From a phage: a DNA stretch of 64,000 bases. Positions 1-64,000 of the stretch are shown here, piece by piece. The notes under the pieces were generated by a model. It did no database searches. It was not told the DNA's origin and worked only from the letters and a program-made list of their open reading frames with translations. The stretch is taken from NCBI GenBank assembly GCA_032691205.1, contig GCA_032691205.1_4541.1. The stretch is one strand, 5' to 3'. Numbering within the stretch: the stretch's first letter is position 1; every line of letters begins with the position of its first letter. Made by a program: the position numbers and the translations under genes.

Positions 1-45
1 GCGAGCTTTAGTTCACTCTACCGAGGGCAATGACTGGGAAGATTA

Positions 46-249
46 ATGGCTTACAATTATTACTGCATTTATGCACATGAAAAGAAAAAAGGTGACACTG
101 GGACTAACGTTTATGCGGAGTCCGAATCTCATGCAAAAGAGATTGGTGCTATCCTTTTATCACGCTGGACTGGAAATAACTACAGTGCAGAAGATATGTT
201 TGCAGAAGTGGATTCTAGTATCCAAGAAGACAACATAACAACTACGTGA
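46..249 (+). CDS. hypothetical protein (67 aa)
   Basis: ORF track; co-oriented with downstream block; weak RBS. Confidence 0.4.
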   Translation: MAYNYYCIYAHEKKKGDTGTNVYAESESHAKEIGAILLSRWTGNNYSAEDMFAEVDSSIQEDNITTT

Positions 250-294
250 TATACTTATACTCCCTTTTCGGAGGGAGTATTTTAAGGAGGGATT

Positions 295-489
295 ATGCAG
301 AGCGGAGAAGAACTTTTAGAGAAACAATTCTCAACGCGTCAACAAGCTTTAAGTTATATGGTTTTTCTAAGCAATCTTGATGTGAATGAGATACTTTTAC
401 AGCGCGAAGGTAATTTCTGGAGCGTTAAATATCATGCAACAAGGTCTGTAATCTACCTGGAAGAGGCGGAATTCTCTTTGGTAGAATGA
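295..489 (+). CDS. hypothetical protein (64 aa)
   Basis: ORF track; RBS AAGGAGGG upstream of ATG. Confidence 0.55.
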   Translation: MQSGEELLEKQFSTRQQALSYMVFLSNLDVNEILLQREGNFWSVKYHATRSVIYLEEAEFSLVE

Positions 490-1076
490 TCCGAGGAGTA
501 GTTATGCGTTCAACTTTCACTGGCAAAATAAATGCTGGTTTGATTTTTACAGCAGTAAGCATTCTTAGCAAAAAGTTTAAAGTTGTTAACTTACCTGTGT
601 GTGTCGATTTCGATCATGTTTTTGATCCTTCGAACCCCACTCGTTGCATAGTAAGGAGTAATGTTGAAAACCCAACAGAAAATCTTTTTTATGTAACAAA
701 ACCATCTCAAAGCATACTTAACCAGGTTGAGGCGAAATTGATACCTAACGGTAAATATTACTCCTTTTTACCTTGTAAGTCGGTTGAAGTAGAGAATAGC
801 AATACTTTCGCTAATAACTTGTCTGTATTCGTTTTCTTTGTTTCACAGGAAGACGAAACAGATGAAATGGTAGCAACAGTGAGATCACTTTATGACTCTT
901 TAGGGGTTGTTTATAGTCAACAGGTGTGCGAAAATAATAAATCCTGTGTAGATTTCATTATCAACGGTATTTGTGTTTGTAGAGTAGAATCTTTTTGGCT
1001 GCACGATACATATGTGACTGTAGCAGAGGTTATATCTGAACCAAGATTTAGTCATGCGGTTTCGTTAATAATTTGA
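486..1076 (+). CDS. hypothetical protein (196 aa)
   Basis: ORF track; ATGA stop/start overlap with upstream gene. Confidence 0.55.
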   Translation: MIRGVVMRSTFTGKINAGLIFTAVSILSKKFKVVNLPVCVDFDHVFDPSNPTRCIVRSNVENPTENLFYVTKPSQSILNQVEAKLIPNGKYYSFLPCKSVEVENSNTFANNLSVFVFFVSQEDETDEMVATVRSLYDSLGVVYSQQVCENNKSCVDFIINGICVCRVESFWLHDTYVTVAEVISEPRFSHAVSLII

Positions 1077-1086
1077 GGAGGAAGGA

Positions 1087-1416
1087 ATGGAAATTACTAC
1101 AGAACAAGCCCTTATCGACGAGGGTCGTAAAATCTTAGAAAAGTATTTAGAGGAGATTCATAAAACCCCTGGCTATTTGGGTTGGAGAATTGTTGAAGCT
1201 GTAGATTTCCTTCCTCGTAACAGTAAAAGCGTCGAAATGCGATCTCTTTTCTTATTAGTAAAGGTGGATGGGGATACACCTTTTAAAGATGCCGCAGAAC
1301 ATATTGAAAAAGTTGAAGAGAAAGCTTATGCAGAATTTGCCGATCTTGTTTTAGAACAAGAGATTGAAGGAAAGGTGAATATTTTTATTTTCTTAGATTT
1401 TGAGGAGGATAAGTGA
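1087..1416 (+). CDS. hypothetical protein (109 aa)
   Basis: ORF track; RBS GAGGAGG upstream. Confidence 0.6.
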   Translation: MEITTEQALIDEGRKILEKYLEEIHKTPGYLGWRIVEAVDFLPRNSKSVEMRSLFLLVKVDGDTPFKDAAEHIEKVEEKAYAEFADLVLEQEIEGKVNIFIFLDFEEDK

Positions 1417-2156
1417 TCATACACAGAGAAATTACTGTTAAAAGCGATCAAGATCTTTTTATAATTGGAGATCTACACGGTTGTTATAATTTGTATGAAA
1501 AAGGAAAGGCAAAGTTAGGTATCCGAGATACAGATGTGGTTGTATCTCTAGGAGATCTTACTGACCGTGGAAAGCAAAACTTTCGTTGTGTTTTAGAATT
1601 TACTCGTAAACACAATCGCTACGCTATTCGTGGCAATCATGAAGACATGATGATTAAAGGTATGCTGGAAGGAGATCGTAGCTACTACGAGTGTTGGTAT
1701 CAAAATGGAGGATATACGGTCTTTGAAGAATGTGGTGAAGAAGGAGCTACAGCCTTAGCAATGATGACAGAAGATTTACCTGTTGTTCTCATTGTTAACT
1801 ACAGAGGCATGAAACTTGCGTTTATTCATGGTGGGTATCCATCTTCTTTGGAATATCTCCCTGTAACAGATATTCCAGAATACATTTCGAAGATGACAAA
1901 AACACAGGAAAACCGTTTTGCTGAAGCACTTATGTGGGACAGAGATATGGTAGACTGTGCTAAAGAGGGAATGAAACTTCCTGTTGTGATGGGTGTGGAT
2001 TATGTGTTTCATGGACACTCTTATGTAAAAACACCTATTATCAATGCGAATCGTGTTTATATGGATACTGGATCTGTGTTCAATAATAACTTAACATTTG
2101 CTTATTTCGATATGGACGGTGGTCTTCAATTTTATTCAACTCTTGAGGAGGATTAA
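1413..2156 (+). CDS. PPP-family metallophosphatase (Ser/Thr phosphatase or ApaH-like)
   Basis: Motifs GDLHG, GDLTDRG, GNHE in canonical order in the translation. Confidence 0.8.
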   Translation: MIIHREITVKSDQDLFIIGDLHGCYNLYEKGKAKLGIRDTDVVVSLGDLTDRGKQNFRCVLEFTRKHNRYAIRGNHEDMMIKGMLEGDRSYYECWYQNGGYTVFEECGEEGATALAMMTEDLPVVLIVNYRGMKLAFIHGGYPSSLEYLPVTDIPEYISKMTKTQENRFAEALMWDRDMVDCAKEGMKLPVVMGVDYVFHGHSYVKTPIINANRVYMDTGSVFNNNLTFAYFDMDGGLQFYSTLEED

Positions 2157-2464
2157 TGTATAAGATTACAATTATTCAAAGTGTAGGTAATATCCGTAAA
2201 GAAGTTATCTTAGAAACAGAAGATGTTAATCTTGTTCGTAAGATTGTTCTTAAGGAAGATAACCTGCAAGCTGTAGAATCAGATGCACCGAATCTTATGG
2301 TGGATCAAGAATATTCTGAACTTCGTCGTATTTTTGAAGAGATTCAGAAGAAAGAAACACAACCGACCATAAAACCTTTTGGTCCTTATGATCCGAGCAA
2401 TCCTAGCAGTCCTTGGATCATGAGAAATACGGAACCGTATACACCTTTTGAAATTACTTGTTGA
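2156..2464 (+). CDS. hypothetical protein (102 aa)
   Basis: ORF track; start overlaps upstream stop. Confidence 0.55.
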   Translation: MYKITIIQSVGNIRKEVILETEDVNLVRKIVLKEDNLQAVESDAPNLMVDQEYSELRRIFEEIQKKETQPTIKPFGPYDPSNPSSPWIMRNTEPYTPFEITC

Positions 2465-2471
2465 GGTGATT

Positions 2472-3053
2472 ATGGCAGAACTGTTCTATACGGGAGTTGG
2501 AAGTAGAGACATATCCGAAGAAGAGTGGGCTTTGATGGTAGGCATAGGGAAATGGCTTTCAAACCTTGGGTTTAAATTAAGGTCTGGGAAGGCAGAGGGT
2601 AGTGATTCTGCTTTTGAAACAGGTGTCCAAGAGTCTGAAAATCCTACTAACAAGGAGATTTATGTTCCTTGGGAAAATTTCAAAGGTAATCAGATTCCAG
2701 GGGATGTTATTGTTCTTGCAAAACCAGATACAATGAACTATGCTATCTCTGTGCAATGGATCAAAGATGTTCACCCAGCCTATGAAAAGCTTAAGCAGGG
2801 TGCTAGAAAATTGCACCAACGTAATGTGCATCAAGTGTTAGGTAGAGATTTGGAGAATCCTGCTCCATCATGTTTCTTGTTGGCTTGTGCTAATACTGAT
2901 AAACATGGAGATGCAAAAGGTGGAACAGCTACGGCTTGGAAGATAGCTAAAGCCAATAATGTTCCTTGTTTAAACATTCGTGGGAAAACAAAACAAGAGA
3001 TTTACGATTTTCTACGACCTTTGGTAATGAGGGCAATAACAAGTGATTCCTAA
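2472..3053 (+). CDS. SLOG/DprA-like Rossmann-fold protein (putative)
   Basis: Start moved to ATG 2472 (RBS GAGGTGA); motif GVGSR ... SGKAEGSD resembles DprA/LOG-type nucleotide-binding loop. Confidence 0.5.
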   Translation: MAELFYTGVGSRDISEEEWALMVGIGKWLSNLGFKLRSGKAEGSDSAFETGVQESENPTNKEIYVPWENFKGNQIPGDVIVLAKPDTMNYAISVQWIKDVHPAYEKLKQGARKLHQRNVHQVLGRDLENPAPSCFLLACANTDKHGDAKGGTATAWKIAKANNVPCLNIRGKTKQEIYDFLRPLVMRAITSDS

Positions 3054-3555
3054 ACGTAAACGTGGTGAACAAAGAACAAACTTGGCAGAAATCTTAGATT
3101 ACAACATGGTTAATGATGTGACAAAAGAAATTCTGCCTGTTGTAGAAAATATTCTTCAAAGAGGGTTACGATTCTGCTCGGATCGGGTGCATTTCATGTG
3201 GACACATAAAAGTGACTCCGCTTTGAATTTCTATCCTTTGGACTATACTCTGAACAATACGGAGATGAAAGATATCAACAAATACTTAATGGGATATAAA
3301 GATATAACAGAAACTGTTCTTGGAGAATTGGCAGAGATCTTGGCTAATGATATCCTTAGAAATATTAATAAGGCTCTTGACAGAAGTCCAGCAGGAGTAG
3401 TAGTATCTTTTGCTGTGCCAGATATGGTTAAATATGAGTCTACAATACCTAATAAAGCTTATGCCTTTCTTCGGAGAGACGTTCGTGGAAATGTGTTGGA
3501 GATGGAGTCAAACTACAAGATTGAGGAGGTTTTATGGCAGAGTTCGGATCAGTAA
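3043..3555 (+). CDS. hypothetical protein (170 aa)
   Basis: ORF track; GTG start. Confidence 0.5.
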   Translation: MIPKRKRGEQRTNLAEILDYNMVNDVTKEILPVVENILQRGLRFCSDRVHFMWTHKSDSALNFYPLDYTLNNTEMKDINKYLMGYKDITETVLGELAEILANDILRNINKALDRSPAGVVVSFAVPDMVKYESTIPNKAYAFLRRDVRGNVLEMESNYKIEEVLWQSSDQ

Positions 3556-3824
3556 CAAGTTTTGAAAGTAACTTCGTTACCGCTTGGGAAGCTTGGGATG
3601 AAATGGGTGTTGGGGAACTTTATTTTTACAATGTAACACTACGTCCAGAGTATGCTTACCTGGTACCAGAAGGAACAGTTCAAATTGGCATGTATTTGTC
3701 TTCTCAAGACGGTGTTGTTCAATTTGAGTTTTATTCTAACACAACGGACAACGAATTTACATACCGCGCATTTCATGTCAACATGTCTTTAGGAGAGGAG
3801 AAATTTTATGACGACCAAGTTTAA
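3534..3824 (+). CDS. hypothetical protein (96 aa)
   Basis: ORF track. Confidence 0.5.
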   Translation: MAEFGSVTSFESNFVTAWEAWDEMGVGELYFYNVTLRPEYAYLVPEGTVQIGMYLSSQDGVVQFEFYSNTTDNEFTYRAFHVNMSLGEEKFYDDQV

Positions 3825-4005
3825 AACAGTAGAAGAAGCCGTAAAAGCAGCTTATGAGGCTTTAGCGGAAGCAGAGCAGTTAGCAGATGAGACTGGTAAA
3901 GGTTTCCGTTTCTCCCCTGAATATGGGATGGGTGGTTATTATGATCCAGAAGACGAAAATGAGAACACTGGAACAAATTGGCATCCATCTTCTTTAAGTT
4001 GTTAA
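3808..4005 (+). CDS. hypothetical protein (65 aa)
   Basis: ORF track; RBS GGAGAGGAG upstream. Confidence 0.45.
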   Translation: MTTKFKTVEEAVKAAYEALAEAEQLADETGKGFRFSPEYGMGGYYDPEDENENTGTNWHPSSLSC

Positions 4006-4016
4006 TAGGAGGTAAA

Positions 4017-4286
4017 GTGGGAATCGAAGATATCAAAGGTTATAAACCGCATACCGATGACAAAATTGGTAAAGTGAATGCTATTAAAGATGCTGAAGTT
4101 CGATTAGGATTAATCTTTGATGCTCTAATGTCTGAATTGTGGGCTGAACTGGATGATTGTGAAGATTTGGAAGAGTCTACCAATATATCCACCCGCCTTG
4201 ACCAAATTTCAATAGCAAAGACTAAGTTGAAAGAAGCTTCTATGTGGGCCTGTCGTTCCGTTTTCCAACCAGAGGAGAAATACTAA
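4017..4286 (+). CDS. hypothetical protein (89 aa)
   Basis: Track ORF 3978-4286 trimmed to in-frame GTG 4017 preceded by AGGAGG. Confidence 0.5.
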   Translation: MGIEDIKGYKPHTDDKIGKVNAIKDAEVRLGLIFDALMSELWAELDDCEDLEESTNISTRLDQISIAKTKLKEASMWACRSVFQPEEKY

Positions 4287-4504
4287 TGAGTGATCGTAAT
4301 GTTGAAGAATTAACTGAAAAAGCCCAAGCTATTATGGCTTTAGTGGACGAACTTACAAAAGAAGCTGAAGATGCTGGTTTTGGTCTTAGTTTAGAAAATG
4401 ACGCAATCTGTTTTGAAGATTGGCAATCCTCTTCTTGTTATGGTGAAGGTGATGATGGTTTCGTCGTTAATTCTCAAGGCGTTTGGCACAGTAGTAGCTG
4501 TTAA
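4286..4504 (+). CDS. hypothetical protein (72 aa)
   Basis: Track ORF 4244-4504 trimmed to ATG 4286 (RBS GAGGAG; TAATG overlap). Confidence 0.5.
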   Translation: MSDRNVEELTEKAQAIMALVDELTKEAEDAGFGLSLENDAICFEDWQSSSCYGEGDDGFVVNSQGVWHSSSC

Positions 4505-4513
4505 GGAGAGATT

Positions 4514-4786
4514 GTGGAGTCTGAAGGCGAACTGCTGATAAAAAAGAAAGTTAAAGAGATGGAACAAGCACAAAGAAAGTTTCGTAAGGAGATTGAAGAA
4601 CTTTGTGAACAGTTTCAGGAACAAGCTTGGATAGGTGACTACGGTAACGGAGAAACTTATTACCCTACAGGAACGCCAGCCGCAGATCACTATATTGATT
4701 TCATTTGTGAAGATTATGGTGTAGAGTTGGATGAAAATGGTTTAACCACAAGAGGTGTTTGGATCTCTTCTTCCTCAATGTGTTAG
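4514..4786 (+). CDS. hypothetical protein (90 aa)
   Basis: ORF track; GTG start after AAGGAGAG. Confidence 0.5.
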   Translation: MESEGELLIKKKVKEMEQAQRKFRKEIEELCEQFQEQAWIGDYGNGETYYPTGTPAADHYIDFICEDYGVELDENGLTTRGVWISSSSMC

Positions 4787-4796
4787 TAAATAATAA

Positions 4797-4817
4797 CCCG
4801 CTTCGGCGGGTTTTTTA
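4797..4817 (+). terminator. rho-independent terminator
   Basis: cccgcttcggcggg hairpin followed by T7 tract. Confidence 0.7.
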
Positions 4818-4876
4818 TTGACAGGAATCTGGAAGCTTGATAAACTTAACCTATCAACCAATAGAGGAGAAATATT

Positions 4877-5818
4877 ATGGTGTTAATTGGTAGCCGTGCA
4901 TTGCAAATTCATGCTATGGACATGGGAAAAGACTTGTATCGCCCTTGTGTAGATTTAGATTACCTGTGTACAGAACAAGAGTGGGAAGAATTATCAAAAA
5001 TGTTCTCTCAAGACGAGTTTGTTGAACTTGTAGAACGTAAAGGGAACAAAGGCCATGTCAAAATGATAGCTGGCGCACATTTGGAATACGATATTGCTTC
5101 TCAAGGAGATAGCACAGAAGCTTTGATTAGTTATTGTGAAGATTCTGATGATGTTCGTCGAACTTACGCTGGACATGTTGTTGCTCCTTTAGATGTGCTC
5201 TACCTTCTTAAAATGAGTCATCGTTTTAAAAAGGATAGTCCTCACTTCTTTAAAACTATGAAAGATATTCATTTCATGCGGTCACTGGGCGCAAAGATCC
5301 CAGAAAATCTTAAGAGTATTTATGAGTTGCGTGAGAAAGAAACATACACTTACTCTCATCCGAACTTAAACGTAAAAAGTAAAGACTTCTTTAAAGGTGA
5401 TGAGGTTCCGTATGTTTATGATCATGATTCTATCCATGAAGCAATCGCGGTAATGGATGCTCCAGCATATAAATCTTATATGAAAGATGGAAGTGAAGTT
5501 ATGACCAGCAAAGAAAAGTTTTTTGCTCAACCAAAACATGTGCGCCTGTTAGGTGTTTATGAAGAAGCGTGTGTTTTGGCTTTGGAACGTTCACAAATTC
5601 CTTTCGGTGAAGAGATCGGAGGTCCAACCCCTAAGCAAAGTTTTATAATGGCTTTATCTAAAGTCTGCACATCCATCACTAGTGGTTGGTTTAGGGAATA
5701 TGCTTGGGAAAACCTTTATGTTGTTATTAAGCTATATGAAAACATGGGCGAAAACGACTATGTTGAACGTTTTAAAGCTAATCAACATGTAGTAAAGCCT
5801 TTTGAAGGAGGTTATTAA
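4877..5818 (+). CDS. putative nucleotidyltransferase-fold protein (313 aa)
   Basis: RBS GAGGAG; N-terminal GSRA...DLDY resembles Pol-beta-type NTase G[SG]-x-D-x-D motif (weak). Confidence 0.55.
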   Translation: MVLIGSRALQIHAMDMGKDLYRPCVDLDYLCTEQEWEELSKMFSQDEFVELVERKGNKGHVKMIAGAHLEYDIASQGDSTEALISYCEDSDDVRRTYAGHVVAPLDVLYLLKMSHRFKKDSPHFFKTMKDIHFMRSLGAKIPENLKSIYELREKETYTYSHPNLNVKSKDFFKGDEVPYVYDHDSIHEAIAVMDAPAYKSYMKDGSEVMTSKEKFFAQPKHVRLLGVYEEACVLALERSQIPFGEEIGGPTPKQSFIMALSKVCTSITSGWFREYAWENLYVVIKLYENMGENDYVERFKANQHVVKPFEGGY

Positions 5819-5819
5819 T

Positions 5820-6215
5820 ATGTGTGGATATCTTTCAGAAAGTTATTTCAAAGTGACGCATGAGGATTTAGAAAAAGCACGATTGAAACTGACAGCTATT
5901 ATTGAACACTCTAATACTGTTGATCACAGATTAAAGACTACTAAAGTATCTGTTCCTTGTTGGTTAGGTTTACGGCATAAAATAATGTCTCAACATGCCC
6001 ATGTTGTTCGAGAGATGCATGGTTGGTGTTGGTTTCACGATGTGGCTCTGCATTTTGGTTATATTACAGAAGAAGAGCATAGATTCTGTGAACTAACATA
6101 TCGTATTCCAACCCTTCACGATTTAGATTTGTGGAAGAAAGCAAACGAGATTTTTCTTACAGAAAGTGATTGGCGTAAAGTTATGGCTTGTCTTGAATGG
6201 AGGGGTAATGAGTAA
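5820..6215 (+). CDS. hypothetical protein (131 aa)
   Basis: Track ORF trimmed to ATG 5820 after GGAGG. Confidence 0.5.
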   Translation: MCGYLSESYFKVTHEDLEKARLKLTAIIEHSNTVDHRLKTTKVSVPCWLGLRHKIMSQHAHVVREMHGWCWFHDVALHFGYITEEEHRFCELTYRIPTLHDLDLWKKANEIFLTESDWRKVMACLEWRGNE

Positions 6216-6891
6216 AACAGTTTTGTCTATGTTTGACGGATCTGGGATCATGGTGTTACGTTATGCCGAAGCAGGTCACAAGTGTTTTTGTGTAAACGCT
6301 GATGAAGGGGATCACGGTAAATACGAGGTTAGGATGGAGCACCCAAACATAACCTATGTGAATGCCTGGATAGATTCTACATTCAACCCTGAAGATCATG
6401 GGATACCTAAACCCGATATTATTTTTGGATTTCCACCTTGCACTATGTTAGCAGGTAGTGGTAGCAAACACGAACGTAGCACAGAGGAATTAGATGAAGC
6501 TTTAGCTAATATTCGTGTAGTGGAAGCTTTGGGTAACAAATATAATGTTCCTTGGATGATTGAAAACCCAGTAGGTAAACTTTCAACCTTATGGCGTAAA
6601 CCCGATTTTTACTTTGATCCTTATGAGTATGGTGGGTATTTGTTTGAAGAGGAAGGAAGCTTTCATCCTAAAATGCCTACCCGTGATGGGTATACAAAGA
6701 AAACTTGTATTTGGCACGGCAATGGTTTTGTTCAACCAGTGAAGAAACCAGTAGATCATATAGGCTGCTTCTGGGGTTGGAAAAGCTTAGGCGGAGCTAG
6801 TGCAAAAACAAAACAACTCAGATCACTAACCGCACGTGGTTTTGCTCGTGCAGTGTTTTTGTCTAACAATCTTCTAGATAAGGAGAAATAA
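6208..6891 (+). CDS. C5-cytosine DNA methyltransferase-like protein (putative)
   Basis: Start ATG 6208 after GGAGGGG; motifs FDGSG, GFPPCT (PC-type) and ENP (ENV-like). Confidence 0.5.
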   Translation: MSKTVLSMFDGSGIMVLRYAEAGHKCFCVNADEGDHGKYEVRMEHPNITYVNAWIDSTFNPEDHGIPKPDIIFGFPPCTMLAGSGSKHERSTEELDEALANIRVVEALGNKYNVPWMIENPVGKLSTLWRKPDFYFDPYEYGGYLFEEEGSFHPKMPTRDGYTKKTCIWHGNGFVQPVKKPVDHIGCFWGWKSLGGASAKTKQLRSLTARGFARAVFLSNNLLDKEK

Positions 6892-7508
6892 TGTCAAATT
6901 CAAAACCAGTAGTTGCTTATCAAGTAGATCGTAATGATGGTGAAGGTAGTGTTGTAGTTTTTGATACACATGGTCTTGCAGCAAGACGCAAAGGTGCTTG
7001 TCTACTGGACATTGGTGGTGAAGATGAATACTGCACTGTACGTAGAGTAAAAGAATTTGATCAATATGCTGAAAAAGGTTTTGTACCCGTGAAAGCACTA
7101 TTAGAAGCTGGATGGTGGATACCTAGTGCACATGATTATGATATTTTGGAAGATACAGATGAATTCAACAGTGAAGATTTTGTTTTTTCTCTGGATGAAA
7201 AATGCGTTTGGAAGGACTGGGATGAAATGGAACGCCATGCTTATTTTATAAACGAAGCATTAGATCGTAAAACTTGGTTTGAGAATACAGTTAAAGCAGC
7301 GTATCCTCAATTTACTTTTACACAGTTTTGGGGTGGCCCACATCATATTACTCATACAGCATATTTCGAGTTCCCAGGCTCACGTTATAAAGGTACTGTT
7401 TATTGGGATTGGGACGAGGACAAAGAACCTTCTGCTCAAGACTTCCGTTGCTATGTTTGTCAAGGTGATCAAGAAGCCCTTGACAAATACCTACAAAGTC
7501 TGGTATAG
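6891..7508 (+). CDS. hypothetical protein (205 aa)
   Basis: ORF track; RBS AAGGAGA. Confidence 0.6.
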   Translation: MSNSKPVVAYQVDRNDGEGSVVVFDTHGLAARRKGACLLDIGGEDEYCTVRRVKEFDQYAEKGFVPVKALLEAGWWIPSAHDYDILEDTDEFNSEDFVFSLDEKCVWKDWDEMERHAYFINEALDRKTWFENTVKAAYPQFTFTQFWGGPHHITHTAYFEFPGSRYKGTVYWDWDEDKEPSAQDFRCYVCQGDQEALDKYLQSLV

Positions 7509-7525
7509 TGCCAACATCTGAACAA

Positions 7526-7556
7526 AGCCTCCTGTTTCAGGGGGCTTTTCTTTTAT
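7526..7556 (+). terminator. rho-independent terminator (imperfect stem)
   Basis: gcctcctg/cagggggc hairpin followed by T-rich tract. Confidence 0.5.
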
Positions 7557-7566
7557 AGGAGGGAAT

Positions 7567-8052
7567 ATGTTTCAAGTAAATGTCAATGTGCATAATAGTT
7601 ACTCTGATTGTGAAACGTGTGGCTATAATTCATCTAATGTTATTCGTATTAGTGGCGATTTAGGAGAAGCTTCTTTTGGAGAAGAAGCAAGTTGCTTTAG
7701 TGGTATGGATGCAGAATGGAATGATATTGCACATTGGTTAGTGAGCAAACTAAAAGAAAAAGAGAAACCATTTCCTACTCTGCTTGATCGTTCTCTTGTG
7801 GAAGATGCAGGTAAAGCATATGCAGACTATGCGTATGCAGACGGGAAATATTTGGAAGATGATAAGGCTAACCATTTGCTTTATGTTTATTATGAAGCTG
7901 AATCTGCCTACGATAATTATTACAGCATGTCTAACATCCTACGTCTGTTTGCAGAGTTTGATATTTATTTCGAAGTAGAATTTTCAGAAGATGATGTTTA
8001 TGAATATGATTCTTATGATCCATTTGAGGAGGAAGAATGCCAAGACGAGTGA
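7567..8052 (+). CDS. acidic hypothetical protein (161 aa)
   Basis: ORF track; RBS AGGAGGG. Confidence 0.55.
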   Translation: MFQVNVNVHNSYSDCETCGYNSSNVIRISGDLGEASFGEEASCFSGMDAEWNDIAHWLVSKLKEKEKPFPTLLDRSLVEDAGKAYADYAYADGKYLEDDKANHLLYVYYEAESAYDNYYSMSNILRLFAEFDIYFEVEFSEDDVYEYDSYDPFEEEECQDE

Positions 8053-8852
8053 TTTTTGTAAGTGGCGCAGGACTATCTGTGGATAGCGGTATCCCAGCTT
8101 TTAGAACAGATACTTCTTCAGGGGAGGCGTTATGGTCTTCTTATAATCTTTCTGAAGTCTGTGACATTTTCAACTTCCGTGACGGGTATCAGCAAGAACA
8201 AGGTATTCTTGATGCTATGGGCGGTTTAGATGCGGAAGGATATAACCTCTACCGTAAAACTCACGACTTTTACAATAAACGTCGCGCGGAATTAGAGAAA
8301 GTTGACCCGAATCCGGCACATCTTCAGATTGGGGAATGGTTCAAAAAACATGGTGCAGAAAAGATTATTAACATCACTACTAACGTTGATGACCTCCTTG
8401 AACGAGCAGGAGTAGATAGGGAAGAAGTGCTACATGTGCATGGTTTTCTTCCTGAAATTACTTTTCAAAGAAAAGCTGGACAACCTACAATTGTAAAAGA
8501 TGTTGGTTATCAAGCCATAGATGTAGATGACTACCATTATGTAAAACCTAATGTAATCTTCTTTGGGGAAGCTGCTCCACTTTACACAGATATGTATCAT
8601 ATTTTTGATACACTGACGGCTCAAGATATGGTTATCGTTGTAGGCTGCTCTAACCAAGTAATCAACTTCAACTGGGAACTCTTCCCTGCCCTGAATATTG
8701 GGGTTAAGATGGTTGTAGTTAACCCAGGTTTGAATTTTGTAGAACAAACTCTCTACGAAGAACGTGGAGTGCTTGTCTACCGAGAGAAAGCAGGAACAGT
8801 CTTCAGTGATGAAGGCTTTATCAAAATGGTTGAAGACCATTTAAACAAATAA
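8037..8852 (+). CDS. SIR2-family (sirtuin-like) protein lacking zinc ribbon
   Basis: Motifs GAGLSVDSGIPAFR, TTNVDDL..HVHG, IFFGE, VVGCS; no Cys pairs. Confidence 0.75.
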   Translation: MPRRVIFVSGAGLSVDSGIPAFRTDTSSGEALWSSYNLSEVCDIFNFRDGYQQEQGILDAMGGLDAEGYNLYRKTHDFYNKRRAELEKVDPNPAHLQIGEWFKKHGAEKIINITTNVDDLLERAGVDREEVLHVHGFLPEITFQRKAGQPTIVKDVGYQAIDVDDYHYVKPNVIFFGEAAPLYTDMYHIFDTLTAQDMVIVVGCSNQVINFNWELFPALNIGVKMVVVNPGLNFVEQTLYEERGVLVYREKAGTVFSDEGFIKMVEDHLNK

Positions 8853-8860
8853 ACCACTCA

Positions 8861-8883
8861 AGGGGCTTCGGCCCCTTTCTTAT
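8861..8883 (+). terminator. rho-independent terminator (weak T tract)
   Basis: aggggcttcggcccct hairpin then ttctt. Confidence 0.45.
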
Positions 8884-8895
8884 TAGGAGAACAAA

Positions 8896-9168
8896 ATGAC
8901 TGAAGAAATCCGTGATTACTACCTTGCACATTACGTTTACTACTTTGCTAATGCTACACAAAAAGGGGAAGGTAATCTTTACTTGGCAACAGGGCATGGA
9001 ACAGGTGTTAGGAAATCAAATATTGATAATGCCTTGGCTCAAGTGGCTGCTGGGCTAGAAGATAAACTTCAAATACCTGTAGTTGTAGTGATGCAAAACA
9101 TAAGTTACCTAGCAAGTTGTACTGAAACCGAATTTAACGCGTCTGAAACGCAATCTAACGAAGAATAA
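8896..9168 (+). CDS. hypothetical protein (90 aa)
   Basis: ORF track; RBS AGGAGA. Confidence 0.55.
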   Translation: MTEEIRDYYLAHYVYYFANATQKGEGNLYLATGHGTGVRKSNIDNALAQVAAGLEDKLQIPVVVVMQNISYLASCTETEFNASETQSNEE

Positions 9169-9171
9169 AAT

Positions 9172-9204
9172 AAAGGCACCCACTTGGGTGCCTTTTCTAT
9201 TTTA
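9172..9204. terminator. terminator hairpin at convergence of plus and minus blocks
   Basis: aaaggcaccc..gggtgccttt stem with flanking A/T tracts. Confidence 0.6.
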
Positions 9205-9237
9205 GAGCGTCTCTGTTCGATTTAGGTGGGTTCTAGC

Positions 9238-9468
9238 TTACTTGTGTAGTGCTCTCTCGTATAACTCAATGATCAATTCATCCTCTACTGTAATACGCGC
9301 CATTTGATCCGTCTTAAGTATTGTTGGTTGGTAGTGGTGCATTTCACTATTGATACTACAATCCCATTCGTCATAACCTAAATACTCTCCTACATGGACC
9401 TTAACCATAAAGGGAAACGGGTTATCTACCAAAAATGCCATACAACCTTCTTCGATTTTATTTAACAC
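9238..9468 (-). CDS. hypothetical protein (76 aa)
   Basis: ORF track. Confidence 0.5.
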   Translation of the reverse strand: MLNKIEEGCMAFLVDNPFPFMVKVHVGEYLGYDEWDCSINSEMHHYQPTILKTDQMARITVEDELIIELYERALHK

Positions 9469-9493
9469 ACGACCTCCTATTGCTATAGATATG

Positions 9494-9515
9494 AAAAAAC
9501 CCGCCGAAGCGGGTT
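9494..9515 (-). terminator. rho-independent terminator (minus strand)
   Basis: acccgccgaagcgggt hairpin; U6 tract on minus strand. Confidence 0.65.
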
Positions 9516-9559
9516 CTATTGCTACGATAGGATCACTATCCTATAGTATTGTTTCTGTG

Positions 9560-9841
9560 TCAAGCCTTAGCGTAGAAAAACTTCTCATATTCAGATTTTG
9601 TTACGATTGTGGGGCAACCTTTTGTTCCATCCTCGATAACAGGGGCTTCTACCATTCTGGTGTTGAATAAGCAATAAGTTCCACGCATGTAAATACCCAG
9701 TTTTGTTTCTACGATGTGCTCTTTACTTACGCTTGAAAACTTAATCTCACCATCGGAGTCTCTTATAGCAATAAGTGCATGTTCGGGCCAATCTTTTCCT
9801 TTTGCTCCTAAAGCATTATACAATTCTTGAACGAGTTCCAT
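9560..9841 (-). CDS. hypothetical protein (93 aa)
   Basis: ORF track. Confidence 0.55.
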   Translation of the reverse strand: MELVQELYNALGAKGKDWPEHALIAIRDSDGEIKFSSVSKEHIVETKLGIYMRGTYCLFNTRMVEAPVIEDGTKGCPTIVTKSEYEKFFYAKA

Positions 9842-9853
9842 ATGACCTCCTTA

Positions 9854-10027
9854 TTAAATAACAAATTTTTCTTCTTCTGGCTTATCGTAATCTGGAGAAT
9901 AAACATGTGCGGGATTAAAACCTTTAAAATTTCCGCGACCTTTACGTGGACAGTTGAATGTGCGAGCTTGATGATCCCCAAAAGATTTCCCACAATGCAT
10001 ACATTTAAAATCAGTGCGTTTAGTCAT
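9854..10027 (-). CDS. small Cys-rich (zinc-ribbon-like) protein
   Basis: Track ORF trimmed to ATG 10027 after AGGAG; CxxC...C pattern. Confidence 0.5.
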   Translation of the reverse strand: MTKRTDFKCMHCGKSFGDHQARTFNCPRKGRGNFKGFNPAHVYSPDYDKPEEEKFVI

Positions 10028-10190
10028 GCCATATCTCCTTTTAAAAGGCTGCACCTATTGAAGATGCAGCTTTGATAGATTATTTAGATGAGTCTAAAAT
10101 GTCTTTTACTTTTGCCGTGATAACGTCTTGATATTTGTTAATAAGATAGCCTACAACTACACCTACGATAAATGAAACCATTATTTCTCC

Positions 10191-10799
10191 TTATTTAAGT
10201 GGTGAGAGAACAATCTCTCGGTTTTTTAAGAACCAAAGCATGTCATCTTGATCATAGTCTGATCCCTCTGTAGTAGAATTTTTGATAGAATCAAAAAACC
10301 AACGAGGTATACCAAAACAACTTCCAGATGACTGTATGTCTTTCTGCGACATTTTAAATGTGATTGGAAAATCACAATTATCAATCTCTCGGATATCTGC
10401 TGAAGATAAGATTGTAACTTCAACCAGTTCGTCGTTAGATGTAGTATCGTTGTCTTCCTGAATAATGTCAAATGCTTTTTGCACATCTTTTGCATCTAAT
10501 GTTAAACCTGTGGCTTTCTGAAAAGCCGAAACAAAAATTAGAGCTTCTTCAGAGCAAGGGGCTTCCAGCAAATGAGCCATAATAGGTGACAAGCAAATGT
10601 TAAGATCTTTGTCATACCAACGAACAATCCATACAGGCGTTGCTCCGTTTTGTTTGTCACGAGCCAAAATTGTAACGTGCTGACCTTCTTCTGGTATATG
10701 ATACAAACCAGAAAAACCAGGGCCTGTAGTAGATTTTTTGACACGTGCTACGTGTCCAACTTCTAAAGGATCTTTACCATCCCAAATCTTCTCTTCCAT
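10191..10799 (-). CDS. hypothetical protein (202 aa)
   Basis: ORF track. Confidence 0.6.
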   Translation of the reverse strand: MEEKIWDGKDPLEVGHVARVKKSTTGPGFSGLYHIPEEGQHVTILARDKQNGATPVWIVRWYDKDLNICLSPIMAHLLEAPCSEEALIFVSAFQKATGLTLDAKDVQKAFDIIQEDNDTTSNDELVEVTILSSADIREIDNCDFPITFKMSQKDIQSSGSCFGIPRWFFDSIKNSTTEGSDYDQDDMLWFLKNREIVLSPLK

Positions 10800-10807
10800 A
10801 TAACCTC

Positions 10808-11071
10808 CTAAATAACATCTTTGAAATAGTGAATCACTTCAATATTATGGTACAAAGTGCTTCGCTCTTTTGTGTACTCTGTTTTAGTAACAAACACTTT
10901 TGCAATACCGTACTTATGTGCTGGTAGGTTTGGATTGGTTTGCATAATTTCTTTCACTACACTTATAGTTTCGTGCTCGGATTCCCAATAAGTGAAGTAA
11001 CCCTCACTATCAACGATTAAAGACTCGTTTTCAAGATCTACAAAACAGAAAAATATTGACGGATGGCTCAT
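10808..11071 (-). CDS. hypothetical protein (87 aa)
   Basis: ORF track. Confidence 0.55.
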   Translation of the reverse strand: MSHPSIFFCFVDLENESLIVDSEGYFTYWESEHETISVVKEIMQTNPNLPAHKYGIAKVFVTKTEYTKERSTLYHNIEVIHYFKDVI

Positions 11072-11232
11072 TCTTTTTCTTCAACCTTCCTCAAAGCTTT
11101 TTGATCGAATATGGCGTGTTGCAATTCCCCGTTTTCATCGAACCAAGTTACTTTACAGGATTCACCATAACTTTCTATTACTGTCATTTGTTTGTTTGCA
11201 CCTTTAAGGCAAACCACATCACCTACTTGCAT
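11068..11232 (-). CDS. small protein (53 aa), not in ORF track
   Basis: Own translation MQVGDVVCLKGANKQMTVIE...; ATGA overlaps at both ends. Confidence 0.45.
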   Translation of the reverse strand: MQVGDVVCLKGANKQMTVIESYGESCKVTWFDENGELQHAIFDQKALRKVEEKE

Positions 11233-11681
11233 CATGATTGAGTTCCTTTTTGTTTTTCAATAGCTGCACGAATTTCTGCTAAAGGTTCTGCTACCAAATC
11301 TTCAACTTCTTGGATTTGTTCATTCATCACATCACGAACCATTTGAATCCGCTCTTCAAGGGAAACAGCAAGTTCATCTGCATAAGCCATATTAAGAACG
11401 TGGTAGAAATTTTCTTGTGCACTTAAAGCACCAGATAACAAATAATCCTGATCTTCCTCTGGTAAAAGCATGTGTTGCTCATATTCAGCAAAAGTGTTTT
11501 TGTTAATCTCAAGCAAAGCACCCATCATAACATCATACTGATAATCTTTATGACCAGGATTGTTTAAAATAACATCTTCAAAGATATTAAGAAGAATCTT
11601 AGTAACAAAAGCATTGTTTTCGGCACCTTCCATCTGACGGATTACCGTGATTACTTCTTTTTCTTTAACGTTTTGGCTCAT
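11232..11681 (-). CDS. hypothetical protein (149 aa)
   Basis: ORF track. Confidence 0.6.
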   Translation of the reverse strand: MSQNVKEKEVITVIRQMEGAENNAFVTKILLNIFEDVILNNPGHKDYQYDVMMGALLEINKNTFAEYEQHMLLPEEDQDYLLSGALSAQENFYHVLNMAYADELAVSLEERIQMVRDVMNEQIQEVEDLVAEPLAEIRAAIEKQKGTQS

Positions 11682-11871
11682 AGTATTTCTCCTCTGACTC
11701 TGCTTGGATATAACCCGTGGTTTTGCACGGATTACACTCGTAGATTTGACCTACATCCGCCATAACATACCCTGCACCACCACAATAGGGGCAAGGCATA
11801 GGAGGACAAGGTATGGACGTAGTGATTGTTACGACATTATCAATTTTCAACATTTTCGCCATTATTACCAT
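11665..11871 (-). CDS. small Cys-rich protein (68 aa)
   Basis: ORF track; CPPMPCPYCGG and CNPC motifs. Confidence 0.5.
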   Translation of the reverse strand: MVIMAKMLKIDNVVTITTSIPCPPMPCPYCGGAGYVMADVGQIYECNPCKTTGYIQAESEEKYYEPKR

Positions 11872-12113
11872 TCCGCTATTAACGTCAAACCAAGTGCATC
11901 GTTAAAACGCTCAACATTTGAGTATAGGTATGGAGGGGTTATTTGCTCTAAAATTTGTGCTGCTTCCACTTGGTGCTCTATGTTTTGAGAAGTTCGGGCA
12001 TAAACTAAGACACCCATTTTATTCAAAATAAAAACAGAATCAGACCCATCCAGCTTATCAACGGCTGCATACATTTTAGTCATATCTTCTCCTGGATTAC
12101 CATTCAGCAACAA
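11865..12113 (-). CDS. hypothetical protein (82 aa)
   Basis: ORF track. Confidence 0.5.
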   Translation of the reverse strand: MLLNGNPGEDMTKMYAAVDKLDGSDSVFILNKMGVLVYARTSQNIEHQVEAAQILEQITPPYLYSNVERFNDALGLTLIAEW

Positions 12114-12312
12114 GACTAGGATTCATAGCAAAAGCTTTGAAATTTGTTATGTCATGACTAACATTAAAACTAACACCTTTTACTTTCTCTAGTATTTGAA
12201 CTTTTGTCTCTCCGTCCCACGGTAGGATGATAACACCATCTCCTGTGATCAACCACCAATGGTTCTCTCCATCTCGTGAATCTTTTGCTTTGTATAGAAA
12301 ATTGGAACTCAT
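12097..12312 (-). CDS. hypothetical protein (71 aa)
   Basis: ORF track; RBS GGAGGAAG. Confidence 0.5.
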   Translation of the reverse strand: MSSNFLYKAKDSRDGENHWWLITGDGVIILPWDGETKVQILEKVKGVSFNVSHDITNFKAFAMNPSLVAEW

Positions 12313-12349
12313 TCTTCCTCCTGTTCGGTATTATTCACCTGTGAGACAC

Positions 12350-12379
12350 AATGTAACACAAGCTTTGTGAGTTTGTCAA
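12350..12379 (-). promoter_or_regulatory. sigma70-like promoter (TTGACA N18 TACATT)
   Basis: Read on minus strand upstream of gene 12097-12312. Confidence 0.5.
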
Positions 12380-12513
12380 GGATCTAATTACATTCTACAG
12401 AAGAAGAGGGTTAATAACTATAGGAATAGTCTTACTATAGGTGCAATACTAGTTAAGACTTAGATTGATAGGTAAGACTTATCTTAAACAGATAATTGAT
12501 AGGTGAATCAGCA

Positions 12514-12571
12514 TTGACTTTTTCAAAAAAATATGGTACCCTAAACATATGTTTACGAGCGATAGCGAGTA
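12514..12571 (+). promoter_or_regulatory. conserved promoter-leader element, copy A
   Basis: TTGACT N17 (TG)TACCCT then 14 nt then GAGCGATAGCGAGTA; near-identical to copy at 48479. Confidence 0.45.
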
Positions 12572-12672
12572 GTAGATTTCTATATAATAATGTTTCATGT
12601 TACTCACGATAGTGAGGTATGAAACGTAAGTGAAGGTAGATAAACTATGATCATCTATCTACCATCTATTAA

Positions 12673-12882
12673 TCAGTATAGATCCAATGTTAGACTAACA
12701 GTTATCCAACAAACAATAACAGTCCATATAACAAGTAATGATCTACAAACTACATCCCATTCAAATACATTGTATGTTAACCATTCTCCCATCACAACAC
12801 AAGAACCTAACCAACATCCAACAATAACTATAATCCAATAAAAGAATCCTACAGTAGAGTATATAGCAAAAGCTTTTAACAT
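12673..12882 (-). CDS. small hydrophobic membrane protein (69 aa)
   Basis: ORF track; strong RBS GGAGGAAAG; hydrophobic translation. Confidence 0.5.
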   Translation of the reverse strand: MLKAFAIYSTVGFFYWIIVIVGCWLGSCVVMGEWLTYNVFEWDVVCRSLLVIWTVIVCWITVSLTLDLY

Positions 12883-13295
12883 CTTTCCTCCAGAAGTTGT
12901 TCAACAGTTTGACGAGTATGATTGTCCCAGTAAACCTTAGTGAAGTCAAGAGTCCCTTGTTCGTTTCTCTTAGTTTCGAAGAAGTATCCGCCTTCTCTTT
13001 CTACTCTGTCTCTAATGTGCTCTATAAGGTGCTTTTTACAAGATGCTGATAAACAATAGTCATACTCCCCACGAAGCAATGCTATAGCTGCAAGCCTGTT
13101 ATCACCAACTTGAGATATTGTCCAAGAAAGCATACTACCTTTTATACCTAAAGGTGTTTGTCGAATGGAATATCCACCATGCCGACTGATAGAAATTATG
13201 GCAAGTGGTTCTCCTGTTAGGGATCTTCCTAATGCACCTTCTGTTGGACTTCCTTCAATAACACGTTTGAAAAAAGCTTTGATCTTACCTAACAT
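12876..13295 (-). CDS. hypothetical protein (139 aa)
   Basis: ORF track. Confidence 0.6.
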   Translation of the reverse strand: MLGKIKAFFKRVIEGSPTEGALGRSLTGEPLAIISISRHGGYSIRQTPLGIKGSMLSWTISQVGDNRLAAIALLRGEYDYCLSASCKKHLIEHIRDRVEREGGYFFETKRNEQGTLDFTKVYWDNHTRQTVEQLLEERC

Positions 13296-13312
13296 AAGTC
13301 CCCCTTAAAAAC

Positions 13313-13447
13313 TTACTTGTTTAAAGTATCTCTTACTTGTTCTGCTTGACGTTTAGTAATAAAAGTCCCAACCGAAACGTTAAATTCATTGACTACAGAG
13401 AACGATCCATCACGATTCTCACGAATATTAAACAATTTCTTACTCAT
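13313..13447 (-). CDS. small protein (44 aa), not in ORF track
   Basis: Own translation MSKKLFNIRENRDGSF...; RBS AAGGAGGT. Confidence 0.45.
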   Translation of the reverse strand: MSKKLFNIRENRDGSFSVVNEFNVSVGTFITKRQAEQVRDTLNK

Positions 13448-13643
13448 TTCTACCTCCTTCGATGCTTTGTGCCGTACCATCCCAAGCCATTAGAATATTT
13501 GCCAATAGTTCACGAGGCTCTTTAAACCAAACTTCCATTTCATCAAGAATCTCGTCCGTGTCGTAAGTATAACCTGGAACACCAAGTTCGCATTTCTTAA
13601 GATAGCTTTCTAACCAGCGGTGATAATTCTTAACCCCATTCAT
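13440..13643 (-). CDS. hypothetical protein (67 aa)
   Basis: ORF track. Confidence 0.5.
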   Translation of the reverse strand: MNGVKNYHRWLESYLKKCELGVPGYTYDTDEILDEMEVWFKEPRELLANILMAWDGTAQSIEGGRNE

Positions 13644-14016
13644 ACTGTGCTACCTTTTCTTTTACCCAATCTACACGATCTTTATCATAATGTTGAGTGC
13701 CAAGGAAAAGACCATTGTGGAAACTTTCCTCACCGAAAGGATAAATCGGATCTAAACCATCTTCTTCAAATAACATTTTTAGTCTCTGTGATGTAGATTT
13801 CTTAGTCTCTGAGTTGTAGTTTGTGGTTATAAGCCAATCTTCCAAACAACGACACAAACCTTGACGAGAATCCCAAGGAAAAACACAATCTCCAACAGGA
13901 GCTTTTTCCGCCCATTCCAACCAGCCTTTAAAAAAGTTATACAATATGTAGTCTTCAGTGTAATACATTAGCGCCTCCTTTACGTATACAATAACACCCC
14001 GAAGAACGGGGTGCAA
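13630..14016 (-). CDS. paralog family A member (FY..W / GLC / PF / WVxDR)
   Basis: ORF track; shared motifs with 5 other ORFs. Confidence 0.6.
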   Translation of the reverse strand: MHPVLRGVIVYVKEALMYYTEDYILYNFFKGWLEWAEKAPVGDCVFPWDSRQGLCRCLEDWLITTNYNSETKKSTSQRLKMLFEEDGLDPIYPFGEESFHNGLFLGTQHYDKDRVDWVKEKVAQYEWG

Positions 14017-14019
14017 CTG

Positions 14020-14631
14020 TTATTTAATCTGTTTGAAAATTTCGTTTGGAACGGTACCGTTTAAAATACCTTCTACGATCTCCTGTGCAGACGTGTAAGA
14101 GAGTCCAAAAGAAGCTACGCCTAAAATTGCCTCCTTCAAAGGATCTGGCAGGGGTTCAAAATTACCTGCAACAAAGCCACCTGCACAAGCAGCGCCTTCA
14201 TCATCCCAGAAAACAACTGCTACATCGTTACCATGCGAAGTTGTGCGATGTGCAATAACTTCAACTTCTGTTCCTTCTTTAGGAACAGAATAAGAACTGT
14301 CCCAAGAATATCTTTCCAAATCAGGAACAAAGATAACCTTTTCACCTACTGGCGGCAGTTCACAACGATAATACCAAGAATTTTTTTCGTTCATTGTTTT
14401 ATTTTCCTCCACGTCTTCAAAAGTAACGATCCAATCGTAGCCGTAAGAAAACGGATATTTTAGATCTAAAGAATAAGTTTGACCTAGATCGTCCTCAACA
14501 AGAACCATCCTGTCAAAGTTTGCGATGTTAGGATTATGTTTAATGATAGGGTATGTTTCCCCTACAGTAAATTGCCCCAAATGGTAAAGTTCATCTCTCC
14601 AAGTAATTTGGATATGAGTGCATTGAATCAT
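14020..14631 (-). CDS. hypothetical protein (203 aa)
   Basis: ORF track. Confidence 0.6.
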   Translation of the reverse strand: MIQCTHIQITWRDELYHLGQFTVGETYPIIKHNPNIANFDRMVLVEDDLGQTYSLDLKYPFSYGYDWIVTFEDVEENKTMNEKNSWYYRCELPPVGEKVIFVPDLERYSWDSSYSVPKEGTEVEVIAHRTTSHGNDVAVVFWDDEGAACAGGFVAGNFEPLPDPLKEAILGVASFGLSYTSAQEIVEGILNGTVPNEIFKQIK

Positions 14632-14635
14632 AAAA

Positions 14636-14908
14636 TCACCCCCAAGAAATATTTATATATCTTACAATGTTTGCACTGTCTAAAGCCATGTTTGCACCAC
14701 ACCCACGCTCGCGCCAGTAACTAACAATACCTTCACAGATACTCTCTTGTATCTTCTTATCACTTGGCATTTCTAGTATAAGACTTGGGTTGTGGATGTT
14801 TATGTTATAATATCCTTCCTCTGCGGCTTGAGCTACCAATTTACTTACTTTTTCAAAGTACGGGGAATTAGTGGCATCTGCCATTGTTTTTAAGGTTTGT
14901 CTATCCAT
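14636..14908 (-). CDS. hypothetical protein (90 aa)
   Basis: ORF track. Confidence 0.55.
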   Translation of the reverse strand: MDRQTLKTMADATNSPYFEKVSKLVAQAAEEGYYNINIHNPSLILEMPSDKKIQESICEGIVSYWRERGCGANMALDSANIVRYINISWG

Positions 14909-15273
14909 TATTCTGCCTCATCATAGAAGAAATCCAACTCTTGTTCCAGTTGTTTAACTCGATCCTTAACCCACTGTACACGTTTTTCATTAAACATGCA
15001 ACGTTTTTCCTTACACTCTTGCTCAAAAGATTTTGCTGTGTTAAACGGGAAAGTTGTATCTAAACCAGCATTTTCAAAACTGGCTAATTGCATACCATAA
15101 ACAGAATATGCTAAAGAATGATCGGCTCGAAATTCATCACTTATATACATACGTAGACCTCGGCATAAGCCAACATCAGCGTAACCACTTTCTCGTGGAA
15201 AGAGACGGAGGTGTTCTAACCAATTATTATAGAAATCTAAAAGAATCCTCTTACACTTCAAATCAATTGTCAT
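14908..15273 (-). CDS. paralog family A member
   Basis: Track ORF trimmed to ATG 15273 after AAGGAG; GLC, PFN, WVKDR motifs. Confidence 0.6.
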   Translation of the reverse strand: MTIDLKCKRILLDFYNNWLEHLRLFPRESGYADVGLCRGLRMYISDEFRADHSLAYSVYGMQLASFENAGLDTTFPFNTAKSFEQECKEKRCMFNEKRVQWVKDRVKQLEQELDFFYDEAE

Positions 15274-15673
15274 AAAAAGTTTCTCCTTCATCGAACAAGT
15301 TGGCAAGATTGTTCACCGCAATTTGGGTGGAAAGAAGACAACTGTTTGCAGACACATAAGCACGGGCTATTTTGTAAACATAAGCTTTCGTATTGCAATC
15401 TTCTAAAATCGGAAGACTTTCATCGATAGCATCTATAACACTAAACATCACATCTAAAACTTTAATGGTGAGTGTTGTATTTGTATCTTCGTAACCTTTT
15501 TCAATCCGACCTGAATAGAAAGTATAGTCCTCAACAGTTCGTCGTTTAAATTGGCGCATAAAATCAGAACCATCTGTAGCAGAATTGAACAAATTTTCAA
15601 AAAATACCTCCCATCCGGCAAAAAGGGCTGACAGCATGATTAAGTGATCTACAGATTCATTTTCTTGTTTCAT
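15263..15673 (-). CDS. hypothetical protein (136 aa)
   Basis: ORF track. Confidence 0.55.
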   Translation of the reverse strand: MKQENESVDHLIMLSALFAGWEVFFENLFNSATDGSDFMRQFKRRTVEDYTFYSGRIEKGYEDTNTTLTIKVLDVMFSVIDAIDESLPILEDCNTKAYVYKIARAYVSANSCLLSTQIAVNNLANLFDEGETFYDN

Positions 15674-15681
15674 ATCCTCTC

Positions 15682-16359
15682 CTATTTAATGTTCAATCTA
15701 GCACACAAGCGAGAAACAGTTTTAGCATCCCACTTACCACCACGTGCTGTTGCGATTTTCTTACTATTGAATTTTTCAGCAATAGTTTTGTAAGGTGTAT
15801 TTAAATCTCTAAGGATCTCCAAGCGTTCACGGAATGTCTCTGCAAAAGCGTCTGCTTTAACAGAATTGTATTCCATTTTTCCTTTTCTACGTGCAGCGGC
15901 AGTTTTAGGATTAGCACTGCCTAATAAAACACCTTTGCTTTTTGCTACAGCAAGACCCTTTTTAATACGATCAGCAATACCTCTGACTTCTTGTTCAGCC
16001 AGAACAGACAGAAGCTGTATAACCATTTTATCTGCATCTGGCATGATGGCTATCTTAACATCGATCATTTCTAGAAGAGTTGCTACGGAGGCGTTGTTAC
16101 GACCCAAGCGGTCAACTTTAGCTACCAATAAAGTTGCTCCGGTAGCTTTACACATTTCAACCGCTTTGACCAGTTCCTTACGTTGCTTCCAATCGCCCTT
16201 ACCCGAATAGTATTCAGAAAATTGACCAATAACTTCAGCATCAGGCACAGAGTCTAAGAAGTAACGGATATCGTTCTCTTGGCTCTCCATACCATATTGT
16301 GCCTCACCTTTTTTCTGTTTAGAAAGACGACTGTAAACAACAAACTTTTTCATAACCAC
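15682..16359 (-). CDS. small serine recombinase (resolvase/invertase family)
   Basis: N-terminal VYSRLSKQ..GMESQ and RLGRN motifs; C-terminal HTH-like region. Confidence 0.75.
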   Translation of the reverse strand: MVMKKFVVYSRLSKQKKGEAQYGMESQENDIRYFLDSVPDAEVIGQFSEYYSGKGDWKQRKELVKAVEMCKATGATLLVAKVDRLGRNNASVATLLEMIDVKIAIMPDADKMVIQLLSVLAEQEVRGIADRIKKGLAVAKSKGVLLGSANPKTAAARRKGKMEYNSVKADAFAETFRERLEILRDLNTPYKTIAEKFNSKKIATARGGKWDAKTVSRLCARLNIK

Positions 16360-16423
16360 TCCTAAACCATTGCTGTATTCTCACTTTACAAAACGAATAA
16401 ACACTTGTCAAGGTATTTATTAT

Positions 16424-16636
16424 TTACAGCCATTCTACTTTTAAGCAGTATTCTTCGACATGTTGTTTACGCTTGTTTTTGTCTATGTAAGTGTATTCAA
16501 CAAATGTCCCAAGATAATCCTTGTCCACATTGTGTTGGCTATTAATTGGACATTTAGTACGACAAACCCGTTGCCACTGACGAAGAATTACGGTTTTGTT
16601 TTTAGGATCAAAGGGATGAGGGTAATGTGCCTTCAT
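16424..16636 (-). CDS. hypothetical protein (70 aa)
   Basis: ORF track. Confidence 0.5.
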   Translation of the reverse strand: MKAHYPHPFDPKNKTVILRQWQRVCRTKCPINSQHNVDKDYLGTFVEYTYIDKNKRKQHVEEYCLKVEWL

Positions 16637-16960
16637 TCATGCCTCCTGTTTTAGTCGAAAAATATTTTGAATAACGAGAGATGTATAGTTATCACTTAGT
16701 CCCATAAGTTCTACTTCCAAGTTTCGAATATCTTCCACCGTAGGAGGATATGTTGGTAAAAATGCTTGAGCATTACCAGATCCAACCTCATTGCTGTAAG
16801 CAGTTGTAAAATTGTAAGATACAAAACATGAAACACCTTTTTGTCGGTACCCGATTAATCGACGAATACACCAGATAAGAGCCAAACCTATGAGAACACC
16901 TCCTAAACCAGCTAACAAGAAGGATAAGTTCATAATAGCTTCGTTAACAACTGCTTGCAT
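16637..16960 (-). CDS. membrane protein (107 aa, one TM helix)
   Basis: ORF track; hydrophobic stretch LSFLLAGLGGVLIGLALIW. Confidence 0.55.
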   Translation of the reverse strand: MQAVVNEAIMNLSFLLAGLGGVLIGLALIWCIRRLIGYRQKGVSCFVSYNFTTAYSNEVGSGNAQAFLPTYPPTVEDIRNLEVELMGLSDNYTSLVIQNIFRLKQEA

Positions 16961-16970
16961 TCTTTTCTCC

Positions 16971-17270
16971 TTAGTTATGTAAACCCAAATGTGCTACAAC
17001 TTCTCTACGATAAGATAACTGCATAGCGATTTTATAGCCAGGATGAAAACCATTTACATCAATGTCATCAAACCAAACCTCAAATGAACCGTGTTTAAGA
17101 GTCATTAAGTTAATATACCATTCAATAGTATAATGATCGTTAGCAATACCTTCGATGTAAAATTCTCGACAACAGTGAGATAAATCTTCACTTGTTTCAC
17201 GTTTCCAGTCTTTGATAGCACCCTTCTCTTTGGCTTTATTCAGAATGTGGATCAGGTCTTCAACTTGCAT
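16971..17270 (-). CDS. hypothetical protein (99 aa)
   Basis: Track ORF trimmed to ATG 17270 after AGGAGAG. Confidence 0.5.
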   Translation of the reverse strand: MQVEDLIHILNKAKEKGAIKDWKRETSEDLSHCCREFYIEGIANDHYTIEWYINLMTLKHGSFEVWFDDIDVNGFHPGYKIAMQLSYRREVVAHLGLHN

Positions 17271-17280
17271 ATTCTCTCCT

Positions 17281-17835
17281 TTAGTTCCAACTAATAATGA
17301 TGTGTTTGATAATCCCAAAAATACTGTGCTCTGCGGTTGCCAATGTTACATCCAAACCTTTTGCACGTAGTATTGTAGCTACAACATTTGCCCCTCTTTT
17401 CTGTTCACTTATCTGTTCATAAGAAGAAGGGTTATTGCACAAACCAAAACTGGAAGGTTCAAAGTATTTTTCAAACTTCCCTTGTTCCGCACAATCTTCA
17501 ATCTCTAATAGAACGGCGTCTACCATTTCAGTAAAATGGGAATTTGCTTGCAGTGCTTTATTACGCAGTTTATCACGTAAACTTCCCGTAGATTCTTCCT
17601 GCTCTTCTGTCTGTCCCTCTTCACAGAAAGGATGAAGTTCAGCCCAGTCCCAAGCATCTCCTTCTAAAGCAAATGGAGTGTTGTAATTGAAGAAAGTGCA
17701 GCGCGGATATTCCCCGTTGAAAGAATCTTTCAGCAGAATATATTTCTTACCATTTGCATGGAAGAGTTCTCCTTTGATAACCTTACCTACAAGGATATCG
17801 CTGTTAGTGGAACGGGTGCAAATAAACTTTTTCAT
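17281..17835 (-). CDS. hypothetical protein (184 aa)
   Basis: ORF track. Confidence 0.55.
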   Translation of the reverse strand: MKKFICTRSTNSDILVGKVIKGELFHANGKKYILLKDSFNGEYPRCTFFNYNTPFALEGDAWDWAELHPFCEEGQTEEQEESTGSLRDKLRNKALQANSHFTEMVDAVLLEIEDCAEQGKFEKYFEPSSFGLCNNPSSYEQISEQKRGANVVATILRAKGLDVTLATAEHSIFGIIKHIIISWN

Positions 17836-17897
17836 GATTTTCTCCTCTTTGTTTCGATGAGATGATTATGACAAAGACAAATCCTTCTGTCAACGAT

Positions 17898-18119
17898 TTA
17901 TTTCCATTCCCCTTGGTGTTCTTTGATTTCATAAGAGTAGTATTCGAACATGCTCATACAAACCACACCAGACATTTCTAAACAAAGAGGTTTACTATTA
18001 TAAAAGGCACTTATCATTCTTCCAGCTTTATCTGCTGACTCTTTAGTATCACATCCGCAAACTGTTCTCACCCAAGGATCAGGGCCATCATATTTAAGAC
18101 GTACAATCCACATGATCAT
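17898..18119 (-). CDS. hypothetical protein (73 aa)
   Basis: Track ORF trimmed to ATG 18119 overlapping upstream TGA. Confidence 0.45.
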   Translation of the reverse strand: MIMWIVRLKYDGPDPWVRTVCGCDTKESADKAGRMISAFYNSKPLCLEMSGVVCMSMFEYYSYEIKEHQGEWK

Positions 18120-18343
18120 TCTTCCATCTCGAACCATTCAGGGAACACTTTGTGGAAGACACGTGTTGTTTCTAAGAGAAATTCCAACTCTTTTTCCAAG
18201 TCTGGGTTCCAACCATTTATTTTAACACGGATTGCCAATGTACTTGCACGGCGACTCAATTCTTGACAGATTGGATCACGCAGAACTATTGAATCATAAA
18301 ACTGACAAACAGCTTCAAGTTCATACCAGTTATAATCCGACAT
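18116..18343 (-). CDS. hypothetical protein (75 aa)
   Basis: ORF track. Confidence 0.5.
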   Translation of the reverse strand: MSDYNWYELEAVCQFYDSIVLRDPICQELSRRASTLAIRVKINGWNPDLEKELEFLLETTRVFHKVFPEWFEMEE

Positions 18344-18669
18344 TATTCATCCTCCTCTGCAATACGATCTCTTACCCAATTAATTCTGTCCACGTTCAGG
18401 TGACAGGCATCTGTATCTGACTCTAAGACATATGCATCGTAGTTCTCATTGAAAGGGAGTCCTTGATTCAACCCTTTATGGTAAAACTGTGCGTGCATTT
18501 CATCTGACAAGGTTGTTATAATGGGGTTGTAATTACCTCTGTGCACATAATCGAACAAGTTGGCACACAAACCACAATCCCGCCGAAAAGGTTTACCATC
18601 AGGAGCACCAACATCAATCCATGCTAGATAAATTTTATAAAACTCCATCAAATCTTTACTTGTTTTCAT
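18343..18669 (-). CDS. paralog family A member
   Basis: ORF track; FY..W, GLC, PFN, WVRDR motifs. Confidence 0.6.
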   Translation of the reverse strand: MKTSKDLMEFYKIYLAWIDVGAPDGKPFRRDCGLCANLFDYVHRGNYNPIITTLSDEMHAQFYHKGLNQGLPFNENYDAYVLESDTDACHLNVDRINWVRDRIAEEDE

Positions 18670-19013
18670 TATTTTACCTCGATCACGTTGATAAATACAT
18701 CTTCACGACAATCTTTATCGTCCCCGTAGATTTGACCTAATCGTACACATGCGTTAAAGGCGGATTTTGCGGGAATTTGATATTTACGGACAGGACCATT
18801 GTCTTTTGTGTAGGAAACCTCAAAGAGACGAATAGTGTCATCCTCAATTACATGAAACCGACCACAATCCATAATCAAAGAGATACACAGGGTATCCCCT
18901 TCTTCGTCTGTAATATAAAACAAACCTGGATTATCTATAACTTGGGAAGCTAGATACTGCTTACCCTCTTTAAGGAACTCGACAGAAGACTCTGCACATA
19001 AAAGTTTAATCAT
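18669..19013 (-). CDS. hypothetical protein (114 aa)
   Basis: ORF track. Confidence 0.55.
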   Translation of the reverse strand: MIKLLCAESSVEFLKEGKQYLASQVIDNPGLFYITDEEGDTLCISLIMDCGRFHVIEDDTIRLFEVSYTKDNGPVRKYQIPAKSAFNACVRLGQIYGDDKDCREDVFINVIEVK

Positions 19014-19074
19014 TTTTCTCTCCTTATCTGTGTTGATAATGTATGTATACCATACATAAAAGAAATGTCAAGGT

Positions 19075-19275
19075 TTATCGACACAGATAGTTGTAACGAT
19101 CCGCTTTATCCTCTGCTTCAGCAAAGTCAGCAATCAAGGAAGTTTTGAGTTCTTCCAACTCTTTCACCCAAGAGTCGTAATCGTTCTGTGTTTCTCCAAT
19201 AGTTTGGAGAAAACAATCGTCGTAGCCAATAGACATGGCTAACTCGATAATACGTTCCAGTTTTTCTTCCATCAC
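19075..19275 (-). CDS. hypothetical protein (66 aa)
   Basis: ORF track. Confidence 0.5.
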   Translation of the reverse strand: MMEEKLERIIELAMSIGYDDCFLQTIGETQNDYDSWVKELEELKTSLIADFAEAEDKADRYNYLCR

Positions 19276-19634
19276 TTCTCTCCTTCTACAGACTTCTGTT
19301 TAACATAAAAGTAAGCACCACGAGCAAGATACAAATCATGTTCAATATCGCTCACAGGAAAACCATCTGGATTTTTAAAACCGTCTTCTACAGCCAAAAT
19401 GAGAGATCGTAAACTGATAGCTAACAACTCCATTTGATCTTGTAGTTTTCTATTTTCTGCATAAAGGTTTTTGCATTTTTGTTCTGCATTTTTCCATTGT
19501 TCTAATGCATGATCATAGTTTCGCATAAGGATAGCTTTTTCTTGTTCACGTTTAAAAGTTTCTTCACAAATGAAACCCGTGCCTAAACCAGTTTCTTCAT
19601 CTTTGACAAATACTTCAACAAAATCTTTAGACAT
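19272..19634 (-). CDS. hypothetical protein (120 aa)
   Basis: Track ORF 19272-19754 trimmed to ATG 19634 (RBS AGGAG) to avoid overlap with 19636-19899. Confidence 0.5.
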   Translation of the reverse strand: MSKDFVEVFVKDEETGLGTGFICEETFKREQEKAILMRNYDHALEQWKNAEQKCKNLYAENRKLQDQMELLAISLRSLILAVEDGFKNPDGFPVSDIEHDLYLARGAYFYVKQKSVEGEK

Positions 19635-19635
19635 A

Positions 19636-19899
19636 TTATCTCCTATTTGCTTTTGGATACTCCCAGCCCTCTGGGAGATCTTCTTTACACATCCACTCAA
19701 AAGGCCAGCGACAATAACTGTGCCACTTCCCATCGAGATACAAGCAATCTTCATCTACTGGTCCACAAGGATTGATAACTACAACACACCCTTTTGCTCG
19801 CCAATACTGAACTATTTCGGGGTAAAAGCAAGAAACGTCGGTCCACTCCCAAATACGTTCATCATTCAAACGATATGCTGCTGGCAATGTTTCTTTCAT
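19636..19899 (-). CDS. hypothetical Cys/Trp-rich protein (87 aa)
   Basis: ORF track. Confidence 0.5.
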   Translation of the reverse strand: MKETLPAAYRLNDERIWEWTDVSCFYPEIVQYWRAKGCVVVINPCGPVDEDCLYLDGKWHSYCRWPFEWMCKEDLPEGWEYPKANRR

Positions 19900-19903
19900 A
19901 TTG

Positions 19904-20362
19904 TTAAACCTGAATCAAAGAGTCACGCCAATTACGGCTGTCTCCTTCTCCTAAATACCAACAATCTGCAACATTGATTACTTCATAAGGAATACGCCAA
20001 GCATGAACGAAATCTGGAATCTCTGGCTTATGACTGTAACCATAACGATCACCACTTGAATCTGTTGTAATATAATTAACAAATTCAGGAACATCTAGAG
20101 TTTCACCTTGATATTGCACACGCTTAAACCCTTCTTCTACCTCCTTTGGCAAACCTTCTACTAGACAAGCAAGAAGTTGAATGTGAGGACAAGTGAAGTC
20201 TTGTCCTGGATAACGTGAACGAATATCGTCTAACAATGCGATCACAGCATCTAATAATTCTTTATAATCCTCGTATCTTACAAATGTCCCTTCTGTAGGG
20301 TCATCTTTACATAGAGGCCAAGCATCACTCCAATTTACACCATAATGTTTAACTTTAGACAT
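19904..20362 (-). CDS. hypothetical protein (152 aa)
   Basis: ORF track. Confidence 0.6.
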   Translation of the reverse strand: MSKVKHYGVNWSDAWPLCKDDPTEGTFVRYEDYKELLDAVIALLDDIRSRYPGQDFTCPHIQLLACLVEGLPKEVEEGFKRVQYQGETLDVPEFVNYITTDSSGDRYGYSHKPEIPDFVHAWRIPYEVINVADCWYLGEGDSRNWRDSLIQV

Positions 20363-20449
20363 TTAAACTCCTATTCATAAACTAAGCTACCTAAAAGAAA
20401 TATACACACAGTGAAAAATATGATTTCGAACATCTTACGGTGAACTCTC

Positions 20450-20848
20450 TTAGTGTTGAGTACAATCAGCTTCTAGAGTAAGAACATTTGTTATTGTTTT
20501 ATCATTTTTAAGAAATGCAAACCAAGCTAAAGTGTCCCGATATTCTGTGCGTAGCATAACCACTTCAGTAGTGCCAATAAATTGTTGTGAACCGTACATA
20601 GCACTACCATCTTTACTTTTTTCTCCTGTGTATTGCAGAATGCCACTCATCAAAGCACCACCTGAATTTTTAAGGATAAAGGAGTTATCTTTATTAATGA
20701 CAACAGAAGCCATTTTCTTAGGACCAGAAATCACTTCACCTTTCAGATTTTTAACAACCACATCTGACACACACTCATAAACTTGAGACGCATTTGCTGT
20801 TCCAAGTGATGCAATGAGTAACAAGAAACCTACGATGATCTTTTTCAT
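20450..20848 (-). CDS. secreted/periplasmic protein with signal peptide (132 aa)
   Basis: N-terminus MKKIIVGFLLLIASLGTANA. Confidence 0.6.
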   Translation of the reverse strand: MKKIIVGFLLLIASLGTANASQVYECVSDVVVKNLKGEVISGPKKMASVVINKDNSFILKNSGGALMSGILQYTGEKSKDGSAMYGSQQFIGTTEVVMLRTEYRDTLAWFAFLKNDKTITNVLTLEADCTQH

Positions 20849-20943
20849 ATAAACTCTCCTCTTTATTTACCCGACGCGCCCCTGTTGGGCGGAAAGGGTT
20901 GTACGCAAAATTTTTAGCTCCAATCGTCGGGTGTCCCGACTCC

Positions 20944-21150
20944 TTACGCTTTTAATGTTTTAACAGAATGACAAGCTTTGCAAACAATAACCGGAACAAG
21001 TTCATCTCCATTATCCGCATAAATCACTGTTTTCTTCATTTCGCCACCGCATGAACAATACTCTGTATGATCCGCAGGAATATTAAATATTCCGTAATCA
21101 CTTTCATACTGTTTCTTACATATGGACACTGCTTTCGTAAAACAAGACAT
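20944..21150 (-). CDS. small Cys-rich protein (68 aa)
   Basis: ORF track; CSCGG and CKACH. Confidence 0.5.
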   Translation of the reverse strand: MSCFTKAVSICKKQYESDYGIFNIPADHTEYCSCGGEMKKTVIYADNGDELVPVIVCKACHSVKTLKA

Positions 21151-21152
21151 GC

Positions 21153-21374
21153 CTACTCCGCAAGAACATTCACTTCGTCAGAGAAGAATACGTAATCACA
21201 ACCTTCCCAAACATCTTCTTCAAACCACTCCCATCCCTCAACTTTGGACATTTCTTCTATCGTAACAAAGAATGTTGTCATATCATCGCTAACAAGATGT
21301 GCTTCAACAACAAAAGGAATCTGAACATTCTCAAAACCAACATAACCCAATACATCACAAACTCTAATTTTCAT
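21153..21374 (-). CDS. paralog family B member (EWFxE...DYVFF)
   Basis: ORF track; similar to 25461-25691. Confidence 0.5.
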   Translation of the reverse strand: MKIRVCDVLGYVGFENVQIPFVVEAHLVSDDMTTFFVTIEEMSKVEGWEWFEEDVWEGCDYVFFSDEVNVLAE

Positions 21375-21375
21375 A

Positions 21376-21576
21376 TTATGCTCCTTTGTAGATTATGTTG
21401 GTGCGTTCACACTCTGCTACCAGCAAGCGATTAGCAATGTTGTCCATAGGAACATCAATCTCTACGCTCCAGGCATTGATATACACTTCTTCAATCTTTG
21501 CTCCAAGCATTTGTGCGATCAAAGCAACAGCCCCAGCATATTCAAGTTTAATCTCAATTACCATTTTGCACCTCAA
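21376..21576 (-). CDS. hypothetical protein (66 aa)
   Basis: ORF track. Confidence 0.5.
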   Translation of the reverse strand: MRCKMVIEIKLEYAGAVALIAQMLGAKIEEVYINAWSVEIDVPMDNIANRLLVAECERTNIIYKGA

Positions 21577-21578
21577 GG

Positions 21579-21779
21579 TTATTTATCTTGCTTGTATCTT
21601 ACAAGGCGATCACACTCCAGGTCAAGAAATTTCTCCGCATTTCGTTCATGTTTGAGCACAATACATTGTTCTTTCCAGTCTGTAGCTCTTTGCTGCGCTG
21701 CTCCTGGGTCAAAATCCCAAAGCCATGCCGCGAAAAGAACAACCATAACAATTACCAAGAAACTAAACACTATTGGCAT
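21579..21779 (-). CDS. small membrane protein (66 aa)
   Basis: Track ORF trimmed to ATG 21779 after AGGAGG; one hydrophobic helix. Confidence 0.5.
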   Translation of the reverse strand: MPIVFSFLVIVMVVLFAAWLWDFDPGAAQQRATDWKEQCIVLKHERNAEKFLDLECDRLVRYKQDK

Positions 21780-22084
21780 TGCACATCCTCCTGTGTAGCA
21801 TGATCTTTTACCCATTTTATACGGGCAGCATTCAAATGCAATAGCCCGTTTCTTTGTGCAAAATCATATTTAAACCAGTCTCCGTCATCAAACGGGTATT
21901 CTTCAGACAACCCTGCTTCGCGGAATTGCATTTGCATTTCATAATTTAGATCATCATAGCCACCAGACCAAAGATAGAGGCAACTGCACAAACCTTTATC
22001 ATGCCAGAAAGGATTATTATCTGGAGCACCAGCTAACAGCCAATTATGATAGGCTTGATAAAATTCTTTAAGTTCCTCTGACAT
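21770..22084 (-). CDS. paralog family A member
   Basis: ORF track; FY..W, GLC, PF, WVKD motifs. Confidence 0.6.
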   Translation of the reverse strand: MSEELKEFYQAYHNWLLAGAPDNNPFWHDKGLCSCLYLWSGGYDDLNYEMQMQFREAGLSEEYPFDDGDWFKYDFAQRNGLLHLNAARIKWVKDHATQEDVQCQ

Positions 22085-22282
22085 TTAGCCTCCCGTATGC
22101 AGTGTTGAAAGATACACAGCAAAAGCATTCTCGGCTGTTTTCACCTCCTCTTCAAGATCTTCACGCTCTGCTGGCGTTAGCGCATTTCGCACAGCAGCGT
22201 CTGCTTCTCGGATTTTTCTTACTAAACGTGAAACATCTTTCAGTTGTTGAAAAGTAGCCATAATCTTTCTCCTTTTAGTCAA
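22085..22282 (-). CDS. hypothetical protein (65 aa)
   Basis: ORF track. Confidence 0.5.
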   Translation of the reverse strand: MTKRRKIMATFQQLKDVSRLVRKIREADAAVRNALTPAEREDLEEEVKTAENAFAVYLSTLHTGG

Positions 22283-22508
22283 ACCAGTTGTATTCAGAAG
22301 GGTAACGAGCGTAGTTTGGCTTGTACCCCAGCCTTTTCATCTTAACAGACATACGAGTGAAGCCAAAGGTTGTTTTGCCCTTAGACATAAACTTCTTCCC
22401 ACTCTTCATTGGCTTCTTAGGATTTTTGATCGTCTGGTGTAACGCTCGCGCAAGCCACAAAGTGTATGCACTCGGTACCTGATTAACTTTCATCTTGTTA
22501 CCTTTCAT
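22275..22508 (-). CDS. basic hypothetical protein (77 aa)
   Basis: Track ORF trimmed to ATG 22508 after AAGGAGGT. Confidence 0.5.
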   Translation of the reverse strand: MKGNKMKVNQVPSAYTLWLARALHQTIKNPKKPMKSGKKFMSKGKTTFGFTRMSVKMKRLGYKPNYARYPSEYNWFD

Positions 22509-22518
22509 CGATACCTCC

Positions 22519-22746
22519 TTAGTGAACTTCGTGCCAAGTGCCAAACTCTTCTGCTGATACTTTAGGAACGGCATGAGTTTCTCGGTATTTGTTTAAAGCT
22601 TTCTCAACGGCTGTAGCAAAAATATCTTGAGATTTGTGAGGCATATAATAAGCGCGTCCCATATATGCCAGTGCATCACGTAATTCTTCTGCTTGCTCTT
22701 GTGTAACTGTCAATGTGATAGTAACCATTATTTCACCTCCGACCAA
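22519..22746 (-). CDS. hypothetical protein (75 aa)
   Basis: ORF track. Confidence 0.5.
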   Translation of the reverse strand: MVGGEIMVTITLTVTQEQAEELRDALAYMGRAYYMPHKSQDIFATAVEKALNKYRETHAVPKVSAEEFGTWHEVH

Positions 22747-23027
22747 TCAATAGTGATCCACTCGTATGCCCCGTTCAAATCCATTTCTTTATAAACAATA
22801 AGCCCACGCTCACGAAGAATTGCTACTGCTTCATCCATCCATTTCACCTGATTGTAGATTTCCCCTGGGTGGGTAGGGGAATTATCCAGACCAAAATCAG
22901 ATGGCGTGAAATTTCTTGAAGAGTTTCCCGCTCGTGCTTCAGCAAAACATGTCTCGATCACTTCTTCAACAGGGAAGTTGAAGGAAGCTTCTTTTGCAAT
23001 ACGGCGTAACTGTTCGGTCAGATTCAT
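22728..23027 (-). CDS. hypothetical protein (99 aa)
   Basis: ORF track. Confidence 0.55.
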   Translation of the reverse strand: MNLTEQLRRIAKEASFNFPVEEVIETCFAEARAGNSSRNFTPSDFGLDNSPTHPGEIYNQVKWMDEAVAILRERGLIVYKEMDLNGAYEWITIDWSEVK

Positions 23028-23054
23028 TTTATTCTCCTTTCGATGTGCGAAACA

Positions 23055-23492
23055 TTATAACAGATCTAATGCTTTCAACTCTTCTTTCAATGATTCAGGC
23101 AGGTCACATTCAATGTCAATCAGAGATAACAAGTGACCAACAATGCCTTCCAGATGTTGATACTCACTATAACTTATAAATTCAGAATTGTAAACAGAAA
23201 CATCCTTAGTTTCTTTCACAACTTCCCCCGCAGACACGCACATAAAAAAGTTACGCTCTCCGCGAGCTAACAATATCTCCCAACTCCTGAACGGATACTG
23301 TCCAGCTTCAATAATATCCCCGCTGTCCAATAAAGTCAATGAGCAAACAGACCCTGATTCACTAACATCTTCGACGCGGAAACAAGACCCTTCAATCAAA
23401 GCTGCCATTTTGAAATTTTCATCAGAGATCATAGAGAAAGCTTCACATGCAGCTTTGCTTTTGAAACAGTAAACAGCATTAACTTTGAACAT
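23055..23492 (-). CDS. paralog family C member (MFKV..VY.F N-terminus)
   Basis: ORF track; tandem with two related ORFs. Confidence 0.6.
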   Translation of the reverse strand: MFKVNAVYCFKSKAACEAFSMISDENFKMAALIEGSCFRVEDVSESGSVCSLTLLDSGDIIEAGQYPFRSWEILLARGERNFFMCVSAGEVVKETKDVSVYNSEFISYSEYQHLEGIVGHLLSLIDIECDLPESLKEELKALDLL

Positions 23493-23501
23493 AATAGCTC
23501 C

Positions 23502-24287
23502 TTATTTTATTACCGCAGTAGGCTCAATACTAACAACACCAATACGCTCATAGATCTCAACAGTAGAAATTGGGTATTCTTCCTTCATCTTTTTTGCTTC
23601 TGTGGCGATCTCTTCGTAAGAATGTGACACCAGTTGGACATTCATACCTTTAACAATAGCATAGTGTTTAAAATTCTCTGCGGGTTCCTCTTGTTTAGGC
23701 TCAACAGCATCTTTAATATTTTTAAAGTAAGGGTTATCGCTTTTGATTAGCAGTGCACAAGCTTCCTTGAACCAGCCTTCACCTGCTACATGATTTGTAT
23801 TACATACAAGCCTACGGATTGCTGTTACATCTTGTCCAACCATCTTTGTGATCACGAAAGGATCATCGCCAATAAGATCGGAAATTTTTCGGTTTACATT
23901 GTTTGTCGTTTGTCCGCCGTCAATATAATTGGCGAAAAGCTTACGATCTTGTTCACTTGCAAACTTATAGACACCACCTTCTACAAAGACACAGCCTCCT
24001 GTAGGAGAATCTTCATAATCTTCAGGAGTATGTTCTTCAAAACGAGTATAATCCATACAACTTACAAGCTTATAACCTTCAGGGAAAAGCCCAGAACCAG
24101 CTTCGATGATTTTATTTGTGTCTAATACCTTCACCTTAGATACAGAACCAAGAAAATCAACATCCAAAACTTTAAACTTGCTATCTTGAATGCAACCTAC
24201 AAAGAAAGCGTTACCAATACTAGCTTTACCAAAATTCTTTTTGGTATCTTCCGATTTGAAATTATAAACAAAACCTACTTTAAACAT
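23502..24287 (-). CDS. paralog family C member (261 aa)
   Basis: ORF track; N- and C-terminal similarity to 24300-24758. Confidence 0.6.
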   Translation of the reverse strand: MFKVGFVYNFKSEDTKKNFGKASIGNAFFVGCIQDSKFKVLDVDFLGSVSKVKVLDTNKIIEAGSGLFPEGYKLVSCMDYTRFEEHTPEDYEDSPTGGCVFVEGGVYKFASEQDRKLFANYIDGGQTTNNVNRKISDLIGDDPFVITKMVGQDVTAIRRLVCNTNHVAGEGWFKEACALLIKSDNPYFKNIKDAVEPKQEEPAENFKHYAIVKGMNVQLVSHSYEEIATEAKKMKEEYPISTVEIYERIGVVSIEPTAVIK

Positions 24288-24299
24288 AACATTCTCCTT

Positions 24300-24758
24300 T
24301 TAAACAAAAGATACACCGATGGTAGCAACAACCATACGTTTATAAACTTCAACCTCTTCTGTAGGATTAGCCATTTTATGCTCTGCGGCTTCTTTCAAAG
24401 CTTCTTCATAACTTTCAAATCCAGAAATACAGGTGTCATCAGTCATTACAACATACCACTCTTCTTTTGTTGTATCAACAGGTTCTTCTTGGGGTTTTCC
24501 ACGACCACCACGAACACCACCGTCAACAAAATAATCTATATGAGCAGAATTGATTATGTAACGATCCCCTTCACCAGCAGTGATAATACCATCTCTCATA
24601 CCTATTACAACCATTGACAAGATATTACCATTTGCATCAGTGCTCAACACCTCGAAAAAATTCTCTCCAATGATAGCCGCAATACTGCTATCAAAGGTAG
24701 AATATAGTCGCATATAATCCTCATCCTGGAAACGGTAGACATGACCTTCTTTAAACAT
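24300..24758 (-). CDS. paralog family C member (152 aa)
   Basis: ORF track. Confidence 0.6.
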   Translation of the reverse strand: MFKEGHVYRFQDEDYMRLYSTFDSSIAAIIGENFFEVLSTDANGNILSMVVIGMRDGIITAGEGDRYIINSAHIDYFVDGGVRGGRGKPQEEPVDTTKEEWYVVMTDDTCISGFESYEEALKEAAEHKMANPTEEVEVYKRMVVATIGVSFV

Positions 24759-25212
24759 TGCTCTCTCCTCCTAACTCATCATACCATTTCAAAGCGTCTT
24801 TTGGAAGCATACCAAAATCTTCTTTTAGTTCTTTTTCAATCTCTTCTTGCATTTCCATCAGCGTTTTCAGTTGACGGACTTTTTTGTGCATAGCCACATT
24901 CCTTTCATTAAGGTTTGTCACTACATTATTTGTACGACTCGGTGGAAATGACAAAGGTTTCACGGGAAGATAATCTTCGATATTATCTAGTGCGTTACGA
25001 AAATTATGATCCAAGAAACGCACATCTACACGATTGTAATCAGCAGCTACAACAGTGAACACTTTAAACGGCACATTGGATAAAGTATGTTGCACACAGA
25101 CAGTACCCATATTACCTTCAATTTTACTGGTAACTTCCAGCAAACCTGTATGAGCACTAACATAATCGTGAACACATTGCACATAAGCTGCCAGTATAGT
25201 GAATTGTCTCAT
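24751..25212 (-). CDS. hypothetical protein (153 aa)
   Basis: ORF track. Confidence 0.55.
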   Translation of the reverse strand: MRQFTILAAYVQCVHDYVSAHTGLLEVTSKIEGNMGTVCVQHTLSNVPFKVFTVVAADYNRVDVRFLDHNFRNALDNIEDYLPVKPLSFPPSRTNNVVTNLNERNVAMHKKVRQLKTLMEMQEEIEKELKEDFGMLPKDALKWYDELGGESNV

Positions 25213-25457
25213 TTTCTACCTCCCCATAATGCTAACATTTTATTGAAAATGGAAACGCGTCGTGCGCGAGATGCCATATCATAATTCATTCTTTCCGTCT
25301 CTGCAAGAAATTGATCTACTGTAATCAACGCTTCTGTCTTCTCTTTCAGAGTTTGCATATTCATCCATTCACATTCAGAGTACCAATTATCGAAATACAA
25401 ACTATCGAGAAGATCCATTGCTGCTTCATTCTGTTGTGGTGTGATCATTGCACACAA
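25209..25457 (-). CDS. hypothetical protein (82 aa)
   Basis: ORF track. Confidence 0.5.
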   Translation of the reverse strand: MCAMITPQQNEAAMDLLDSLYFDNWYSECEWMNMQTLKEKTEALITVDQFLAETERMNYDMASRARRVSIFNKMLALWGGRK

Positions 25458-25460
25458 CCT

Positions 25461-25691
25461 TTAATAGACAATTTCATATTCGTGAGGAAAGAAAACATAA
25501 TCTTCCCCTTCTCGTGCATCTATCTCGTCCCAAAACCATTCCTGCACTTCCATCATCTTCGAGAATCGCACATGAGCAAGCCCACTGTATTCCACAGTAG
25601 CTTCCAACACAAGTGGAAATTTTGCATGTGCCAATCCTTTATAACCACCATCATTCTCAATACGAATTTTCATGCGTTTCATGTTATGCAT
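25461..25691 (-). CDS. paralog family B member
   Basis: ORF track; EWFWDE..DYVFF. Confidence 0.5.
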   Translation of the reverse strand: MHNMKRMKIRIENDGGYKGLAHAKFPLVLEATVEYSGLAHVRFSKMMEVQEWFWDEIDAREGEDYVFFPHEYEIVY

Positions 25692-25893
25692 CCTTCAGAC
25701 CCTTAATAAAGTAACGACCAACCGGATTCCCTCGGAAGTATTCGTTAATGAAATCGATAACACACGTTTCACTGCCTGTCACAACGGACGGCTTAAAGTT
25801 TTGGAATTCTACAACTACACGGCTGGCTTTAGCCAGTGCTTGCACACGTGTAGGATCAGTCAAGAACATTGTGACAGTTTTCAAATTCTTCAT
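25684..25893 (-). CDS. hypothetical protein (69 aa)
   Basis: ORF track. Confidence 0.5.
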   Translation of the reverse strand: MKNLKTVTMFLTDPTRVQALAKASRVVVEFQNFKPSVVTGSETCVIDFINEYFRGNPVGRYFIKGLKDA

Positions 25894-25942
25894 TTCATCT
25901 CCTCATTGGCTATCTGTTATGTCATCCATTATACAAACATCT

Positions 25943-26311
25943 TTATTCAATGCAAGCATTATTTGCATCTTCAATCCGATCTTTCACCCACTGAAGACGT
26001 AACGTGTTGGTATGACACGCCAAGTTTATACACTCTGAAAGGTAATCCATGCAATCCACATTGAACGGAAGATTGTAGTCCAGCCCTGCACATGTAAATT
26101 GTTTCCTCATTTCATATTTCAAACGGTCCAACAAATGATCACGCCATTTTCTATCTTCTTCTCTAGGTGTATCACCAACAAAATCATCTACATAATCTAC
26201 CAGACAACCACATAAGCCACTCGTTGTGCGATTCATTGCAGGATAGTTGGCAATCCATGCTTTATAGAAGCGAAGCAATGTTGCACTGCTCAACGGAATA
26301 CTATTTGTCAT
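25943..26311 (-). CDS. paralog family A member
   Basis: Track ORF trimmed to ATG 26311 after AAGGAGAG; GLC, PFN, WVKDR. Confidence 0.6.
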   Translation of the reverse strand: MTNSIPLSSATLLRFYKAWIANYPAMNRTTSGLCGCLVDYVDDFVGDTPREEDRKWRDHLLDRLKYEMRKQFTCAGLDYNLPFNVDCMDYLSECINLACHTNTLRLQWVKDRIEDANNACIE

Positions 26312-26645
26312 CTTTCTCTCCTTCATAATCTTGAATTCTATCTAGCACCCATTGTATACGATGTTTGTTTTTATGGCAAATATGTTTTTTATGTTCAAAG
26401 GTGTATTCCTCATAACCACCTTCATTAAACGGGAAATTGTAATCCAATCCTGCACCAATAAACTGTGATTTCATCTCCTGTTGTAGACGAGGTAACAGTT
26501 CATCAGGATATGTTCCCTCTACATACTTAATCAAACATATGCACAAGCCACTCGTTGTGTGACCTTCTACCTCACCAGCAAGCCAAGCTTTGTAAAACTT
26601 CATTAGACGTAAACTACTTAACGGAACATTTTTACTCTCTTGCAT
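26301..26645 (-). CDS. paralog family A member
   Basis: ORF track; FYKAW, GLC, PFN, WVLDR. Confidence 0.6.
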   Translation of the reverse strand: MQESKNVPLSSLRLMKFYKAWLAGEVEGHTTSGLCICLIKYVEGTYPDELLPRLQQEMKSQFIGAGLDYNFPFNEGGYEEYTFEHKKHICHKNKHRIQWVLDRIQDYEGEKDDK

Positions 26646-26985
26646 GACAATCTCCTCTCATCGTTAGCCATCTTTCATGGCAATCATCAATCACCAACAT
26701 CATACGATCAATCTTAAGGAATTACAATCGAATTATCATAGGGGATTCCTATCAATTATCCCATATATACCGATTATTTTTGACACCCCCACTCTTGTAT
26801 AAAAAGTAACCCAAAATATCTACGGGGAGAGATTATTTCGACACACCCTGTTTCATGGCAATCATGGCAAGAATATCTAATAGAATCAATATGATATGGC
26901 AAAAATCATGGCGCATACGTAAGAAGTGCTTAACGCGAATTTTCGGGCCGTCAGGTCCACGCAGCGACAATTCCCAAATATCATG

Positions 26986-27008
26986 CGAATGAGAATAATT
27001 ATCATTCG
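26986..27008. promoter_or_regulatory. Fur-box-like palindrome (candidate operator)
   Basis: cgaatgagaataattatcattcg, near-palindromic. Confidence 0.3.
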
Positions 27009-27338
27009 TATTCAATGACTTATGCAAGGCTCATGCCAACATAGCGACAAGGTGGGCCACCTGATTATAAATCACACAAACACTTATTTATCAATGGCTT
27101 GGCAACTTCATCATATGACGGAACAATGTCAACTGATCCCGCTCATGACAAGCAGACTATTATTTATATGAGAATGATTATTATTTAAACGTTTATTAAC
27201 ATAAAAACTAAAATAAATCAAGATTATTCTGATTTTATTTACGTTTAAGAGAAGGTGCTCAACATATCGCGTAGCGATAGTATTCGCCCCCAAAATTATT
27301 GACTTTTATTCTATTATGTGCATAGTGTGCAATGTATC

Positions 27339-27357
27339 GGAATGATGATAATCATCC
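27339..27357. promoter_or_regulatory. Fur-box-like palindrome (candidate operator)
   Basis: ggaatgatgataatcatcc. Confidence 0.3.
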
Positions 27358-27400
27358 TCCCATTGCCCCCATAATTATTGCCATGCTAATTGTTTCCTTA

Positions 27401-27423
27401 CATAATCATTACAATGATTATTG
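27401..27423. promoter_or_regulatory. inverted repeat ATAATCATT/AATGATTAT
   Basis: cataatcattacaatgattattg. Confidence 0.3.
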
Positions 27424-27901
27424 TTATTGCGCTAATGTTATGATCTTGGTAATTACATATAATGCTAATAATAAGCCAGCGCAATAAGTGTAAGCGTCAT
27501 TACGCTTGCAATTATTGCAAGCTACGCAGTAACAAGAAATAACCGTCACCGATGGTTATGATTGTTGGGGTGTAGTTGGCTTATTATTAGCTCGCTATGT
27601 GTCCGGCATAGCGTGCTAATGATGACTCTGTGAATGATTCGTTTTGTAATGATTTCATTCAGGCACTATTTTGCTAATAGTTATTATTTTAATGGTTTCG
27701 TTTGTTATTGTTCGTTAGTTGGTTGTTTTGTCGTGTTATCGTTATCTTGCTTAGTATTCATCATGGTTCGATTGTTTGTCGTTATCAATCATCTTGCTAT
27801 TATTCCTTTGATTATGATTAGTTTGCTTATTGTTTTATGTTGTTTGTTGGTTAGTTGTTGCGAACTATTATCAACATTATAATTATGCGCTTATATTGCA
27901 T

Positions 27902-27937
27902 AGATAATCATGGGTAGATGATAATGGTTATCATTGC
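27902..27937. promoter_or_regulatory. tandem Fur-box-like sites
   Basis: agataatcatgggtagatgataatggttatcattgc. Confidence 0.3.
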
Positions 27938-28142
27938 ACTAGAAAGGAGGTAAAAGGGTGTTTTTGATGGTTTGTTGTTGGTTGTTGATCGATTTTAACC
28001 GCTCTAAATGGCTCTCTAACAGCCTGTAACCCTGGGAGGTATGGTTATTCGTTTGCTGGTTGATTAGCTCGATACCGCAATTTATTCAGTTTTGTTCTGT
28101 GTCGGTTTTCCATAGGCGGAATCTATCAACATTGTTCGGGGC

Positions 28143-28169
28143 AAAAAGAAAGGGCGCTCGGTGCGCCCC
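28143..28169 (-). terminator. rho-independent terminator (minus strand)
   Basis: gggcgctcggtgcgccc hairpin; U-rich tract on minus strand. Confidence 0.6.
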
Positions 28170-28184
28170 TTGTTTTGTTGTCGA

Positions 28185-28604
28185 TTATAACGCTTCATAG
28201 ATTGAGTAGATCCGGTTTGCCAGGTCATTACGAAAGCGGAATTTTTCATCACGTTTAATCATCAGATCCTTAAAACCGTATTCTTTCAATGCTTCATTAA
28301 CTTTATGGCGGCAAACGTTCATATTATCCTGCGCGTCACCAATAAACTTATTACTGTGATGCATTGCTTTGATCTCTTCCTCTAATACCAGGGCAACTAC
28401 ACGGATCGGATCAAGCTGATATGCGGTAACATCCATGCGGCATTGTAAACGGCTTTTAACATCGTTTACCGGATACACTGCAACCTCTTCCCCGTCAACG
28501 TTCACGATAACCAATTTACCATCAATTTCGAAGCCTTTGGCGGCGCTACCGTGACAAAAAGCGTTATCGAAGGAGTAAGCTGGATTATTTGATTTAATGT
28601 TCAT
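28185..28604 (-). CDS. hypothetical protein (139 aa)
   Basis: ORF track; RBS AAGGA. Confidence 0.6.
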   Translation of the reverse strand: MNIKSNNPAYSFDNAFCHGSAAKGFEIDGKLVIVNVDGEEVAVYPVNDVKSRLQCRMDVTAYQLDPIRVVALVLEEEIKAMHHSNKFIGDAQDNMNVCRHKVNEALKEYGFKDLMIKRDEKFRFRNDLANRIYSIYEAL

Positions 28605-28639
28605 GGTGTTGTCCTTTGTTTCGTTTCGTTGTTTGCTGC

Positions 28640-28672
28640 CAGTGAGTTAAATATAATATAACGCCGATCCCC
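28640..28672 (-). promoter_or_regulatory. promoter with -35 inside a hairpin (TTGACA ... TATTAT)
   Basis: Minus-strand read cccctaTTGACAgggg...TATTAT upstream of 28185-28604. Confidence 0.45.
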
Positions 28673-28715
28673 TGTCAATAGGGGATAGCGCATTATTTAC
28701 ATTTCTTTACGTTAA

Positions 28716-28732
28716 AGGGCGCTTAGTGCGCC
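28716..28732 (-). terminator. GC hairpin downstream of 28746 gene (possible terminator)
   Basis: gggcgcttagtgcgccc. Confidence 0.4.
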
Positions 28733-28745
28733 CCCTTGTATAATC

Positions 28746-29114
28746 TTACTTTGTGCGGTTGTGAACGTTATCGCGTTCAACCATCAGGGCAAGGCGGATC
28801 AGTTGATCAGTTGTATCGCGTAAATTGTCGGGCCATGTTTTACTGTTCCAGCTATCCAGGTTTGATTGTATATAGGTTTCAATGGCTTGATCCATACTAT
28901 CAAACAAGTTTTCCTCCAAGCTCTCGGCTGTTTCACACTGGAAAGCATTAGCGACACTGTTAATCAATAAGCAAGCCAGTAAATCAGCATTACGCCAATT
29001 TTTACGGATAGTTTCATCTGTCAGATAACAAACGAGATTAACCTTTGCGCCAGTGGTTGACGTTGCGATCACTTCTTGTGCTTTTTCAAGTGCTTTAATT
29101 GCTGATTTGCTCAT
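28746..29114 (-). CDS. hypothetical protein (122 aa)
   Basis: Track ORF trimmed to ATG 29114 (RBS AGAGGA) so that it begins downstream of the promoter cassette. Confidence 0.55.
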   Translation of the reverse strand: MSKSAIKALEKAQEVIATSTTGAKVNLVCYLTDETIRKNWRNADLLACLLINSVANAFQCETAESLEENLFDSMDQAIETYIQSNLDSWNSKTWPDNLRDTTDQLIRLALMVERDNVHNRTK

Positions 29115-29131
29115 TTTATTTTCCTCTTTGT

Positions 29132-29192
29132 GGGCTTGCTGTATTGCTCGCCCTACGTGATAAATAATAATGTAAGCGTGATCCGGTGTCAA
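29132..29192 (-). promoter_or_regulatory. PeSL-like cassette (degenerate hairpin + TTGACA promoter)
   Basis: -35 tgtcaa at 29187-29192 (plus-strand spelling); gccctacgtg box. Confidence 0.45.
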
Positions 29193-29321
29193 TAGGTAGG
29201 ATTGTAAAGATTTGATAGTTTATCTCTTTGATGTTTTGTTGTTTGATAGGTATTAGCTATCGATATATAGCGGGATCTTCCGGTGATTATCTTCCCCTGC
29301 TCCCAGGTGCCGCCCGTTCAA

Positions 29322-29355
29322 TAAGTATAACAAAAAACAGGACAAAAACAAGCCC
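29322..29355 (-). terminator. rho-independent terminator (minus strand)
   Basis: aacaggg...ccctgtt hairpin; T-rich after it on minus strand. Confidence 0.45.
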
Positions 29356-29367
29356 TGTTTATTTATC

Positions 29368-29502
29368 TTAAAACCAGGTGCCAACCGTTTCCAATAGGTC
29401 GCTGACTACTAGGACAACATTGATCAGCACATGTTCAACCATGAAGGGGATAAGCGCCAGCGTTGCTACTACGATCCCCATTGTGATGATTACCTTTCTC
29501 AT
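29368..29502 (-). CDS. small membrane peptide (44 aa), not in ORF track
   Basis: Own translation MRKVIITMGIVVATLALIPF...; ATGA overlap with upstream gene. Confidence 0.4.
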   Translation of the reverse strand: MRKVIITMGIVVATLALIPFMVEHVLINVVLVVSDLLETVGTWF

Positions 29503-29789
29503 TGTTGGCGGTTTACGTAAGCTTTACCGTTTACGGTCATCGGTATGGCCTCAAGGTCTGGATCTCCCTTAAGGTCGCGTGCAAGCTCACCGCAGCGGGT
29601 ACCCTCGAATCCGTAGTACTCTGTTGTGCCGTCCTGGAAAGTTTTAGCGGCAAGGCATAGGCGATAATTAACGCCGATCCGGTTTATTGCGTTGATATCG
29701 GTTAGCGCGATGGATTCTGGCAACTCATTAGCCAGTACAGGCGCGTTAATACCAACAACCAGGGCAACTACTGCGATCATCTTTTTCAT
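29499..29789 (-). CDS. small secreted protein with signal peptide (96 aa)
   Basis: N-terminus MKKMIAVVALVVGINAPVLA. Confidence 0.55.
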   Translation of the reverse strand: MKKMIAVVALVVGINAPVLANELPESIALTDINAINRIGVNYRLCLAAKTFQDGTTEYYGFEGTRCGELARDLKGDPDLEAIPMTVNGKAYVNRQQ

Positions 29790-29843
29790 GCGTCTATCCT
29801 CTTCCTATTGCGTTTAATGGGGTGTTACCGCCCCGCTTATGGT

Positions 29844-30080
29844 TTATTGATTGATGTTATGATGAAAGTTATTTTCTTCAATAGCTTTTAAAATAAAAGC
29901 CGTGATCGCTTTCGTGTCTACTTGTTCGAACGTATCAGAATAAGCCCAATAATAATCATCCCCTACTTTCGGCGGGTAAACCTGGACAAGGAGATCGCCA
30001 CCTGGTTGATCTATAAGCTCAACATGCAAGCCGGATGATTCAGCGGTTTTAACGGCGTTTAATACTGTTGCAATACTCAT
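29844..30080 (-). CDS. hypothetical protein (78 aa)
   Basis: ORF track; GC hairpin in 5' leader. Confidence 0.55.
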   Translation of the reverse strand: MSIATVLNAVKTAESSGLHVELIDQPGGDLLVQVYPPKVGDDYYWAYSDTFEQVDTKAITAFILKAIEENNFHHNINQ

Positions 30081-30124
30081 AATCTTTTCCTTTCTGATGT
30101 GGGGCGTTGCCGCCCCTTTGTTGA

Positions 30125-30424
30125 TTAGATCGCTGTTTCCAGTAGTTCGGCTAACGTCTTACCGCCTGATAGTTGGTCTAACGTTTGCTCTTCTGGCAAG
30201 AAATTAGCTGATATTAAACCAACTTGATTTCCTTTGTGCCAGTTAGCCTGGCGGATGATTCCATCCTTTAAAGATTTTACCGCCATTGTGCAACCGTCGC
30301 CAAATGATTCATTTTTATGGTCCATCACTTCATAAGCGCCCAGTTTGCTGCTGTTAGGCACCATTAACGCGAACACATCACCAACAACCAGTTTTTCTAC
30401 GGTAACAATAGCGATAGTTTCCAT
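30125..30424 (-). CDS. hypothetical protein (99 aa)
   Basis: ORF track; RBS GAGGAAAG. Confidence 0.55.
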   Translation of the reverse strand: METIAIVTVEKLVVGDVFALMVPNSSKLGAYEVMDHKNESFGDGCTMAVKSLKDGIIRQANWHKGNQVGLISANFLPEEQTLDQLSGGKTLAELLETAI

Positions 30425-30442
30425 TTTACTTTCCTCATTATC

Positions 30443-30498
30443 GGCGGCACCATTGCCGCCCTACGTGGTAAATATTAGCACACTGCCGATCTGTGTCA
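30443..30498 (-). promoter_or_regulatory. PeSL-like cassette: TTGACA N17 TAATAT promoter + stem-loop ggcggcaccattgccgcc
   Basis: Hairpin 30443-30460; -35 at 30493-30498. Confidence 0.6.
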
Positions 30499-30505
30499 AT
30501 ACTTT

Positions 30506-30892
30506 TTATTCAATATAAATCAAATTATCTTCACCAATGTAAGCCGACACGTTCGGCATAAACTTAGCTGCATTTGTTAGGCGGTTGGCTGTGTTAGTGG
30601 TGTATATTTCAGGGCGATCCCAAAAGCCTACGCCGTGACTGTTACGGGTAAAATGTAAATCATTCCCGATCTGGTTGGCTGTTGCGCCGTCGCTCATTGC
30701 CTCAGAGATAGCGGCAAGATTAGCATTAATAAAGGCTGTTACATCCTGGGCGATCCGTTCGTCCGCGCTAGGAGAAAAATCATAATCAGTCATGTCATCT
30801 ATAAAATTACCTTCATGATCCCTTGCGGATTCAGCAAAAATAAAGGCTTCTTTATAACCGTTGATGATTTCAATAATGATTTCTGTTTTCAT
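30506..30892 (-). CDS. hypothetical protein (128 aa)
   Basis: ORF track. Confidence 0.6.
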   Translation of the reverse strand: MKTEIIIEIINGYKEAFIFAESARDHEGNFIDDMTDYDFSPSADERIAQDVTAFINANLAAISEAMSDGATANQIGNDLHFTRNSHGVGFWDRPEIYTTNTANRLTNAAKFMPNVSAYIGEDNLIYIE

Positions 30893-31104
30893 GCTGTACG
30901 CTCGACAATAATAATAGTTTGCGGGATCTCATTTTCTACTACTAACAAGGCTTTTTTCTGCGTAATAGATATTTTAACACGTTGTAACGTGGCGGTAAAG
31001 TCTTTCATCTCATTATGCGCGGATTTAGTGCAATGCCAGATCTCAGGCTTACCTATTTGCAAGCCGCGTAAAAATTCTGTTTTACCTGTCTTATTCGTGA
31101 TCAT
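30889..31104 (-). CDS. hypothetical protein (71 aa)
   Basis: Track ORF (TTG start) trimmed to ATG 31104 after AAGGTG. Confidence 0.5.
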   Translation of the reverse strand: MITNKTGKTEFLRGLQIGKPEIWHCTKSAHNEMKDFTATLQRVKISITQKKALLVVENEIPQTIIIVERTA

Positions 31105-31114
31105 TTGATTCACC

Positions 31115-31219
31115 TTAACCAATACCGTGGGAAGATAGGATCATATTAGCCATAGTTGCAACCAATCCAACCGATAACGCCAGGCCAACTATTACAACCG
31201 TGAAAATTTTCTCTAACAT
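31115..31219 (-). CDS. small hydrophobic peptide (34 aa), not in ORF track
   Basis: Own translation MLEKIFTVVIVGLALSVGLVATMANMILSSHGIG. Confidence 0.35.
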   Translation of the reverse strand: MLEKIFTVVIVGLALSVGLVATMANMILSSHGIG

Positions 31220-31237
31220 GATTCTACCCTCATTAAT

Positions 31238-31299
31238 GGGCGTTGCCTTATTGCCCCGCCCTACGAAATACATTCTATCAGATAACAAATTATCGTCAA
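31238..31299 (-). promoter_or_regulatory. PeSL-like cassette (variant hairpin gggcgttgcc..gccccgccc)
   Basis: -35 cgtcaa at 31294-31299. Confidence 0.5.
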
Positions 31300-31442
31300 G
31301 ATTTATTTTTTACTTCCCAAACGGAAAATTCGCTGCCTGTTGGGATCATCTTTTTAATCTTGTTTGCTGCCGCTACCAGGTCAACGGCTTGCACTGTAAT
31401 AATATAACCAATTGTCGAGGCTGTTGCGTTGAAAGTTTTCAT
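31296..31442 (-). CDS. small protein (48 aa), not in ORF track
   Basis: Own translation MKTFNATASTIGYIITVQAVDL...; stop lies within the downstream -35. Confidence 0.4.
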   Translation of the reverse strand: MKTFNATASTIGYIITVQAVDLVAAANKIKKMIPTGSEFSVWEVKNKS

Positions 31443-31486
31443 TATATTATCCTTTAATACAGGCGGGATTAATCCCGCCTTATTAA

Positions 31487-31657
31487 TTACTCTTCATCGT
31501 CGCCGTTATAGTATTCAATGCCGTTTTCATCGGTTACAGTGATGTTAACGCCACCGATAGCAACACGATCACGGGCAAACGTCATAGCTTCATTTAAATC
31601 TTCAGACCAAAAAATATTGTGACCTTTGCGCGATACATAAAACATAGTCGGGATCAT
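31487..31657 (-). CDS. hypothetical protein (56 aa)
   Basis: Track ORF trimmed to ATG 31657 because the cassette hairpin lies inside the track ORF. Confidence 0.45.
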   Translation of the reverse strand: MIPTMFYVSRKGHNIFWSEDLNEAMTFARDRVAIGGVNITVTDENGIEYYNGDDEE

Positions 31658-31680
31658 GATTTGTTTCTCTTCTGTTGTGA

Positions 31681-31741
31681 GCGGTGGACCATTCCGCCGC
31701 CCTATGTGGTAAACTTTACTACGTTGTTTGCGTGCTGTCAA
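31681..31741 (-). promoter_or_regulatory. PeSL-like cassette (hairpin gcggtggaccattccgccgc)
   Basis: -35 tgtcaa at 31736-31741. Confidence 0.55.
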
Positions 31742-31742
31742 A

Positions 31743-32078
31743 TTATTTTTTAATGTTTTGCCCTACAAAATTAATCATTTCCTTAAGCTGTCTCTCTGTC
31801 ATGATCGTACCTGGTAACTCTTCTTTAATTTCTTCCGGTAAATAAATATTACCGCGCCAGGTTAACAAACAACCGTTTTGATCTTCGCAGATAGAATAGG
31901 AAAACATCCACTCGCAATCATTTTCAAGCTCCCAAAAACACAAAAAGTCTTCTTTCCCTAAGTTTTCAACGGTTAAACATAATCCGCGACGTGCTGCATA
32001 ATTAGTTAGGCTTTTTGTGATTTTCATGATTTTTCTCTCTTCTTGTGAGCGGCACCATTGCCGCCCTACAAGATACAT
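31743..32078 (-). CDS. hypothetical protein (111 aa)
   Basis: ORF track. Confidence 0.55.
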   Translation of the reverse strand: MYLVGRQWCRSQEERKIMKITKSLTNYAARRGLCLTVENLGKEDFLCFWELENDCEWMFSYSICEDQNGCLLTWRGNIYLPEEIKEELPGTIMTERQLKEMINFVGQNIKK

Positions 32079-32104
32079 ATTACCAGACTAAGCCGACTTG
32101 TCAA
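32049..32104 (-). promoter_or_regulatory. PeSL-like cassette (hairpin gcggcaccattgccgcc)
   Basis: -35 tgtcaa at 32099-32104. Confidence 0.55.
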
Positions 32105-32105
32105 A

Positions 32106-32216
32106 CTATTTTTTCTTTTTCTTTGCTTCCAACCGTCTAAGGTTACGGCTTGACTTATTGCGCAAGGCGCTTAGATCGTCGTACCCTTTCCATGCTTGCA
32201 TATCTTTCGGATTCAT
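32106..32216 (-). CDS. small basic protein (36 aa), not in ORF track
   Basis: Own translation MNPKDMQAWKGYDDLSALRNKSSRNLRRLEAKKKKK; RBS AAGGGG. Confidence 0.35.
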   Translation of the reverse strand: MNPKDMQAWKGYDDLSALRNKSSRNLRRLEAKKKKK

Positions 32217-32225
32217 GTTATCCCC

Positions 32226-32387
32226 TTACTTGTTAGCCGGATTATATGCCAGGACCGCGCCGCTTGCTTTCACGCTTTCCGCTTCATAGTTGCGCAGATC
32301 GTTTTCTGTAAGGTTGAGCGCGATCACTTCCTCGATCTCAACGTCAGCGGCAAGGGCGATCTCTTTGATAATGTCTGTTGTTTTCAT
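32226..32387 (-). CDS. small protein (53 aa), not in ORF track
   Basis: Own translation MKTTDIIKEIALAADVEIEEVIALNL... Confidence 0.4.
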   Translation of the reverse strand: MKTTDIIKEIALAADVEIEEVIALNLTENDLRNYEAESVKASGAVLAYNPANK

Positions 32388-32397
32388 AGTACGCACC

Positions 32398-32517
32398 TTA
32401 TAAGATGATTGATAAGATAGTGATAACGAAAGCGATTATACTGATGGCAAATGTCATCTTTTTACCTTCGGATACTGCCGGATTCTCTACCGTGTATTCT
32501 ACTGTGTACTTGCTCAT
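32398..32517 (-). CDS. small membrane peptide (39 aa), not in ORF track
   Basis: Own translation MSKYTVEYTVENPAVSEGKKMTFAISIIAFVITILSIIL. Confidence 0.4.
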   Translation of the reverse strand: MSKYTVEYTVENPAVSEGKKMTFAISIIAFVITILSIIL

Positions 32518-32537
32518 CGTGTAATCCTCTCGTTTGC

Positions 32538-32597
32538 TTTGGGAACTATTCCCGCCGCCCTATGAATTAAATATACACTATCTCAAAATGATTGCAA
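32538..32597 (-). promoter_or_regulatory. PeSL-like cassette (hairpin gggaactattccc; -35 TTGCAA)
   Basis: -35 at 32592-32597. Confidence 0.5.
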
Positions 32598-32613
32598 GCC
32601 TTTTTCTAAATTT

Positions 32614-32928
32614 TTATGCAGTAAACAAACCATCATTTACAACGGCGGCGATGATCTCCCGCGCCATTGATTCAGGGAAAGGGGCGCTATAGTCCTGGCT
32701 TGTCTCATCGGTATCAGTGATCCAATGATAAGCTAACGAGTAAAAGCCTTTACTAACTGTTTTCAGTGAGATGACGATCACTCGGTCAAGCTTATTGGTG
32801 AATGTTGCCGTTAATGTGTTACCCTCCTGCGTCATGTTGGACAAGTAAGCGGGATCATTAATCAGGGAAAACATTAGCACGGTGTTAGCTTTACTCATGA
32901 TTGCATCCTCAAAGGGGCGCGGCACCAT
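32614..32928 (-). CDS. hypothetical protein (104 aa)
   Basis: ORF track. Confidence 0.55.
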   Translation of the reverse strand: MVPRPFEDAIMSKANTVLMFSLINDPAYLSNMTQEGNTLTATFTNKLDRVIVISLKTVSKGFYSLAYHWITDTDETSQDYSAPFPESMAREIIAAVVNDGLFTA

Positions 32929-32974
32929 TGCCGCCCTACACGATAACTATAACACAATGTAAAACAGGATCAAC
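32917..32974 (-). promoter_or_regulatory. PeSL-like cassette (hairpin gcggcaccattgccgcc; -35 TTGATC)
   Basis: Hairpin about 32919-32935. Confidence 0.45.
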
Positions 32975-33176
32975 CTTTATTTTTCCACGGTGTCAGCTTG
33001 TTAATCATTGGTGATAAATAGCGTTTACCAACGTAAAACAGCACGCCAACTGATGCAACGGCGGCGATCTCATGCATAGCCGACGGGAAACGGGTATCAT
33101 AATAAGATCCAATAATAGCAATAGCGGCAACGGCTGCAACGTCGATAATGATTTTTTCTTGTTTTGCGGTGATCAT
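32970..33176 (-). CDS. small membrane protein (68 aa)
   Basis: Track ORF trimmed to ATG 33176; two hydrophobic segments. Confidence 0.45.
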   Translation of the reverse strand: MITAKQEKIIIDVAAVAAIAIIGSYYDTRFPSAMHEIAAVASVGVLFYVGKRYLSPMINKLTPWKNKG

Positions 33177-33196
33177 AATATTTACCTTTTTGTATG

Positions 33197-33256
33197 GTGG
33201 GGGAACTATTCCCCGCCTGATGTAATACAGTTTAACAGGTCCGGTTATGGTGTCAA
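33197..33256 (-). promoter_or_regulatory. PeSL-like cassette (hairpin gggggaactattcccc)
   Basis: -35 tgtcaa at 33251-33256. Confidence 0.55.
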
Positions 33257-33262
33257 CCACTT

Positions 33263-33448
33263 TTAAAGATATTTTATACTGATAACGTTTTCCGGTTTAA
33301 CCTTGTTGTGATGTGCATCAACATAGATCAAACCATCGTCAGAAAAGCCCAGGATCACGCCCTGCGCAATAAAACCGTATTCGTCACGGTAACGCACGGC
33401 TATTTTTAACGTTGCGTTGTAGGCTGTTTTAAGCTCGCTTAAAGTCAT
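33263..33448 (-). CDS. hypothetical protein (61 aa)
   Basis: ORF track. Confidence 0.5.
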   Translation of the reverse strand: MTLSELKTAYNATLKIAVRYRDEYGFIAQGVILGFSDDGLIYVDAHHNKVKPENVISIKYL

Positions 33449-33465
33449 CTTTGTTTATCCTCTAC

Positions 33466-33496
33466 ATGTAAAAAGAAAGGGCGCTTGGTGCGCCCC
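33466..33496 (-). terminator. rho-independent terminator (minus strand)
   Basis: gggcgcttggtgcgccc hairpin; U tract on minus strand. Confidence 0.6.
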
Positions 33497-33504
33497 TTAT
33501 TATG

Positions 33505-33651
33505 TTAATCCTCTAAATCCATCCAATTATATTTGTCACTCTTCCCGCGCTTTGTTTTATTGCGCTTGTCGCCTTTGCGGATCACTTCCTCGTTCCAGGC
33601 CTTGCGGATCTTGGAAGATTGAATTTTTTCTGCGCGATTAGATGTATTCAT
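33505..33651 (-). CDS. small basic protein (48 aa), not in ORF track
   Basis: Own translation MNTSNRAEKIQSSKIRKAWNEEVIRKGDKRNKTKRGK... Confidence 0.4.
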   Translation of the reverse strand: MNTSNRAEKIQSSKIRKAWNEEVIRKGDKRNKTKRGKSDKYNWMDLED

Positions 33652-33671
33652 TTTGTTTCCTCTTCATATGA

Positions 33672-33724
33672 GCGGCACCATTGCCGCTATATTGTTAATT
33701 TAAGCTGTTTTGTAAAATTGTCAA
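33672..33724 (-). promoter_or_regulatory. PeSL-like cassette (hairpin gcggcaccattgccgc)
   Basis: -35 tgtcaa at 33719-33724. Confidence 0.55.
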
Positions 33725-33730
33725 GGTTTA

Positions 33731-34084
33731 TCATTCATAAGAGCAAGCAAGGATCACGCCTGCAATATAAAGCCAATAATTTTCCCTTTCTCGTTGGATT
33801 TTATCATCGCTGCTATTCTCTTTAATGTATCCCCAGGATGTTAACAAGCGATCAATTTCCCAATATTCGAAAGCGATATTGATATCTGATGGCAAACCTT
33901 GTAACCATGATGCAAGTGCTTTAACAATACTATAATTAAAACGTGATTGGTTATCAGGGTACCAGTACTCGGAATTAAAACGGCGCATCAATTCCGCGAT
34001 CTTCTCTTTTTCGGTTGTAATACCGTAATCATTAAAATCGATAGCGGCAAGTATGTACTCTTTAATTGCATTTTGTGCTTTCAT
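33731..34084 (-). CDS. hypothetical protein (117 aa)
   Basis: ORF track. Confidence 0.55.
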   Translation of the reverse strand: MKAQNAIKEYILAAIDFNDYGITTEKEKIAELMRRFNSEYWYPDNQSRFNYSIVKALASWLQGLPSDINIAFEYWEIDRLLTSWGYIKENSSDDKIQRERENYWLYIAGVILACSYE

Positions 34085-34103
34085 GGTCTTTCTCTCTTTT
34101 TGA

Positions 34104-34160
34104 GCGGGAACTATTCCCGCCCTACGTGTAACAGTTTACTAAAAATTAAATCGGTGTCAA
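34104..34160 (-). promoter_or_regulatory. PeSL-like cassette (hairpin gcgggaactattcccgc)
   Basis: -35 tgtcaa at 34155-34160. Confidence 0.6.
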
Positions 34161-34163
34161 GCT

Positions 34164-34385
34164 TTATTTTGTTACTACCATTTGGTACCCTGTTTCAATG
34201 TTAGTAAATACTGTTATTCCGTCCTGGCGTTCACTCATTAGCATACAAGGCGCTAACATCCTTTCTACTGCCTTGCACTCATTGTAAACGGCGGTTATGT
34301 CTCCTGCGGCCTTGTCTTCTGTGGTGAATGTATCGTTTACGTAAACCTGACCAGCGACAACGGCGACAATAGCGAAAGTGATCAT
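34164..34385 (-). CDS. hypothetical protein (73 aa)
   Basis: ORF track; begins ATGATCACTTT like the next ORF. Confidence 0.5.
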   Translation of the reverse strand: MITFAIVAVVAGQVYVNDTFTTEDKAAGDITAVYNECKAVERMLAPCMLMSERQDGITVFTNIETGYQMVVTK

Positions 34386-34459
34386 GATGTTTCCTTGTTA
34401 GTAGTGGTTTCTCTTCTCTATAGCGCCCATTATAAGGCGCTATAACGAAAAGTCAACGA

Positions 34460-34627
34460 TTATTTTTTAAGGCTTAAAGTACCTAACTTGTCAGCATGAC
34501 GCAGACCAGGGAAGATCCATTTTCCTGATTCATCTTTTACAGGGGCTTTAAGCGTAGCGCCCAGGTTGGCGGCGTTAACTTTACGGGCAACGTTGCGAGC
34601 GGCTTCACGGGTAGTAAAAGTGATCAT
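34460..34627 (-). CDS. small protein (55 aa), not in ORF track
   Basis: Own translation MITFTTREAARNVARKVNAANLGATLKAPVK... Confidence 0.4.
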   Translation of the reverse strand: MITFTTREAARNVARKVNAANLGATLKAPVKDESGKWIFPGLRHADKLGTLSLKK

Positions 34628-34651
34628 GATGTTTTCCTCTTCTCTTTGTTA

Positions 34652-34713
34652 GGCGGTGGACCATTCCGCCGCCTTGATGTAATACAGTTTACTTTATTTT
34701 TGCAGTATTGCAA
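34652..34713 (-). promoter_or_regulatory. PeSL-like cassette (hairpin ggcggtggaccattccgccgcc; -35 TTGCAA)
   Basis: -35 at 34708-34713. Confidence 0.55.
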
Positions 34714-34718
34714 GCGTT

Positions 34719-34931
34719 TTATGAAATAATCGTCAAAGTAAAATTGTAATCACCTGATTGGTACAATACTTTATCACCGAACGTTCCAACACGTTTAACA
34801 TTGCAATATATACCCATAACACTTTTTACATCTTTGATATTCTTCACGCCTGTAATATCTTTATTAAAATGATCGTGATCAGAAAATAAAACTTGACTTG
34901 CATTTTTTAACAGTGTGCGGATATTAGCCAT
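34719..34931 (-). CDS. hypothetical protein (70 aa)
   Basis: ORF track. Confidence 0.5.
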   Translation of the reverse strand: MANIRTLLKNASQVLFSDHDHFNKDITGVKNIKDVKSVMGIYCNVKRVGTFGDKVLYQSGDYNFTLTIIS

Positions 34932-34956
34932 CGTGATAATCTCTCTTCTGTTGTGA

Positions 34957-35012
34957 GCGGCACTATTGCCGCCCTACGTAATACAGTTTACTCTTTTTCT
35001 TTCCCGTGTCAA
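34957..35012 (-). promoter_or_regulatory. PeSL-like cassette (hairpin gcggcactattgccgcc)
   Basis: -35 tgtcaa at 35007-35012. Confidence 0.6.
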
Positions 35013-35021
35013 CAATCTTTT

Positions 35022-35249
35022 TCAGATTAATTCATCCAGGCATAACAGGCGATCAACGTTGAGATCGGTCAGGCTGATGGTTGGCACCTGGTAGGATTCG
35101 ATGTACTCGACGCTTGCATATTCCCCAAAATTAGCAATAGCCCACTTATTCAAGATCTCACATACATCATTAATCTTTTTGTTTGTTACAACTGCAATAA
35201 CCTGGGAAGTGCCAACGGTGCCGGATACGCGAACAATATTGATAGCCAT
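35022..35249 (-). CDS. hypothetical protein (75 aa)
   Basis: ORF track. Confidence 0.5.
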   Translation of the reverse strand: MAINIVRVSGTVGTSQVIAVVTNKKINDVCEILNKWAIANFGEYASVEYIESYQVPTISLTDLNVDRLLCLDELI

Positions 35250-35270
35250 AATCTTTAATCTCTCTGTTGT

Positions 35271-35330
35271 TGGCGGGAAACCACTTCCCGCCCTATGTGA
35301 TACATCTTACACTAATTTTAAACGTTGTCA
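35271..35330 (-). promoter_or_regulatory. PeSL-like cassette (hairpin ggcgggaaaccacttcccgcc)
   Basis: -35 tgtcaa at 35325-35330. Confidence 0.6.
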
Positions 35331-35340
35331 ACTGTTTTTA

Positions 35341-35580
35341 TTACATTCCAACCATCGCGGCGCGGATCGCAGTTTTACTATACTTAAAGCCGTCTGGCGT
35401 TGTAGTGATTCCATCCTGTTTCAAACGGTAGCACATTAAATCAGCCGCCTGATCTTTATTACCGCACTCATTGATCAATCCCAATGCAAACCGATACAAT
35501 CCCTCATCGTTATTAATCCACAGGCTTACATTCCAATGAGTTTTGTTTTTGTGACCGTTGTACATTTTAGATTTAGCCAT
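35341..35580 (-). CDS. hypothetical protein (79 aa)
   Basis: ORF track. Confidence 0.5.
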   Translation of the reverse strand: MAKSKMYNGHKNKTHWNVSLWINNDEGLYRFALGLINECGNKDQAADLMCYRLKQDGITTTPDGFKYSKTAIRAAMVGM

Positions 35581-35604
35581 GATTTTTCTCTCTTTTTCAG
35601 TGAG

Positions 35605-35663
35605 GCGGGAAGTGTTCCCGCTCTCTATGTAATACAGTTTACTCTTTTTATTCGTGCTGTCAA
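35605..35663 (-). promoter_or_regulatory. PeSL-like cassette (hairpin gcgggaagtgttcccgc)
   Basis: -35 tgtcaa at 35658-35663. Confidence 0.6.
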
Positions 35664-35669
35664 TGCTTT

Positions 35670-36023
35670 TTATAAATCTTTTTTACGTTTTACATCGCTT
35701 GCATGACTGTATACAGCGATCCCATTATCACGACAAAAACGGGTAAGGTATGATCCGCGTGAAAACTCTTTCCCTTCCAGGTCAACAACCTTGCTAAATT
35801 CTTCCAGGGCAACGGTATCAAAATGATCACCATAACCATATTGAAACGGCACGTTAACAACTTCAATCAATTTACCGCCGATCTCAACGTCCACGCTTAA
35901 AGAAAAATATGTGTTACCGTAGGACTGTTGAAACCAGCGACGGGCGCTAATGTGAACGGCTTCAATCTCACCAATTTTAAATTGAGTGTTACCCAGGATC
36001 GCAACGTTGATATTTTTAGCCAT
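35670..36023 (-). CDS. hypothetical protein (117 aa)
   Basis: ORF track. Confidence 0.55.
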   Translation of the reverse strand: MAKNINVAILGNTQFKIGEIEAVHISARRWFQQSYGNTYFSLSVDVEIGGKLIEVVNVPFQYGYGDHFDTVALEEFSKVVDLEGKEFSRGSYLTRFCRDNGIAVYSHASDVKRKKDL

Positions 36024-36048
36024 GATTTTTTCTCTCTTTTTGGTTAGT

Positions 36049-36100
36049 GGGAAGTGTTCCCGATAAAAGTTATTATGCTTATACTATCGTTTTTTGTCAA
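36049..36100 (-). promoter_or_regulatory. PeSL-like cassette (short hairpin gggaagtgttccc)
   Basis: -35 tgtcaa at 36095-36100. Confidence 0.5.
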
Positions 36101-36119
36101 TAGTATAAGACTAAAACTT

Positions 36120-36299
36120 TTAACGATAATCGTCGTAGGCTTTATTAACCTGGCGAATATAACATTCGAAAGCGAGATCAATAGAATCATATTCCCGCAC
36201 ATAATCCCCGTAAGAAACTACATACACACCTTTTTGATCCTCAAACGTCATGATGATAGAATCCAGGCCGATGATTTCAGTTTTAGCGATGATAGTCAT
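36120..36299 (-). CDS. small protein (59 aa), not in ORF track
   Basis: Own translation MTIIAKTEIIGLDSIIMTFEDQKGVYVVSYG... Confidence 0.45.
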   Translation of the reverse strand: MTIIAKTEIIGLDSIIMTFEDQKGVYVVSYGDYVREYDSIDLAFECYIRQVNKAYDDYR

Positions 36300-36320
36300 A
36301 ATAATAACCTTTTTATTGTT

Positions 36321-36377
36321 GGCGGCACCATTGCCGCCCTACGTGATAAACTATACCAGAATTTTAAACAGTGTCAA
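36321..36377 (-). promoter_or_regulatory. PeSL-like cassette (hairpin ggcggcaccattgccgcc)
   Basis: -35 tgtcaa at 36372-36377; -10 TATAGT. Confidence 0.6.
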
Positions 36378-36387
36378 ACGTTTTTTC

Positions 36388-36633
36388 TTAGTTTGCGAAA
36401 TATGGCGCGGCGGCTGATGCCGTTAATCTCCAAGTGATTTGGCTATCGATCAAGTATTCTTCATTCTTGATCCGCACGGTATCAATCGAGAAGTTACTGA
36501 AAGGCTTGCTCTTGATTTTACGAACAACCGTTACACGACGGTTATTTTTCATCTCTTTTAACTGAATCCAGGCGTAACCTTTTTCATTGACAAATATTTC
36601 ATTGTGATTGGTGATAGATGATAAGTGTTTCAT
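36388..36633 (-). CDS. hypothetical protein (81 aa)
   Basis: ORF track. Confidence 0.5.
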   Translation of the reverse strand: MKHLSSITNHNEIFVNEKGYAWIQLKEMKNNRRVTVVRKIKSKPFSNFSIDTVRIKNEEYLIDSQITWRLTASAAAPYFAN

Positions 36634-36654
36634 GATTTGTTTCTCTTCTGTTTT

Positions 36655-36714
36655 GAGCGGTGGACCATTCCGCCGCCCTATGTGTTACATCTTACTACTT
36701 TTTTAAACATTGTC
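36655..36714 (-). promoter_or_regulatory. PeSL-like cassette (hairpin gcggtggaccattccgccgc)
   Basis: -35 tgtcaa at 36709-36714. Confidence 0.6.
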
Positions 36715-36724
36715 AAGGATATTT

Positions 36725-37006
36725 TTAACTATATGATCCACATCGTTCGCAGTAGTGATCATCGTCGTCATCTGCTACCTGGCTGATAAAATGATCTACC
36801 TTTGCTTTCAAATTATTATAATTGCTTTCTACTTCCTGTAGTCGTCGTTGGTAGTATTCCAGGGCTTGCACATAGGCCATTTGTTCGGTTTTAGCTTGCA
36901 CAGCTAAATTCATGCCGCGCGTTTCATCGTATAACCAATAACCATCATTACATTCACTAATAGATAGTGTAGGGCTTAGTTTTTCGTGACGGATAACCTT
37001 GCTCAT
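36725..37006 (-). CDS. hypothetical protein (93 aa)
   Basis: ORF track; C-terminal CERCGS. Confidence 0.55.
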   Translation of the reverse strand: MSKVIRHEKLSPTLSISECNDGYWLYDETRGMNLAVQAKTEQMAYVQALEYYQRRLQEVESNYNNLKAKVDHFISQVADDDDDHYCERCGSYS

Positions 37007-37016
37007 GGTGTGCCCC

Positions 37017-37124
37017 TTACTTCAAAATGATTGTTGTGATAACTGCTACGGTGATCCAAAATGGAACGGCTAGAATGATAGCGTTAATCGTTCCAACCGT
37101 CAAACTATTTCCTTTATTAATCAT
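37017..37124 (-). CDS. small membrane peptide (35 aa), not in ORF track
   Basis: Own translation MINKGNSLTVGTINAIILAVPFWITVAVITTIILK; RBS AAGAGG. Confidence 0.4.
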   Translation of the reverse strand: MINKGNSLTVGTINAIILAVPFWITVAVITTIILK

Positions 37125-37153
37125 TGTAAGCCTCTTGCATAATTTCACTATGA

Positions 37154-37210
37154 GCGGCACCATTGCCGCCCTACGTGGTAAATATTATGCCAGTGGCGGC
37201 GATATGTCAA
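37154..37210 (-). promoter_or_regulatory. PeSL-like cassette (hairpin gcggcaccattgccgcc)
   Basis: -35 tgtcaa at 37205-37210 overlaps stop of upstream gene. Confidence 0.6.
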
Positions 37211-37773
37211 AGACTATTTTCAAAGTTTTCTAGTGCGATCCTTTTTTCTTCCTCTGTCGGCTGATAATCAGGAAAAGCATCAACACACAACAACGGCGGG
37301 ATCTCTTCGTACTCTTCCTCTTCCGTTGTCTCCTCGTCTTCCTCCTGGGCTATGGCTGCAATTTTGGCTAATTTTCTTTCAGCTTGAATCAATTTACCAT
37401 CAAGTACGTTTTTTGCCATGTTGTAAGCGGTCCAGGTGATGCGCTTACTTTCCAGGGCCTGATCGAGCGCCGCTATCTTGCTGGGGTATTCATCCAGGAC
37501 ACGAAAAGCCGGATCAACTTTGTACAAAGGATTATCTTTCGCGCCGTCGCTCGCATCTTCCGCACTGGATAAATCAGCGTTACCATTTGCCAGCCAGCCA
37601 GGGCGCACATAACGCGCTTTTACGTTGCCGTTACTACGTGCTAATCTGTTACCTATTTGCTCACCGCTATATCCCGTGGATTCATCGATAAGATGATCGG
37701 GAATGATGCGCGGATCATCTGCTTCATGTTTTACCCAAGACTGGATCACATATTCGCGGCCCATATTAACCAC
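37207..37773 (-). CDS. hypothetical protein (188 aa), acidic C-terminus
   Basis: ORF track. Confidence 0.6.
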   Translation of the reverse strand: MVNMGREYVIQSWVKHEADDPRIIPDHLIDESTGYSGEQIGNRLARSNGNVKARYVRPGWLANGNADLSSAEDASDGAKDNPLYKVDPAFRVLDEYPSKIAALDQALESKRITWTAYNMAKNVLDGKLIQAERKLAKIAAIAQEEDEETTEEEEYEEIPPLLCVDAFPDYQPTEEEKRIALENFENSL

Positions 37774-38023
37774 CTTTTTTCAACAATTGGCATACTTTAA
37801 AAAGACTTGCTGAATCCTTGCAAGGGTAGAAAGATGTACGATAATCACGTACGCCAACCTTGCGGATCTCGATGTTCTCGCATGTTGTTTGATCAAAGAT
37901 ATTTATTTCATCACGCCCCCTTATATAAACATAGTGGGGATGTATTAACGCATATTTTGCTAATCTGTAAAAAGCGTTATCTTTGAACGCGATCACGTGA
38001 CCTTTTAATTTGATGTAAAACAT
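37766..38023 (-). CDS. hypothetical protein (85 aa)
   Basis: ORF track. Confidence 0.5.
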   Translation of the reverse strand: MFYIKLKGHVIAFKDNAFYRLAKYALIHPHYVYIRGRDEINIFDQTTCENIEIRKVGVRDYRTSFYPCKDSASLFKVCQLLKKGG

Positions 38024-38041
38024 TCTACCACCTTACAAATA

Positions 38042-38096
38042 GCGGGAACTATTCCCGCTTTATGTAACATATTAACAAATTATTCGTTAATGTCAA
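38042..38096 (-). promoter_or_regulatory. PeSL-like cassette (hairpin gcgggaactattcccgc)
   Basis: -35 tgtcaa at 38091-38096. Confidence 0.6.
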
Positions 38097-38099
38097 GCC

Positions 38100-38372
38100 T
38101 TAAAGCAAAAACGCTACATCTTGCGCTTTTAGTGTAGTATCAACCATTTTCGGGCTTTTATAATCAACAAAGCGCGCGGTTTTTTCAATAGCGAAACCGA
38201 GATAATCTTGCTTGTTGAAATTACATTCTTTCTTAAATGTTTCCCGTGCAATGGCAATCGCTGCGTCCAGGGATAAACGCCCGTCAATATTGATATTAGC
38301 GAAAGATCCGCCACCGCTCATAGGTTTACCAGTTGTGCCAGCTACGATCATTGTTGCGCTATATGATGCCAT
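38100..38372 (-). CDS. hypothetical protein (90 aa)
   Basis: ORF track. Confidence 0.5.
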   Translation of the reverse strand: MASYSATMIVAGTTGKPMSGGGSFANINIDGRLSLDAAIAIARETFKKECNFNKQDYLGFAIEKTARFVDYKSPKMVDTTLKAQDVAFLL

Positions 38373-38407
38373 GATGATAATCTCTCTTCTGTTACGAGCG
38401 GGAAACC

Positions 38408-38466
38408 ACTTCCCGCCCTATGTGATACATCTTATCAGGTTGTTGTTTGTTGTCAATACTTTTTAT
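38408..38466 (-). promoter_or_regulatory. PeSL-like cassette (hairpin gcgggaaaccacttcccgc)
   Basis: -35 tgtcaa at 38461-38466 overlaps stop of upstream gene. Confidence 0.6.
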
Positions 38467-38660
38467 TCTATCCCTGCAATTTGATTAACGCGCTTGCATT
38501 TTGTAGCGTGCTGGTCTTCTGTAATGACTCCCATTTCTAACAGGGAATCAATGAAAGATAAAACCGTTTCATGATCATCCTGGGGATGACTGAACTCAGT
38601 AAAACCGTTTACTATTACGTTGATTTGTCCAGCTTTCGCCACAATGTGCAATGTTGCCAT
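38463..38660 (-). CDS. hypothetical protein (65 aa)
   Basis: Track ORF trimmed to ATG 38660 (RBS GGAG) because the cassette hairpin lies inside the track ORF. Confidence 0.45.
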   Translation of the reverse strand: MATLHIVAKAGQINVIVNGFTEFSHPQDDHETVLSFIDSLLEMGVITEDQHATKCKRVNQIAGIE

Positions 38661-38681
38661 GATCTTAACTCCAAATAGTGA

Positions 38682-38738
38682 GCGGCACCATTGCCGCGCT
38701 ACGTGGTAAATATTATGCCGCCACCTGGCGAACGTCAA
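38682..38738 (-). promoter_or_regulatory. PeSL-like cassette (hairpin gcggcaccattgccgc; TTGACG N17 TAATAT)
   Basis: -35 at 38733-38738. Confidence 0.6.
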
Positions 38739-38847
38739 CCACTTTTTCAATCTTTTTTATTTTCTTTTTGCTTGCTATATATAAAGGAAAGGGTTATCAT
38801 CTTTCTACCGCGCCAACCAGGGCGCACAACAAAGAAAGGGCGACACC

Positions 38848-39114
38848 ATGACAAATACTACATTACATCTTATGCACTCATTGGGCTGGCAAGGCGGCAC
38901 GGTGCACCAGGTAGCAAGCGCAACGGGCTTAAAGGTTGAAACCGTTCTCAACCTATCAGATTATAAGGTCGAGGATAGTTATCAATTACAAAGTTACACG
39001 GGCGGTTTTACCTGGGCGCGTGAAGGTGGGAAAGAAAGCAATATACCACATTGGGGAAAAGGTGATATTCATTTTTGGCTAGGTGTCCTGACCTGGCAAG
39101 AAAACAAAAAATAA
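38848..39114 (+). CDS. hypothetical protein (88 aa)
   Basis: ORF track; RBS AAGGG; isolated plus-strand ORF between minus blocks. Confidence 0.4.
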   Translation: MTNTTLHLMHSLGWQGGTVHQVASATGLKVETVLNLSDYKVEDSYQLQSYTGGFTWAREGGKESNIPHWGKGDIHFWLGVLTWQENKK

Positions 39115-39116
39115 TC

Positions 39117-39145
39117 TTGACAAGCCCAGGGATAGGGCTTATACT
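39117..39145 (+). promoter_or_regulatory. consensus sigma70 promoter TTGACA N17 TATACT
   Basis: Exact -35 hexamer; 17-nt spacer; -10 TATACT. Confidence 0.6.
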
Positions 39146-39151
39146 GTTTTA

Positions 39152-39370
39152 CATACAGAAGAGGAAGCGCCACCCCACGGCGTAAAGGCGGGGCTAACAT
39201 ACCAGGGGCACTGGTTGGAAGGTTGATCGCCGGTAGGCTGGGCGCTATATATTTGTAAAGAAATGTAAAGATAAAATAATCGCTTGCTTTCCTGGCTGGA
39301 TCTGTTATTCTTATTACATGGCGAGGGGACACGGGAGCGCGAGACAAACACCGCCCCTGCGCGTCATTCT
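39152..39370 (+). ncRNA. candidate structured small RNA (GC-rich island downstream of promoter)
   Basis: GC-rich self-complementary segments (gcgccacc..ggcgc; gaggggac..cgcccctgcgcg) with no convincing ORF. Confidence 0.3.
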
Positions 39371-39394
39371 CTAAATGAGAATGATTATCATTTA
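39365..39394. promoter_or_regulatory. palindrome CATTCTC-taaa-TGAGAATG plus Fur-box-like AATGATTATCATT
   Basis: 16 of 19 positions match the Fur-box consensus as I recall it. Confidence 0.3.
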
Positions 39395-39434
39395 CCTTAT
39401 CAAATAAGAATAAATCTCATTTATAAACTTAAAT

Positions 39435-39478
39435 GCGAATCATTATCATTTGCATTTCCATATGAGAACTCTTCTCAT
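39435..39478. promoter_or_regulatory. Fur-box-like site and ATGAGAA-ctc-TTCTCAT palindrome
   Basis: gcgaatcattatcatttgc ... atgagaactcttctcat. Confidence 0.3.
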
Positions 39479-39501
39479 TCTCACCTGCATAAAAATTTTT
39501 G

Positions 39502-39544
39502 TAAACTTTAAATTTTGCTTTTGTACTTTCATTTTTGTAAAAGC
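39502..39544. repeat. direct repeat copy 1 (about 43 bp)
   Basis: taaactttaaattttgcttttgtactttcatttttgtaaaagc. Confidence 0.55.
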
Positions 39545-39639
39545 AAAAAAACTTTAAATACTGTGGGCGCGCAAAATTTTTAAAATTTTCCTTGACTTTT
39601 GAGTTTTGTTTTGTATCTAACATTTTAAGATAATTTTCC

Positions 39640-39679
39640 TAAACTTTAAATTTTGGTTTTCAACTTTCACTTTTGTAAA
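39640..39679. repeat. direct repeat copy 2
   Basis: taaactttaaattttggttttcaactttcacttttgtaaa. Confidence 0.55.
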
Positions 39680-39921
39680 TTCTTAAAAAGTTTAAATAAT
39701 TTGAGGGATTTTTGAGATAATGGATAGTGGGAATTTGATATAACCTTTAATCTTATTAGTAGACCTTCAGGAACCCACCTAGATCGAATCCTAGTGATGC
39801 AAACTGAAAAAGATAAGTGTTTGTATAGGACAAAATAACAGGCTCTCTACGGTGCTGTAGGAGCCTTATTTCTGTGCTACAAAGTGACACCTTTGTTCTA
39901 AAAATGAAAAAAGTTAAAATA

Positions 39922-40464
39922 TCACAAATATCGTCTTTGCGGTATTTTGTCTGGGAAAAGTATTTCGATCAGTTTATTATGATATTTGCCTAAAAGATTC
40001 TGCCCTTTCCAGGTGGCAGGGTTTAGCACCCCTGGTTCATACATCCCCATTCCAATTCCGTAAACCTTATCGTAGGGGCTTGCTTCAACAAACGTTTTGT
40101 ATTGGTAAAGGTGTAAGTCTGCATACAAATCTGGATTCTGTACATATTTCAAGCATAAACCTCGCATAACAATACGCTCACGGTTCTCTTCCCATACATT
40201 GTTATCAAAATCCGACACTGCCCTACCCATACGTTTGTAATAAGCTTGGATCTTCTCATCTTTCCGTATCAAACTATGAGTCAGAATAGCCTGTGCAGTG
40301 TTGTGGTCATTAAAAAGCAAAGCTTTACGCCACATCATATATTGTTCGACACAATTAAATGTCTGATTGTAACCTGGTTCGGTTTCTGTAAAGGGTGCAA
40401 TATACCAATTACTAAAAACATCTTTATGTGAAAAGAAGAATACATAATCATCAGTTATTCGCAT
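39922..40464 (-). CDS. NADAR/YbiA-like (DUF1768) domain protein
   Basis: FFFSHKDVFSNWY, EQYMMWRKALLF, KRMGRAVSDFDNNVWE and EASPYDKVYGIG match the NADAR pattern as I recall it. Confidence 0.65.
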   Translation of the reverse strand: MRITDDYVFFFSHKDVFSNWYIAPFTETEPGYNQTFNCVEQYMMWRKALLFNDHNTAQAILTHSLIRKDEKIQAYYKRMGRAVSDFDNNVWEENRERIVMRGLCLKYVQNPDLYADLHLYQYKTFVEASPYDKVYGIGMGMYEPGVLNPATWKGQNLLGKYHNKLIEILFPDKIPQRRYL

Positions 40465-40675
40465 TTTTCATGCCTTCTAAAACTTTAGCTTGCCCGTCTT
40501 GAAAAGCTTTCATCAGAACTATCTTAAGATTGATTTCCAAACGTTCTTCATCCTCTCTATAACAATCCAACACTGCTTTAAGTTCATCATAGTGGTTCAG
40601 AATAGGTTTAAAGATTTCATGGTCTGCTAAACGTGCCATAGTTTCTCCTTTGTTAATCCATCCACCAGTAGCCAT
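40451..40675 (-). CDS. hypothetical protein (74 aa)
   Basis: ORF track. Confidence 0.5.
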   Translation of the reverse strand: MATGGWINKGETMARLADHEIFKPILNHYDELKAVLDCYREDEERLEINLKIVLMKAFQDGQAKVLEGMKNANN

Positions 40676-41018
40676 AAACTGCGTCTGCGTCGATGAGTTT
40701 GTGTTTGTTGTTCCGCATGTAGTCTAAGATAAGTAGACGTTTATTGTATCTGGAGAGATTATGACCCTCTTTTCCGCCATAGTCAAAATATTTTGCAAGA
40801 TCTTTACACTCAAACAAAATCAGTTCGGGAGTTTCTTCACACTGGTCTGTCTGGTACACTTGACGAATGATCATGTATACATCGTCGTCTTCCGCTAAAT
40901 GCTCTACTGGTCCACATCCAGCAGGAACAAATTCATAGTCCCATCTGATCAGATGTTTCTCTACTGCTTCAAAGAAGTCCATTCTTTCGTTGCGCATAAT
41001 TTGAACGTCAACTAACAT
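40653..41018 (-). CDS. hypothetical protein (121 aa)
   Basis: ORF track. Confidence 0.55.
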   Translation of the reverse strand: MLVDVQIMRNERMDFFEAVEKHLIRWDYEFVPAGCGPVEHLAEDDDVYMIIRQVYQTDQCEETPELILFECKDLAKYFDYGGKEGHNLSRYNKRLLILDYMRNNKHKLIDADAVYGYWWMD

Positions 41019-42472
41019 GTTTCCTCCTCTCTCATTATTCCACCTGCTTGGTTGATAGCACTTAAGACGATAGCCAAATCCTCGCGCAGGAAGGTTTCAC
41101 TATGACCATCTTTCATGTGCAAGCGTTCTACACAGCCAATAGACGGTAGAATCTGATCAGTCTTAGACTTTAGCTTACTCTCTAACGCCCTGCAAGCTTG
41201 GTAGGACGGCAGATCGAACAATGCTATACGGCGCATAGAGTAATTGTTGTTTGCATTCTGCCCTTTGATCCTGATATCACTGTCCTTTGCAATCCCCAAC
41301 TTGTAAGCTCCCGTGTCTTCTCCGTACTCATCAAGAATAATATTGATGTAAAATTCTTGCATATTTCTGTTCTTACAGCCTGGACAACCTTTCCCATTGA
41401 GATAATCGGTAGGTGTGATCGTTTGCTCTCCATGCTCCCTACATAGATATTTAAACTTGCTGTTATTGCTTACCTTATCAATGAATCCTATAAATTGATC
41501 CCCTCGTTCCTGGCAAGCTTTGGTCATACGGTAGGCCCATTGTTCAGGAGTGTAATGATAATATTTAGAACAACGGCAAGGAAGGCCACCCCTTTTCAAA
41601 TGACTCATCTTCATCTCAAATTTATTATCGCATAAGCCTTCTTTACAATAATCATCCTCTGCACATATAGGACATTCTACAGTCCAGTAAACCTGACGAC
41701 CTAATCTATCTACTCTATCGCTACGATAATATTTACGCTCTACATTATCAGGACAAGCTTTTATAAAATCTTCAACATGTTGTTTATCCTCCATTGTATT
41801 CCTTTGTTTCGTCATTTCTCTTTGACAACTGTAGCATCCAGTCCCTTGTTTAGCACTGTTTACAGTGGTAGTGCACCATTGACCATGAACCTTACACTCA
41901 CAAATCAACTTAGTGCGGGAACCGTTCCACGGTTCCACATAGCCTCTAACAATCCAGGGTTTTTCTTTATAAGCTTCTTCTACTTCTTCTTTATGTTTCT
42001 CCCATGCAATCGATGTTCTTTCTCTGTTTGCTTCTCCCATACACTTCCTGCATCCACTCCCGTTTTTCGCAGAAGATATAGAAGTAGACCTCCACTCCCC
42101 ATGTAAAGCACAACAACAAACCAGTTTAGTATTCCATCCTTTCCATTCTCCGTGCCATCCTGTAACAGTCCAAAACTTACCTGCCTGATTGTAAGTGGTT
42201 TGCACTTCTTCTTTATATTGCTCCCAGGTTTTTGATTTGTTTATAGATACTGCTTTACTTATAATCTCCCTACCGCATTCTGGACAACCCCTCCCTAGTT
42301 TAGCGGTATTTATGCTTGTTGTTTTCCATTCTCCATGCAGAGCACAGATGCATCTAAGTTTAGTTTTATTGCCGTTCCACGGCTCAATATAATCTACAAC
42401 AGTCCAAGACTTACCTTGATAAGCTTGTTTTATATCTGTTTTATATTGTTCCCAAGTGACTATTTTTGGCAC
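41012..42472 (-). CDS. zinc-ribbon tandem-repeat protein with C-terminal T5orf172/GIY-YIG-like domain (putative)
   Basis: Three-plus repeats of W.V..Y.EPWNG..TKL.C.C..HGEW.TT....AK.G.GC..C; C-terminus FYINIILDEYGEDTGAYKLGIAKDSDIR. Confidence 0.6.
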   Translation of the reverse strand: MPKIVTWEQYKTDIKQAYQGKSWTVVDYIEPWNGNKTKLRCICALHGEWKTTSINTAKLGRGCPECGREIISKAVSINKSKTWEQYKEEVQTTYNQAGKFWTVTGWHGEWKGWNTKLVCCCALHGEWRSTSISSAKNGSGCRKCMGEANRERTSIAWEKHKEEVEEAYKEKPWIVRGYVEPWNGSRTKLICECKVHGQWCTTTVNSAKQGTGCYSCQREMTKQRNTMEDKQHVEDFIKACPDNVERKYYRSDRVDRLGRQVYWTVECPICAEDDYCKEGLCDNKFEMKMSHLKRGGLPCRCSKYYHYTPEQWAYRMTKACQERGDQFIGFIDKVSNNSKFKYLCREHGEQTITPTDYLNGKGCPGCKNRNMQEFYINIILDEYGEDTGAYKLGIAKDSDIRIKGQNANNNYSMRRIALFDLPSYQACRALESKLKSKTDQILPSIGCVERLHMKDGHSETFLREDLAIVLSAINQAGGIMREEETC

Positions 42473-42527
42473 ACCTCCCCCTTTAGCTATTAGTGCGAGC
42501 CTACAACAAAAGAATAACTAAAATCCC

Positions 42528-42554
42528 TCCATAACAAATGCCCCTTGCGGGGCA
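42528..42554 (-). terminator. possible terminator hairpin (minus strand)
   Basis: atgccccttgcggggcat. Confidence 0.45.
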
Positions 42555-42560
42555 TCTTTA

Positions 42561-43700
42561 TTAGAACACGCTACCAAGTGTAGTGGAACGTTGTGTTACA
42601 GGCTCCAGCACCACTCGCAGAGTGTTTCCTGGTGTAGTGCTCATCACCAGAATCTTACCACCTTCAATCAGATCACAAGTTAGACCATCAGCAGTTGCAC
42701 ATAGATCAATATGTGGATCGCCATCTTCGTCTAGGATAACATAACTGTTGGTTTCCATTGCTTCCACTTCATCATCTTTCAAGCTTTGCAGATAGATGTT
42801 CAGGGAACAAGCACCCGACAAAAACTTAGTAGGGGTGAAGTCGTGCCAGTTATTGATCCAATTCACCTTCAAGGTTTTGCCATTAGCTACGATAGAAGCC
42901 ACATTCCATTTAGCATCGTTGCCTAAAGAAATACCCATCATTTCAAGACATTCTTTAAAAGTCATTTTTGGATAGAAATTCAATTCTTCTACAATGCCTT
43001 GAATAACATCGAAAGACAACTCTGTGCTAACATCCCATAAACGTTGGAAGTTATCTACGTGCTTTTTATTTACCAAGTTCTTATCCAAGTAATCTAACAT
43101 GGTTTCACTAGACAGTTTATCGTAATTGAAACTGTAATAGATACGACTAGGACGGTTTACAAAATATTCCGAGATATAGCCACTATTTTTAGTGAGGATG
43201 TAAAGTTTATTCCCACTTCCTGTTCCATCCAACAAGGTCAACAGTGCTTCCTGATCTTCTTTTTTAGCGTACACTTTATCAAATTCGTCAAATAAAACAA
43301 CAGCACGATCTGTAATTTTACTCATAAATTCTAAGAATCCAGCATCTGTGTAAGGTTGTGTAACCAAAATGGTTGGAATACCTAAACCTTCTGTGGACAT
43401 TAAAGACATGCTAATCAGTTTAGCTAACATCGTCTTACCACTGCCCTTTGTCCCTGTCAGTAACACCCCAGTATTTTTACCTTCTTTACTACGACGAGCA
43501 AATGTTTTAATAACATGTGCGGCGCGGTCTTTAGTTTCCCCATAAAGAGTGTTCGGAAGAGAGAAACTTTCGCCACGCACTAAAGAGTAGTTACCGTGCG
43601 GATCGCAGTTGACAACCCAAACTCCAGCAGGAAGTTTATTAGCTTCAACGCCATATTCCTTATTTACAACAGCCACATCTCCAAAAATAGTGTATTTCAT
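42561..43700 (-). CDS. P-loop NTPase (AAA-like ATPase)
   Basis: Walker A GTKGSGKT; Walker B-like VVLFDEFD. Confidence 0.7.
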   Translation of the reverse strand: MKYTIFGDVAVVNKEYGVEANKLPAGVWVVNCDPHGNYSLVRGESFSLPNTLYGETKDRAAHVIKTFARRSKEGKNTGVLLTGTKGSGKTMLAKLISMSLMSTEGLGIPTILVTQPYTDAGFLEFMSKITDRAVVLFDEFDKVYAKKEDQEALLTLLDGTGSGNKLYILTKNSGYISEYFVNRPSRIYYSFNYDKLSSETMLDYLDKNLVNKKHVDNFQRLWDVSTELSFDVIQGIVEELNFYPKMTFKECLEMMGISLGNDAKWNVASIVANGKTLKVNWINNWHDFTPTKFLSGACSLNIYLQSLKDDEVEAMETNSYVILDEDGDPHIDLCATADGLTCDLIEGGKILVMSTTPGNTLRVVLEPVTQRSTTLGSVF

Positions 43701-44086
43701 TAGAACGTTTCTCCTTTTAAAATAATTACTGTAAACTTTGCAGTTTTTTCACTCTTAATATTCTTGATTAATAAGTATTCTCCTCCAGGGGCATCTTTAT
43801 ATTGTTTAATAGCTACTATTTCATTTTTGCAAGTGGCTATAATCGAATAAAAAGGACGTTCCGTGTTATCTTCTTTTCCTGTATATGCCTCAACATCTTT
43901 ACACTCTTCTAGAACACCATTTCCAGGTGTATAGTAAAATTTGTTGCCTGTGATCACAACATCTTTACCAATATCCGTTTTAACTGCTACAAATTTTTGA
44001 GCGTAAGTGGTGAAGCTTACGGTAGCCAGCAATGTGGCTAAGATTAATTTTTTCATAAACTTCCCTCCTATTCCCACAACATACAA
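43700..44086 (-). CDS. secreted/periplasmic protein with signal peptide (128 aa)
   Basis: N-terminus MKKLILATLLATVSFTTYA; RBS AGGAGGGAAG. Confidence 0.6.
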   Translation of the reverse strand: MYVVGIGGKFMKKLILATLLATVSFTTYAQKFVAVKTDIGKDVVITGNKFYYTPGNGVLEECKDVEAYTGKEDNTERPFYSIIATCKNEIVAIKQYKDAPGGEYLLIKNIKSEKTAKFTVIILKGETF

Positions 44087-44232
44087 ATCGCAGCGACAAA
44101 CATATTAGCAATAGCCGCACCAAGAACTATAAACATCGCCAGTTCTGAACAATATTCACCAACCAGAGGGGATACTATTGCACAAAGTAGTCCCAATGTC
44201 AAACACAAATTGATGATGAAGTTTAAAATCAT
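44068..44232 (-). CDS. possible small membrane peptide (54 aa), not in ORF track
   Basis: Own translation MILNFIINLCLTLGLLCAIVSPLVGEY...; overlaps next gene by 19 nt. Confidence 0.3.
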   Translation of the reverse strand: MILNFIINLCLTLGLLCAIVSPLVGEYCSELAMFIVLGAAIANMFVAAICMLWE

Positions 44233-44241
44233 ATTCTCTCC

Positions 44242-44433
44242 TTACAACCAACCCTTTGCCCGGTAGCCTTTAGAAAATCCATCTTCCCATTCTTCGAATT
44301 CCTTTTTGTGTGTCTTTGGACAATATGGATTTACTTTATTAAACATACCAAACTTGAACCCTGCGGTATACCCTTTCTTAAAAGCTATTGATTCTAAAGA
44401 GATCATATTCTTTCTCCTCTTAGAACTCGACAA
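44242..44433 (-). CDS. hypothetical protein (63 aa)
   Basis: ORF track. Confidence 0.5.
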   Translation of the reverse strand: MSSSKRRKNMISLESIAFKKGYTAGFKFGMFNKVNPYCPKTHKKEFEEWEDGFSKGYRAKGWL

Positions 44434-44671
44434 TGATTTTGTCTAAGTGTTCTGCTTCAACTTGGGATAATGTTAACACCTGCACCAAACCTCTGTCAAT
44501 GCCTAATTTGATCACTTGCAAATAATCACCGAAAAGATCAGAGATTTCAATCTGGTGTTCAGTAACCACCACGACCTCGTTACCCTTGGTATACTCTCTC
44601 CAGATTCGTCCACACTTGTAAATGAAATCTTTCTGGTCTTCACTGATCATCTTAGGCTTAACGCTTAACAT
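44420..44671 (-). CDS. hypothetical protein (83 aa)
   Basis: ORF track. Confidence 0.5.
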   Translation of the reverse strand: MLSVKPKMISEDQKDFIYKCGRIWREYTKGNEVVVVTEHQIEISDLFGDYLQVIKLGIDRGLVQVLTLSQVEAEHLDKIIVEF

Positions 44672-45027
44672 TACATACTCCCGTATTCTGGTTCAATATT
44701 ATGTTTACGACAAATGGTATCCCAACGTTCATTACCAAAACTTCTTCCATGTAGAGCGTTAAATGCGAAATGCTCTGCCAACCACAATACTACATCATCA
44801 GGATCTGTGTCAAGAGGAATTCTAAACTCTCGATCATAACGCATACGCAGAATAAAATCCTTATCATCTTCAAGGAGATACATGTGACTTTTAGCCCGTG
44901 ATGCCAAATCAAAGAAAGGAGGCTCATCTTTCCAAACGTGACGCTCAACTTCAACACCATGATCAACTACCAGAGTAGCAATCACCTCTCTCATTTCTTT
45001 ACTAAACATATTACCTCCATTAACCAA
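44671..45027 (-). CDS. hypothetical protein (118 aa)
   Basis: ORF track. Confidence 0.55.
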   Translation of the reverse strand: MVNGGNMFSKEMREVIATLVVDHGVEVERHVWKDEPPFFDLASRAKSHMYLLEDDKDFILRMRYDREFRIPLDTDPDDVVLWLAEHFAFNALHGRSFGNERWDTICRKHNIEPEYGSM

Positions 45028-45208
45028 TTAGTTCAACCGATTTGCAAATGTAAATCCAAACTGGAGTGAGCATAAGAGCTATACCGAATACACAATTCCA
45101 CTTAATTCCCATTTCCTCTATTAGAGACATGATTAAGCCAACAGCACTAATAATCAGATAGATCCCTAAGAAAGCCATTGTGAAGAATTCAGACATATTT
45201 AGCTCCAA
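45020..45208 (-). CDS. small membrane protein (62 aa)
   Basis: ORF track; two hydrophobic segments. Confidence 0.5.
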   Translation of the reverse strand: MELNMSEFFTMAFLGIYLIISAVGLIMSLIEEMGIKWNCVFGIALMLTPVWIYICKSVELIG

Positions 45209-45555
45209 AGATTATCAAAATAACTAGCGAATAAAAGACGGCCCTCTAATCGTGCCTTCCTTTGATCTTCAGCATACACGATTTCTGGATTACCACTATC
45301 AATAAAAGCATTCTCCATCTTTTCTAAAATATTTAACCACTCTCTTCTACCTGTCTCCTCTTCTTCATCTGTATACGGCGCACTTCTATTTGGATACAAA
45401 ACACGCATCAGTTTAGTGGGGATCATGACAAACGTGCTATTGTTTGCCTTCTCACGGAAGGCTTTAATTCCTGCATAGATTACCTTCCCCAAAGCTGCAT
45501 CCAAATCCATCAGGTCACTTTCTTCTATTTGAATTTCATCGTGTACAATTTTCAT
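45199..45555 (-). CDS. hypothetical protein (118 aa)
   Basis: ORF track. Confidence 0.55.
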   Translation of the reverse strand: MKIVHDEIQIEESDLMDLDAALGKVIYAGIKAFREKANNSTFVMIPTKLMRVLYPNRSAPYTDEEEETGRREWLNILEKMENAFIDSGNPEIVYAEDQRKARLEGRLLFASYFDNLWS

Positions 45556-45839
45556 CGTGCCTTCTCCCGATCTGCATCTAATTTCAACAAGAAAGCTGTA
45601 TACTCTTCCGAACCTTGGTGTAAAAACATGCGATAAGAGCTTACCAGTTTCTTCGTTGTCGTATAACGTTCCATTTCCCCAACAACACCTCCACCTAGTG
45701 TGTAGAGCACAATACCTTCAACTCCAACATAGGTTACTACTTCAACCAAATCTGTGTTATCCCAATAGTAGTTAGGTGACACAATAAGATCGCCCACTGC
45801 CAGTTTAATGTTTGCTACTTCATCTTGTGAATAATACAT
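45552..45839 (-). CDS. hypothetical protein (95 aa)
   Basis: Track ORF trimmed to ATG 45839 after GAGGAG. Confidence 0.5.
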   Translation of the reverse strand: MYYSQDEVANIKLAVGDLIVSPNYYWDNTDLVEVVTYVGVEGIVLYTLGGGVVGEMERYTTTKKLVSSYRMFLHQGSEEYTAFLLKLDADREKAR

Positions 45840-45876
45840 TTGGTTCTCCTCTCTTAATTGATGGAAATAGTATACC

Positions 45877-46368
45877 TTACCACATAATCTCGCGCAACTC
45901 TTTTTCTTCTTTAAAATTACGCAAGTTTTCCAGTGCACGGTTTAGGTCTTCTTCCGTCTCTGCTTTCTGGACTTTTTCCATCATTTTTGCAACAATATTT
46001 TTCTTAACTTGCAAATCTGGAACAGGCATACGTTTTTCCATTTCATAAACTTCTCGTTTATGGCGTTCCTCCATCTCTGCTTTTTCTTTTACCCAATCCG
46101 CCTCGTCCATTGCACCTTTGCAGACACAAGTGTAACCTTTAATAGTATAATCACCATGTTCAATACCAGGTTGAAGAGCTAAGGCTTCATTACCACAATA
46201 CGCGCACAACGGACGACCTGGCATTTTCAAAGTTTTGGTAGCCTTAGCGCCACATTGACTATCCCAGCTTGTTTTATAACTGGAACCGTTGTCTCCGTGA
46301 GAACGACCAACCAAGAAGTTACGGAAGAAACCCATAGCACGTTCGTCAATGTAATCAGGGTAAGCCAT
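45877..46368 (-). CDS. Cys-rich hypothetical protein (163 aa)
   Basis: ORF track; CAYCG and CVCKG motifs. Confidence 0.55.
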   Translation of the reverse strand: MAYPDYIDERAMGFFRNFLVGRSHGDNGSSYKTSWDSQCGAKATKTLKMPGRPLCAYCGNEALALQPGIEHGDYTIKGYTCVCKGAMDEADWVKEKAEMEERHKREVYEMEKRMPVPDLQVKKNIVAKMMEKVQKAETEEDLNRALENLRNFKEEKELREIMW

Positions 46369-46380
46369 TATATTCTCCTT

Positions 46381-46674
46381 TCACATTAAGACACGTTTTG
46401 TGTCGATGGGTGCATTATCAAACATGTTAAGAACATTGTCAAGCAGTTTTACTAATTCGTTTGTAATTTGTTCCTTTGAACGGGAGGAAGTGAGCACTTT
46501 GCTTTCACCAACAATATGCATAACTTTTATAGGAGCGTCTAAAATGATGTTGTGCTGACGATCCTCTTCAAAAGAAGCCAACCATTTCTCATTGTTACCG
46601 TGCAAGGCTACAATCACACCAAAACCGTTAATTGTTTCAGAAATATTCTTAGTTGCTAAAGTAATGTTCATCAT
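46381..46674 (-). CDS. hypothetical protein (97 aa)
   Basis: ORF track. Confidence 0.55.
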   Translation of the reverse strand: MMNITLATKNISETINGFGVIVALHGNNEKWLASFEEDRQHNIILDAPIKVMHIVGESKVLTSSRSKEQITNELVKLLDNVLNMFDNAPIDTKRVLM

Positions 46675-46729
46675 CTACCTCTCTTGTTAATGTTCATACA
46701 TGATACCTGAAAATAATTTCAGATCAAGT

Positions 46730-46757
46730 ATTGACATACTTTTTAATCTTGTTAAGA
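46730..46757 (+). promoter_or_regulatory. sigma70-like promoter TTGACA N16 TAAGAT in divergent region
   Basis: Upstream of the plus-strand block starting at 46789. Confidence 0.55.
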
Positions 46758-46788
46758 TCAACTCCTACCAAACAAAAGGAGAAAACAA

Positions 46789-47232
46789 ATGCAAAACATC
46801 CAAAACATCAAACTGACTTGGCCCGAAGCTAAAGAAGCAATGAAGGAAGGTAGACGTGTTGAGCACCGCCATTTTTGTGGTGGCGAATGGTTTGAGATGC
46901 GAGATGGTGTTATTCTCGACGAACAAGGTTATAACATGGAAACTTGGTTCAGAGGGGAAGCTTGGCAGGAAGAGGGTTGGTCTGTAATTGAAAAAGAGGA
47001 CAGTAAGGAAGAAGGCGTGTTGTCTAATGTAGAACGCGAGGTGAGGGAAACAAAGACACCTGTTTTGGATTTTGTATACCTGGAAGAACTTGTGGCAGCA
47101 TCTTTTGTAGCAGGAAACCTTTGGAATACACCTGTTAGCCGACTGGAGAACCAAAATAACCCGTCTGCTCGTAATCACAAGCTTTATAAGGGTAAAGGTC
47201 ACAACAAATTAAAGAAAGGAAAGAAGAAATGA
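46789..47232 (+). CDS. hypothetical protein (147 aa)
   Basis: ORF track; RBS AAAAGGAGAA. Confidence 0.6.
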   Translation: MQNIQNIKLTWPEAKEAMKEGRRVEHRHFCGGEWFEMRDGVILDEQGYNMETWFRGEAWQEEGWSVIEKEDSKEEGVLSNVEREVRETKTPVLDFVYLEELVAASFVAGNLWNTPVSRLENQNNPSARNHKLYKGKGHNKLKKGKKK

Positions 47233-47375
47233 TCTACAAAAACAAGTTCACTGGTTGTCTCCGTAAATTTATCGATAAGAAAGGGTTTGTTTCTCTTGAC
47301 AACGGGGTTACATGGACAGAGAATGGCACTTCAGAACAGTTAATCAAAGCTTTGCCTTACTACGAGGAGGTTTAA
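47229..47375 (+). CDS. small protein (48 aa), not in ORF track
   Basis: Own translation MIYKNKFTGCLRKFIDKKGFVSLDNGVTW...; ATGA and TAAATG overlaps. Confidence 0.45.
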   Translation: MIYKNKFTGCLRKFIDKKGFVSLDNGVTWTENGTSEQLIKALPYYEEV

Positions 47376-47699
47376 ATGTCAAACAGTCTGTTTAGCGTGT
47401 CAATTGCACCACGTGTCAATATCCGTTGTCAGTTTGTTACTTTACCTGGTGTAACGCATATCACATTAGAATACGATCCTCGCTCACGAGACAACCCAAT
47501 CACAGGGAAAATTGATTGTGCTTATGGTGATTTTGTTATGGATCACCAAACCATCTTATGCTGTGTGCAACGCTTACAGGCAGGATCTTTATACATCTTT
47601 AAGAAAACTGTGTTCCAAGAGATTGCTCAAGCAGTTGAAAGTGGTATGGAGACTCTTAACGCTATGATTGAAGCAGCCAACAAGAAGGAGGTTTTATGA
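47376..47699 (+). CDS. hypothetical protein (107 aa)
   Basis: ORF track; RBS GAGGAGG. Confidence 0.55.
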   Translation: MSNSLFSVSIAPRVNIRCQFVTLPGVTHITLEYDPRSRDNPITGKIDCAYGDFVMDHQTILCCVQRLQAGSLYIFKKTVFQEIAQAVESGMETLNAMIEAANKKEVL

Positions 47700-47956
47700 C
47701 ACTTTATCACGTAACTACAGAAGGCGACTGTGAAGGCCGCACTACAAAAGATTTGGGGTATGTTGAAGCAGATTCACCTGAACATGCTATCAAATACCTG
47801 CATTCCATCGGGAAGTATGCGGGTTATGAGTATACTATCTACGAGGTTGAAATTATTAACCTTATACAAGTGGCAACTCCTATGGCAGAGTTGAAACATC
47901 TTAAGGCAAAAGTAAGACCTGGTATAGTGTCCGATTACAAAGGGGAAGTAAAGTGA
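47696..47956 (+). CDS. hypothetical protein (86 aa)
   Basis: ORF track; RBS AAGGAGG. Confidence 0.55.
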   Translation: MTLYHVTTEGDCEGRTTKDLGYVEADSPEHAIKYLHSIGKYAGYEYTIYEVEIINLIQVATPMAELKHLKAKVRPGIVSDYKGEVK

Positions 47957-48165
47957 GTGGATGGATTAAAGTATCTGGTACTGAGGATGTTCCTATCGGA
48001 GAGTGGCTTGTAATCATGGCAAACGGCAAGAAGGGATTCTGTGAAGTTAACAAAACACGCAATGGCACGATAGCTGTTATCAATGGTCATTTTTATTTTG
48101 ACTTGGCACCTGTGATCGCATACCATGAACTACCAACATATGAAGAGGAGATTAACAATGGCTAA
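47953..48165 (+). CDS. hypothetical protein (70 aa)
   Basis: ORF track; GTG start. Confidence 0.5.
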   Translation: MSGWIKVSGTEDVPIGEWLVIMANGKKGFCEVNKTRNGTIAVINGHFYFDLAPVIAYHELPTYEEEINNG

Positions 48166-48475
48166 CAAAGAACCACATGTATATACTGCACTGGTAAAAC
48201 ATTTGAACAAAGAACGTAACAGGATCATTGCAGATTATCGTAAATTTAAACGTAGTAGTCTAAATCGTAAATACATGCCACATGCAGCTTTTGACGCTAC
48301 ACGTGCAGTGTTTCGTGCAAAGATTGCGGAAATGGATAATCTGCTTAAGCTTGCACGATTATCTATTCAGGCATCCAAAGTAACAGGGGTCACTCACTTC
48401 TTTGACTTCGATACTAAAGCACTATATGCACCAGAAGCAGGTGAACAATTGATTTATCTACTTACCAAAAAATAA
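48158..48475 (+). CDS. hypothetical protein (105 aa)
   Basis: Track ORF trimmed to ATG 48158 after GAGGAG. Confidence 0.55.
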   Translation: MANKEPHVYTALVKHLNKERNRIIADYRKFKRSSLNRKYMPHAAFDATRAVFRAKIAEMDNLLKLARLSIQASKVTGVTHFFDFDTKALYAPEAGEQLIYLLTKK

Positions 48476-48478
48476 GTG

Positions 48479-48536
48479 TTGACTTTTTTCAAAAAATATG
48501 CTACCCTAACCCCGAAGGGTCGAGCGATAGCGAGTA
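48479..48536 (+). promoter_or_regulatory. conserved promoter-leader element, copy B
   Basis: TTGACT N17 (TG)TACCCT then 14 nt then GAGCGATAGCGAGTA; same spacing as copy A. Confidence 0.5.
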
Positions 48537-48651
48537 TAGATTATGTAATAGATTAATCTCTATCGTTAGATGTTCGAAGAACAGAGATTTAAGTACTTGT
48601 TCTTATCGGTAGATGATCGTAAGATCAAGAACAATAATAGGAGAGTGTGTT

Positions 48652-48849
48652 ATGTTAGTCAGTGAAATACTACCTGACTCTAATGGTAATCAGATCACTA
48701 TTGATTGGTTTCCTGGTACTGGTACGCTAGATCTAACTGCTGAATGGTCTGGTGATATTTATGGAGAAGGTGTATTATCATTGTCTACAGAACAAATGAT
48801 CATCCTTCGTGACTTCTTAATTAGTTTAGATCTAGGAGAAAACAAATGA
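48652..48849 (+). CDS. hypothetical protein (65 aa)
   Basis: Track ORF trimmed to ATG 48652 after AGGAGAG. Confidence 0.5.
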   Translation: MLVSEILPDSNGNQITIDWFPGTGTLDLTAEWSGDIYGEGVLSLSTEQMIILRDFLISLDLGENK

Positions 48850-49115
48850 GTAAAACTTCTGTTGAGTTTATCGAGAAATCCCCTGTTCCAAAGTTATACC
48901 GTTTATCTGAAATTGAACCTATGTCTGTTTTCTACTATTACATTGCAGAAGTAGATGAACAAGAACGGGAATACTATTTGGCTACAGATACAGGTGCAGT
49001 GTGCTTAACAGGTTCTCGTGCAGGAGAATACATTGTGAATAGTCGTTTTAATGAAGCAGACTCCTGTTGGGCTAAGGTTGAAACTAAGATTGTCATCAAC
49101 ATCACCAATCATTAA
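48846..49115 (+). CDS. hypothetical protein (89 aa)
   Basis: ORF track. Confidence 0.55.
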   Translation: MSKTSVEFIEKSPVPKLYRLSEIEPMSVFYYYIAEVDEQEREYYLATDTGAVCLTGSRAGEYIVNSRFNEADSCWAKVETKIVINITNH

Positions 49116-49197
49116 GACTAATCTGACAAAGAGTTACTTGACATGTGCAAAGCTCTTTGTGTAGAATAAAGATTCACTTACTAAGGAGATTTTATAA

Positions 49198-49395
49198 ATG
49201 GCTACAAAGAAACAGAAAATGAAATGTCTTACTCTCACTGAACTGGGTCAAGCTTCCAACTGCGTTACTGTTGGTAAGATTTATTCTACAGTTCTTGATA
49301 AAGACAACAACAGTTTTACTTTCAAAGATGATAACGGAAACCCTCAAGTTGGAATCTACCCTTCCTGTGCTTTTGGTACTTGGGAAAAAGTTTAA
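49198..49395 (+). CDS. hypothetical protein (65 aa)
   Basis: ORF track; RBS AAGGAG. Confidence 0.55.
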   Translation: MATKKQKMKCLTLTELGQASNCVTVGKIYSTVLDKDNNSFTFKDDNGNPQVGIYPSCAFGTWEKV

Positions 49396-49414
49396 TTAAC
49401 TGATCGGAGGGAGT

Positions 49415-49588
49415 ATGCAAGACAAGAAAAACAATGTTCGTTATGCTTTGTACGGACGTATGGGCGTAGATTGTGAATGGAGACTTCTGTTACAGCGTAT
49501 TCCCTCTTATCAAGAAGCTATGACGAAGCGAGAACATTATAAGAAGACGTGGAGACACGTTGTTTGCAAACATTACGAGGAGGCATAA
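49415..49588 (+). CDS. small protein (57 aa), not in ORF track
   Basis: Own translation MQDKKNNVRYALYGRMGVDCEWRLLLQ...; RBS GGAGGGAG. Confidence 0.45.
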   Translation: MQDKKNNVRYALYGRMGVDCEWRLLLQRIPSYQEAMTKREHYKKTWRHVVCKHYEEA

Positions 49589-49896
49589 TGAGCACATTAT
49601 CAACAGCAGTCAAGTTCCACCAAGATTATGAAGAAGCTGTCAAAGATGCTGACAATCCTTCCTCATTAGTGTTTGAGGATCGTACAGGTTTGAAGTGGGT
49701 TAAATCTTTCGATGAGATCTATTTCTGGTATCCGCAGGGAGCCACAAGCGATAGTTCTCTGTATAGCTACGAACTGGAATACCGTGGCCCTGTAGACGAA
49801 GATGAAAACTTTATCATGTATTTCGTAAATAATGGTTGCGGTGAAACGTTTAATGTTGTATTCTCTAAAGCAGATGAGTCTGACGAGGAGGTGTAA
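49588..49896 (+). CDS. paralog family D member
   Basis: Track ORF trimmed to ATG 49588; FIMYFVNNGCGETFNVVF similar to next gene. Confidence 0.55.
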   Translation: MSTLSTAVKFHQDYEEAVKDADNPSSLVFEDRTGLKWVKSFDEIYFWYPQGATSDSSLYSYELEYRGPVDEDENFIMYFVNNGCGETFNVVFSKADESDEEV

Positions 49897-50201
49897 TGTT
49901 GTATAACCCGACTTTAAGCTTGGCAGTTGCAGCCCACATGCTGTACAATGATTCTGTGAAGGATGAGTTGTCGCCTGTGAGTTTAGCTTTCTATCTGATA
50001 GACAGGGATTGGATGTTCTCTGGCGAGGATGAAATCTACTACGTAAATTCACGCGGTTTTATTGAAAGTTTTGAACTTGAACATCGCGCACCAACAGCAG
50101 AAGATGATCGTTTTATTATGTTCTGTGTAAATGATGGTTACGGAGAGGTATATGACGTAGTATTCTTCAAAAACCGACAGAAGACTGAAGAGGAATTCTA
50201 A
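49896..50201 (+). CDS. paralog family D member
   Basis: ORF track; FIMFCVNDGYGEVYDVVF. Confidence 0.55.
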   Translation: MLYNPTLSLAVAAHMLYNDSVKDELSPVSLAFYLIDRDWMFSGEDEIYYVNSRGFIESFELEHRAPTAEDDRFIMFCVNDGYGEVYDVVFFKNRQKTEEEF

Positions 50202-50564
50202 ATGAAAAGGCTACTTTGTGTCCTGATGTTGATGATTGCCACCAATGCTACAGCCGCCCGTGATGGTTTCAAGATTGGGGTGGAAGGTAGCCAATTCTTC
50301 ACTTGGTATGGTGGGGAGGCTGTCTACCAAGTGGATGATAAAAAGTATAACTGCAAGTTTGATCGTATAGATCGTGGAGTGGATAATTGGGGTGACGCTT
50401 ACAAAGCCACAGGTTTCTATTGCACAAAAGATTTATATATTACAGTCAAAGAACCACAAGACAACAGAAAGGTGTTGTTCATTGTGGTAAACCCTGCTAA
50501 ATTTGAAGAACGTAAAGCTTACTATGCAGATATGTTCATTGAATACAAAAAGGAGGAAAAATGA
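50202..50564 (+). CDS. secreted protein with signal peptide (120 aa)
   Basis: N-terminus MKRLLCVLMLMIATNATA. Confidence 0.6.
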   Translation: MKRLLCVLMLMIATNATAARDGFKIGVEGSQFFTWYGGEAVYQVDDKKYNCKFDRIDRGVDNWGDAYKATGFYCTKDLYITVKEPQDNRKVLFIVVNPAKFEERKAYYADMFIEYKKEEK

Positions 50565-50923
50565 GAGAAACAATCGTAGATGTTGTTATTAATGGTCAAC
50601 GTTATGTGCCTGTTGTAGAGAAAGCTGAACCAGATGCTTTAGATGTTGTTTTTGAAGACGATGATCTTGGCACTGTTACTGTGCGTGAATATTTCAGACG
50701 ACTGCTCTCTACGCTTTGGGAAGAAGAAGATAGTTTCAGTGGAAAACGCCCTTTCGGTAACTCTTGCTGGCAGTTCGATTTGATTATTGGTTTGATCGAT
50801 GCTGGGTACCTGGAAGGTAAAGTTTATCGTGACGAAGATGGTGGTATAGAAGATACCGACTATGATCGTGAAGAAGCAGATAAACTCATCCAGGGTCTGA
50901 TCGCACGTATGTGTTTAGGTTAA
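50561..50923 (+). CDS. acidic hypothetical protein (120 aa)
   Basis: ORF track. Confidence 0.55.
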   Translation: MRETIVDVVINGQRYVPVVEKAEPDALDVVFEDDDLGTVTVREYFRRLLSTLWEEEDSFSGKRPFGNSCWQFDLIIGLIDAGYLEGKVYRDEDGGIEDTDYDREEADKLIQGLIARMCLG

Positions 50924-50924
50924 T

Positions 50925-51293
50925 ATGAAGGTATTAAACTTTTACCATTTAGGCAAAACAATCCCAGAAGGTGCTGTTTATATTGGTAGAGCAATGCCAC
51001 ACATGGGGCTAAAAGCCTCCAAGTTTGCAAACCCTTTTAAGTTAAAAGATGATGAACCACGAGGATCAACTATACAAAGGTATAAAGAGTGGTTGTGGGA
51101 GCAAATTCGTTGTGGTAAGATCACTCTTGAAGATTTATTAGGGTTAGAAGGGAAAGATTTAGTTTGTTTCTGCTCACCTCAACCTTGTCATGGAGATGTA
51201 TTGGTAGCAGCCGTAGCTTGGGCTAGAAAAGAGTGGGACAAAAGGCATCCTACTTATGTAGACAATTATTGGATTTGGGAGGAGAATTTTTGA
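50925..51293 (+). CDS. DUF4326-like protein (putative; CFCSPQPCHGDVL motif)
   Basis: ORF track; motifs YIGR, SKFANPF, CFCSPQPCHGDVL. Confidence 0.5.
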   Translation: MKVLNFYHLGKTIPEGAVYIGRAMPHMGLKASKFANPFKLKDDEPRGSTIQRYKEWLWEQIRCGKITLEDLLGLEGKDLVCFCSPQPCHGDVLVAAVAWARKEWDKRHPTYVDNYWIWEENF

Positions 51294-51643
51294 AAAATAT
51301 TATTGATGTGGATGTGTTTGGTATCACAACACTACAAGACAAACAAGCAACATTGTATTATCATAAAAAAGAGGACCAAGCTTACATCTACATCGGGGCA
51401 GAAAAGTTTGGTGTCGGAGATATGGTTTTAAATGTTGAAGGAGATCTTCCTTTAGAACAAAAGTTGAAAGTTTTTCGTTTCACAGGAGATGTTAAACTAG
51501 ATGGCGTTATCGCAATCCTACAAGAAGACCATTATTATATGGTAACTTTCGTTACTCCTGCTTTCTCTGGCCTTAATGGAGAAGAAGCTCTTAATGATGT
51601 TATTATCTTAAAGATTGGTAATGCTCTAAACGATGTAAACTAA
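51290..51643 (+). CDS. hypothetical protein (117 aa)
   Basis: Track ORF trimmed to TTG 51290 after GGAGGAG. Confidence 0.45.
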   Translation: MKNIIDVDVFGITTLQDKQATLYYHKKEDQAYIYIGAEKFGVGDMVLNVEGDLPLEQKLKVFRFTGDVKLDGVIAILQEDHYYMVTFVTPAFSGLNGEEALNDVIILKIGNALNDVN

Positions 51644-51650
51644 AGGGGGA

Positions 51651-52166
51651 GTGAGTATGTTCTTTGATGCAAATTCTCTTTTTGTATCTACAGCAGGGCA
51701 GTCTGCTGTTAATGCAGAATTTGAGGAAAGAGAAGAATGGATTGATAATCACAACTACGATCCAAGTAATTTAAACTGGTGCAGTTTGGATGTTGGTAAT
51801 CTTAGTAGAGATAATGCACTTAGAGCATACTACTCTGTATATACTGTTGACAATCTTTATCAATACTACGTGTTTCGTAGTCTTATTGTTAATCTTAATT
51901 TAGCTGGACGTTTAAAGAACAATAAGGCATTCACATTGGGACATTATATTCCCTTCCGTAAAGGTGGTGTGCATTTTCCATGCAATTGGATTATTCAAAC
52001 ACGAAAAGAAAACAGTTTAGCAGGAGACACCATGCCAAGATTTAAAGATAAGTGGACATGGGAAAAACAAATGGGGTACATTAATGCACATTTGCCACCT
52101 AATCTAAAAGAACCTTACGCCAGCAGAGCTAAGGAAATGATGAGGATTGTCAAGAGTTTTTATTAA
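51651..52166 (+). CDS. HNH-type nuclease-like protein (putative)
   Basis: HYIPFRKGGVHFPCNWIIQTRKEN resembles the His-Me finger pattern. Confidence 0.5.
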   Translation: MSMFFDANSLFVSTAGQSAVNAEFEEREEWIDNHNYDPSNLNWCSLDVGNLSRDNALRAYYSVYTVDNLYQYYVFRSLIVNLNLAGRLKNNKAFTLGHYIPFRKGGVHFPCNWIIQTRKENSLAGDTMPRFKDKWTWEKQMGYINAHLPPNLKEPYASRAKEMMRIVKSFY

Positions 52167-52180
52167 GAGAGGAGAAATAC

Positions 52181-54811
52181 GTGTCTACACAATTGAGTTT
52201 TACACCTACTGATGAACAATACGCTATTGAAAGCGGGTATAAAGAAAATCGTTTCGTTACAATTCAAGCTAAATCTGGATCAGGTAAAACGTCAACACTG
52301 TATATGTTGGCTAATGGCACAAATGATAGTATTCTATATTTGGCATTTAACAAAAGTATGGCAGAGGAAGCTCGACGTAAAATGCCGCCCAATGTTATGT
52401 GCCGAACGCTACATTCAATCTGTTACCAACGTCTTCCACAAAACCTTCGACACAAATTGTCTCGTCCAGAAGGTCAATATGTTAACGTAGCTGGAACTGG
52501 TAGTGAGATTGCCAAAAAATTCAAGATTCAGAATTTGATTGATAAGAATGGTAAAGTGCTACTGACTCGTGCAATGATCGGGTTAATGGTAAAACAAACT
52601 TTAGCTAAATATGAGTTTTCTGACGATGAACATATTGGACATAAACATTTTCCTAAAGTGCATATGTCAGATCTTAAACGTAAGAACATCAACGAACAAA
52701 AACTTATTAACGAAGTTGTTAAATATGCGAAGCAACTTTGGCGTGAGCGTATTGATCCTAAATCAGAAACCATTATGACTCATGACACCTATGTGAAACT
52801 CTTTGAATTGAGTAAAGAAGATTTAGGATACGATATTATTTTTGGAGATGAATTCCAGGATGTTAACCCTGCATTCCTGTCTATCCTTCGCAATGCTAAA
52901 TCGGCTAAACGTATTGTTGTTGTGGGTGATGAGTTTCAGTGTGTGTCTGAGAACACTTTGCTTAACACTGAACAAGGGAAAGTTTTAATGAAAGATCTTC
53001 AGGTCGGGGATAAAGTAGAGTCTTACTTAAACGGTAAAGTGGTGTTTAAAACAGTCACAAACAAAACTTTATCTACTCGAACAGAAGGCAGAAACATTAT
53101 TACATCCAAAGGGAATACGTTAGACATGACTCACAATCATCGCATATGGGCTTCTTCTTACACTTTAAAAGAAGACCAAATGATTGTTTACCTTATGTGG
53201 AGAAAAGATTTAGGCTTTCGTGTAGGAATTACTAACAAATTCGATGATAAAGAAGGTTTTTCTAAACTGGGGCAACGTACACGTTCTGAAAAAGCACAGA
53301 AATTGTGGGTGTTGGATATTGTTGAAAACCGTGAAGCTGCTATGGAAAAAGAAATGGCATACAGTTTACAATATGGCATTCCTACTTGTGTATTTGAAGC
53401 AAGTTCACGCAGTATTAATCAAGAAAGGGTCAATAACATTTTTGAACAATTCGGACAAAACGGTTTTAAACTTTTAGAGGATAAAGATTATCATTTTGAC
53501 TATCCTCATTGGCACAGTATTAACTCTTCAACAGAGAATCGCAAAATGCTTACTGTCTCACTGCGTGCTCAAGGTAAGAAAGGGACTGAGGTGCACTTTG
53601 AATGGACAGAAGAAGAGATGCAGATTTTCGATACTTTGGTAGAGGCAGGTGTTAAGATAAGTAATGCTAAAAATGCAGGTCGTTTCCGTGTTCGTAAGTA
53701 TTTTGCATCTTATAGTGAAGCTTTAACTTTCGCAGAAGAAATTTTAACTATTATTCCTTTCGCCTCTTTGAAAGAGTCTATGGCATCTGTAGATGGTGTA
53801 AAGTATAACTTAATACCTGCCGCAGGATTGTTTAAAGGAATGTCTGTGCTTGTTAAAAACGGGGATACTGTTGTTGCTGAAGAGATTGTAGAGATTGAAG
53901 ATACTCAAGGTTTCTACTATGATGTAGAGATTGAAGATACTGCAAACTTCTTTGGGAATAACATTTTAAGTCATAATTGTATCTACCAGTTCCGAGGTAG
54001 TTCTAATATGATGGTTGAGACTGCCACATATGGGGTTGAGTTGCCTCTGACAGCTTGTTTTCGCTTTGGTCCTAAAGTTGCGGACATTGCTAATGCGATC
54101 CTTTCTGATCGCTCACCTCTGAAGCATCCGCTGGTAGGGAAAGGTTATGATACTGTCACTGGAAGTTTTCATTCTGATGTGGTAGATTATAGTAAACCTT
54201 ACACCATTATTTTCCGTAAGAATTTGACCCTGTTGCTCGAAGCTATGGATCGAATCGCTAACGGAGAAGAGATTATTATTAACGTAGATACCAAAGATTT
54301 CATTTCTATGGTTGATAGTGTTAATGCTTTACGTAGAGGTGATTTGGACAAAGTTAAGCATGAGACAGTTCTACCTTACACTTCTTGGGAAGAATTTGTA
54401 GAGTGTGCAGAATCAGATCCTGATGCAAAACGACTTTTAAACATCGTTGTTTCTGGTAAAGCTAATAATATTGCATACACTTTACGTATGCACCGTAACT
54501 CTCCAACGGCTAAAGTTACTTTAACTACAGCCCACAAATCAAAAGGTTTGGAATGGGATCAGGTTATTGTTGCAAATGACTTCCCTTCTAATTATGATAA
54601 GAAGGGTGAGTGGGTAGGTCTTGAAGAATCAGAACGAAATCTTCTGTATGTTGCACATACACGTTGTATTAAATGTCTGCAATGGAACCGAACTGTTCAA
54701 GAGATTTTAGACATGCATCGTTTAGGTAAGAGCACGGCTCCTGTATCTGAAGAAGATAAGCTTATAGCTGCCCTTGCTCGTAAGATTAATCAAATCAGAG
54801 AGGATCGTTAA
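52181..54811 (+). CDS. UvrD/Rep-like SF1 helicase interrupted by an intein
   Basis: Walker A SGSGKTST; VVGDEFQ then intein then CIYQFRGSS (motif III); TAHKSKGLEWD; YVAHTRC. Confidence 0.8.
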   Translation: MSTQLSFTPTDEQYAIESGYKENRFVTIQAKSGSGKTSTLYMLANGTNDSILYLAFNKSMAEEARRKMPPNVMCRTLHSICYQRLPQNLRHKLSRPEGQYVNVAGTGSEIAKKFKIQNLIDKNGKVLLTRAMIGLMVKQTLAKYEFSDDEHIGHKHFPKVHMSDLKRKNINEQKLINEVVKYAKQLWRERIDPKSETIMTHDTYVKLFELSKEDLGYDIIFGDEFQDVNPAFLSILRNAKSAKRIVVVGDEFQCVSENTLLNTEQGKVLMKDLQVGDKVESYLNGKVVFKTVTNKTLSTRTEGRNIITSKGNTLDMTHNHRIWASSYTLKEDQMIVYLMWRKDLGFRVGITNKFDDKEGFSKLGQRTRSEKAQKLWVLDIVENREAAMEKEMAYSLQYGIPTCVFEASSRSINQERVNNIFEQFGQNGFKLLEDKDYHFDYPHWHSINSSTENRKMLTVSLRAQGKKGTEVHFEWTEEEMQIFDTLVEAGVKISNAKNAGRFRVRKYFASYSEALTFAEEILTIIPFASLKESMASVDGVKYNLIPAAGLFKGMSVLVKNGDTVVAEEIVEIEDTQGFYYDVEIEDTANFFGNNILSHNCIYQFRGSSNMMVETATYGVELPLTACFRFGPKVADIANAILSDRSPLKHPLVGKGYDTVTGSFHSDVVDYSKPYTIIFRKNLTLLLEAMDRIANGEEIIINVDTKDFISMVDSVNALRRGDLDKVKHETVLPYTSWEEFVECAESDPDAKRLLNIVVSGKANNIAYTLRMHRNSPTAKVTLTTAHKSKGLEWDQVIVANDFPSNYDKKGEWVGLEESERNLLYVAHTRCIKCLQWNRTVQEILDMHRLGKSTAPVSEEDKLIAALARKINQIREDR
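52940..53977 (+). other. intein (346 aa) within helicase motif III, possibly with a homing-endonuclease domain
   Basis: Starts Cys (CVSENTLL), internal TLDMTHNH block, ends ...NNILSHN followed by Cys. Confidence 0.7.
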
Positions 54812-55063
54812 ATGGCAGGGTATCACATAACAGACATTAAGAAACAATCTTACGGAAGCATAGAAAAGATTAAAGAGGAAGTGGAAGAACTTTTCGATGC
54901 TGTTGAACAGGATTGCAAAATAATGCAACTTGTTGAACTATCTGATATTATAGGTGCTGTCGAGGGAGTGTTAGAACAACAGTTCCCAGGTACGACTTTA
55001 CAAGATTTGATCATTATGTCAAACATTACTAAACGTGCGTTTCGCACAGGAGGAAGGTCATGA
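54812..55063 (+). CDS. MazG/HisE-like NTP pyrophosphohydrolase (putative, 83 aa)
   Basis: EE/ExxD-rich helices IEKIKEEVEELFDAVEQD ... VELSDIIGAVEGV. Confidence 0.45.
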   Translation: MAGYHITDIKKQSYGSIEKIKEEVEELFDAVEQDCKIMQLVELSDIIGAVEGVLEQQFPGTTLQDLIIMSNITKRAFRTGGRS

Positions 55064-55617
55064 ACACAGGTGTGATTGCCGAAGCCATCCAGAGTTATGG
55101 ACGCTTTGCTGAAATGTTAGATGTTCCTTATTTAGTGGATGCAGATATTTTGGCATTCACACTGCCACCTGGCAAAGAAGATGCTCCTTTGGGGCATCCT
55201 AATGGGAAGTTTTATGTTGCCAGTGCCGAGCAATCATTCTTGCAAATGGAAAAGGATGGCTACGAGTTTATCGCTGGTCATCCCTACATGGCCCTGACAC
55301 CATGTTACCGCACAGAGGAAGTGTTGGATGATTCTCACTTCAACATCTTCTTGAAGCTGGAGTTGATTGAGTTCTATCCCAGCTTTGGTGAAGTGAAAGA
55401 GTATGCCGAAGAAATGCGATACTTCTTCTGGACCTACTACAAAGTCCAAACAAGAATTGTAGAAACAGAAATAGGGCTTGACGTGGAAGACATGAATGGT
55501 TTAGAATTAGGGTCATTCGGAACAAGATTGTCCCCACAAGGTCATCCATATATTTATGCAACAGCCATAGCCGAACCTCGTGCATCTATGGCAATTAACA
55601 GGAGGAATCATGATTAA
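55060..55617 (+). CDS. hypothetical protein (185 aa)
   Basis: ORF track. Confidence 0.55.
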   Translation: MNTGVIAEAIQSYGRFAEMLDVPYLVDADILAFTLPPGKEDAPLGHPNGKFYVASAEQSFLQMEKDGYEFIAGHPYMALTPCYRTEEVLDDSHFNIFLKLELIEFYPSFGEVKEYAEEMRYFFWTYYKVQTRIVETEIGLDVEDMNGLELGSFGTRLSPQGHPYIYATAIAEPRASMAINRRNHD

Positions 55618-56995
55618 TAAATTTGCCCGTAAACAGGAAGTTGCTGAAGCAGCACGTCGCGCTGGTGTGTATGACAAATTGTGTGAAGGTATTGTGAAGG
55701 TGTATGGCTGGGAGGGAGAAGATGATCCAACCTGTTCAGGTGATTTTGCAATGAACGATATGACCTTCCCATATATTTCCTACAATGCCTCCACTGGTGA
55801 AATAAACGGTGTAACCAGCACCAGTGTTGATCGTTATCCAGACGCAGAACAAACCACAGGAGGTTACATGTTAGATCTGATTCTTAAGAAATCAGGGTTA
55901 TTGGGAATCGAAGACGTTTTCGTAGATGCAGATAGTTTATCATTAGGAGATGTTGTTAAACTACTGGTAGACTTTAGATTTGCAACAGGTAAAAGCTTCT
56001 GGAAGCCAGAAGATGCTGAACGTTTGAAGACAATCGATCCAAGTATGTATGAACTGCCACAATATAAAGATAAACAATTCCGCAAGGTTATCTTCTTTGA
56101 TCGTCAAGCAGGCTTAGATGCAATGCATATTGAAGTTGGGGATTTACCACGCCCACACTCTGCTGCTACTGGTGATCGCGGCCTTGTAGAAGTCACGGCT
56201 CAAGAATTTAAAAATATGTTTGCTGCGAAATACGATGAAGCTGCGCCTGTGCCAAGTATTGAAGAGCAAGAGGAAGAACAGTTTGTAGCGGAAGATACTG
56301 CATTTGAATATCTGCCGAACACAGGTGTTATGCCTTCAGAAGATTTCGTGCAGGTTCGCTTCAACAATGGTCAAACAGATGTTGCTAAGGGAACAGTATT
56401 CACTTGGAATATCGACAATCTGGAAGAGTGGGCGATTAAAGAATACTTCATTCTCCCGCGCACGGCAAAATACAACTATAATAATGGTGGACACCGCCCT
56501 TGTGGTGGTCACGTAGAAGTTCTCTTTCGTGACGGAACTACGGATAGTGGATCGGCTACGCATTTCACTTGGGGTCATGTTGGATATGATCGGGATATTG
56601 TTGGTTGGCTTCCAACTAACAACCCTAAACCACGTTACCGTAAGCCTCGTAAGAAGCCTCCGGTAGGTAAGAAGAGTGTCGTTCGTGTCCTCTACACTAC
56701 GCAACAGACCTACACATTTAAAAATGTGGTAGACGTGCAAGTAACCGAGGAGCGAGTTTATATCCAATATGATCGTGAAGTTACAGAGGGTATCAAAGAA
56801 TCGGTTACTACCGAAATTGAAAATAAGCTTGTTATGGCAATCATTGTGGAAGAAAGTAAAGTAGAGAACGGTAAAGCCTATACTGTTCGTGATAGCTTCT
56901 TGCGTAATATCGATGGAACCTGGGATTACAATGGACACGATGGGACCGCTGTGAAGAACGGTAAGATCATGGGAAGACAATTCCTCTCCAAATGA
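55610..56995 (+). CDS. hypothetical protein (461 aa)
   Basis: Track ORF trimmed to ATG 55610 after AGGAGGAA. Confidence 0.6.
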   Translation: MINKFARKQEVAEAARRAGVYDKLCEGIVKVYGWEGEDDPTCSGDFAMNDMTFPYISYNASTGEINGVTSTSVDRYPDAEQTTGGYMLDLILKKSGLLGIEDVFVDADSLSLGDVVKLLVDFRFATGKSFWKPEDAERLKTIDPSMYELPQYKDKQFRKVIFFDRQAGLDAMHIEVGDLPRPHSAATGDRGLVEVTAQEFKNMFAAKYDEAAPVPSIEEQEEEQFVAEDTAFEYLPNTGVMPSEDFVQVRFNNGQTDVAKGTVFTWNIDNLEEWAIKEYFILPRTAKYNYNNGGHRPCGGHVEVLFRDGTTDSGSATHFTWGHVGYDRDIVGWLPTNNPKPRYRKPRKKPPVGKKSVVRVLYTTQQTYTFKNVVDVQVTEERVYIQYDREVTEGIKESVTTEIENKLVMAIIVEESKVENGKAYTVRDSFLRNIDGTWDYNGHDGTAVKNGKIMGRQFLSK

Positions 56996-57004
56996 TAAAA
57001 CTTA

Positions 57005-57028
57005 AAGGCGCACTTTGCGCCTTTTTTG
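57005..57028 (+). terminator. rho-independent terminator
   Basis: aaggcgcactttgcgcctt hairpin followed by T6. Confidence 0.7.
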
Positions 57029-57098
57029 ATTTCCCTCAAAGCTTTTTTCGGTTGAAAGAGGTAGAATAATAGTTCTACTCACAAAATAAGGATTAATA

Positions 57099-57971
57099 AT
57101 GAAAGATTTGTACCAAGATGTTTTTTCTTTTTTAGATCGCACTTCAGAAACATACACTAGAGAGAATGCAAACAAACCTTCCCACCTTGTTAACACGCAC
57201 AGGGATCTCTTGGCGGGGATTTTAAGCAAACATATGGCAATGACACAGATACTGCCAAAAAACTTGTCAGAGTGGCATACAGAAGGTTTTGGACATATTC
57301 ACGACTTGGATTATCTGCTCTCTCCTCTTACAAACTGTTGTCTTGTTAATTATCAAGATATGTTAGAGAATGGTTTTAAGATCGGTGCTGCACAGATAGA
57401 AAAACCAAAATCTATTGGAGTAGCTACTACAGTGCTAACTCAAATCATCCAAGCTGTTGCCTCCAGTCAGTATGGAGGTCAGACGTGTGCTCACATTGAT
57501 AAAGGTCTTAGTCCTTATGTTGAAGCCAGTTTCCTTAAAAACATGGAGATAACCAAACGTCGCTACGGTTGTTATGCAAGGAAAGAAGCCCTAGAAATGA
57601 CCGAACAAGATGTATATGACGCTATGCAAACTCTCTTGTATCAGGTTAACACTTTAATGAGTGTTAATGGACAATCTCCTTTTATTACAATCAGTATGGG
57701 TCTGGATACCTCTGTTTTTGGCAGAATGATCACAGCTAACTATCTTAAAGTGCATAGTAACGGTCTAGGCAAAGATCATGTAACGCCTGTATTCCCTAAA
57801 GTTATTTTCTTTTTACAAGAAGGTGTTAACATGAAACCTAGTGATCCTAACTACGACCTTAAGCAACAAGCTTTGGCATGTTGTGCTGATCGTATTTATC
57901 CAGATTTTATTTCTGTTCCTTTGAACAAAGAAGTTACGGGATCAGCAGATGGTACCGTTACGAGTATGGGT
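57099..57971 (+). CDS. nrdD: anaerobic ribonucleoside-triphosphate reductase, exon 1
   Basis: NrdD-like N-terminal translation; exon ends at ...VTSMG (codon ggt ending in T) before the in-frame stop. Confidence 0.8.
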
Positions 57972-58740
57972 AAACTATAACTGCTCATGTAAAATCTGCC
58001 TAAACGGGGGAACTCTCAACGAGACAATCCCGTGCTAAACGTAACAGAACTCCCAACACAGAAGAAGGGGGTACTGATATGAGAAAACAAATTCGTGATT
58101 TTGAAGGGTATGAAATTGACGAGCTTGGAAATGTTTATTGTACCAGGTATAAGGATGAAAGAATCCTTCGCTCGTGGGAAGAAATAAACACAGGATACCA
58201 ACTTGTCAGAATACGTAAAAACAAGAAAACTGTTTGCTTTCGGGTGCACAGACTTGTAGCTGAAGCGTTTTTACCCAATCCAGACAATTTACCTTATGTG
58301 AAGCATAAAGGTGACAATAGGAAAGACAACAGTGTATACAATCTTGAGTGGGGATCTTGTCCAGACAACACGCAAGAGGGTTACGATAATAACTGTTATG
58401 CTTTCTATACAAGGTGTCACAGTGTAAAAGCTACTCATAAGGCTACTGGTGAAGTTTTTTACTTTAAAAGTCTGAGATGTTGTGCTGACGCTTTAGGGTT
58501 GGACAGAAAAAGAATATCTGCAATCTTAAAGCGAGGAGCACCAAATAATTATGATTATGAGTTCTGTTACGAAATGCCTAACGACTAGCTGTGATGAATG
58601 TAGCAGCGTAGGGTGTAAGCCTATGACACCCCAAATGGTAGACATGCTTTAAGCATGAAGATATAGTCTGATCTGCATGGTGACATGCAGCAGCACGTAA
58701 TGGTGCGGGAGCGGCCTTGCGAGCCACTTTGAACATAATG
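57972..58740 (+). mobile_element. group I intron in nrdD (boundaries inferred)
   Basis: Splits the conserved ...TSMG/CRSFL... junction; ends in G; contains an HNH endonuclease ORF. Confidence 0.6.
58079..58588 (+). CDS. intron-encoded HNH homing endonuclease
   Basis: YEIDELGNVY (NUMOD4-like) and HRLVAEAF..VKHKGDNRKDN..NLEW (HNH_3-like). Confidence 0.8.
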   Translation: MRKQIRDFEGYEIDELGNVYCTRYKDERILRSWEEINTGYQLVRIRKNKKTVCFRVHRLVAEAFLPNPDNLPYVKHKGDNRKDNSVYNLEWGSCPDNTQEGYDNNCYAFYTRCHSVKATHKATGEVFYFKSLRCCADALGLDRKRISAILKRGAPNNYDYEFCYEMPND

Positions 58741-59682
58741 TGTAGAAGTTTCTTGTCGTACTATGCCACCGAACAAGGAGAAAAATATGATGGACGATTC
58801 AACCTTGGAGTAGTTTCTATCAACTTGCCTCTGATTGCTGCGGAAGCGAGAAGTAAAGGAGAATCTTTCACCGATCTTCTTAATAAACATATGGAGATAG
58901 CCTACGATGCTCACATGTTACGTGTAAACCGTATCAGACATACCAAAGCATCGGAAAACCCTATTCTTTTCATGGAAGGGGCTTTAGCGCGTTTAAATGC
59001 CAACGATGAAATTGGTGCTTTGTTTGAAGGTGGTTATGCTTCTATTAGTATTGGTTATGTAGGTCTTGCCGAAGCTTTGGAAATCCTTTATCCAGAGGAA
59101 AAAGATAAAAAGGAACTAGGTAAAAACATTCTGCAACATATGAAAGATGTGTGTGCTGTGTTTAAAGAACGATCTAAGTTGGCATTTAGTCTTTATGGAA
59201 CTCCAGCAGAATCCTTGTGCTATAAATTTGCAACAGCTTTAAATGAAAAATATCCAGGTCTGGTAGAAAGAGACTATCTTACTAATTCTTTTCATCAACC
59301 TGTAGGGTTGGTAACAAATCCTTTTGAAAAATGGGATTATGAAGCAGGTTTTGCACAGATTAGCAATGGTGGTAACATAAGTTATGTCGAAACACCAAAC
59401 TTAAAGAATAACTTAGAAGCTTTGGAGACTTTAGTAGACTACGCTTATGAACATATTCACTATTTTGGTATTAATCAGCCCGTGGATCAATGCTTTAAGT
59501 GTGGTTTTCATGGAGAATTTAAGGCAACGGCTAAAGGGTTTGAGTGTCCTGATTGTGGCAACCATGAAGAAGAAACTATTTCTGTAGTTAGACGTGTATC
59601 AGGGTATCTTTCTGCCCCTAATTCACGGCCTTATAACAAAGGTAAAATGCAGGAAGTTTTGCAAAGGGAGAAACATCTTTGA
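58741..59682 (+). CDS. nrdD: anaerobic ribonucleoside-triphosphate reductase, exon 2
   Basis: C-terminal Cys cluster CFKCGFHG..CPDCG and glycyl-radical motif RVSGYL. Confidence 0.8.
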   Translation, partial: CRSFLSYYATEQGEKYDGRFNLGVVSINLPLIAAEARSKGESFTDLLNKHMEIAYDAHMLRVNRIRHTKASENPILFMEGALARLNANDEIGALFEGGYASISIGYVGLAEALEILYPEEKDKKELGKNILQHMKDVCAVFKERSKLAFSLYGTPAESLCYKFATALNEKYPGLVERDYLTNSFHQPVGLVTNPFEKWDYEAGFAQISNGGNISYVETPNLKNNLEALETLVDYAYEHIHYFGINQPVDQCFKCGFHGEFKATAKGFECPDCGNHEEETISVVRRVSGYLSAPNSRPYNKGKMQEVLQREKHL

Positions 59683-60149
59683 ATTTTGCAGGATATGAAC
59701 CTGTAGATCTTATTAATGGTGAGGGAGTTAGGTGCTCCCTCTGGGTTAGTGGTTGTAGCCACGGTTGTCGTGGCTGTTTTAACCAGAAAGCCTGGTCTTA
59801 TTCTTATGGGAAACCGTTCACTAACGAAAATGTAGAGCAAGTTTTAAAAGATTTGTCAAGACCATTTGTAAAAGGTTTAACAATTTTAGGAGGAGAACCA
59901 TTAGATCCGCAGAATATTTACAATGTTAAAAACCTTATAGAAAAGGTTAGAGACGTTTATGGGTCAAGCAAAGATATAATGGTGTATACAGGATATACTT
60001 TTGAGGAAGTGCCTTTGTATATTAAAAATCTTGTTGACATTATTGTAGACGGAAAGTATGAAATAAACAATCCAACCACAAAACCTTTCAGAGGGTCAGA
60101 TAATCAAAGATTATGGACCAAAACGGCAAGTGGTTGGCAATCAGATTAA
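59679..60149 (+). CDS. nrdG: anaerobic RNR activating protein (radical SAM)
   Basis: CSLWVSGCSHGCRGC motif; immediately downstream of nrdD. Confidence 0.8.
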   Translation: MNFAGYEPVDLINGEGVRCSLWVSGCSHGCRGCFNQKAWSYSYGKPFTNENVEQVLKDLSRPFVKGLTILGGEPLDPQNIYNVKNLIEKVRDVYGSSKDIMVYTGYTFEEVPLYIKNLVDIIVDGKYEINNPTTKPFRGSDNQRLWTKTASGWQSD

Positions 60150-60162
60150 CTTAGGAGGTTTC

Positions 60163-60354
60163 ATGGTTACATATTTTGCTGTAGGAGATAGAGTAGGGAC
60201 GGCAGGAGAACTTTTGAAGAACAGTGATCGGGACGTTAAGGACATTCTTGCAACCCTTGCGGATATTTTACAAAGAAAAGAGTTGCTTTCTGATCGAGAT
60301 GTTGCTAAATTACTTGATATCGGAGGAGATGAACTTCAAAGACTTCCATTTTAA
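60163..60354 (+). CDS. hypothetical protein (63 aa)
   Basis: Track ORF trimmed to ATG 60163 after AGGAGG. Confidence 0.45.
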   Translation: MVTYFAVGDRVGTAGELLKNSDRDVKDILATLADILQRKELLSDRDVAKLLDIGGDELQRLPF

Positions 60355-60369
60355 GTGAGGAGATAAGTA

Positions 60370-60975
60370 ATGCAACATAGTGTAGTAGTCAATATGCCGA
60401 ATAGTGGGGATAAATCTTTTGGTGTCCCTGCTAAAAAAGTGTGGAAAGCCCATTTTCATCTTACTTTATCTAACGTTAGTTCTGAAGAGTTGATGAAAGC
60501 AGCTAAGATTATTGGTGCCAAATGCACAACAATTGATTTACATCGGGATACAAAGTCTCAACGTGATCGTATGTTAACAAAGTATCAAAGCGATCTCGAC
60601 ACTACTTTAATGTTGCAGTGTGTAGAAAAACTTGAGAATGCAGGTTTCAATGTTGTTCGTTACAAACTGGAACGAATGTTTAAACATGTTGCCTGTGTTC
60701 TTTTCATGGATCTAAGTAAAGAAAATTATGGAGAAGTTCACATTAAGACTTCAGCAAGTGATCCCGAAGTAGAAACAAACTTCTTCCGTATTTCTTCTAA
60801 TGCTGAAGAAATTGATTACCGATTTTATAATGCTCGCTTATATTCCGCAGAAGATAAGTTGCGTTTCAATGAAGCGTATGATATGCTCTTGAACAGTGGG
60901 ATACAGATAAAAGGCTACCACATAGAACAAGTTGTGGTAGACAGTAACTTAAATCTTGATGCGTGGTGGGCCTAG
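60370..60975 (+). CDS. hypothetical protein (201 aa); one HxTx motif
   Basis: RBS GAGGAG; FHLTL resembles a 2H-phosphoesterase motif but no clear second copy. Confidence 0.55.
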   Translation: MQHSVVVNMPNSGDKSFGVPAKKVWKAHFHLTLSNVSSEELMKAAKIIGAKCTTIDLHRDTKSQRDRMLTKYQSDLDTTLMLQCVEKLENAGFNVVRYKLERMFKHVACVLFMDLSKENYGEVHIKTSASDPEVETNFFRISSNAEEIDYRFYNARLYSAEDKLRFNEAYDMLLNSGIQIKGYHIEQVVVDSNLNLDAWWA

Positions 60976-60976
60976 T

Positions 60977-61633
60977 ATGACAATAAAACATATTTCTTTT
61001 GATGTATGGAATACTCTTATTTCTGCCAATCAAAACTATGCAGATGCACGTACGCACACTATTGCTACATATGGTAGAATGTCTGAACGTGCGGCAAAAG
61101 AAGCATATAAAGATGCCAAAGAAATTATGGATAATGCTGCACTAAATGGGTGTGCAGAAGGTGTAGCATATGCATGGAATATGTTGGGAAGAAAGATAGG
61201 TTTAACCCCTGTAGAATCTGCACAAATGCGTTTTGAGTGTGAGCAATGGTTTCTTAAATTTCCTCCACATATCGCTTTAGATTTGCCAGTTTGTTTGCTA
61301 TACTTGTCTGGTAAATATGATCTTAGTATTAAAAGCAATACTAATTTTATATCTGGGGATATTTTGCGTCGTGCTTGTATGTTCGACAGTTGGAATTGTT
61401 TTGAATTTATGCATTTTTCAGACGAACATCTGTTATGTAAACCAGATCCTAGATTCTTTGTTAGGACCGCCACATATTCAAGCATTCCTTTGAAGGCTGA
61501 AGAGATTTTACATGTTGGGGACAGCGAAGAATTTGATGGTAAATGTGTTGACATAGGGATTAACTTCTGTCATATTAAGAACCCTAACGATTTACTAGAG
61601 AAACTTAAAAGAGGAGAAATTGTAAATGCGTAA
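60977..61633 (+). CDS. HAD-like hydrolase with non-canonical motif I
   Basis: FDVWNTL (second Asp replaced by Trp), KPDP, GDS. Confidence 0.55.
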   Translation: MTIKHISFDVWNTLISANQNYADARTHTIATYGRMSERAAKEAYKDAKEIMDNAALNGCAEGVAYAWNMLGRKIGLTPVESAQMRFECEQWFLKFPPHIALDLPVCLLYLSGKYDLSIKSNTNFISGDILRRACMFDSWNCFEFMHFSDEHLLCKPDPRFFVRTATYSSIPLKAEEILHVGDSEEFDGKCVDIGINFCHIKNPNDLLEKLKRGEIVNA

Positions 61634-62453
61634 TCAAACTCAAATTTTTGCAAATAAATTTGATGACCTGGAAACTGCTACTTTTGATATCAAAGACTAT
61701 TCAAAATTGAAATTTGGTTGTAACCAAGCTGCGCGTCGTATGGGTAAAGAATTGGCACTTCAGTTTTTTGCTCAAGTGGCAATGAAACATATTGGGGAAC
61801 AATTTGTTATCATCCCTTCTCCTTATAACCATGTGCACAATGCTGCAACAATGATGACAGATCATTTTATTAATTACTTTAATATGTTGCAAGCACAATA
61901 TGATCAAGGTCGTTCAGCAGAACTGGATATTATTCATCGTAAAGTTAGCTATATCAACGATTATGGTTTCTTGGATAAAGCTAGTCGTAAGAAACTTATT
62001 GATGGGGATACATTCTACTGCAACAAAGAATTCTGGGGTGATAAGAAGCTTGTGTTCATTGATGATGTAAATATCACCGGAACTCATGAAGACAAACTGA
62101 TTGAGATTCTTGATGAAAATCAAGTTAAAAATGATGTTTACTTCTTGTATTTTGCAAAATATGAAGGTAATCAAGCAGATACTGAAGCTAAACTGAATTT
62201 TAACTACATCAATACACCAGAAGCGTTTGTTAAAATGATTAATGAAGAACGTGATGCACAGTGTCTTGTTCGTCCTATTAAGTATCTTATGGGCCAAAAT
62301 CACGAAGACTTCAAAATCATTCTTAGCCAATTGCCACACTACTATGTAGAGCAACTTTTCTTCGGATGTTTGGGAGAAGGTTACAACCGAATTTCAAAGT
62401 ATGCTGAAAACTTTGAATTCTTGGATCGTTACACAAAACAACACATTCTGTAA
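61626..62453 (+). CDS. type I phosphoribosyltransferase-fold protein (putative)
   Basis: KKLVFIDDVNITGTHEDKL resembles the PRPP-binding loop. Confidence 0.55.
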   Translation: MRNQTQIFANKFDDLETATFDIKDYSKLKFGCNQAARRMGKELALQFFAQVAMKHIGEQFVIIPSPYNHVHNAATMMTDHFINYFNMLQAQYDQGRSAELDIIHRKVSYINDYGFLDKASRKKLIDGDTFYCNKEFWGDKKLVFIDDVNITGTHEDKLIEILDENQVKNDVYFLYFAKYEGNQADTEAKLNFNYINTPEAFVKMINEERDAQCLVRPIKYLMGQNHEDFKIILSQLPHYYVEQLFFGCLGEGYNRISKYAENFEFLDRYTKQHIL

Positions 62454-62466
62454 TAAGGAGCTAAAA

Positions 62467-62940
62467 ATGCTTAAAATGAAAACAGGTAATCTTATTGATG
62501 CCGCTAAAGCAGGTGAAGTAACTGTTATTGCTCATTGTTGCAATTGTATGTGTAATATGGGAGCAGGAATTGCTCCGCAAATTAAACGAGCATTCCCTTA
62601 TGCATATGCGGCAGATTTAGACACAATGGCTGGTGATCAAAGTAAGTTAGGTTCTTTTAGTTTAGGGGTGCCAGACGAACAATCAGACCCTTTGGTATAT
62701 AATCTATACGGGCAATACCGTTACGGATACAATGCTAAAGGTCGTCAGTTGGACTATGATGCACTTTACGATGCACTAATAGCTATGGCTAATGATTTGC
62801 TTCTCCGTGACCAAAAATGTAAGATAGGTTTACCTATGATTGGAGCGGGACATGCCGGAGGTAATTGGGCTATCATCCAAGTGATGATTGAAGAAACTTT
62901 AGTAAAAACAGGTCACGATGTGACTATTTATAAACTTTAA
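62467..62940 (+). CDS. macro domain protein (ADP-ribose binding/processing)
   Basis: Start ATG 62467 after AAGGAG; VIAHCCNCMCNMGAGIA and GLPMIGAGHAGG. Confidence 0.7.
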   Translation: MLKMKTGNLIDAAKAGEVTVIAHCCNCMCNMGAGIAPQIKRAFPYAYAADLDTMAGDQSKLGSFSLGVPDEQSDPLVYNLYGQYRYGYNAKGRQLDYDALYDALIAMANDLLLRDQKCKIGLPMIGAGHAGGNWAIIQVMIEETLVKTGHDVTIYKL

Positions 62941-62952
62941 GAGGAGATTAGT

Positions 62953-63174
62953 ATGGGTGTTTTTGCAGGTATTGTTGCAGTGGTAAGCTTTTTTGTTATT
63001 GCTTTTATGCTTAGTTTGATTCCAGCTTGGTTACTGTTGCTGGCTTACAACTATGTTGCTGAAGTTATGGGTCATGCAGATATCACTGTCCCAGTAACCT
63101 TCTGGACCGTGGTTTGTGTTTCGTTTATTTTGGCGGTATTACGAGGAATCTTTTCCTCTCATTCAACAAAATAA
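62953..63174 (+). CDS. small membrane protein (73 aa, two TM)
   Basis: ORF track; RBS AAGAGGAG. Confidence 0.55.
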   Translation: MGVFAGIVAVVSFFVIAFMLSLIPAWLLLLAYNYVAEVMGHADITVPVTFWTVVCVSFILAVLRGIFSSHSTK

Positions 63175-63177
63175 GTG

Positions 63178-63236
63178 TTGACATAGTTCTTAAAAAGAGT
63201 AAGATATATCACATGAAGCGGGGAATAGTTCCCCGC
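63178..63236 (+). promoter_or_regulatory. PeSL-like cassette on plus strand: TTGACA N16 TAAGAT + stem-loop gcggggaatagttccccgc
   Basis: Hairpin 63218-63236 is the same family as the minus-strand cassettes (reverse complement of gcgggaactattcccgc type). Confidence 0.55.
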
Positions 63237-63252
63237 AAAGAGAGGAGAAAAG

Positions 63253-64000
63253 AATGCAACTCGGTTTCCCAATTATTGATGTAGTTGTTTTAGTTGGTAT
63301 TTTAGCATTGTCTATTGGTATCGATTTCTTTGGTCATAAAGAGAATAAAGAAATTGGAATTAAATCTGCTTTGCTTTGGTCTGTTTTTTGGATTGCTTTA
63401 GCTTTAGGGTATTACGCATTCATTTGGGTAGAACATGGTAAAGAGTTTGCCGCGCTTTTCCTAAGTGGCTATGTGTTGGAAAAGAGTCTTTCTGTAGATA
63501 ACCTAATGGTGTTCATGGCAATTTTTGCAAGCTTTGGAATTAAGAGCACACATCTCCAACATAAGATTCTACTTTGGGGGATTGCAGGAGCCATTGTCTT
63601 CCGAGGTATTTTTGTTGCAGCAGGGACCGCTTTGTTTAACCTTCATTGGTCGGTCCAAGTGTTGTTCGGTTTGATTGTAGCTTGGTCTGCCGTGGCTATC
63701 ATCAAAGGTGGTGACGAAGAAGAGGATATTGATTACTCTAAACATTGGGCTGTTCGTTTAGTAGGTAAAGTTCTGCCTGTGCACAATGCACTGGATGGTG
63801 AAAAGTTCATCACCATTAAGAATGGTATTAAATATGCAACTCCTGCTCTTCTTTGTGTGTTTGTTATTGAGCTTACAGATATTGTCTTCTCTTTTGATTC
63901 AGTTCCGGCTGTGATCGGTGTGACACAAGAACCTCTGCTAGTTTATTCTGCAATGCTGATGGCTGTTCTTGGTTTACGTGCACTTTTCTTTGTGTTAAGT
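63253..64000 (+). CDS. TerC-family integral membrane protein (partial, runs off window end)
   Basis: Own translation from ATG 63253 (RBS AGAGGAGAA): multiple TM helices; not in ORF track because no stop. Confidence 0.6.

What the first reader, a model, noticed from the sequence alone, without database searches (positions are those of the whole stretch)
23055..24758. Tandem triplet of paralogs starting MFK.G.VY.F
Three consecutive genes begin with near-identical N-termini (MFKVNAVYCFKS, MFKVGFVYNFKS, MFKEGHVYRFQD). The two longer ones also share C-terminal similarity. This looks like local duplication and diversification, with the middle copy carrying a central insertion.
Basis: seen in the sequence. 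Interest (0 to 1): 0.45.

Follow-up and report, generated by a model that had tools for sequence, protein, structure and literature searches.

The report
Tandem GoF-like early phage genes
Three neighbouring genes of this phAPEC8-like E. coli phage are old, diverged relatives of the phage T4 early protein GoF; the middle one carries two copies of the shared N-terminal barrel domain rather than an insertion. This extends a recently described phage protein family, but what the proteins do is still unknown.

Summary
Three consecutive minus-strand genes, A (24300-24758, 152 aa), B (23502-24287, 261 aa) and C (23055-23492, 145 aa), start MFKxGxVYxF. Their similarity runs far beyond ten residues: BLASTP E-values are 6e-11, 2e-7 and 0.002.

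The window is a Phapecoctavirus, 98.9% identical to phAPEC8_ev052. The shared part is an ~85-aa SH3-like beta-barrel homologous to the N-terminal domain of T4 GoF (ComC-alpha). Kim et al. 2025 described that family, GoF/MotB.1/Frd.2, as "LSm-like".

- **A:** barrel, disordered linker, small beta-beta-alpha-beta C-domain.
- **B:** barrel, barrel, then the same C-domain. This is not a central insertion.
- **C:** barrel plus a different tail.

The paralogs are old (22-44% identity). A B-C pair occurs in a divergent phage, and all three genes show dN/dS of 0.10-0.18.

Copy number varies from 1 to 4 among relatives. At least two variants have breakpoints in short shared sequences: phAPEC8_0024 is an A/B hybrid, and ESCO5 lacks B exactly.

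Function is inferred only. The proteins are most likely non-enzymatic early binding proteins that touch RNA metabolism or Rho-linked processes. Verdict: a new member of a known kind, of modest interest.

The parts
24300..24758 (-). Gene A, 152 aa. GoF-like protein: barrel, linker, C-domain. Its start ATG overlaps the stop of the upstream gene (ATGTTTAA).
   Evidence: ORF. Matches phrog_3710 at E 4.9e-34. AF2 model has mean pLDDT 83.8. dN/dS 0.18. Present in 60 phage records.
24507..24758 (-). A residues 1-84: SH3-like N-terminal barrel with the element order beta, alpha, alpha, beta, beta, beta, alpha, beta.
24465..24506 (-). A residues 85-98: disordered Gly/acidic linker. It contains the QEEP codons (24481-24491) that mark the crossover in the phAPEC8_0024 hybrid.
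   Evidence: pLDDT below 50 for residues 85-98. DNA alignment.
24303..24464 (-). A residues 99-152: small beta-beta-alpha-beta C-terminal domain with a conserved P-x3-V-E-[IV]-[YF] motif.
23502..24287 (-). Gene B, 261 aa. Two-barrel GoF-like protein: N1, N2, C-domain.
   Evidence: ORF. Four PHROG profiles each match B in two stretches. AF2 model has mean pLDDT 81.7. dN/dS 0.14. The B-specific DNA is in only 17 phage records.
24015..24287 (-). B residues 1-91: first barrel (N1). It is the part closest to the barrel of C and to T4 GoF.
   Evidence: 44% identity to C over 64 aa. T4 GoF vs B residues 2-95 gives E 3e-8. Profile hit on residues 1-84 at E 7.7e-15.
23703..23993 (-). B residues 99-195: second barrel (N2), with an ~8-10-aa insertion between its two helices.
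   Evidence: Profile hit on residues 101-190 at E 2.7e-10. Same element order as N1, with a low-pLDDT loop at residues 125-127. P0124 carries the same insertion.
23505..23666 (-). B residues 208-261: C-terminal beta-beta-alpha-beta domain of the same type as in A.
   Evidence: Part of the A-B alignment. Structural elements E209-213, E216-221, H224-237 and E243-247.
23683..23693 (-). CAAGAGGAACC (QEEP) microhomology in the linker of B. It pairs with A 24481-24491.
   Evidence: phAPEC8_0024 follows A up to this 11-nt stretch and follows B after it.
23055..23492 (-). Gene C, 145 aa. GoF-like protein: barrel (residues 1-86, 23235-23492) plus a different, acidic C-terminal region (23058-23234) that was not modelled.
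   Evidence: ORF. Matches phrog_22975 at E 3.4e-100 and phrog_622 (the family of T4 GoF) at E 7.8e-10. dN/dS 0.10. Present in 62 phage records. A C-like ortholog at 40% identity lies next to the B-like gene in L009.
23480..23503 (-). B stop, RBS and C start (TAAGGAGCTATTATGTTCAAAGT). Together with the equivalent A-B junction (24275-24299) it marks the breakpoints of the exact loss of B in ESCO5.
   Evidence: Junction alignment. ESCO5 annotation.

Best explanation
**What it is (shown).** A, B and C are real protein-coding genes of a phAPEC8-like myovirus. All three belong to the phage GoF (ComC-alpha)/MotB.1/Frd.2 family.

Each protein starts at Met1 with an ~85-residue SH3-like barrel, which the 2025 literature calls 'LSm-like'. 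The barrel has five strands, with two helices inserted after strand 1. The shared MFKxGxVYxF motif is strand 1 plus core aromatic residues.

- **A:** barrel, disordered acidic linker, small beta-beta-alpha-beta C-domain.
- **B:** two barrels in tandem, then the same C-domain.
- **C:** one barrel plus an unrelated acidic tail.

**History (shown).** The copies are old paralogs kept by purifying selection. The array is remodelled between close relatives. In two cases the breakpoints lie in short sequences shared between paralogs: the RBS/MFKV start and the QEEP linker. Related phages therefore carry 1 to 4 genes and include a hybrid gene.

**How it works (inferred, about 0.35 confidence for this part).** They are probably non-enzymatic proteins made early in infection. 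The barrels would serve as binding modules for RNA or for a host protein of the transcription-termination or RNA-decay machinery. The C-domain would mediate self-association or a second contact. The different tails and barrel numbers would give the paralogs different targets or valency.

The overall confidence of 0.8 refers to identity, architecture and history.
For: **Identity of the phage**
- The region is 98.9% identical to Escherichia phage phAPEC8_ev052.
- Some GenBank records already label these genes 'goF mRNA metabolism modulator'.

**Homology to T4 GoF**
- BLASTP of GoF against B gives E 3e-8, and against C gives E 2e-4.
- PHROG matches are reciprocal. GoF hits phrog_3710, the family of A and B, at E 8e-12. 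B, C and A hit phrog_622, the family of GoF, at E 1.2e-12, 7.8e-10 and 0.009.
- hhalign of the family profile against T4 MotB.1 gives E 6.9e-5 over 80 columns, probability 63%.

**Fold**
- AF2 models have mean pLDDT 83.8 (A) and 81.7 (B). The element order is the same in all barrels and the linkers are disordered.
- Foldseek against BFVD finds 66 hits at E <= 1e-3. All those listed are uncharacterized proteins, mostly from T4-like and related large phages.

**Two barrels in B**
- Shown: **Age and selection**
- Domain identities are 22-44%.
- A B-like gene (27% identity, same architecture) followed by a C-like gene (40%) occurs in a divergent contig.
- dN/dS is 0.10-0.18.

**Remodelling of the array**
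- phi92 has 1 copy. phAPEC8 has 2, including an A/B hybrid. ESCO5 has 2, with B lost exactly. The window has 3. ECO340P1 and ESCO37 have 4.
- Census of phage records: C in 62, A in 60, D in 24, B in 17.
- Tandem-barrel proteins recur: 13 of the 75 representative clusters have 2-3 matched stretches.

**Function lead**
- T4 GoF is an abundant, non-essential early protein. Its D25Y allele stabilises gene 41 mRNA and suppresses the restriction of T4 by rho mutants (PMC12152347; PMC2988021).
Against: No function is shown for any wild-type family member. Wild-type GoF and MotB.1 had little effect in the reporter assay.

A and C are strongly acidic (pI 4.4, net charge -13 to -15). That does not favour direct RNA binding.

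A does not match GoF by pairwise BLAST, and N1 does not match N2. These links rest on profiles, intermediates and predicted structure.

Early expression is inferred from T4 and from the position of phi92 gp003, 1.3 kb from the left terminal repeat. It was not measured. The promoter scan showed no enrichment.
Confidence: 0.8

Rival explanations
1. A recent local tandem triplication was followed by diversification, and the middle copy was enlarged by a central insertion.
For: The three genes are adjacent, co-oriented and start with almost the same ten residues. The array does change copy number among close relatives.
Against: - Domain identities are only 22-44%.
- A B-like and a C-like gene are found at 27% and 40% identity, in the same order, in a divergent phage.
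- The N-terminal motif is conserved family-wide, including in T4-type proteins.
- The extra length of B is a complete second domain at the N-terminus, not an insert.
Confidence: 0.04
2. The proteins are genuine Sm/LSm-type RNA chaperones, phage analogues of Hfq. They would bind and stabilise phage mRNAs directly, and the paralogs would cover different RNA targets.
Against: - Wild-type GoF shows no such activity.
- There is no Pfam LSM or Hfq hit.
- The helices lie between strands 1 and 2, not at the N-terminus as in Hfq (Hfq topology as described).
- AlphaFold3 gave no confident ring oligomers for GoF.
- A and C carry net charges of -15 and -13.
- FeoA, KOW and Tudor neighbours score as well as or better than LSm.
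Confidence: 0.15
3. The array is an accessory counter-defence or host-range module. The barrels would bind host defence or takeover targets. Gain and loss of paralogs (B and D present in only a minority of genomes) would track the hosts encountered.
For: - Presence and absence vary among >95% identical genomes: B in 17, D in 24, C in 62 records.
- The locus lies in a block of small genes that contains several other paralog families.
- The genes are non-essential in T4.
- Hybrids and domain-swapped forms exist: phAPEC8_0024 and P0016.
Against: - No similarity to any characterised anti-defence protein was found. Dedicated anti-defence libraries were not available.
- A and C are near-universal in the genus.
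- Selection is purifying, not diversifying.
Confidence: 0.2
4. The C-domain is a ClpS-like adaptor module that connects the barrels to the host ClpAP N-degron pathway.
Against: - Only about half of ClpS is covered.
- Sequence identity is 13-16%.
- There is no Pfam hit and no PDB sequence hit.
- A beta-beta-alpha-beta unit is a very common substructure.
Confidence: 0.03

Closest known systems
Phage T4 GoF (ComC-alpha), with the GoF/MotB.1/Frd.2 'LSm-like fold' family of Kim et al. 2025 (PMC12152347)
   Same: - The N-terminal ~85-aa barrel is homologous: BLASTP E 3e-8 for B, plus reciprocal PHROG hits.
- The barrel is joined to a variable C-terminal part by a flexible acidic linker.
- The proteins are small and acidic.
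- The genes lie among small genes near the genome end, and several paralogs occur per genome.
- FeoA-type SH3-topology proteins are the nearest solved folds for both.
   Different: - The host phage belongs to Stephanstirmvirinae, not Tevenvirinae; the paper does not mention that group.
- The paralogs are directly adjacent.
- B has two barrels in one chain.
- A and B carry a conserved beta-beta-alpha-beta C-domain, longer than the short strand-plus-helix tail suggested by the T4 GoF sequence. Homology between the two tails is not established.
FeoA and other SH3-like small barrels (KOW, Tudor, Sm/LSm)
   Different: No sequence similarity and no Pfam hit. Two helices are inserted after strand 1. 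No metal ligands or Sm motifs were identified. The scores are too low to infer a shared ligand.
Tandem SH3-like repeat proteins (Mind bomb Mib repeat, KIN17 tandem SH3-like domain)
   Same: These are the best Foldseek PDB matches to the whole B model, because they also have two barrels in tandem.
   Different: E-values of 0.035-0.4 are not significant. This is a resemblance in architecture only.

Membership tests
GoF/MotB.1/Frd.2 phage family (Kim et al. 2025) | N-terminal domain homologous in sequence to the GoF N-terminal domain | tested here: met
   - GoF vs B gives E 3e-8; GoF vs C gives E 2e-4.
- GoF hits phrog_3710 at E 8e-12.
- B, C and A hit phrog_622 at E 1.2e-12, 7.8e-10 and 0.009.
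- A shows no direct BLAST hit to GoF; it is linked through profiles and through phi92 gp3.
- hhalign to MotB.1 gives E 6.9e-5, probability 63%.
GoF/MotB.1/Frd.2 phage family (Kim et al. 2025) | Predicted bent five-stranded antiparallel barrel, with FeoA-type SH3 folds as the nearest solved structures | tested here: met
GoF/MotB.1/Frd.2 phage family (Kim et al. 2025) | Barrel linked to a variable C-terminal domain by a flexible linker | tested here: met
   pLDDT is below 50 for A residues 85-98 and for B residues 92-98 and 199-201. Three C-terminal types occur within the locus.
GoF/MotB.1/Frd.2 phage family (Kim et al. 2025) | Early, abundant expression; not essential in the laboratory | not testable with these tools
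   Context only. The phi92 homolog gp003 lies 1.3 kb from the left terminal repeat. B and D are dispensable in nature.
GoF/MotB.1/Frd.2 phage family (Kim et al. 2025) | Effect on mRNA stability or suppression of rho-mutant restriction (known only for GoF D25Y and G84R) | not testable with these tools
   The positions equivalent to D25 and G84 are not conserved in A, B or C (alignment).
Sm/LSm (Hfq-type) RNA chaperones | Sm1/Sm2 sequence motifs, an N-terminal helix before the five strands, and ring oligomers | tested here: not met
FeoA (Pfam FeoA domain) | Match to the Pfam model | tested here: not met
   No Pfam hit. There is fold resemblance only.
ClpS | Full ClpS alpha/beta core with the N-degron pocket; match to the Pfam model | tested here: not met

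The most novel reading that the evidence does not exclude
The Stephanstirmvirinae proteins would form a distinct GoF subfamily. Its conserved beta-beta-alpha-beta C-domain and one to three tandem barrels would make multivalent adaptors that tie a host RNA-metabolism or termination factor (for example Rho, RNA polymerase or the degradosome) to a second partner. The microhomology-driven gain, loss and fusion of cassettes (1-4 genes, hybrids) would be an adaptive way of retuning that takeover function to different hosts or defences.
Probability: 0.15. Interest if true: 0.55.

Novelty: new member of a known kind. Interest (0 to 1): 0.3.

Why it matters
GoF has been a genetic puzzle in T4 since the rho/nusD suppressor studies. 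Its family was recognised only in 2025 and was described as a Tevenvirinae feature.

This locus shows three things:
- The family extends to phAPEC8- and phi92-like phages.
- Natural variants exist with one or two barrels here, and up to three in other members.
- A second conserved domain exists at the C-terminus.

The variants include precise deletions, an A/B hybrid and domain swaps. They form a ready-made series for asking which domain does what. The practical value is better annotation and a comparative handle on an uncharacterised class of early proteins. It is not a new mechanism.

Tried and rejected
- **Pfam and NCBIfam scans of A, B and C:** no hits.
- **PDB sequence search with the family profile:** only designed proteins, at E >= 0.012.
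- **Foldseek against the PDB with B:** nothing significant.
- **afdb50 fold search:** the library was not available.
- **Direct BLASTP of B N1 against N2:** no alignment. The internal repeat therefore rests on profiles and structure. I checked it with a profile that excluded B.
- **Neighbour-joining tree of the barrels**, to decide whether B arose by gene fusion or by internal duplication: unresolved. Only C plus its L009 ortholog (79%) and two other small clades have support.
- **Relation of the neighbouring 'MKIR...DYVFF' family to the barrel:** rejected; hhalign probability 0.15%.
- **P0125**, an apparent chimera of that family with the C-terminal part of B: it comes from a single 1.3-kb contig at 0.75x coverage and may be an assembly artefact.
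- **Promoter and terminator scan:** counts at background level.
- **First word-indexed homolog search with B alone:** only 2 clusters. An alignment query and the exhaustive search were needed.
- **Literature search for Stephanstirmvirinae early-gene expression:** nothing usable.

Full report
**1. The observation**

The window region 23055-24758 holds three consecutive minus-strand ORFs:
- A: 24300-24758, 152 aa, MFKEGHVYRFQD...
- B: 23502-24287, 261 aa, MFKVGFVYNFKS...
- C: 23055-23492, 145 aa, MFKVNAVYCFKS...

Each has a Shine-Dalgarno sequence at the usual distance. The start of A overlaps the stop of the upstream gene (ATGTTTAA). The RBS of C overlaps the stop of B (TAAGGAG).

Pairwise BLASTP results:
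- C vs B residues 1-64: 44% identity, E 6e-11.
- A vs B residues 100-254, over the whole length of A: E 2e-7. A vs B residues 1-66: E 6e-6.
- A vs C: E 0.002.

A domain profile built from family members other than B hits only these three of the 418 ORFs of at least 40 aa in the window. The next best ORF scores E 0.25.

**2. Where the window comes from**

The region is 98.9% identical to Escherichia phage phAPEC8_ev052. It matches 82 phage records, mostly Phapecoctavirus (Stephanstirmvirinae). In most records the genes are 'hypothetical'. Two records label some of them 'goF mRNA metabolism modulator'.

**3. What the proteins are**

Pfam and NCBIfam give nothing. PHROGs places A and B in phrog_3710 and C in phrog_22975. 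Weaker hits go to phrog_622 and to families named for goF.

T4 GoF, fetched from NC_000866, matches B at E 3e-8 and C at E 2e-4. It does not match A directly. The link is reciprocal at profile level. GoF is the type of phrog_622 (E 4.6e-38) and also hits phrog_3710 at E 8e-12. The family profile also aligns with T4 MotB.1 over 80 columns (hhalign E 6.9e-5, probability 63%).

Kim et al. [quoted passage not shown] Its members have an N-terminal five-stranded barrel, which the authors call LSm-like and find closest to FeoA-type SH3 folds, joined by a flexible linker to variable C-terminal domains. The paper does not mention phAPEC8- or phi92-like phages or multi-barrel proteins.

**4. Architecture**

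AlphaFold2 on a 25-row alignment gave A a mean pLDDT of 83.8:
- Residues 1-84 form a barrel with the element order beta, alpha, alpha, beta, beta, beta, alpha, beta.
- Residues 85-98 are disordered.
- Residues 99-145 form a beta-beta-alpha-beta unit.

B has mean pLDDT 81.7 and shows the barrel pattern twice, at residues 1-91 and 99-195. A linker follows, then the same C-domain at residues 208-250.

The second barrel is supported independently of the model:
- The profile built without B finds full-length domains at residues 1-84 (E 7.7e-15) and 101-190 (E 2.7e-10).
- Four PHROG profiles hit B in two stretches.
- A, the D paralog and phi92 gp3 each match both halves.

N1 and N2 do not match each other by BLASTP, so the repeat is old. 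The 'central insertion' reading is therefore wrong. B is a barrel fused in front of a complete A-like unit. The only insertion is ~8-10 residues between the helices of N2, and the diverged B-like protein P0124 shares it.

The MFKxGxVYxF motif is strand 1 with core aromatics (F2, Y8, F10). It is conserved in distant members, which explains the near-identical N-termini.

**5. Fold neighbours**

Foldseek against the PDB gives nothing significant. The top hits are tandem SH3-like repeats and FeoA. The PDB sequence search finds nothing relevant.

Foldseek against BFVD gives 66 hits at E <= 1e-3. All those listed are uncharacterized proteins, mostly from T4-like and related large phages, and several are 220-320 aa long.

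The barrel is therefore a generic SH3-like small barrel. The fold does not identify the ligand.

**6. Family size and recurrence of tandem barrels**

An exhaustive profile search of 1.84 billion representative proteins finds only 75 clusters at E <= 1e-3. Thirteen of them have two or three matched stretches and are 220-354 aa long. The barrels combine with at least four kinds of C-terminal part: the A-type alpha/beta domain, the GoF-type tail, the C-type tail and coiled-coil-like tails.

**7. Age, selection and dynamics of the array**

Barrel identities between paralogs are 22-36% in a common alignment.

A divergent phage contig (L009) carries a B-like gene (27% identity, same N1-N2-C architecture). 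It is followed immediately by a C-like gene (40% identity) and then by a homolog of window 22275-22574 (83% identity). The B-C pair therefore predates the divergence of these lineages.

Among 5-7 close genomes, dN/dS is 0.18 for A, 0.14 for B and 0.10 for C. The sample is small and uses pairwise Nei-Gojobori estimates.

Copy number still varies among close relatives:

| Phage | Genes in the array |
|---|---|
| phi92 | 1 (gp003, 1.3 kb from the left terminal repeat) |
| phAPEC8 | 2 |
| ESCO5 | 2 (A and C) |
| This window | 3 (A, B, C) |
| ECO340P1, ESCO37 | 4 (an extra A-type paralog D plus a 64-aa ORF upstream of A) |

phAPEC8_0024 is a hybrid. It follows A up to an 11-nt stretch, CAAGARGAACC (QEEP in the linker), and follows B after it. 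In ESCO5, B is missing exactly, with the breakpoint inside TTATGTTYAAAGT at the RBS and start codon. P0016 joins the barrel of D to a different C-domain.

Census of phage records at megablast level: C in 62, A in 60 (54 full length), D in 24, and the B-specific part in 17. A and C are near-core in the genus. B and D are accessory.

Whether B itself arose by fusion of neighbouring paralogs or by internal duplication could not be resolved. N1 is closest to the barrel of C and N2 plus the C-domain is closest to A-type proteins. That pattern fits a fusion of the kind seen in phAPEC8_0024.

**8. How it most likely works**

Shown:
- The genes are real and under purifying selection.
- They encode GoF-family barrels with the stated architectures.
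- The array is remodelled at short shared sequences.

Inferred:
- The proteins are made early.
- They act as non-enzymatic binding proteins.

The only functional data in the family come from T4. GoF is abundant (~20,000 copies per cell), early and non-essential. D25Y and G84R suppress the failure of T4 to grow on rho(nusD) mutants. D25Y stabilises the gene 41 leader RNA post-transcriptionally and independently of Hfq. Wild-type GoF and MotB.1 show little effect.

A and C are very acidic (pI 4.4, net charge -13 to -15). B is less so (pI 5.3). This, together with the SH3/KOW/Tudor-type neighbours, makes a protein-binding adaptor role at least as likely as direct RNA binding.

I put about 0.9 on family membership and architecture. 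I put about 0.35 on the general mechanism: early binding modules that modulate host or phage RNA metabolism or Rho-linked processes, with the C-domain mediating self-association or a second contact. The positions equivalent to D25 and G84 are not conserved here.

**9. Verdict**

The age of the duplication and the nature of the middle gene were misread. The locus is a new member set of a recently described family, and it adds three things: a wider host-phage range, tandem-barrel forms, and a conserved C-domain. It also provides a clear natural series of deletion, fusion and swap variants. It does not reveal a new mechanism. Interest is modest at 0.3.

Noticed in passing
window 26301-26645, 25943-26326, 21770-22084, 18343-18669, 14908-15306, 13630-14016 (all minus strand): A six-member paralog family of 104-132-aa proteins, scattered on both sides of the GoF-like genes (BLASTP E 4e-30 to 4e-5). 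They share an 'SGLC.CL' Cys motif, seen by eye. The divergent contig L009 has at least seven copies. Function unknown.
   Followed up: partly
window 25461-25691 and 21153-21374 (minus strand): A second paralog pair, 76 and 73 aa, 'MKIR...W.W...EG.DYVFF', E 1e-10. It is not related to the GoF barrel: hhalign probability 0.15%.
   Followed up: yes
window 22728-23027 vs 17281-17835 (minus strand): The 99-aa gene just downstream of C resembles the C-terminal half of a 184-aa protein 5 kb away: 32% identity, E 6e-8.
   Followed up: no
window 49549-49896 and 49896-50201 (plus strand): Two adjacent ORFs are 44% identical over 102 aa (E 2e-17). This is another tandem paralog pair elsewhere in the window.
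   Followed up: no
window 24751-25212 (minus strand), upstream neighbour of A: This 153-aa gene exists as two alleles, only 55% identical in protein sequence, among otherwise >95% identical phages. The last ~30 residues are conserved. The allele does not track the presence of B or D. It has faint, sub-threshold similarity to the C-terminus of Mfd/TRCF in both Pfam (E 0.06) and TIGR00580 (E 0.063), matching the phi92 gp001 note.
   Followed up: partly
window 26650-28170: An ORF-poor, AT-rich stretch of ~1.5 kb, unannotated in phAPEC8_ev052. It holds four copies of an 18-nt motif, ATGAGAATGATTATYATT; from memory this resembles a Fur-box-like palindrome. It also holds several inverted repeats and a bidirectional terminator-like hairpin at 28149-28171.
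   Followed up: no
L011 (ENA ERZ15185033 contig, 1301 bp), protein P0125: An apparent chimeric ORF. The N-terminal part matches the 76-aa 'MKIR' family and the C-terminal part matches B from 'EGWF' onward. It is a single contig at 0.75x coverage, so it may be an assembly artefact.
   Followed up: partly
window 28000-38500: GC is higher (0.41-0.43) and AT skew is strongly negative compared with the rest of the window. Short similar ORF fragments repeat on the plus strand, suggesting repeated DNA or repeat-containing minus-strand genes. ARAGORN finds no tRNA genes anywhere in the window.
   Followed up: no

Follow-up and report, generated by a model that had tools for sequence, protein, structure and literature searches.

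A gene-free island of a Phapecoctavirus as a probable genome-end control region with Fur-type operators and a covarying structured element

Gene content of the island and position of the genome ends

The window, i.e. the whole stretch of 64,000 nucleotides (64 kb) that was analyzed, belongs to a phAPEC8-like (Phapecoctavirus) myophage, and between positions 26646 and 28184 it contains a 1.5-kb island in which a preliminary description, made from the letters of the sequence, had found no credible ORF on either strand. The island is indeed gene-free: the longest ORFs inside it encode 82 amino acids (plus strand, 27634-27882) and 64 amino acids (minus strand), and no ORF in it matches a Pfam or PHROGs family; all flanking genes do. 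The records of phAPEC8, Schickermooser, and phiWec190 carry no annotated gene here, only a terminator in the case of phAPEC8, and the gap is kept in relatives at 1.58 kb (phiWec190), 1.77 kb (ESCO32), and 1.9 kb (Av-05). Searches of the island detected no conserved ORF, no tRNA or tmRNA, and no tandem repeats beyond trivial short arrays, and Rfam scans of the island, a second gap, and the whole window revealed nothing meaningful (no match with E ≤ 1 in 25000-30000 and none at the gathering score in the window). It is therefore very improbable that decayed or frameshifted coding sequences are concealed in the island. In some relatives, automatic annotation does place 6-9 small ORFs in the region, and the 82-amino acid ORF lies within a T-rich tract, but the called ORFs vary from record to record, the curated records leave the gap empty, and sister lineages have indels and unrelated sequence at the equivalent places. 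Further, an AGGAGG followed by a hydrophobic 23-codon ORF (27945-28029, plus strand, GTG at 27958), read from the sequence, is probably not a gene; it is interrupted by a TAG in phiWec190, and both the Shine-Dalgarno sequence and the ORF are missing from Justusliebigvirus and the Klebsiella phages. A 46-amino acid ORF over the conserved block at 28064-28148 was rejected as a gene, as it is not conserved.

Positions 26931-27259 correspond, by homology to the repeats of relatives, to a direct terminal repeat of which the window holds one collapsed copy. In Schickermooser the genome has an exact prefix that equals its suffix over 329 bp, and in WPEC1 over 328 bp; both map to 26931/26932-27259, and the annotated right terminal repeat of phi92 (record FR775895.2; 343 bp) has boundaries homologous to the same positions. 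The repeat length has been given as 328 bp for Schickermooser (Korf et al. 2019) and as 342 bp, by PhageTerm, for BME3. Three independently determined terminal repeats share homologous boundaries, and many records start or end there. The sequence is homologous to that of phi92 and other Stephanstirmvirinae, with equal boundaries (T/TAACGCG... and ...GGTGCT/CAAC, the slash marking the boundary), and in each case the repeat is placed between the last right-end gene and the first small early genes. By this homology, the boundaries of 26931-27259 are the ends of the virion DNA, so that the two ends of the linear genome of this Escherichia coli phage meet in the gene-free stretch, and a packaging enzyme would generate the virion ends at these conserved positions. 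The word GTGCTYAAC is present at both boundaries (26926-26934 and 27255-27263); it was discarded as a unique cut signal because it occurs three more times elsewhere in the 64-kb window. A Chi-like GCTGGTTG at 28054 was likewise set aside, as, judged by its orientation, it is on the wrong strand for a RecBCD enzyme that enters at the nearby end. The repeat itself is already known (from phi92, Schickermooser, and WPEC1); the sources on phi92, Schickermooser, and BME3 record only the repeat and its length, and a text search of the sources on the repeats of relatives revealed no mention of operators, of a structured element, or of a function for the flanking 1.2 kb.

To the left of the repeat, a leader (26646-26930, minus strand) separates it from the first gene (26645 to 26301). 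The leader contains, by promoter scan, candidate σ70-like promoters at 26861-26832 (TTGCCA-18-AATAAT, 10/12 matches), 26801-26773, and 26727-26699, the activity of which is predicted from sequence, and a repeated core, GTGTCRAAAATAATC, on the minus strand. The 15-bp direct repeat TTTCATGGCAATCAT, previously placed at 26673 and 26852, is located at 26673-26687 and 26851-26865, one base off the second position, and is conserved in close relatives only; in the alignment, the motifs CCTATCAATTATYCCATATATACC and TTTTTGACACCCC of the leader are conserved across genera. To the right, the right-end operon is followed by an intrinsic terminator on the minus strand (28149-28171; AAGGGGCGCACCGAGCGCCCTTT, then CTTTTT), identified both by scan and by the phAPEC8 annotation; its plus-strand A-run is invariant in all lineages, and a plus-strand T-run is seen only in Phapecoctavirus. 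The adjoining block 28064-28148 (GCTCGATACCGCRATTTATTCA...ATAGG...CTATCA) is conserved as primary sequence from the Klebsiella phages to the Vequintavirinae phage Av-05, has no covariation around it beyond the terminator, and appears to be new. The virion would thus begin with the repeat and the 285-bp promoter-bearing leader before the first early gene, and its last operon would stop at the conserved terminator, followed by ~890 bp of non-coding DNA and then the repeat.

The arrangement resembles the concatemer junction of T7 and T3, in which non-coding DNA flanks a short terminal repeat, the early promoters A1-A3 lying to its left and packaging signals to its right. Both have a short exact repeat within more than 1 kb of gene-free DNA, host-type promoters (here candidates) just inside the left end, and a non-coding right arm with inverted repeats. 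However, there is no sequence similarity, the present island has predicted host-regulator operators in and beside the repeat, and a packaging role for its right arm could be proposed by analogy only. Further, in contrast to T7 and T3, the present phage is a 150-kb myovirus that, to current knowledge, uses the host RNA polymerase. A further comparison is with rV5, a member of a related myophage group, the genome map of which displays a large "non-coding" box reported only as ORF-free (Kropinski et al. 2013, PMC3606486). The right-hand 330 bp of the island, including an operator and the conserved block, are shared with Av-05 (Vequintavirinae), but, unlike the island here, the rV5 box was not described as containing any features.

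Fur-type operators in and beside the terminal repeat

The preliminary description had noted at least six AT-rich, Fur-box-like palindromes in the island. We scored the 64-kb window and about 20 loci with a Fur matrix built from 11 Fur-controlled promoters of E. coli K-12, which reproduces GATAATGATAATCATTATC. The island contains seven clusters with eight sites of at least 12 bits, well above background: 0.45 such sites were expected from 1000 dinucleotide shuffles, and 0.026 sites of at least 16 bits, of which there are four, with either count reached by 0 of the 1000 shuffles (p < 0.001). The density of Fur-type sites is 5.2 per kb in the island versus 0.30 per kb in the rest of the window, and 0 of 2000 column-permuted palindromic matrices gave four or more strong matches (p < 0.001). 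The training operators themselves score 10.1-18.3 bits (leave-one-out) and the phage sites 16.1-21.5 bits. Several sites form overlapping pairs offset by 6 bp (26985/26991, 27914/27920, 39371/39377, and 39429/39435); in genuine Fur clusters, overlapping sites are phased by 3 or 6 bp in F-F-x-R-R hexamer arrays (Chen et al. 2007, PMC2189734).

Conservation in other lineages is limited to three clusters (26985-27009, 27167-27191, and 27914-27938). Operator 1 (26985-27009) is a 25-bp palindrome, GCGAATGAGAATAATTATCATTCGT, made of two overlapping 19-mers 6 bp apart (17.1 and 17.3 bits) and located ~55 bp inside the left repeat boundary; its position is kept in phiWec190 (22.6 bits), ESCO32 (20.6 bits), and the Klebsiella phages phi1_175008 (15.1 bits) and FKP3 (14.6 bits). 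Operator 2 (27167-27191; TATGAGAATGATTATTATTTAAACG, 17.7 bits) lies ~90 bp inside the right boundary and is found in phiWec190 (17.3 bits) and ESCO32 (TGATAATGATTATCA, a perfect 7-1-7 core with 22.9 bits); at its place in the Klebsiella phages no site reaches 13 bits. In the right arm, on the plus strand, a pair consists of a weak upstream box (27859-27877, 11/14 matches to the 7-1-7 core) and an operator at 27914-27938 (16.1 and 11.9 bits) with an opening GATAAT at 27920-27925. A 58-bp distance between the two boxes is found in ESCO32, alia, and the Klebsiella phages; Av-05 keeps the downstream box (19.3 bits). By contrast with these conserved positions, the spacer at 27260-27457 is poorly conserved even between phAPEC8 and this window, and its Fur-like matches at 27341 (12.9 bits) and 27410 (14.2 bits) are lineage-specific. 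The operator positions are kept across Phapecoctavirus and Justusliebigvirus, some of them also in the Klebsiella phages and the rV5-like Av-05, i.e. in part across two subfamilies, while the flanks fall to ~70% identity. We conclude that the palindromes are, as judged by their sequence, operators of the host Fur type, two in the repeat and a pair in the right arm, and that they appear to be new relative to the known terminal repeat. The earlier suggestion of a host-regulator titration or iron-responsive control region is thus strongly favored on the sequence side by scores, 6-bp phasing, and positions shared across genera.

Two promoter-like sites overlap these operators. A pattern search located TTGCAT-18-GATAAT on the minus strand at 26998-27027, pointing toward the early genes with its -10 hexamer inside operator 1, and the same arrangement on the plus strand between the right-arm boxes (27859-27938), with TTGCAT at 27896-27901 and, after an 18-bp spacer, GATAAT at 27920-27925. 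The pattern [TC]TGCAT-N17-18-GAnA[AT]T occurs just twice in the 64 kb, each time overlapping a Fur box. The minus-strand copy is seen in this window and phAPEC8 only; the plus-strand copy is conserved in eight phages and is present as [TC]TGCAT-18-GAnAnT in phAPEC8, phiWec190, ESCO32, three Klebsiella phages, and Av-05. The -35 hexamer TTGCAT has 3/6 consensus positions, neither site was listed by the consensus promoter scan, and their activity is predicted from the pattern. The plus-strand transcript from the right-arm site would have no conserved terminator or ORF. A conserved fold of this transcript, from the promoter to the terminator, was also considered; because there is no covariation and no shared plus-strand T-run (which is confined to Phapecoctavirus), the idea of a shared RyhB-like small RNA was dropped.

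The likeness to operators of E. coli Fur, such as those of ryhB, fecI, fepD-entS, and fhuA, extends from the 19-bp consensus, with equal or higher matrix scores, to the overlapping sites offset by 6 bp and a GATAAT that, in the phage, would double as a -10 hexamer. They differ in that the present sites are on the genome of a virulent phage, partly within its terminal repeat, and have no iron-related gene downstream. The stx1 promoter of Shiga-toxin prophages, reportedly described as Fur-regulated by Calderwood and Mekalanos in 1987, is similar in that a Fur box places transcription from a phage genome under iron control, as the boxes here would. However, the stx1 box governs a toxin gene carried as cargo by a temperate phage. 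The boxes here belong to a virulent phage, are shared across genera, and are found at its genome ends and in its regulatory gaps. A literature search on Fur boxes in lytic phages or on transcriptomes of this subfamily found nothing relevant.

We considered whether the palindromes bind a phage protein, such as the small terminase subunit or an early repressor, rather than host Fur, in which case the boxes of the repeat and an IHF-like site would form a packaging complex like that of λ cosB and the resemblance to the Fur consensus would reflect chance or convergence. The site in question, TATCAATGGCTTG (27089-27101, plus strand), was read from the sequence midway between operators 1 and 2; 16 nt around it are identical in the phi92 repeat and conserved in the island alignment, and, as the IHF consensus is short and weak, it is a candidate only. 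Its conservation between two boxes spaced ~85-97 bp, the conserved position of the boxes relative to the cut sites, and a preference for GAGAAT over GATAAT at one half-site of the phage consensus would all be in keeping with such a complex. A phage-encoded homologue of Fur was rejected as the binder, as none is encoded by the Stephanstirmvirinae phages; a phage protein of a different fold could recognize the same palindrome, which counts against our preferred explanation. On the other hand, the same palindromes are found outside the repeat (27914-27938) and, as a copy of the 58-bp-spaced pair, 12 kb away at 39371-39453, with conserved pairing. A site for packaging alone requires neither, and the distant copy argues for the role of a transcription factor rather than for one in packaging only. 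Further, GAGAAT is found in real E. coli operators (e.g. fecI), operator 2 is dispensable in the Klebsiella phages, and the site frequencies correlate with the E. coli Fur matrix with r = 0.97, a value that is partly circular. We therefore regard binding by a phage protein as unlikely and retain host Fur as the preferred ligand.

Structured element and T/G-rich tract of the right arm

Between the variable spacer and the right-arm operator, covariation revealed a conserved 160-nt structured element (27464-27623, plus strand) with six helices, which the preliminary description had overlooked: P1 (27464-78/27577-91, 15 bp), P2 (27480-86/27498-504), P3 (27505-11/27515-21), P4 (27539-46/27552-59), P5 (27522-27/27570-75), and P6 (27593-99/27607-13). 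A third copy of GCTAATGAT (27615-23) provides an alternative partner for the 3′ arm of P1. In 14 sequences from four lineages, 98.6% of the cells are paired, compared with 23-57% in slid controls, and 13 pairs are compensated (both sides changed); the observed values were reached by 0 of 500 shuffles, and RNAalifold recovers P1, P4, P5, and P6. All non-Watson-Crick pairs of P3-P5 are G.T on the plus strand, which as RNA folds at -76.4 kcal/mol (z = -9.1), compared with -55.2 kcal/mol (z = -5.8) for the minus strand. A covariance-model search for further copies found this one locus in the window, the best hit in Av-05 being not significant (E = 0.18). A pattern scan of IMG/VR for the hairpin core returned seven loci, of which three are true relatives and four were rejected as chance matches in unrelated coding sequence. 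Directly upstream, TATAAT at 27458-27463 (plus strand), read from the sequence, is a possible -10 hexamer, without a good -35; the phiWec190 type has TACAAT instead, and the equivalents in other lineages are weaker. We take the element to be a functional part in its own right, which is most likely to work as a structured RNA or, alternatively, as a set of single-strand DNA hairpins for replication or packaging, and it appears to be previously undescribed. Structured nucleic acids are known near replicon ends and origins, e.g. the phi29 packaging RNA, ColE1 RNA II, and single-strand initiation signals. The element resembles these in being multi-helical (~160-170 nt here), near a genome end, and strand-specific, with alternative pairings, but it matches no Rfam family, and a transcript of it, or a link to a motor or a primase, would be hypothetical.

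The element runs into a T/G-rich, C-poor tract (27598-27900, plus strand) rich in TTGTT and TTAT words. The tract had been noted before as GT-rich, and no other part of the window deviates as far in its G+T content (0.78 per 100 nt, z = 4.3; 0.71 per 260 nt, z = 4.7). The accompanying statement that 27640-27900 is almost only G and T is an overstatement, as the segment is 69% G+T and contains 11.5% C (30 C residues; 51% T, 18% G, 19% A); for the same reason, the impression of a C-free tract gained from the alignment is wrong for this window. The sequence is nearly identical in phAPEC8 and phiWec190; Justusliebigvirus has a different sequence that is also C-poor (at most 5% C over 345-450 nt), as do the Klebsiella phages (205 nt). 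We conclude that the tract is a conserved C-poor spacer.

The tract and the element each suggest a further reading of the right arm; a Rho-dependent boundary and a replication origin had both been raised in the preliminary description. If the tract were a Rho utilization site, minus-strand transcripts that read past the intrinsic terminator would end in it, which would insulate the genome end and, on concatemers, the early genes. Its position just downstream of the terminator at a block boundary fits, the minus-strand RNA is poor in G (11.5%) with C above G, the excess of C over G per 80 nt reaches 0.29 (99th percentile of the window, 0.21), and sister lineages keep a C-poor plus strand despite their different sequence. 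However, that excess peaks at 27910, over the Fur operator and not the tract, and is not the maximum of the window. The minus strand of 27640-27900 is A-rich (51% A, 18% C) with 10 YC dinucleotides in 261 nt, a composition short of what is expected of a Rho utilization site, namely unstructured RNA over 80 nt or more that is C-rich and G-poor and has many YC dimers. The Justusliebigvirus minus strand would contain ~17% C. A strong conserved intrinsic terminator already precedes the tract, and we consider a Rho-dependent boundary quite doubtful. Somewhat less doubtful, although still improbable, is a replication origin or priming site, in which GCTAAT would serve as iterons and plus-strand single-stranded hairpins as loading signals for primosome or primase, or in which a transcript from TATAAT-27458 would prime through the T/G-rich tract. 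The support is indirect: GCTAAT/ATTAGC occurs six times within 290 bp (27385-27678), with a seventh copy at 28063 and 44 copies in the 64 kb, the hairpins are strand-specific, the neighboring tract is AT-rich and strand-skewed, and the Av-05 gap has analogous direct and inverted copies of a different 13-mer. Against this, the GCTAAT copies are irregularly spaced, with three forming helix arms of the structured element and two (27385 and 27431) lying in the variable spacer, and the motif is tied to no phage replication protein. The island has no DnaA box (TTWTNCACA; seven in the window versus 10.4 expected), no 10-11 bp AA/TT periodicity indicative of intrinsic curvature, and no GC-skew switch centered on it beyond the local tract; the element was not detected in Av-05 with the covariance model, and helices that combine compensated changes with G.U-type pairs are more usual in RNA.

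A control region at the genome ends

Overall, we favor the view that the island 26646-28184 is the genome-end (concatemer-junction) control region of a Phapecoctavirus, with a rough probability of 60%. The preliminary description was right about the lack of genes, the Fur-type palindromes, and, in part, the GT-rich tract, which has the strongest G+T skew of the 64 kb; its three functional readings taken together found partial support, and it missed the main identity of the locus, the physical ends of the virion DNA as predicted by homology. In the control region that we propose, host Fur-Fe2+ dimers would occupy the 25-bp F-F-x-R-R arrays, an assignment inferred from the operator sequences. 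The right-arm operator, and in this lineage also the repeat operator, would cover the -10 hexamer of a TTGCAT-18-GATAAT promoter, so that transcription from the genome ends would be repressed under ample iron and derepressed under iron shortage; the many copies of the replicating genome would, in addition, soak up Fur. Several observations count against this explanation: the better consensus promoters of the leader overlap no Fur box, operator 2 is missing in the Klebsiella phages, and the benefit to a virulent phage of repression in iron-replete cells is not obvious.

More speculatively, and with the odds clearly against it, virulent phages of the phAPEC8/phi92 type may have recruited host Fur as both sensor and target. 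Transcription from the ends would respond to iron through conserved high-affinity arrays in the terminal repeat and at two further control regions, and hundreds of genome copies would titrate Fur and turn on host iron uptake to the benefit of the phage; beside these arrays, a new, subfamily-specific class of ~160-nt structured RNA would act in end-proximal regulation, replication, or packaging. Mapping the repeat onto the window should give the correct genome ends for annotation, and the 1.2 kb around it, blank in all curated records examined, includes the covarying element, which is well suited as a candidate for a new structure of phage RNA or DNA. Binding of Fur to the arrays, if real, would link infection by a virulent phage to iron status, as nature's version of the Fur-titration assay used in the laboratory. 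Members of this group are often isolated for use in therapy and biocontrol, and iron availability in gut, urine, or inflamed tissue is very different from that in laboratory broth; such coupling, if true, would bear on the efficacy of these phages in vivo.

The gene-free island and the genome ends

The preliminary description had seen no credible ORF in the island, the gene-free stretch at 26646-28184, and this held up: the largest ORFs there encode 82 and 64 amino acids and match no Pfam or PHROG family, and every gene flanking the island does match one. The curated records of relatives leave the gap without annotated genes; small ORFs are placed in it by automatic pipelines alone, and their calls are inconsistent between records. 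phAPEC8-like Escherichia myophages match the island and its flanks at 93-98% identity in the database comparison, and the window is, judged from sequence, phAPEC8-like (genus Phapecoctavirus, subfamily Stephanstirmvirinae, genome of about 150 kb). Several records name Campylobacter, Pseudomonas, or Acinetobacter as the phage host although their sequences here share 89-98% identity with coliphages, and these host labels should be treated with caution. The gap keeps its size in phiWec190 (1.58 kb), the Justusliebigvirus ESCO32 (1.77 kb), and the Vequintavirinae phage Av-05 (1.9 kb), and the rV5 genome map carries a box marked "non-coding" without comment (Kropinski et al. 2013, PMC3606486). On either side, genes lie on the minus strand: to the right, the preceding operon ends with a gene at 28604->28185 (a homologue of phAPEC8_0017), after which comes an intrinsic terminator (28171-28149, minus strand), and, to the left, a series of small genes opens with 26645->26301 (a homologue of phAPEC8_0018). 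The first two genes past the left genome end (26301-26645 and 25943-26326, minus strand) are paralogues in phrog_2510, a family of unassigned function (E about 1e-25 each). The direct repeat noted earlier (TTTCATGGCAATCAT) is exact, with one copy at 26673, but its second copy lies at 26851, not 26852.

Published work has Stephanstirmvirinae genomes ending in direct terminal repeats, of 328 bp in Schickermooser (Korf et al. (2019)) and 342 bp in BME3 (PhageTerm). Many database records of relatives start or stop inside the gap, at identical points. The first 329 bp of the Schickermooser record equal its last 329 bp, 328 bp are identical at the start and end of the WPEC1 record, and both repeats map to 26931/26932-27259. 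In the phi92 record, a "right end direct terminal repeat" of 343 bp is annotated, and its boundaries (TAACGCG... / ...AGGCT|CAAC) have exact homologous counterparts in the window. Because the repeats and boundaries of relatives map here, we infer that the two genome ends meet in the island and that the window holds one collapsed copy of the terminal repeat. The alignment shows conservation of both boundaries between genera, and each carries GTGCTYAAC; this 9-mer occurs three more times in the window and, therefore, cannot be the whole cut signal. The terminal repeat and the existence of the gene-free gap were already known for the family.

Fur-type palindromes and overlapping promoter-like sites

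We took the best-scoring site from each of 11 classical E. coli K-12 promoter regions under Fur control (fepA-fes, fepD-entS, fepB-entC, fhuA, ryhB, tonB, exbB, cirA, fecI, fecA, and fur) and derived a Fur position weight matrix from them. This matrix settled on the textbook consensus, GATAATGATAATCATTATC, and the training sites scored 10.1-18.3 bits when each was left out. The Fur-box-like palindromes of the preliminary description passed this check, with eight island sites of at least 12 bits (0.45 expected from shuffles) and four of at least 16 bits (0.026 expected). None of 1000 shuffles reached either count, and none of 2000 column-permuted palindromic matrices gave four strong hits in the island; what is enriched is thus the Fur pattern itself, and generic AT-richness does not produce the signal. 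The strongest sites are at 27170 in box 2 (27167-27191; 17.7 bits), 26991 and 26985 in box 1 (26985-27009; 17.3 and 17.1 bits), and 27920 and 27914 in box 4 (27914-27938; 16.1 and 11.9 bits). They form overlapping pairs offset by 6 bp in 25-bp arrays (e.g. GCGAATGAGAATAATTATCATTCGT), as is typical of genuine Fur clusters (Chen et al. 2007, PMC2189734).

In Phapecoctavirus, phiWec190-type phages, Justusliebigvirus, and two of three Klebsiella phages, box 1 sits within the repeat, ~55 bp from its left boundary; box 2 is also within the repeat, ~90 bp from its right boundary, and is absent there from the Klebsiella phages. A right-arm pair spaced by 58 bp is present in Justusliebigvirus and the Klebsiella phages, and its downstream box also occurs in Av-05, of another subfamily. 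Sequence flanking the conserved boxes is only ~70% identical between lineages. Fur-like matches at 27341 and 27410 showed no conservation in relatives. A further strong match (GATAAAGATTATCATTTTG, 53480-53498, 18.5 bits) lies inside an 876-aa ORF (52181-54811) and may be chance or an internal operator.

The same spacing recurs in another gap without genes, about 1.2 kb long (38750-39921), in which 25-bp Fur-type palindromes at 39371-39395 and 39429-39453 (sites 39377 and 39435; 21.5 and 16.1 bits) are exactly 58 bp apart and are followed by four AACTTTAAAT-type repeats. This gap also contains GC-rich hairpins, a small plus-strand ORF (38848-39114), and a near-consensus plus-strand promoter (TTGACA-17-TATACT, 39118-39146). 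Bordering it are a minus-strand ORF (39069-39347), without a family match and possibly not a gene, and, at 39922-40464 (minus strand), a gene for a NADAR-domain protein (Pfam PF08719, E 8e-36).

The promoter-like pattern [T/C]TGCAT-N17-18-GAnA[A/T]T occurs only twice in 64 kb, each time with its -10 within a Fur box: at box 1 (27027->26998, minus strand), directed at the early genes, and at box 4 (27896-27925, plus strand). The minus-strand copy is found in the closest relatives only; the plus-strand copy is kept in phAPEC8, phiWec190, ESCO32, three Klebsiella phages, and Av-05, and no conserved ORF, fold, or plus-strand terminator was found 3' of it. It is reasonable to infer candidate Fur-repressible promoters at boxes 1 and 4, rather than to take them as demonstrated, because the -35 of both sites is weak and a consensus promoter scan gave leader candidates (26861-26832, 26801-26773, and 26727-26699) that do not overlap Fur boxes.

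A covarying element, a T-rich tract, and a conserved block

Between the variable spacer (27260-27457) and the T-rich tract (27598-27900), a block at 27464-27623, single-copy in the window, is conserved in all Stephanstirmvirinae lineages sampled. In an alignment of 14 sequences, its six helices (P1-P6) were 98.6% paired, compared with 23-57% when partners were slid; 13 pairs were altered on both sides, and none of 500 shuffles matched the observed covariation. The 15-bp closing helix (27464-78/27577-91) occurs in four versions, each compensated relative to the others (AAGCCA/TGGCTT, AACGCA/TGCGTT, ACCGCA/TGCGGT, and AACACA/TGTGTT), hairpins P4 and P6 also carry compensated changes, and RNAalifold recovered four of the six helices. 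In P3-P5, every pair that is not Watson-Crick is a G.T on the plus strand, for which the RNA folding energy is -76.4 kcal/mol (z -9.1), compared with -55.2 (z -5.8) for the minus strand. TATAAT stands directly upstream, and a third GCTAATRAT copy, downstream, can substitute for the 5' arm of the closing helix. An Rfam scan matched no family, and a covariance model found no significant match in Av-05. The element may function as an RNA or, while the genome is replicated or packaged, in the form of single-stranded DNA. Av-05 has its own 1.9-kb gene-free gap (1222-3138 of the Av-05 locus sampled) with a CA-rich plus-strand stretch and with GACACAATAACGC in two direct copies and one inverted, enclosing about 50 nt, a layout analogous to that of the GCTAATAAT copies of the structured element, although unrelated in sequence.

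No other stretch of the window deviates as far toward G+T as the tract (z about 4.5), which the preliminary description had called extreme, but the wording "almost only G and T" does not fit: over 27640-27900 the plus strand has 51% T, 18% G, 19% A, and 11.5% C. Nor does it make a good Rho utilization site, as had been suggested: its minus-strand RNA would consist of 51% A, 18% C, and 11.5% G and contain no more than 10 YC dinucleotides, C-minus-G has its local maximum over the Fur operator and not over the tract, and a conserved intrinsic terminator already precedes the tract. The plus strand is C-poor in sister lineages as well, where the sequence is unrelated, and some compositional constraint therefore exists. 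Searches found no helical periodicity, only trivial short tandem arrays, and no DnaA boxes in the island. At 27770-27790, ATGGTTCGATTG includes a tRNA T-loop-like GGTTCGATT; this likeness is probably chance because phAPEC8 and phiWec190 have GGTTTGATT instead and ARAGORN called no tRNA there.

The block at 28064-28148 (3001-3109 of the sampled Av-05 locus) keeps its primary sequence from Klebsiella phages to the Vequintavirinae phage, and no covariation was found in it. It contains ACCGCRATTTATTCA, similar to the left repeat cut-site sequence AACGCGAATTTT, and, in Klebsiella phages, the heptamer AACGCGA is present at both places.

Possible roles of the palindromes

We consider it probable (about 0.7) that host Fur-Fe2+ binds the palindromes; no Fur homologue encoded by phages of this subfamily was found. 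Iron-dependent repression of promoters firing from the genome ends is a more tentative proposal, which we hold at somewhat less than even odds. Further, the replicating genome pool might titrate Fur: E. coli reportedly has roughly 5000 Fur molecules per cell (Zheng et al. 1999), and, in the FURTA assay, multicopy Fur boxes derepress the Fur regulon. The main rival is that a phage protein reads the same palindromes, for instance in a packaging complex like that at lambda cosB, for which an IHF-like site is available at 27089-27101; a role in packaging only, however, sits poorly with the recurrence of these paired boxes at distances of 0.7 kb and 12 kb from the repeat.

Phages are known to co-opt host regulators, the Fur box of the stx1 promoter and LexA boxes being examples. 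A literature search found no report tying Fur boxes to lytic phages, and the conserved Fur-type operator arrays, two of them within the terminal repeat, appear to be undescribed, as do the covarying element (27464-27623) and the sequence-conserved block (28064-28148). Overall, homology lets us propose with high confidence that the island serves as the control region at the ends of the phage genome: it contains the terminal repeat and its cut sites, on the left an early leader with putative promoters, and on the right a non-coding arm, which the last operon's terminator closes off.
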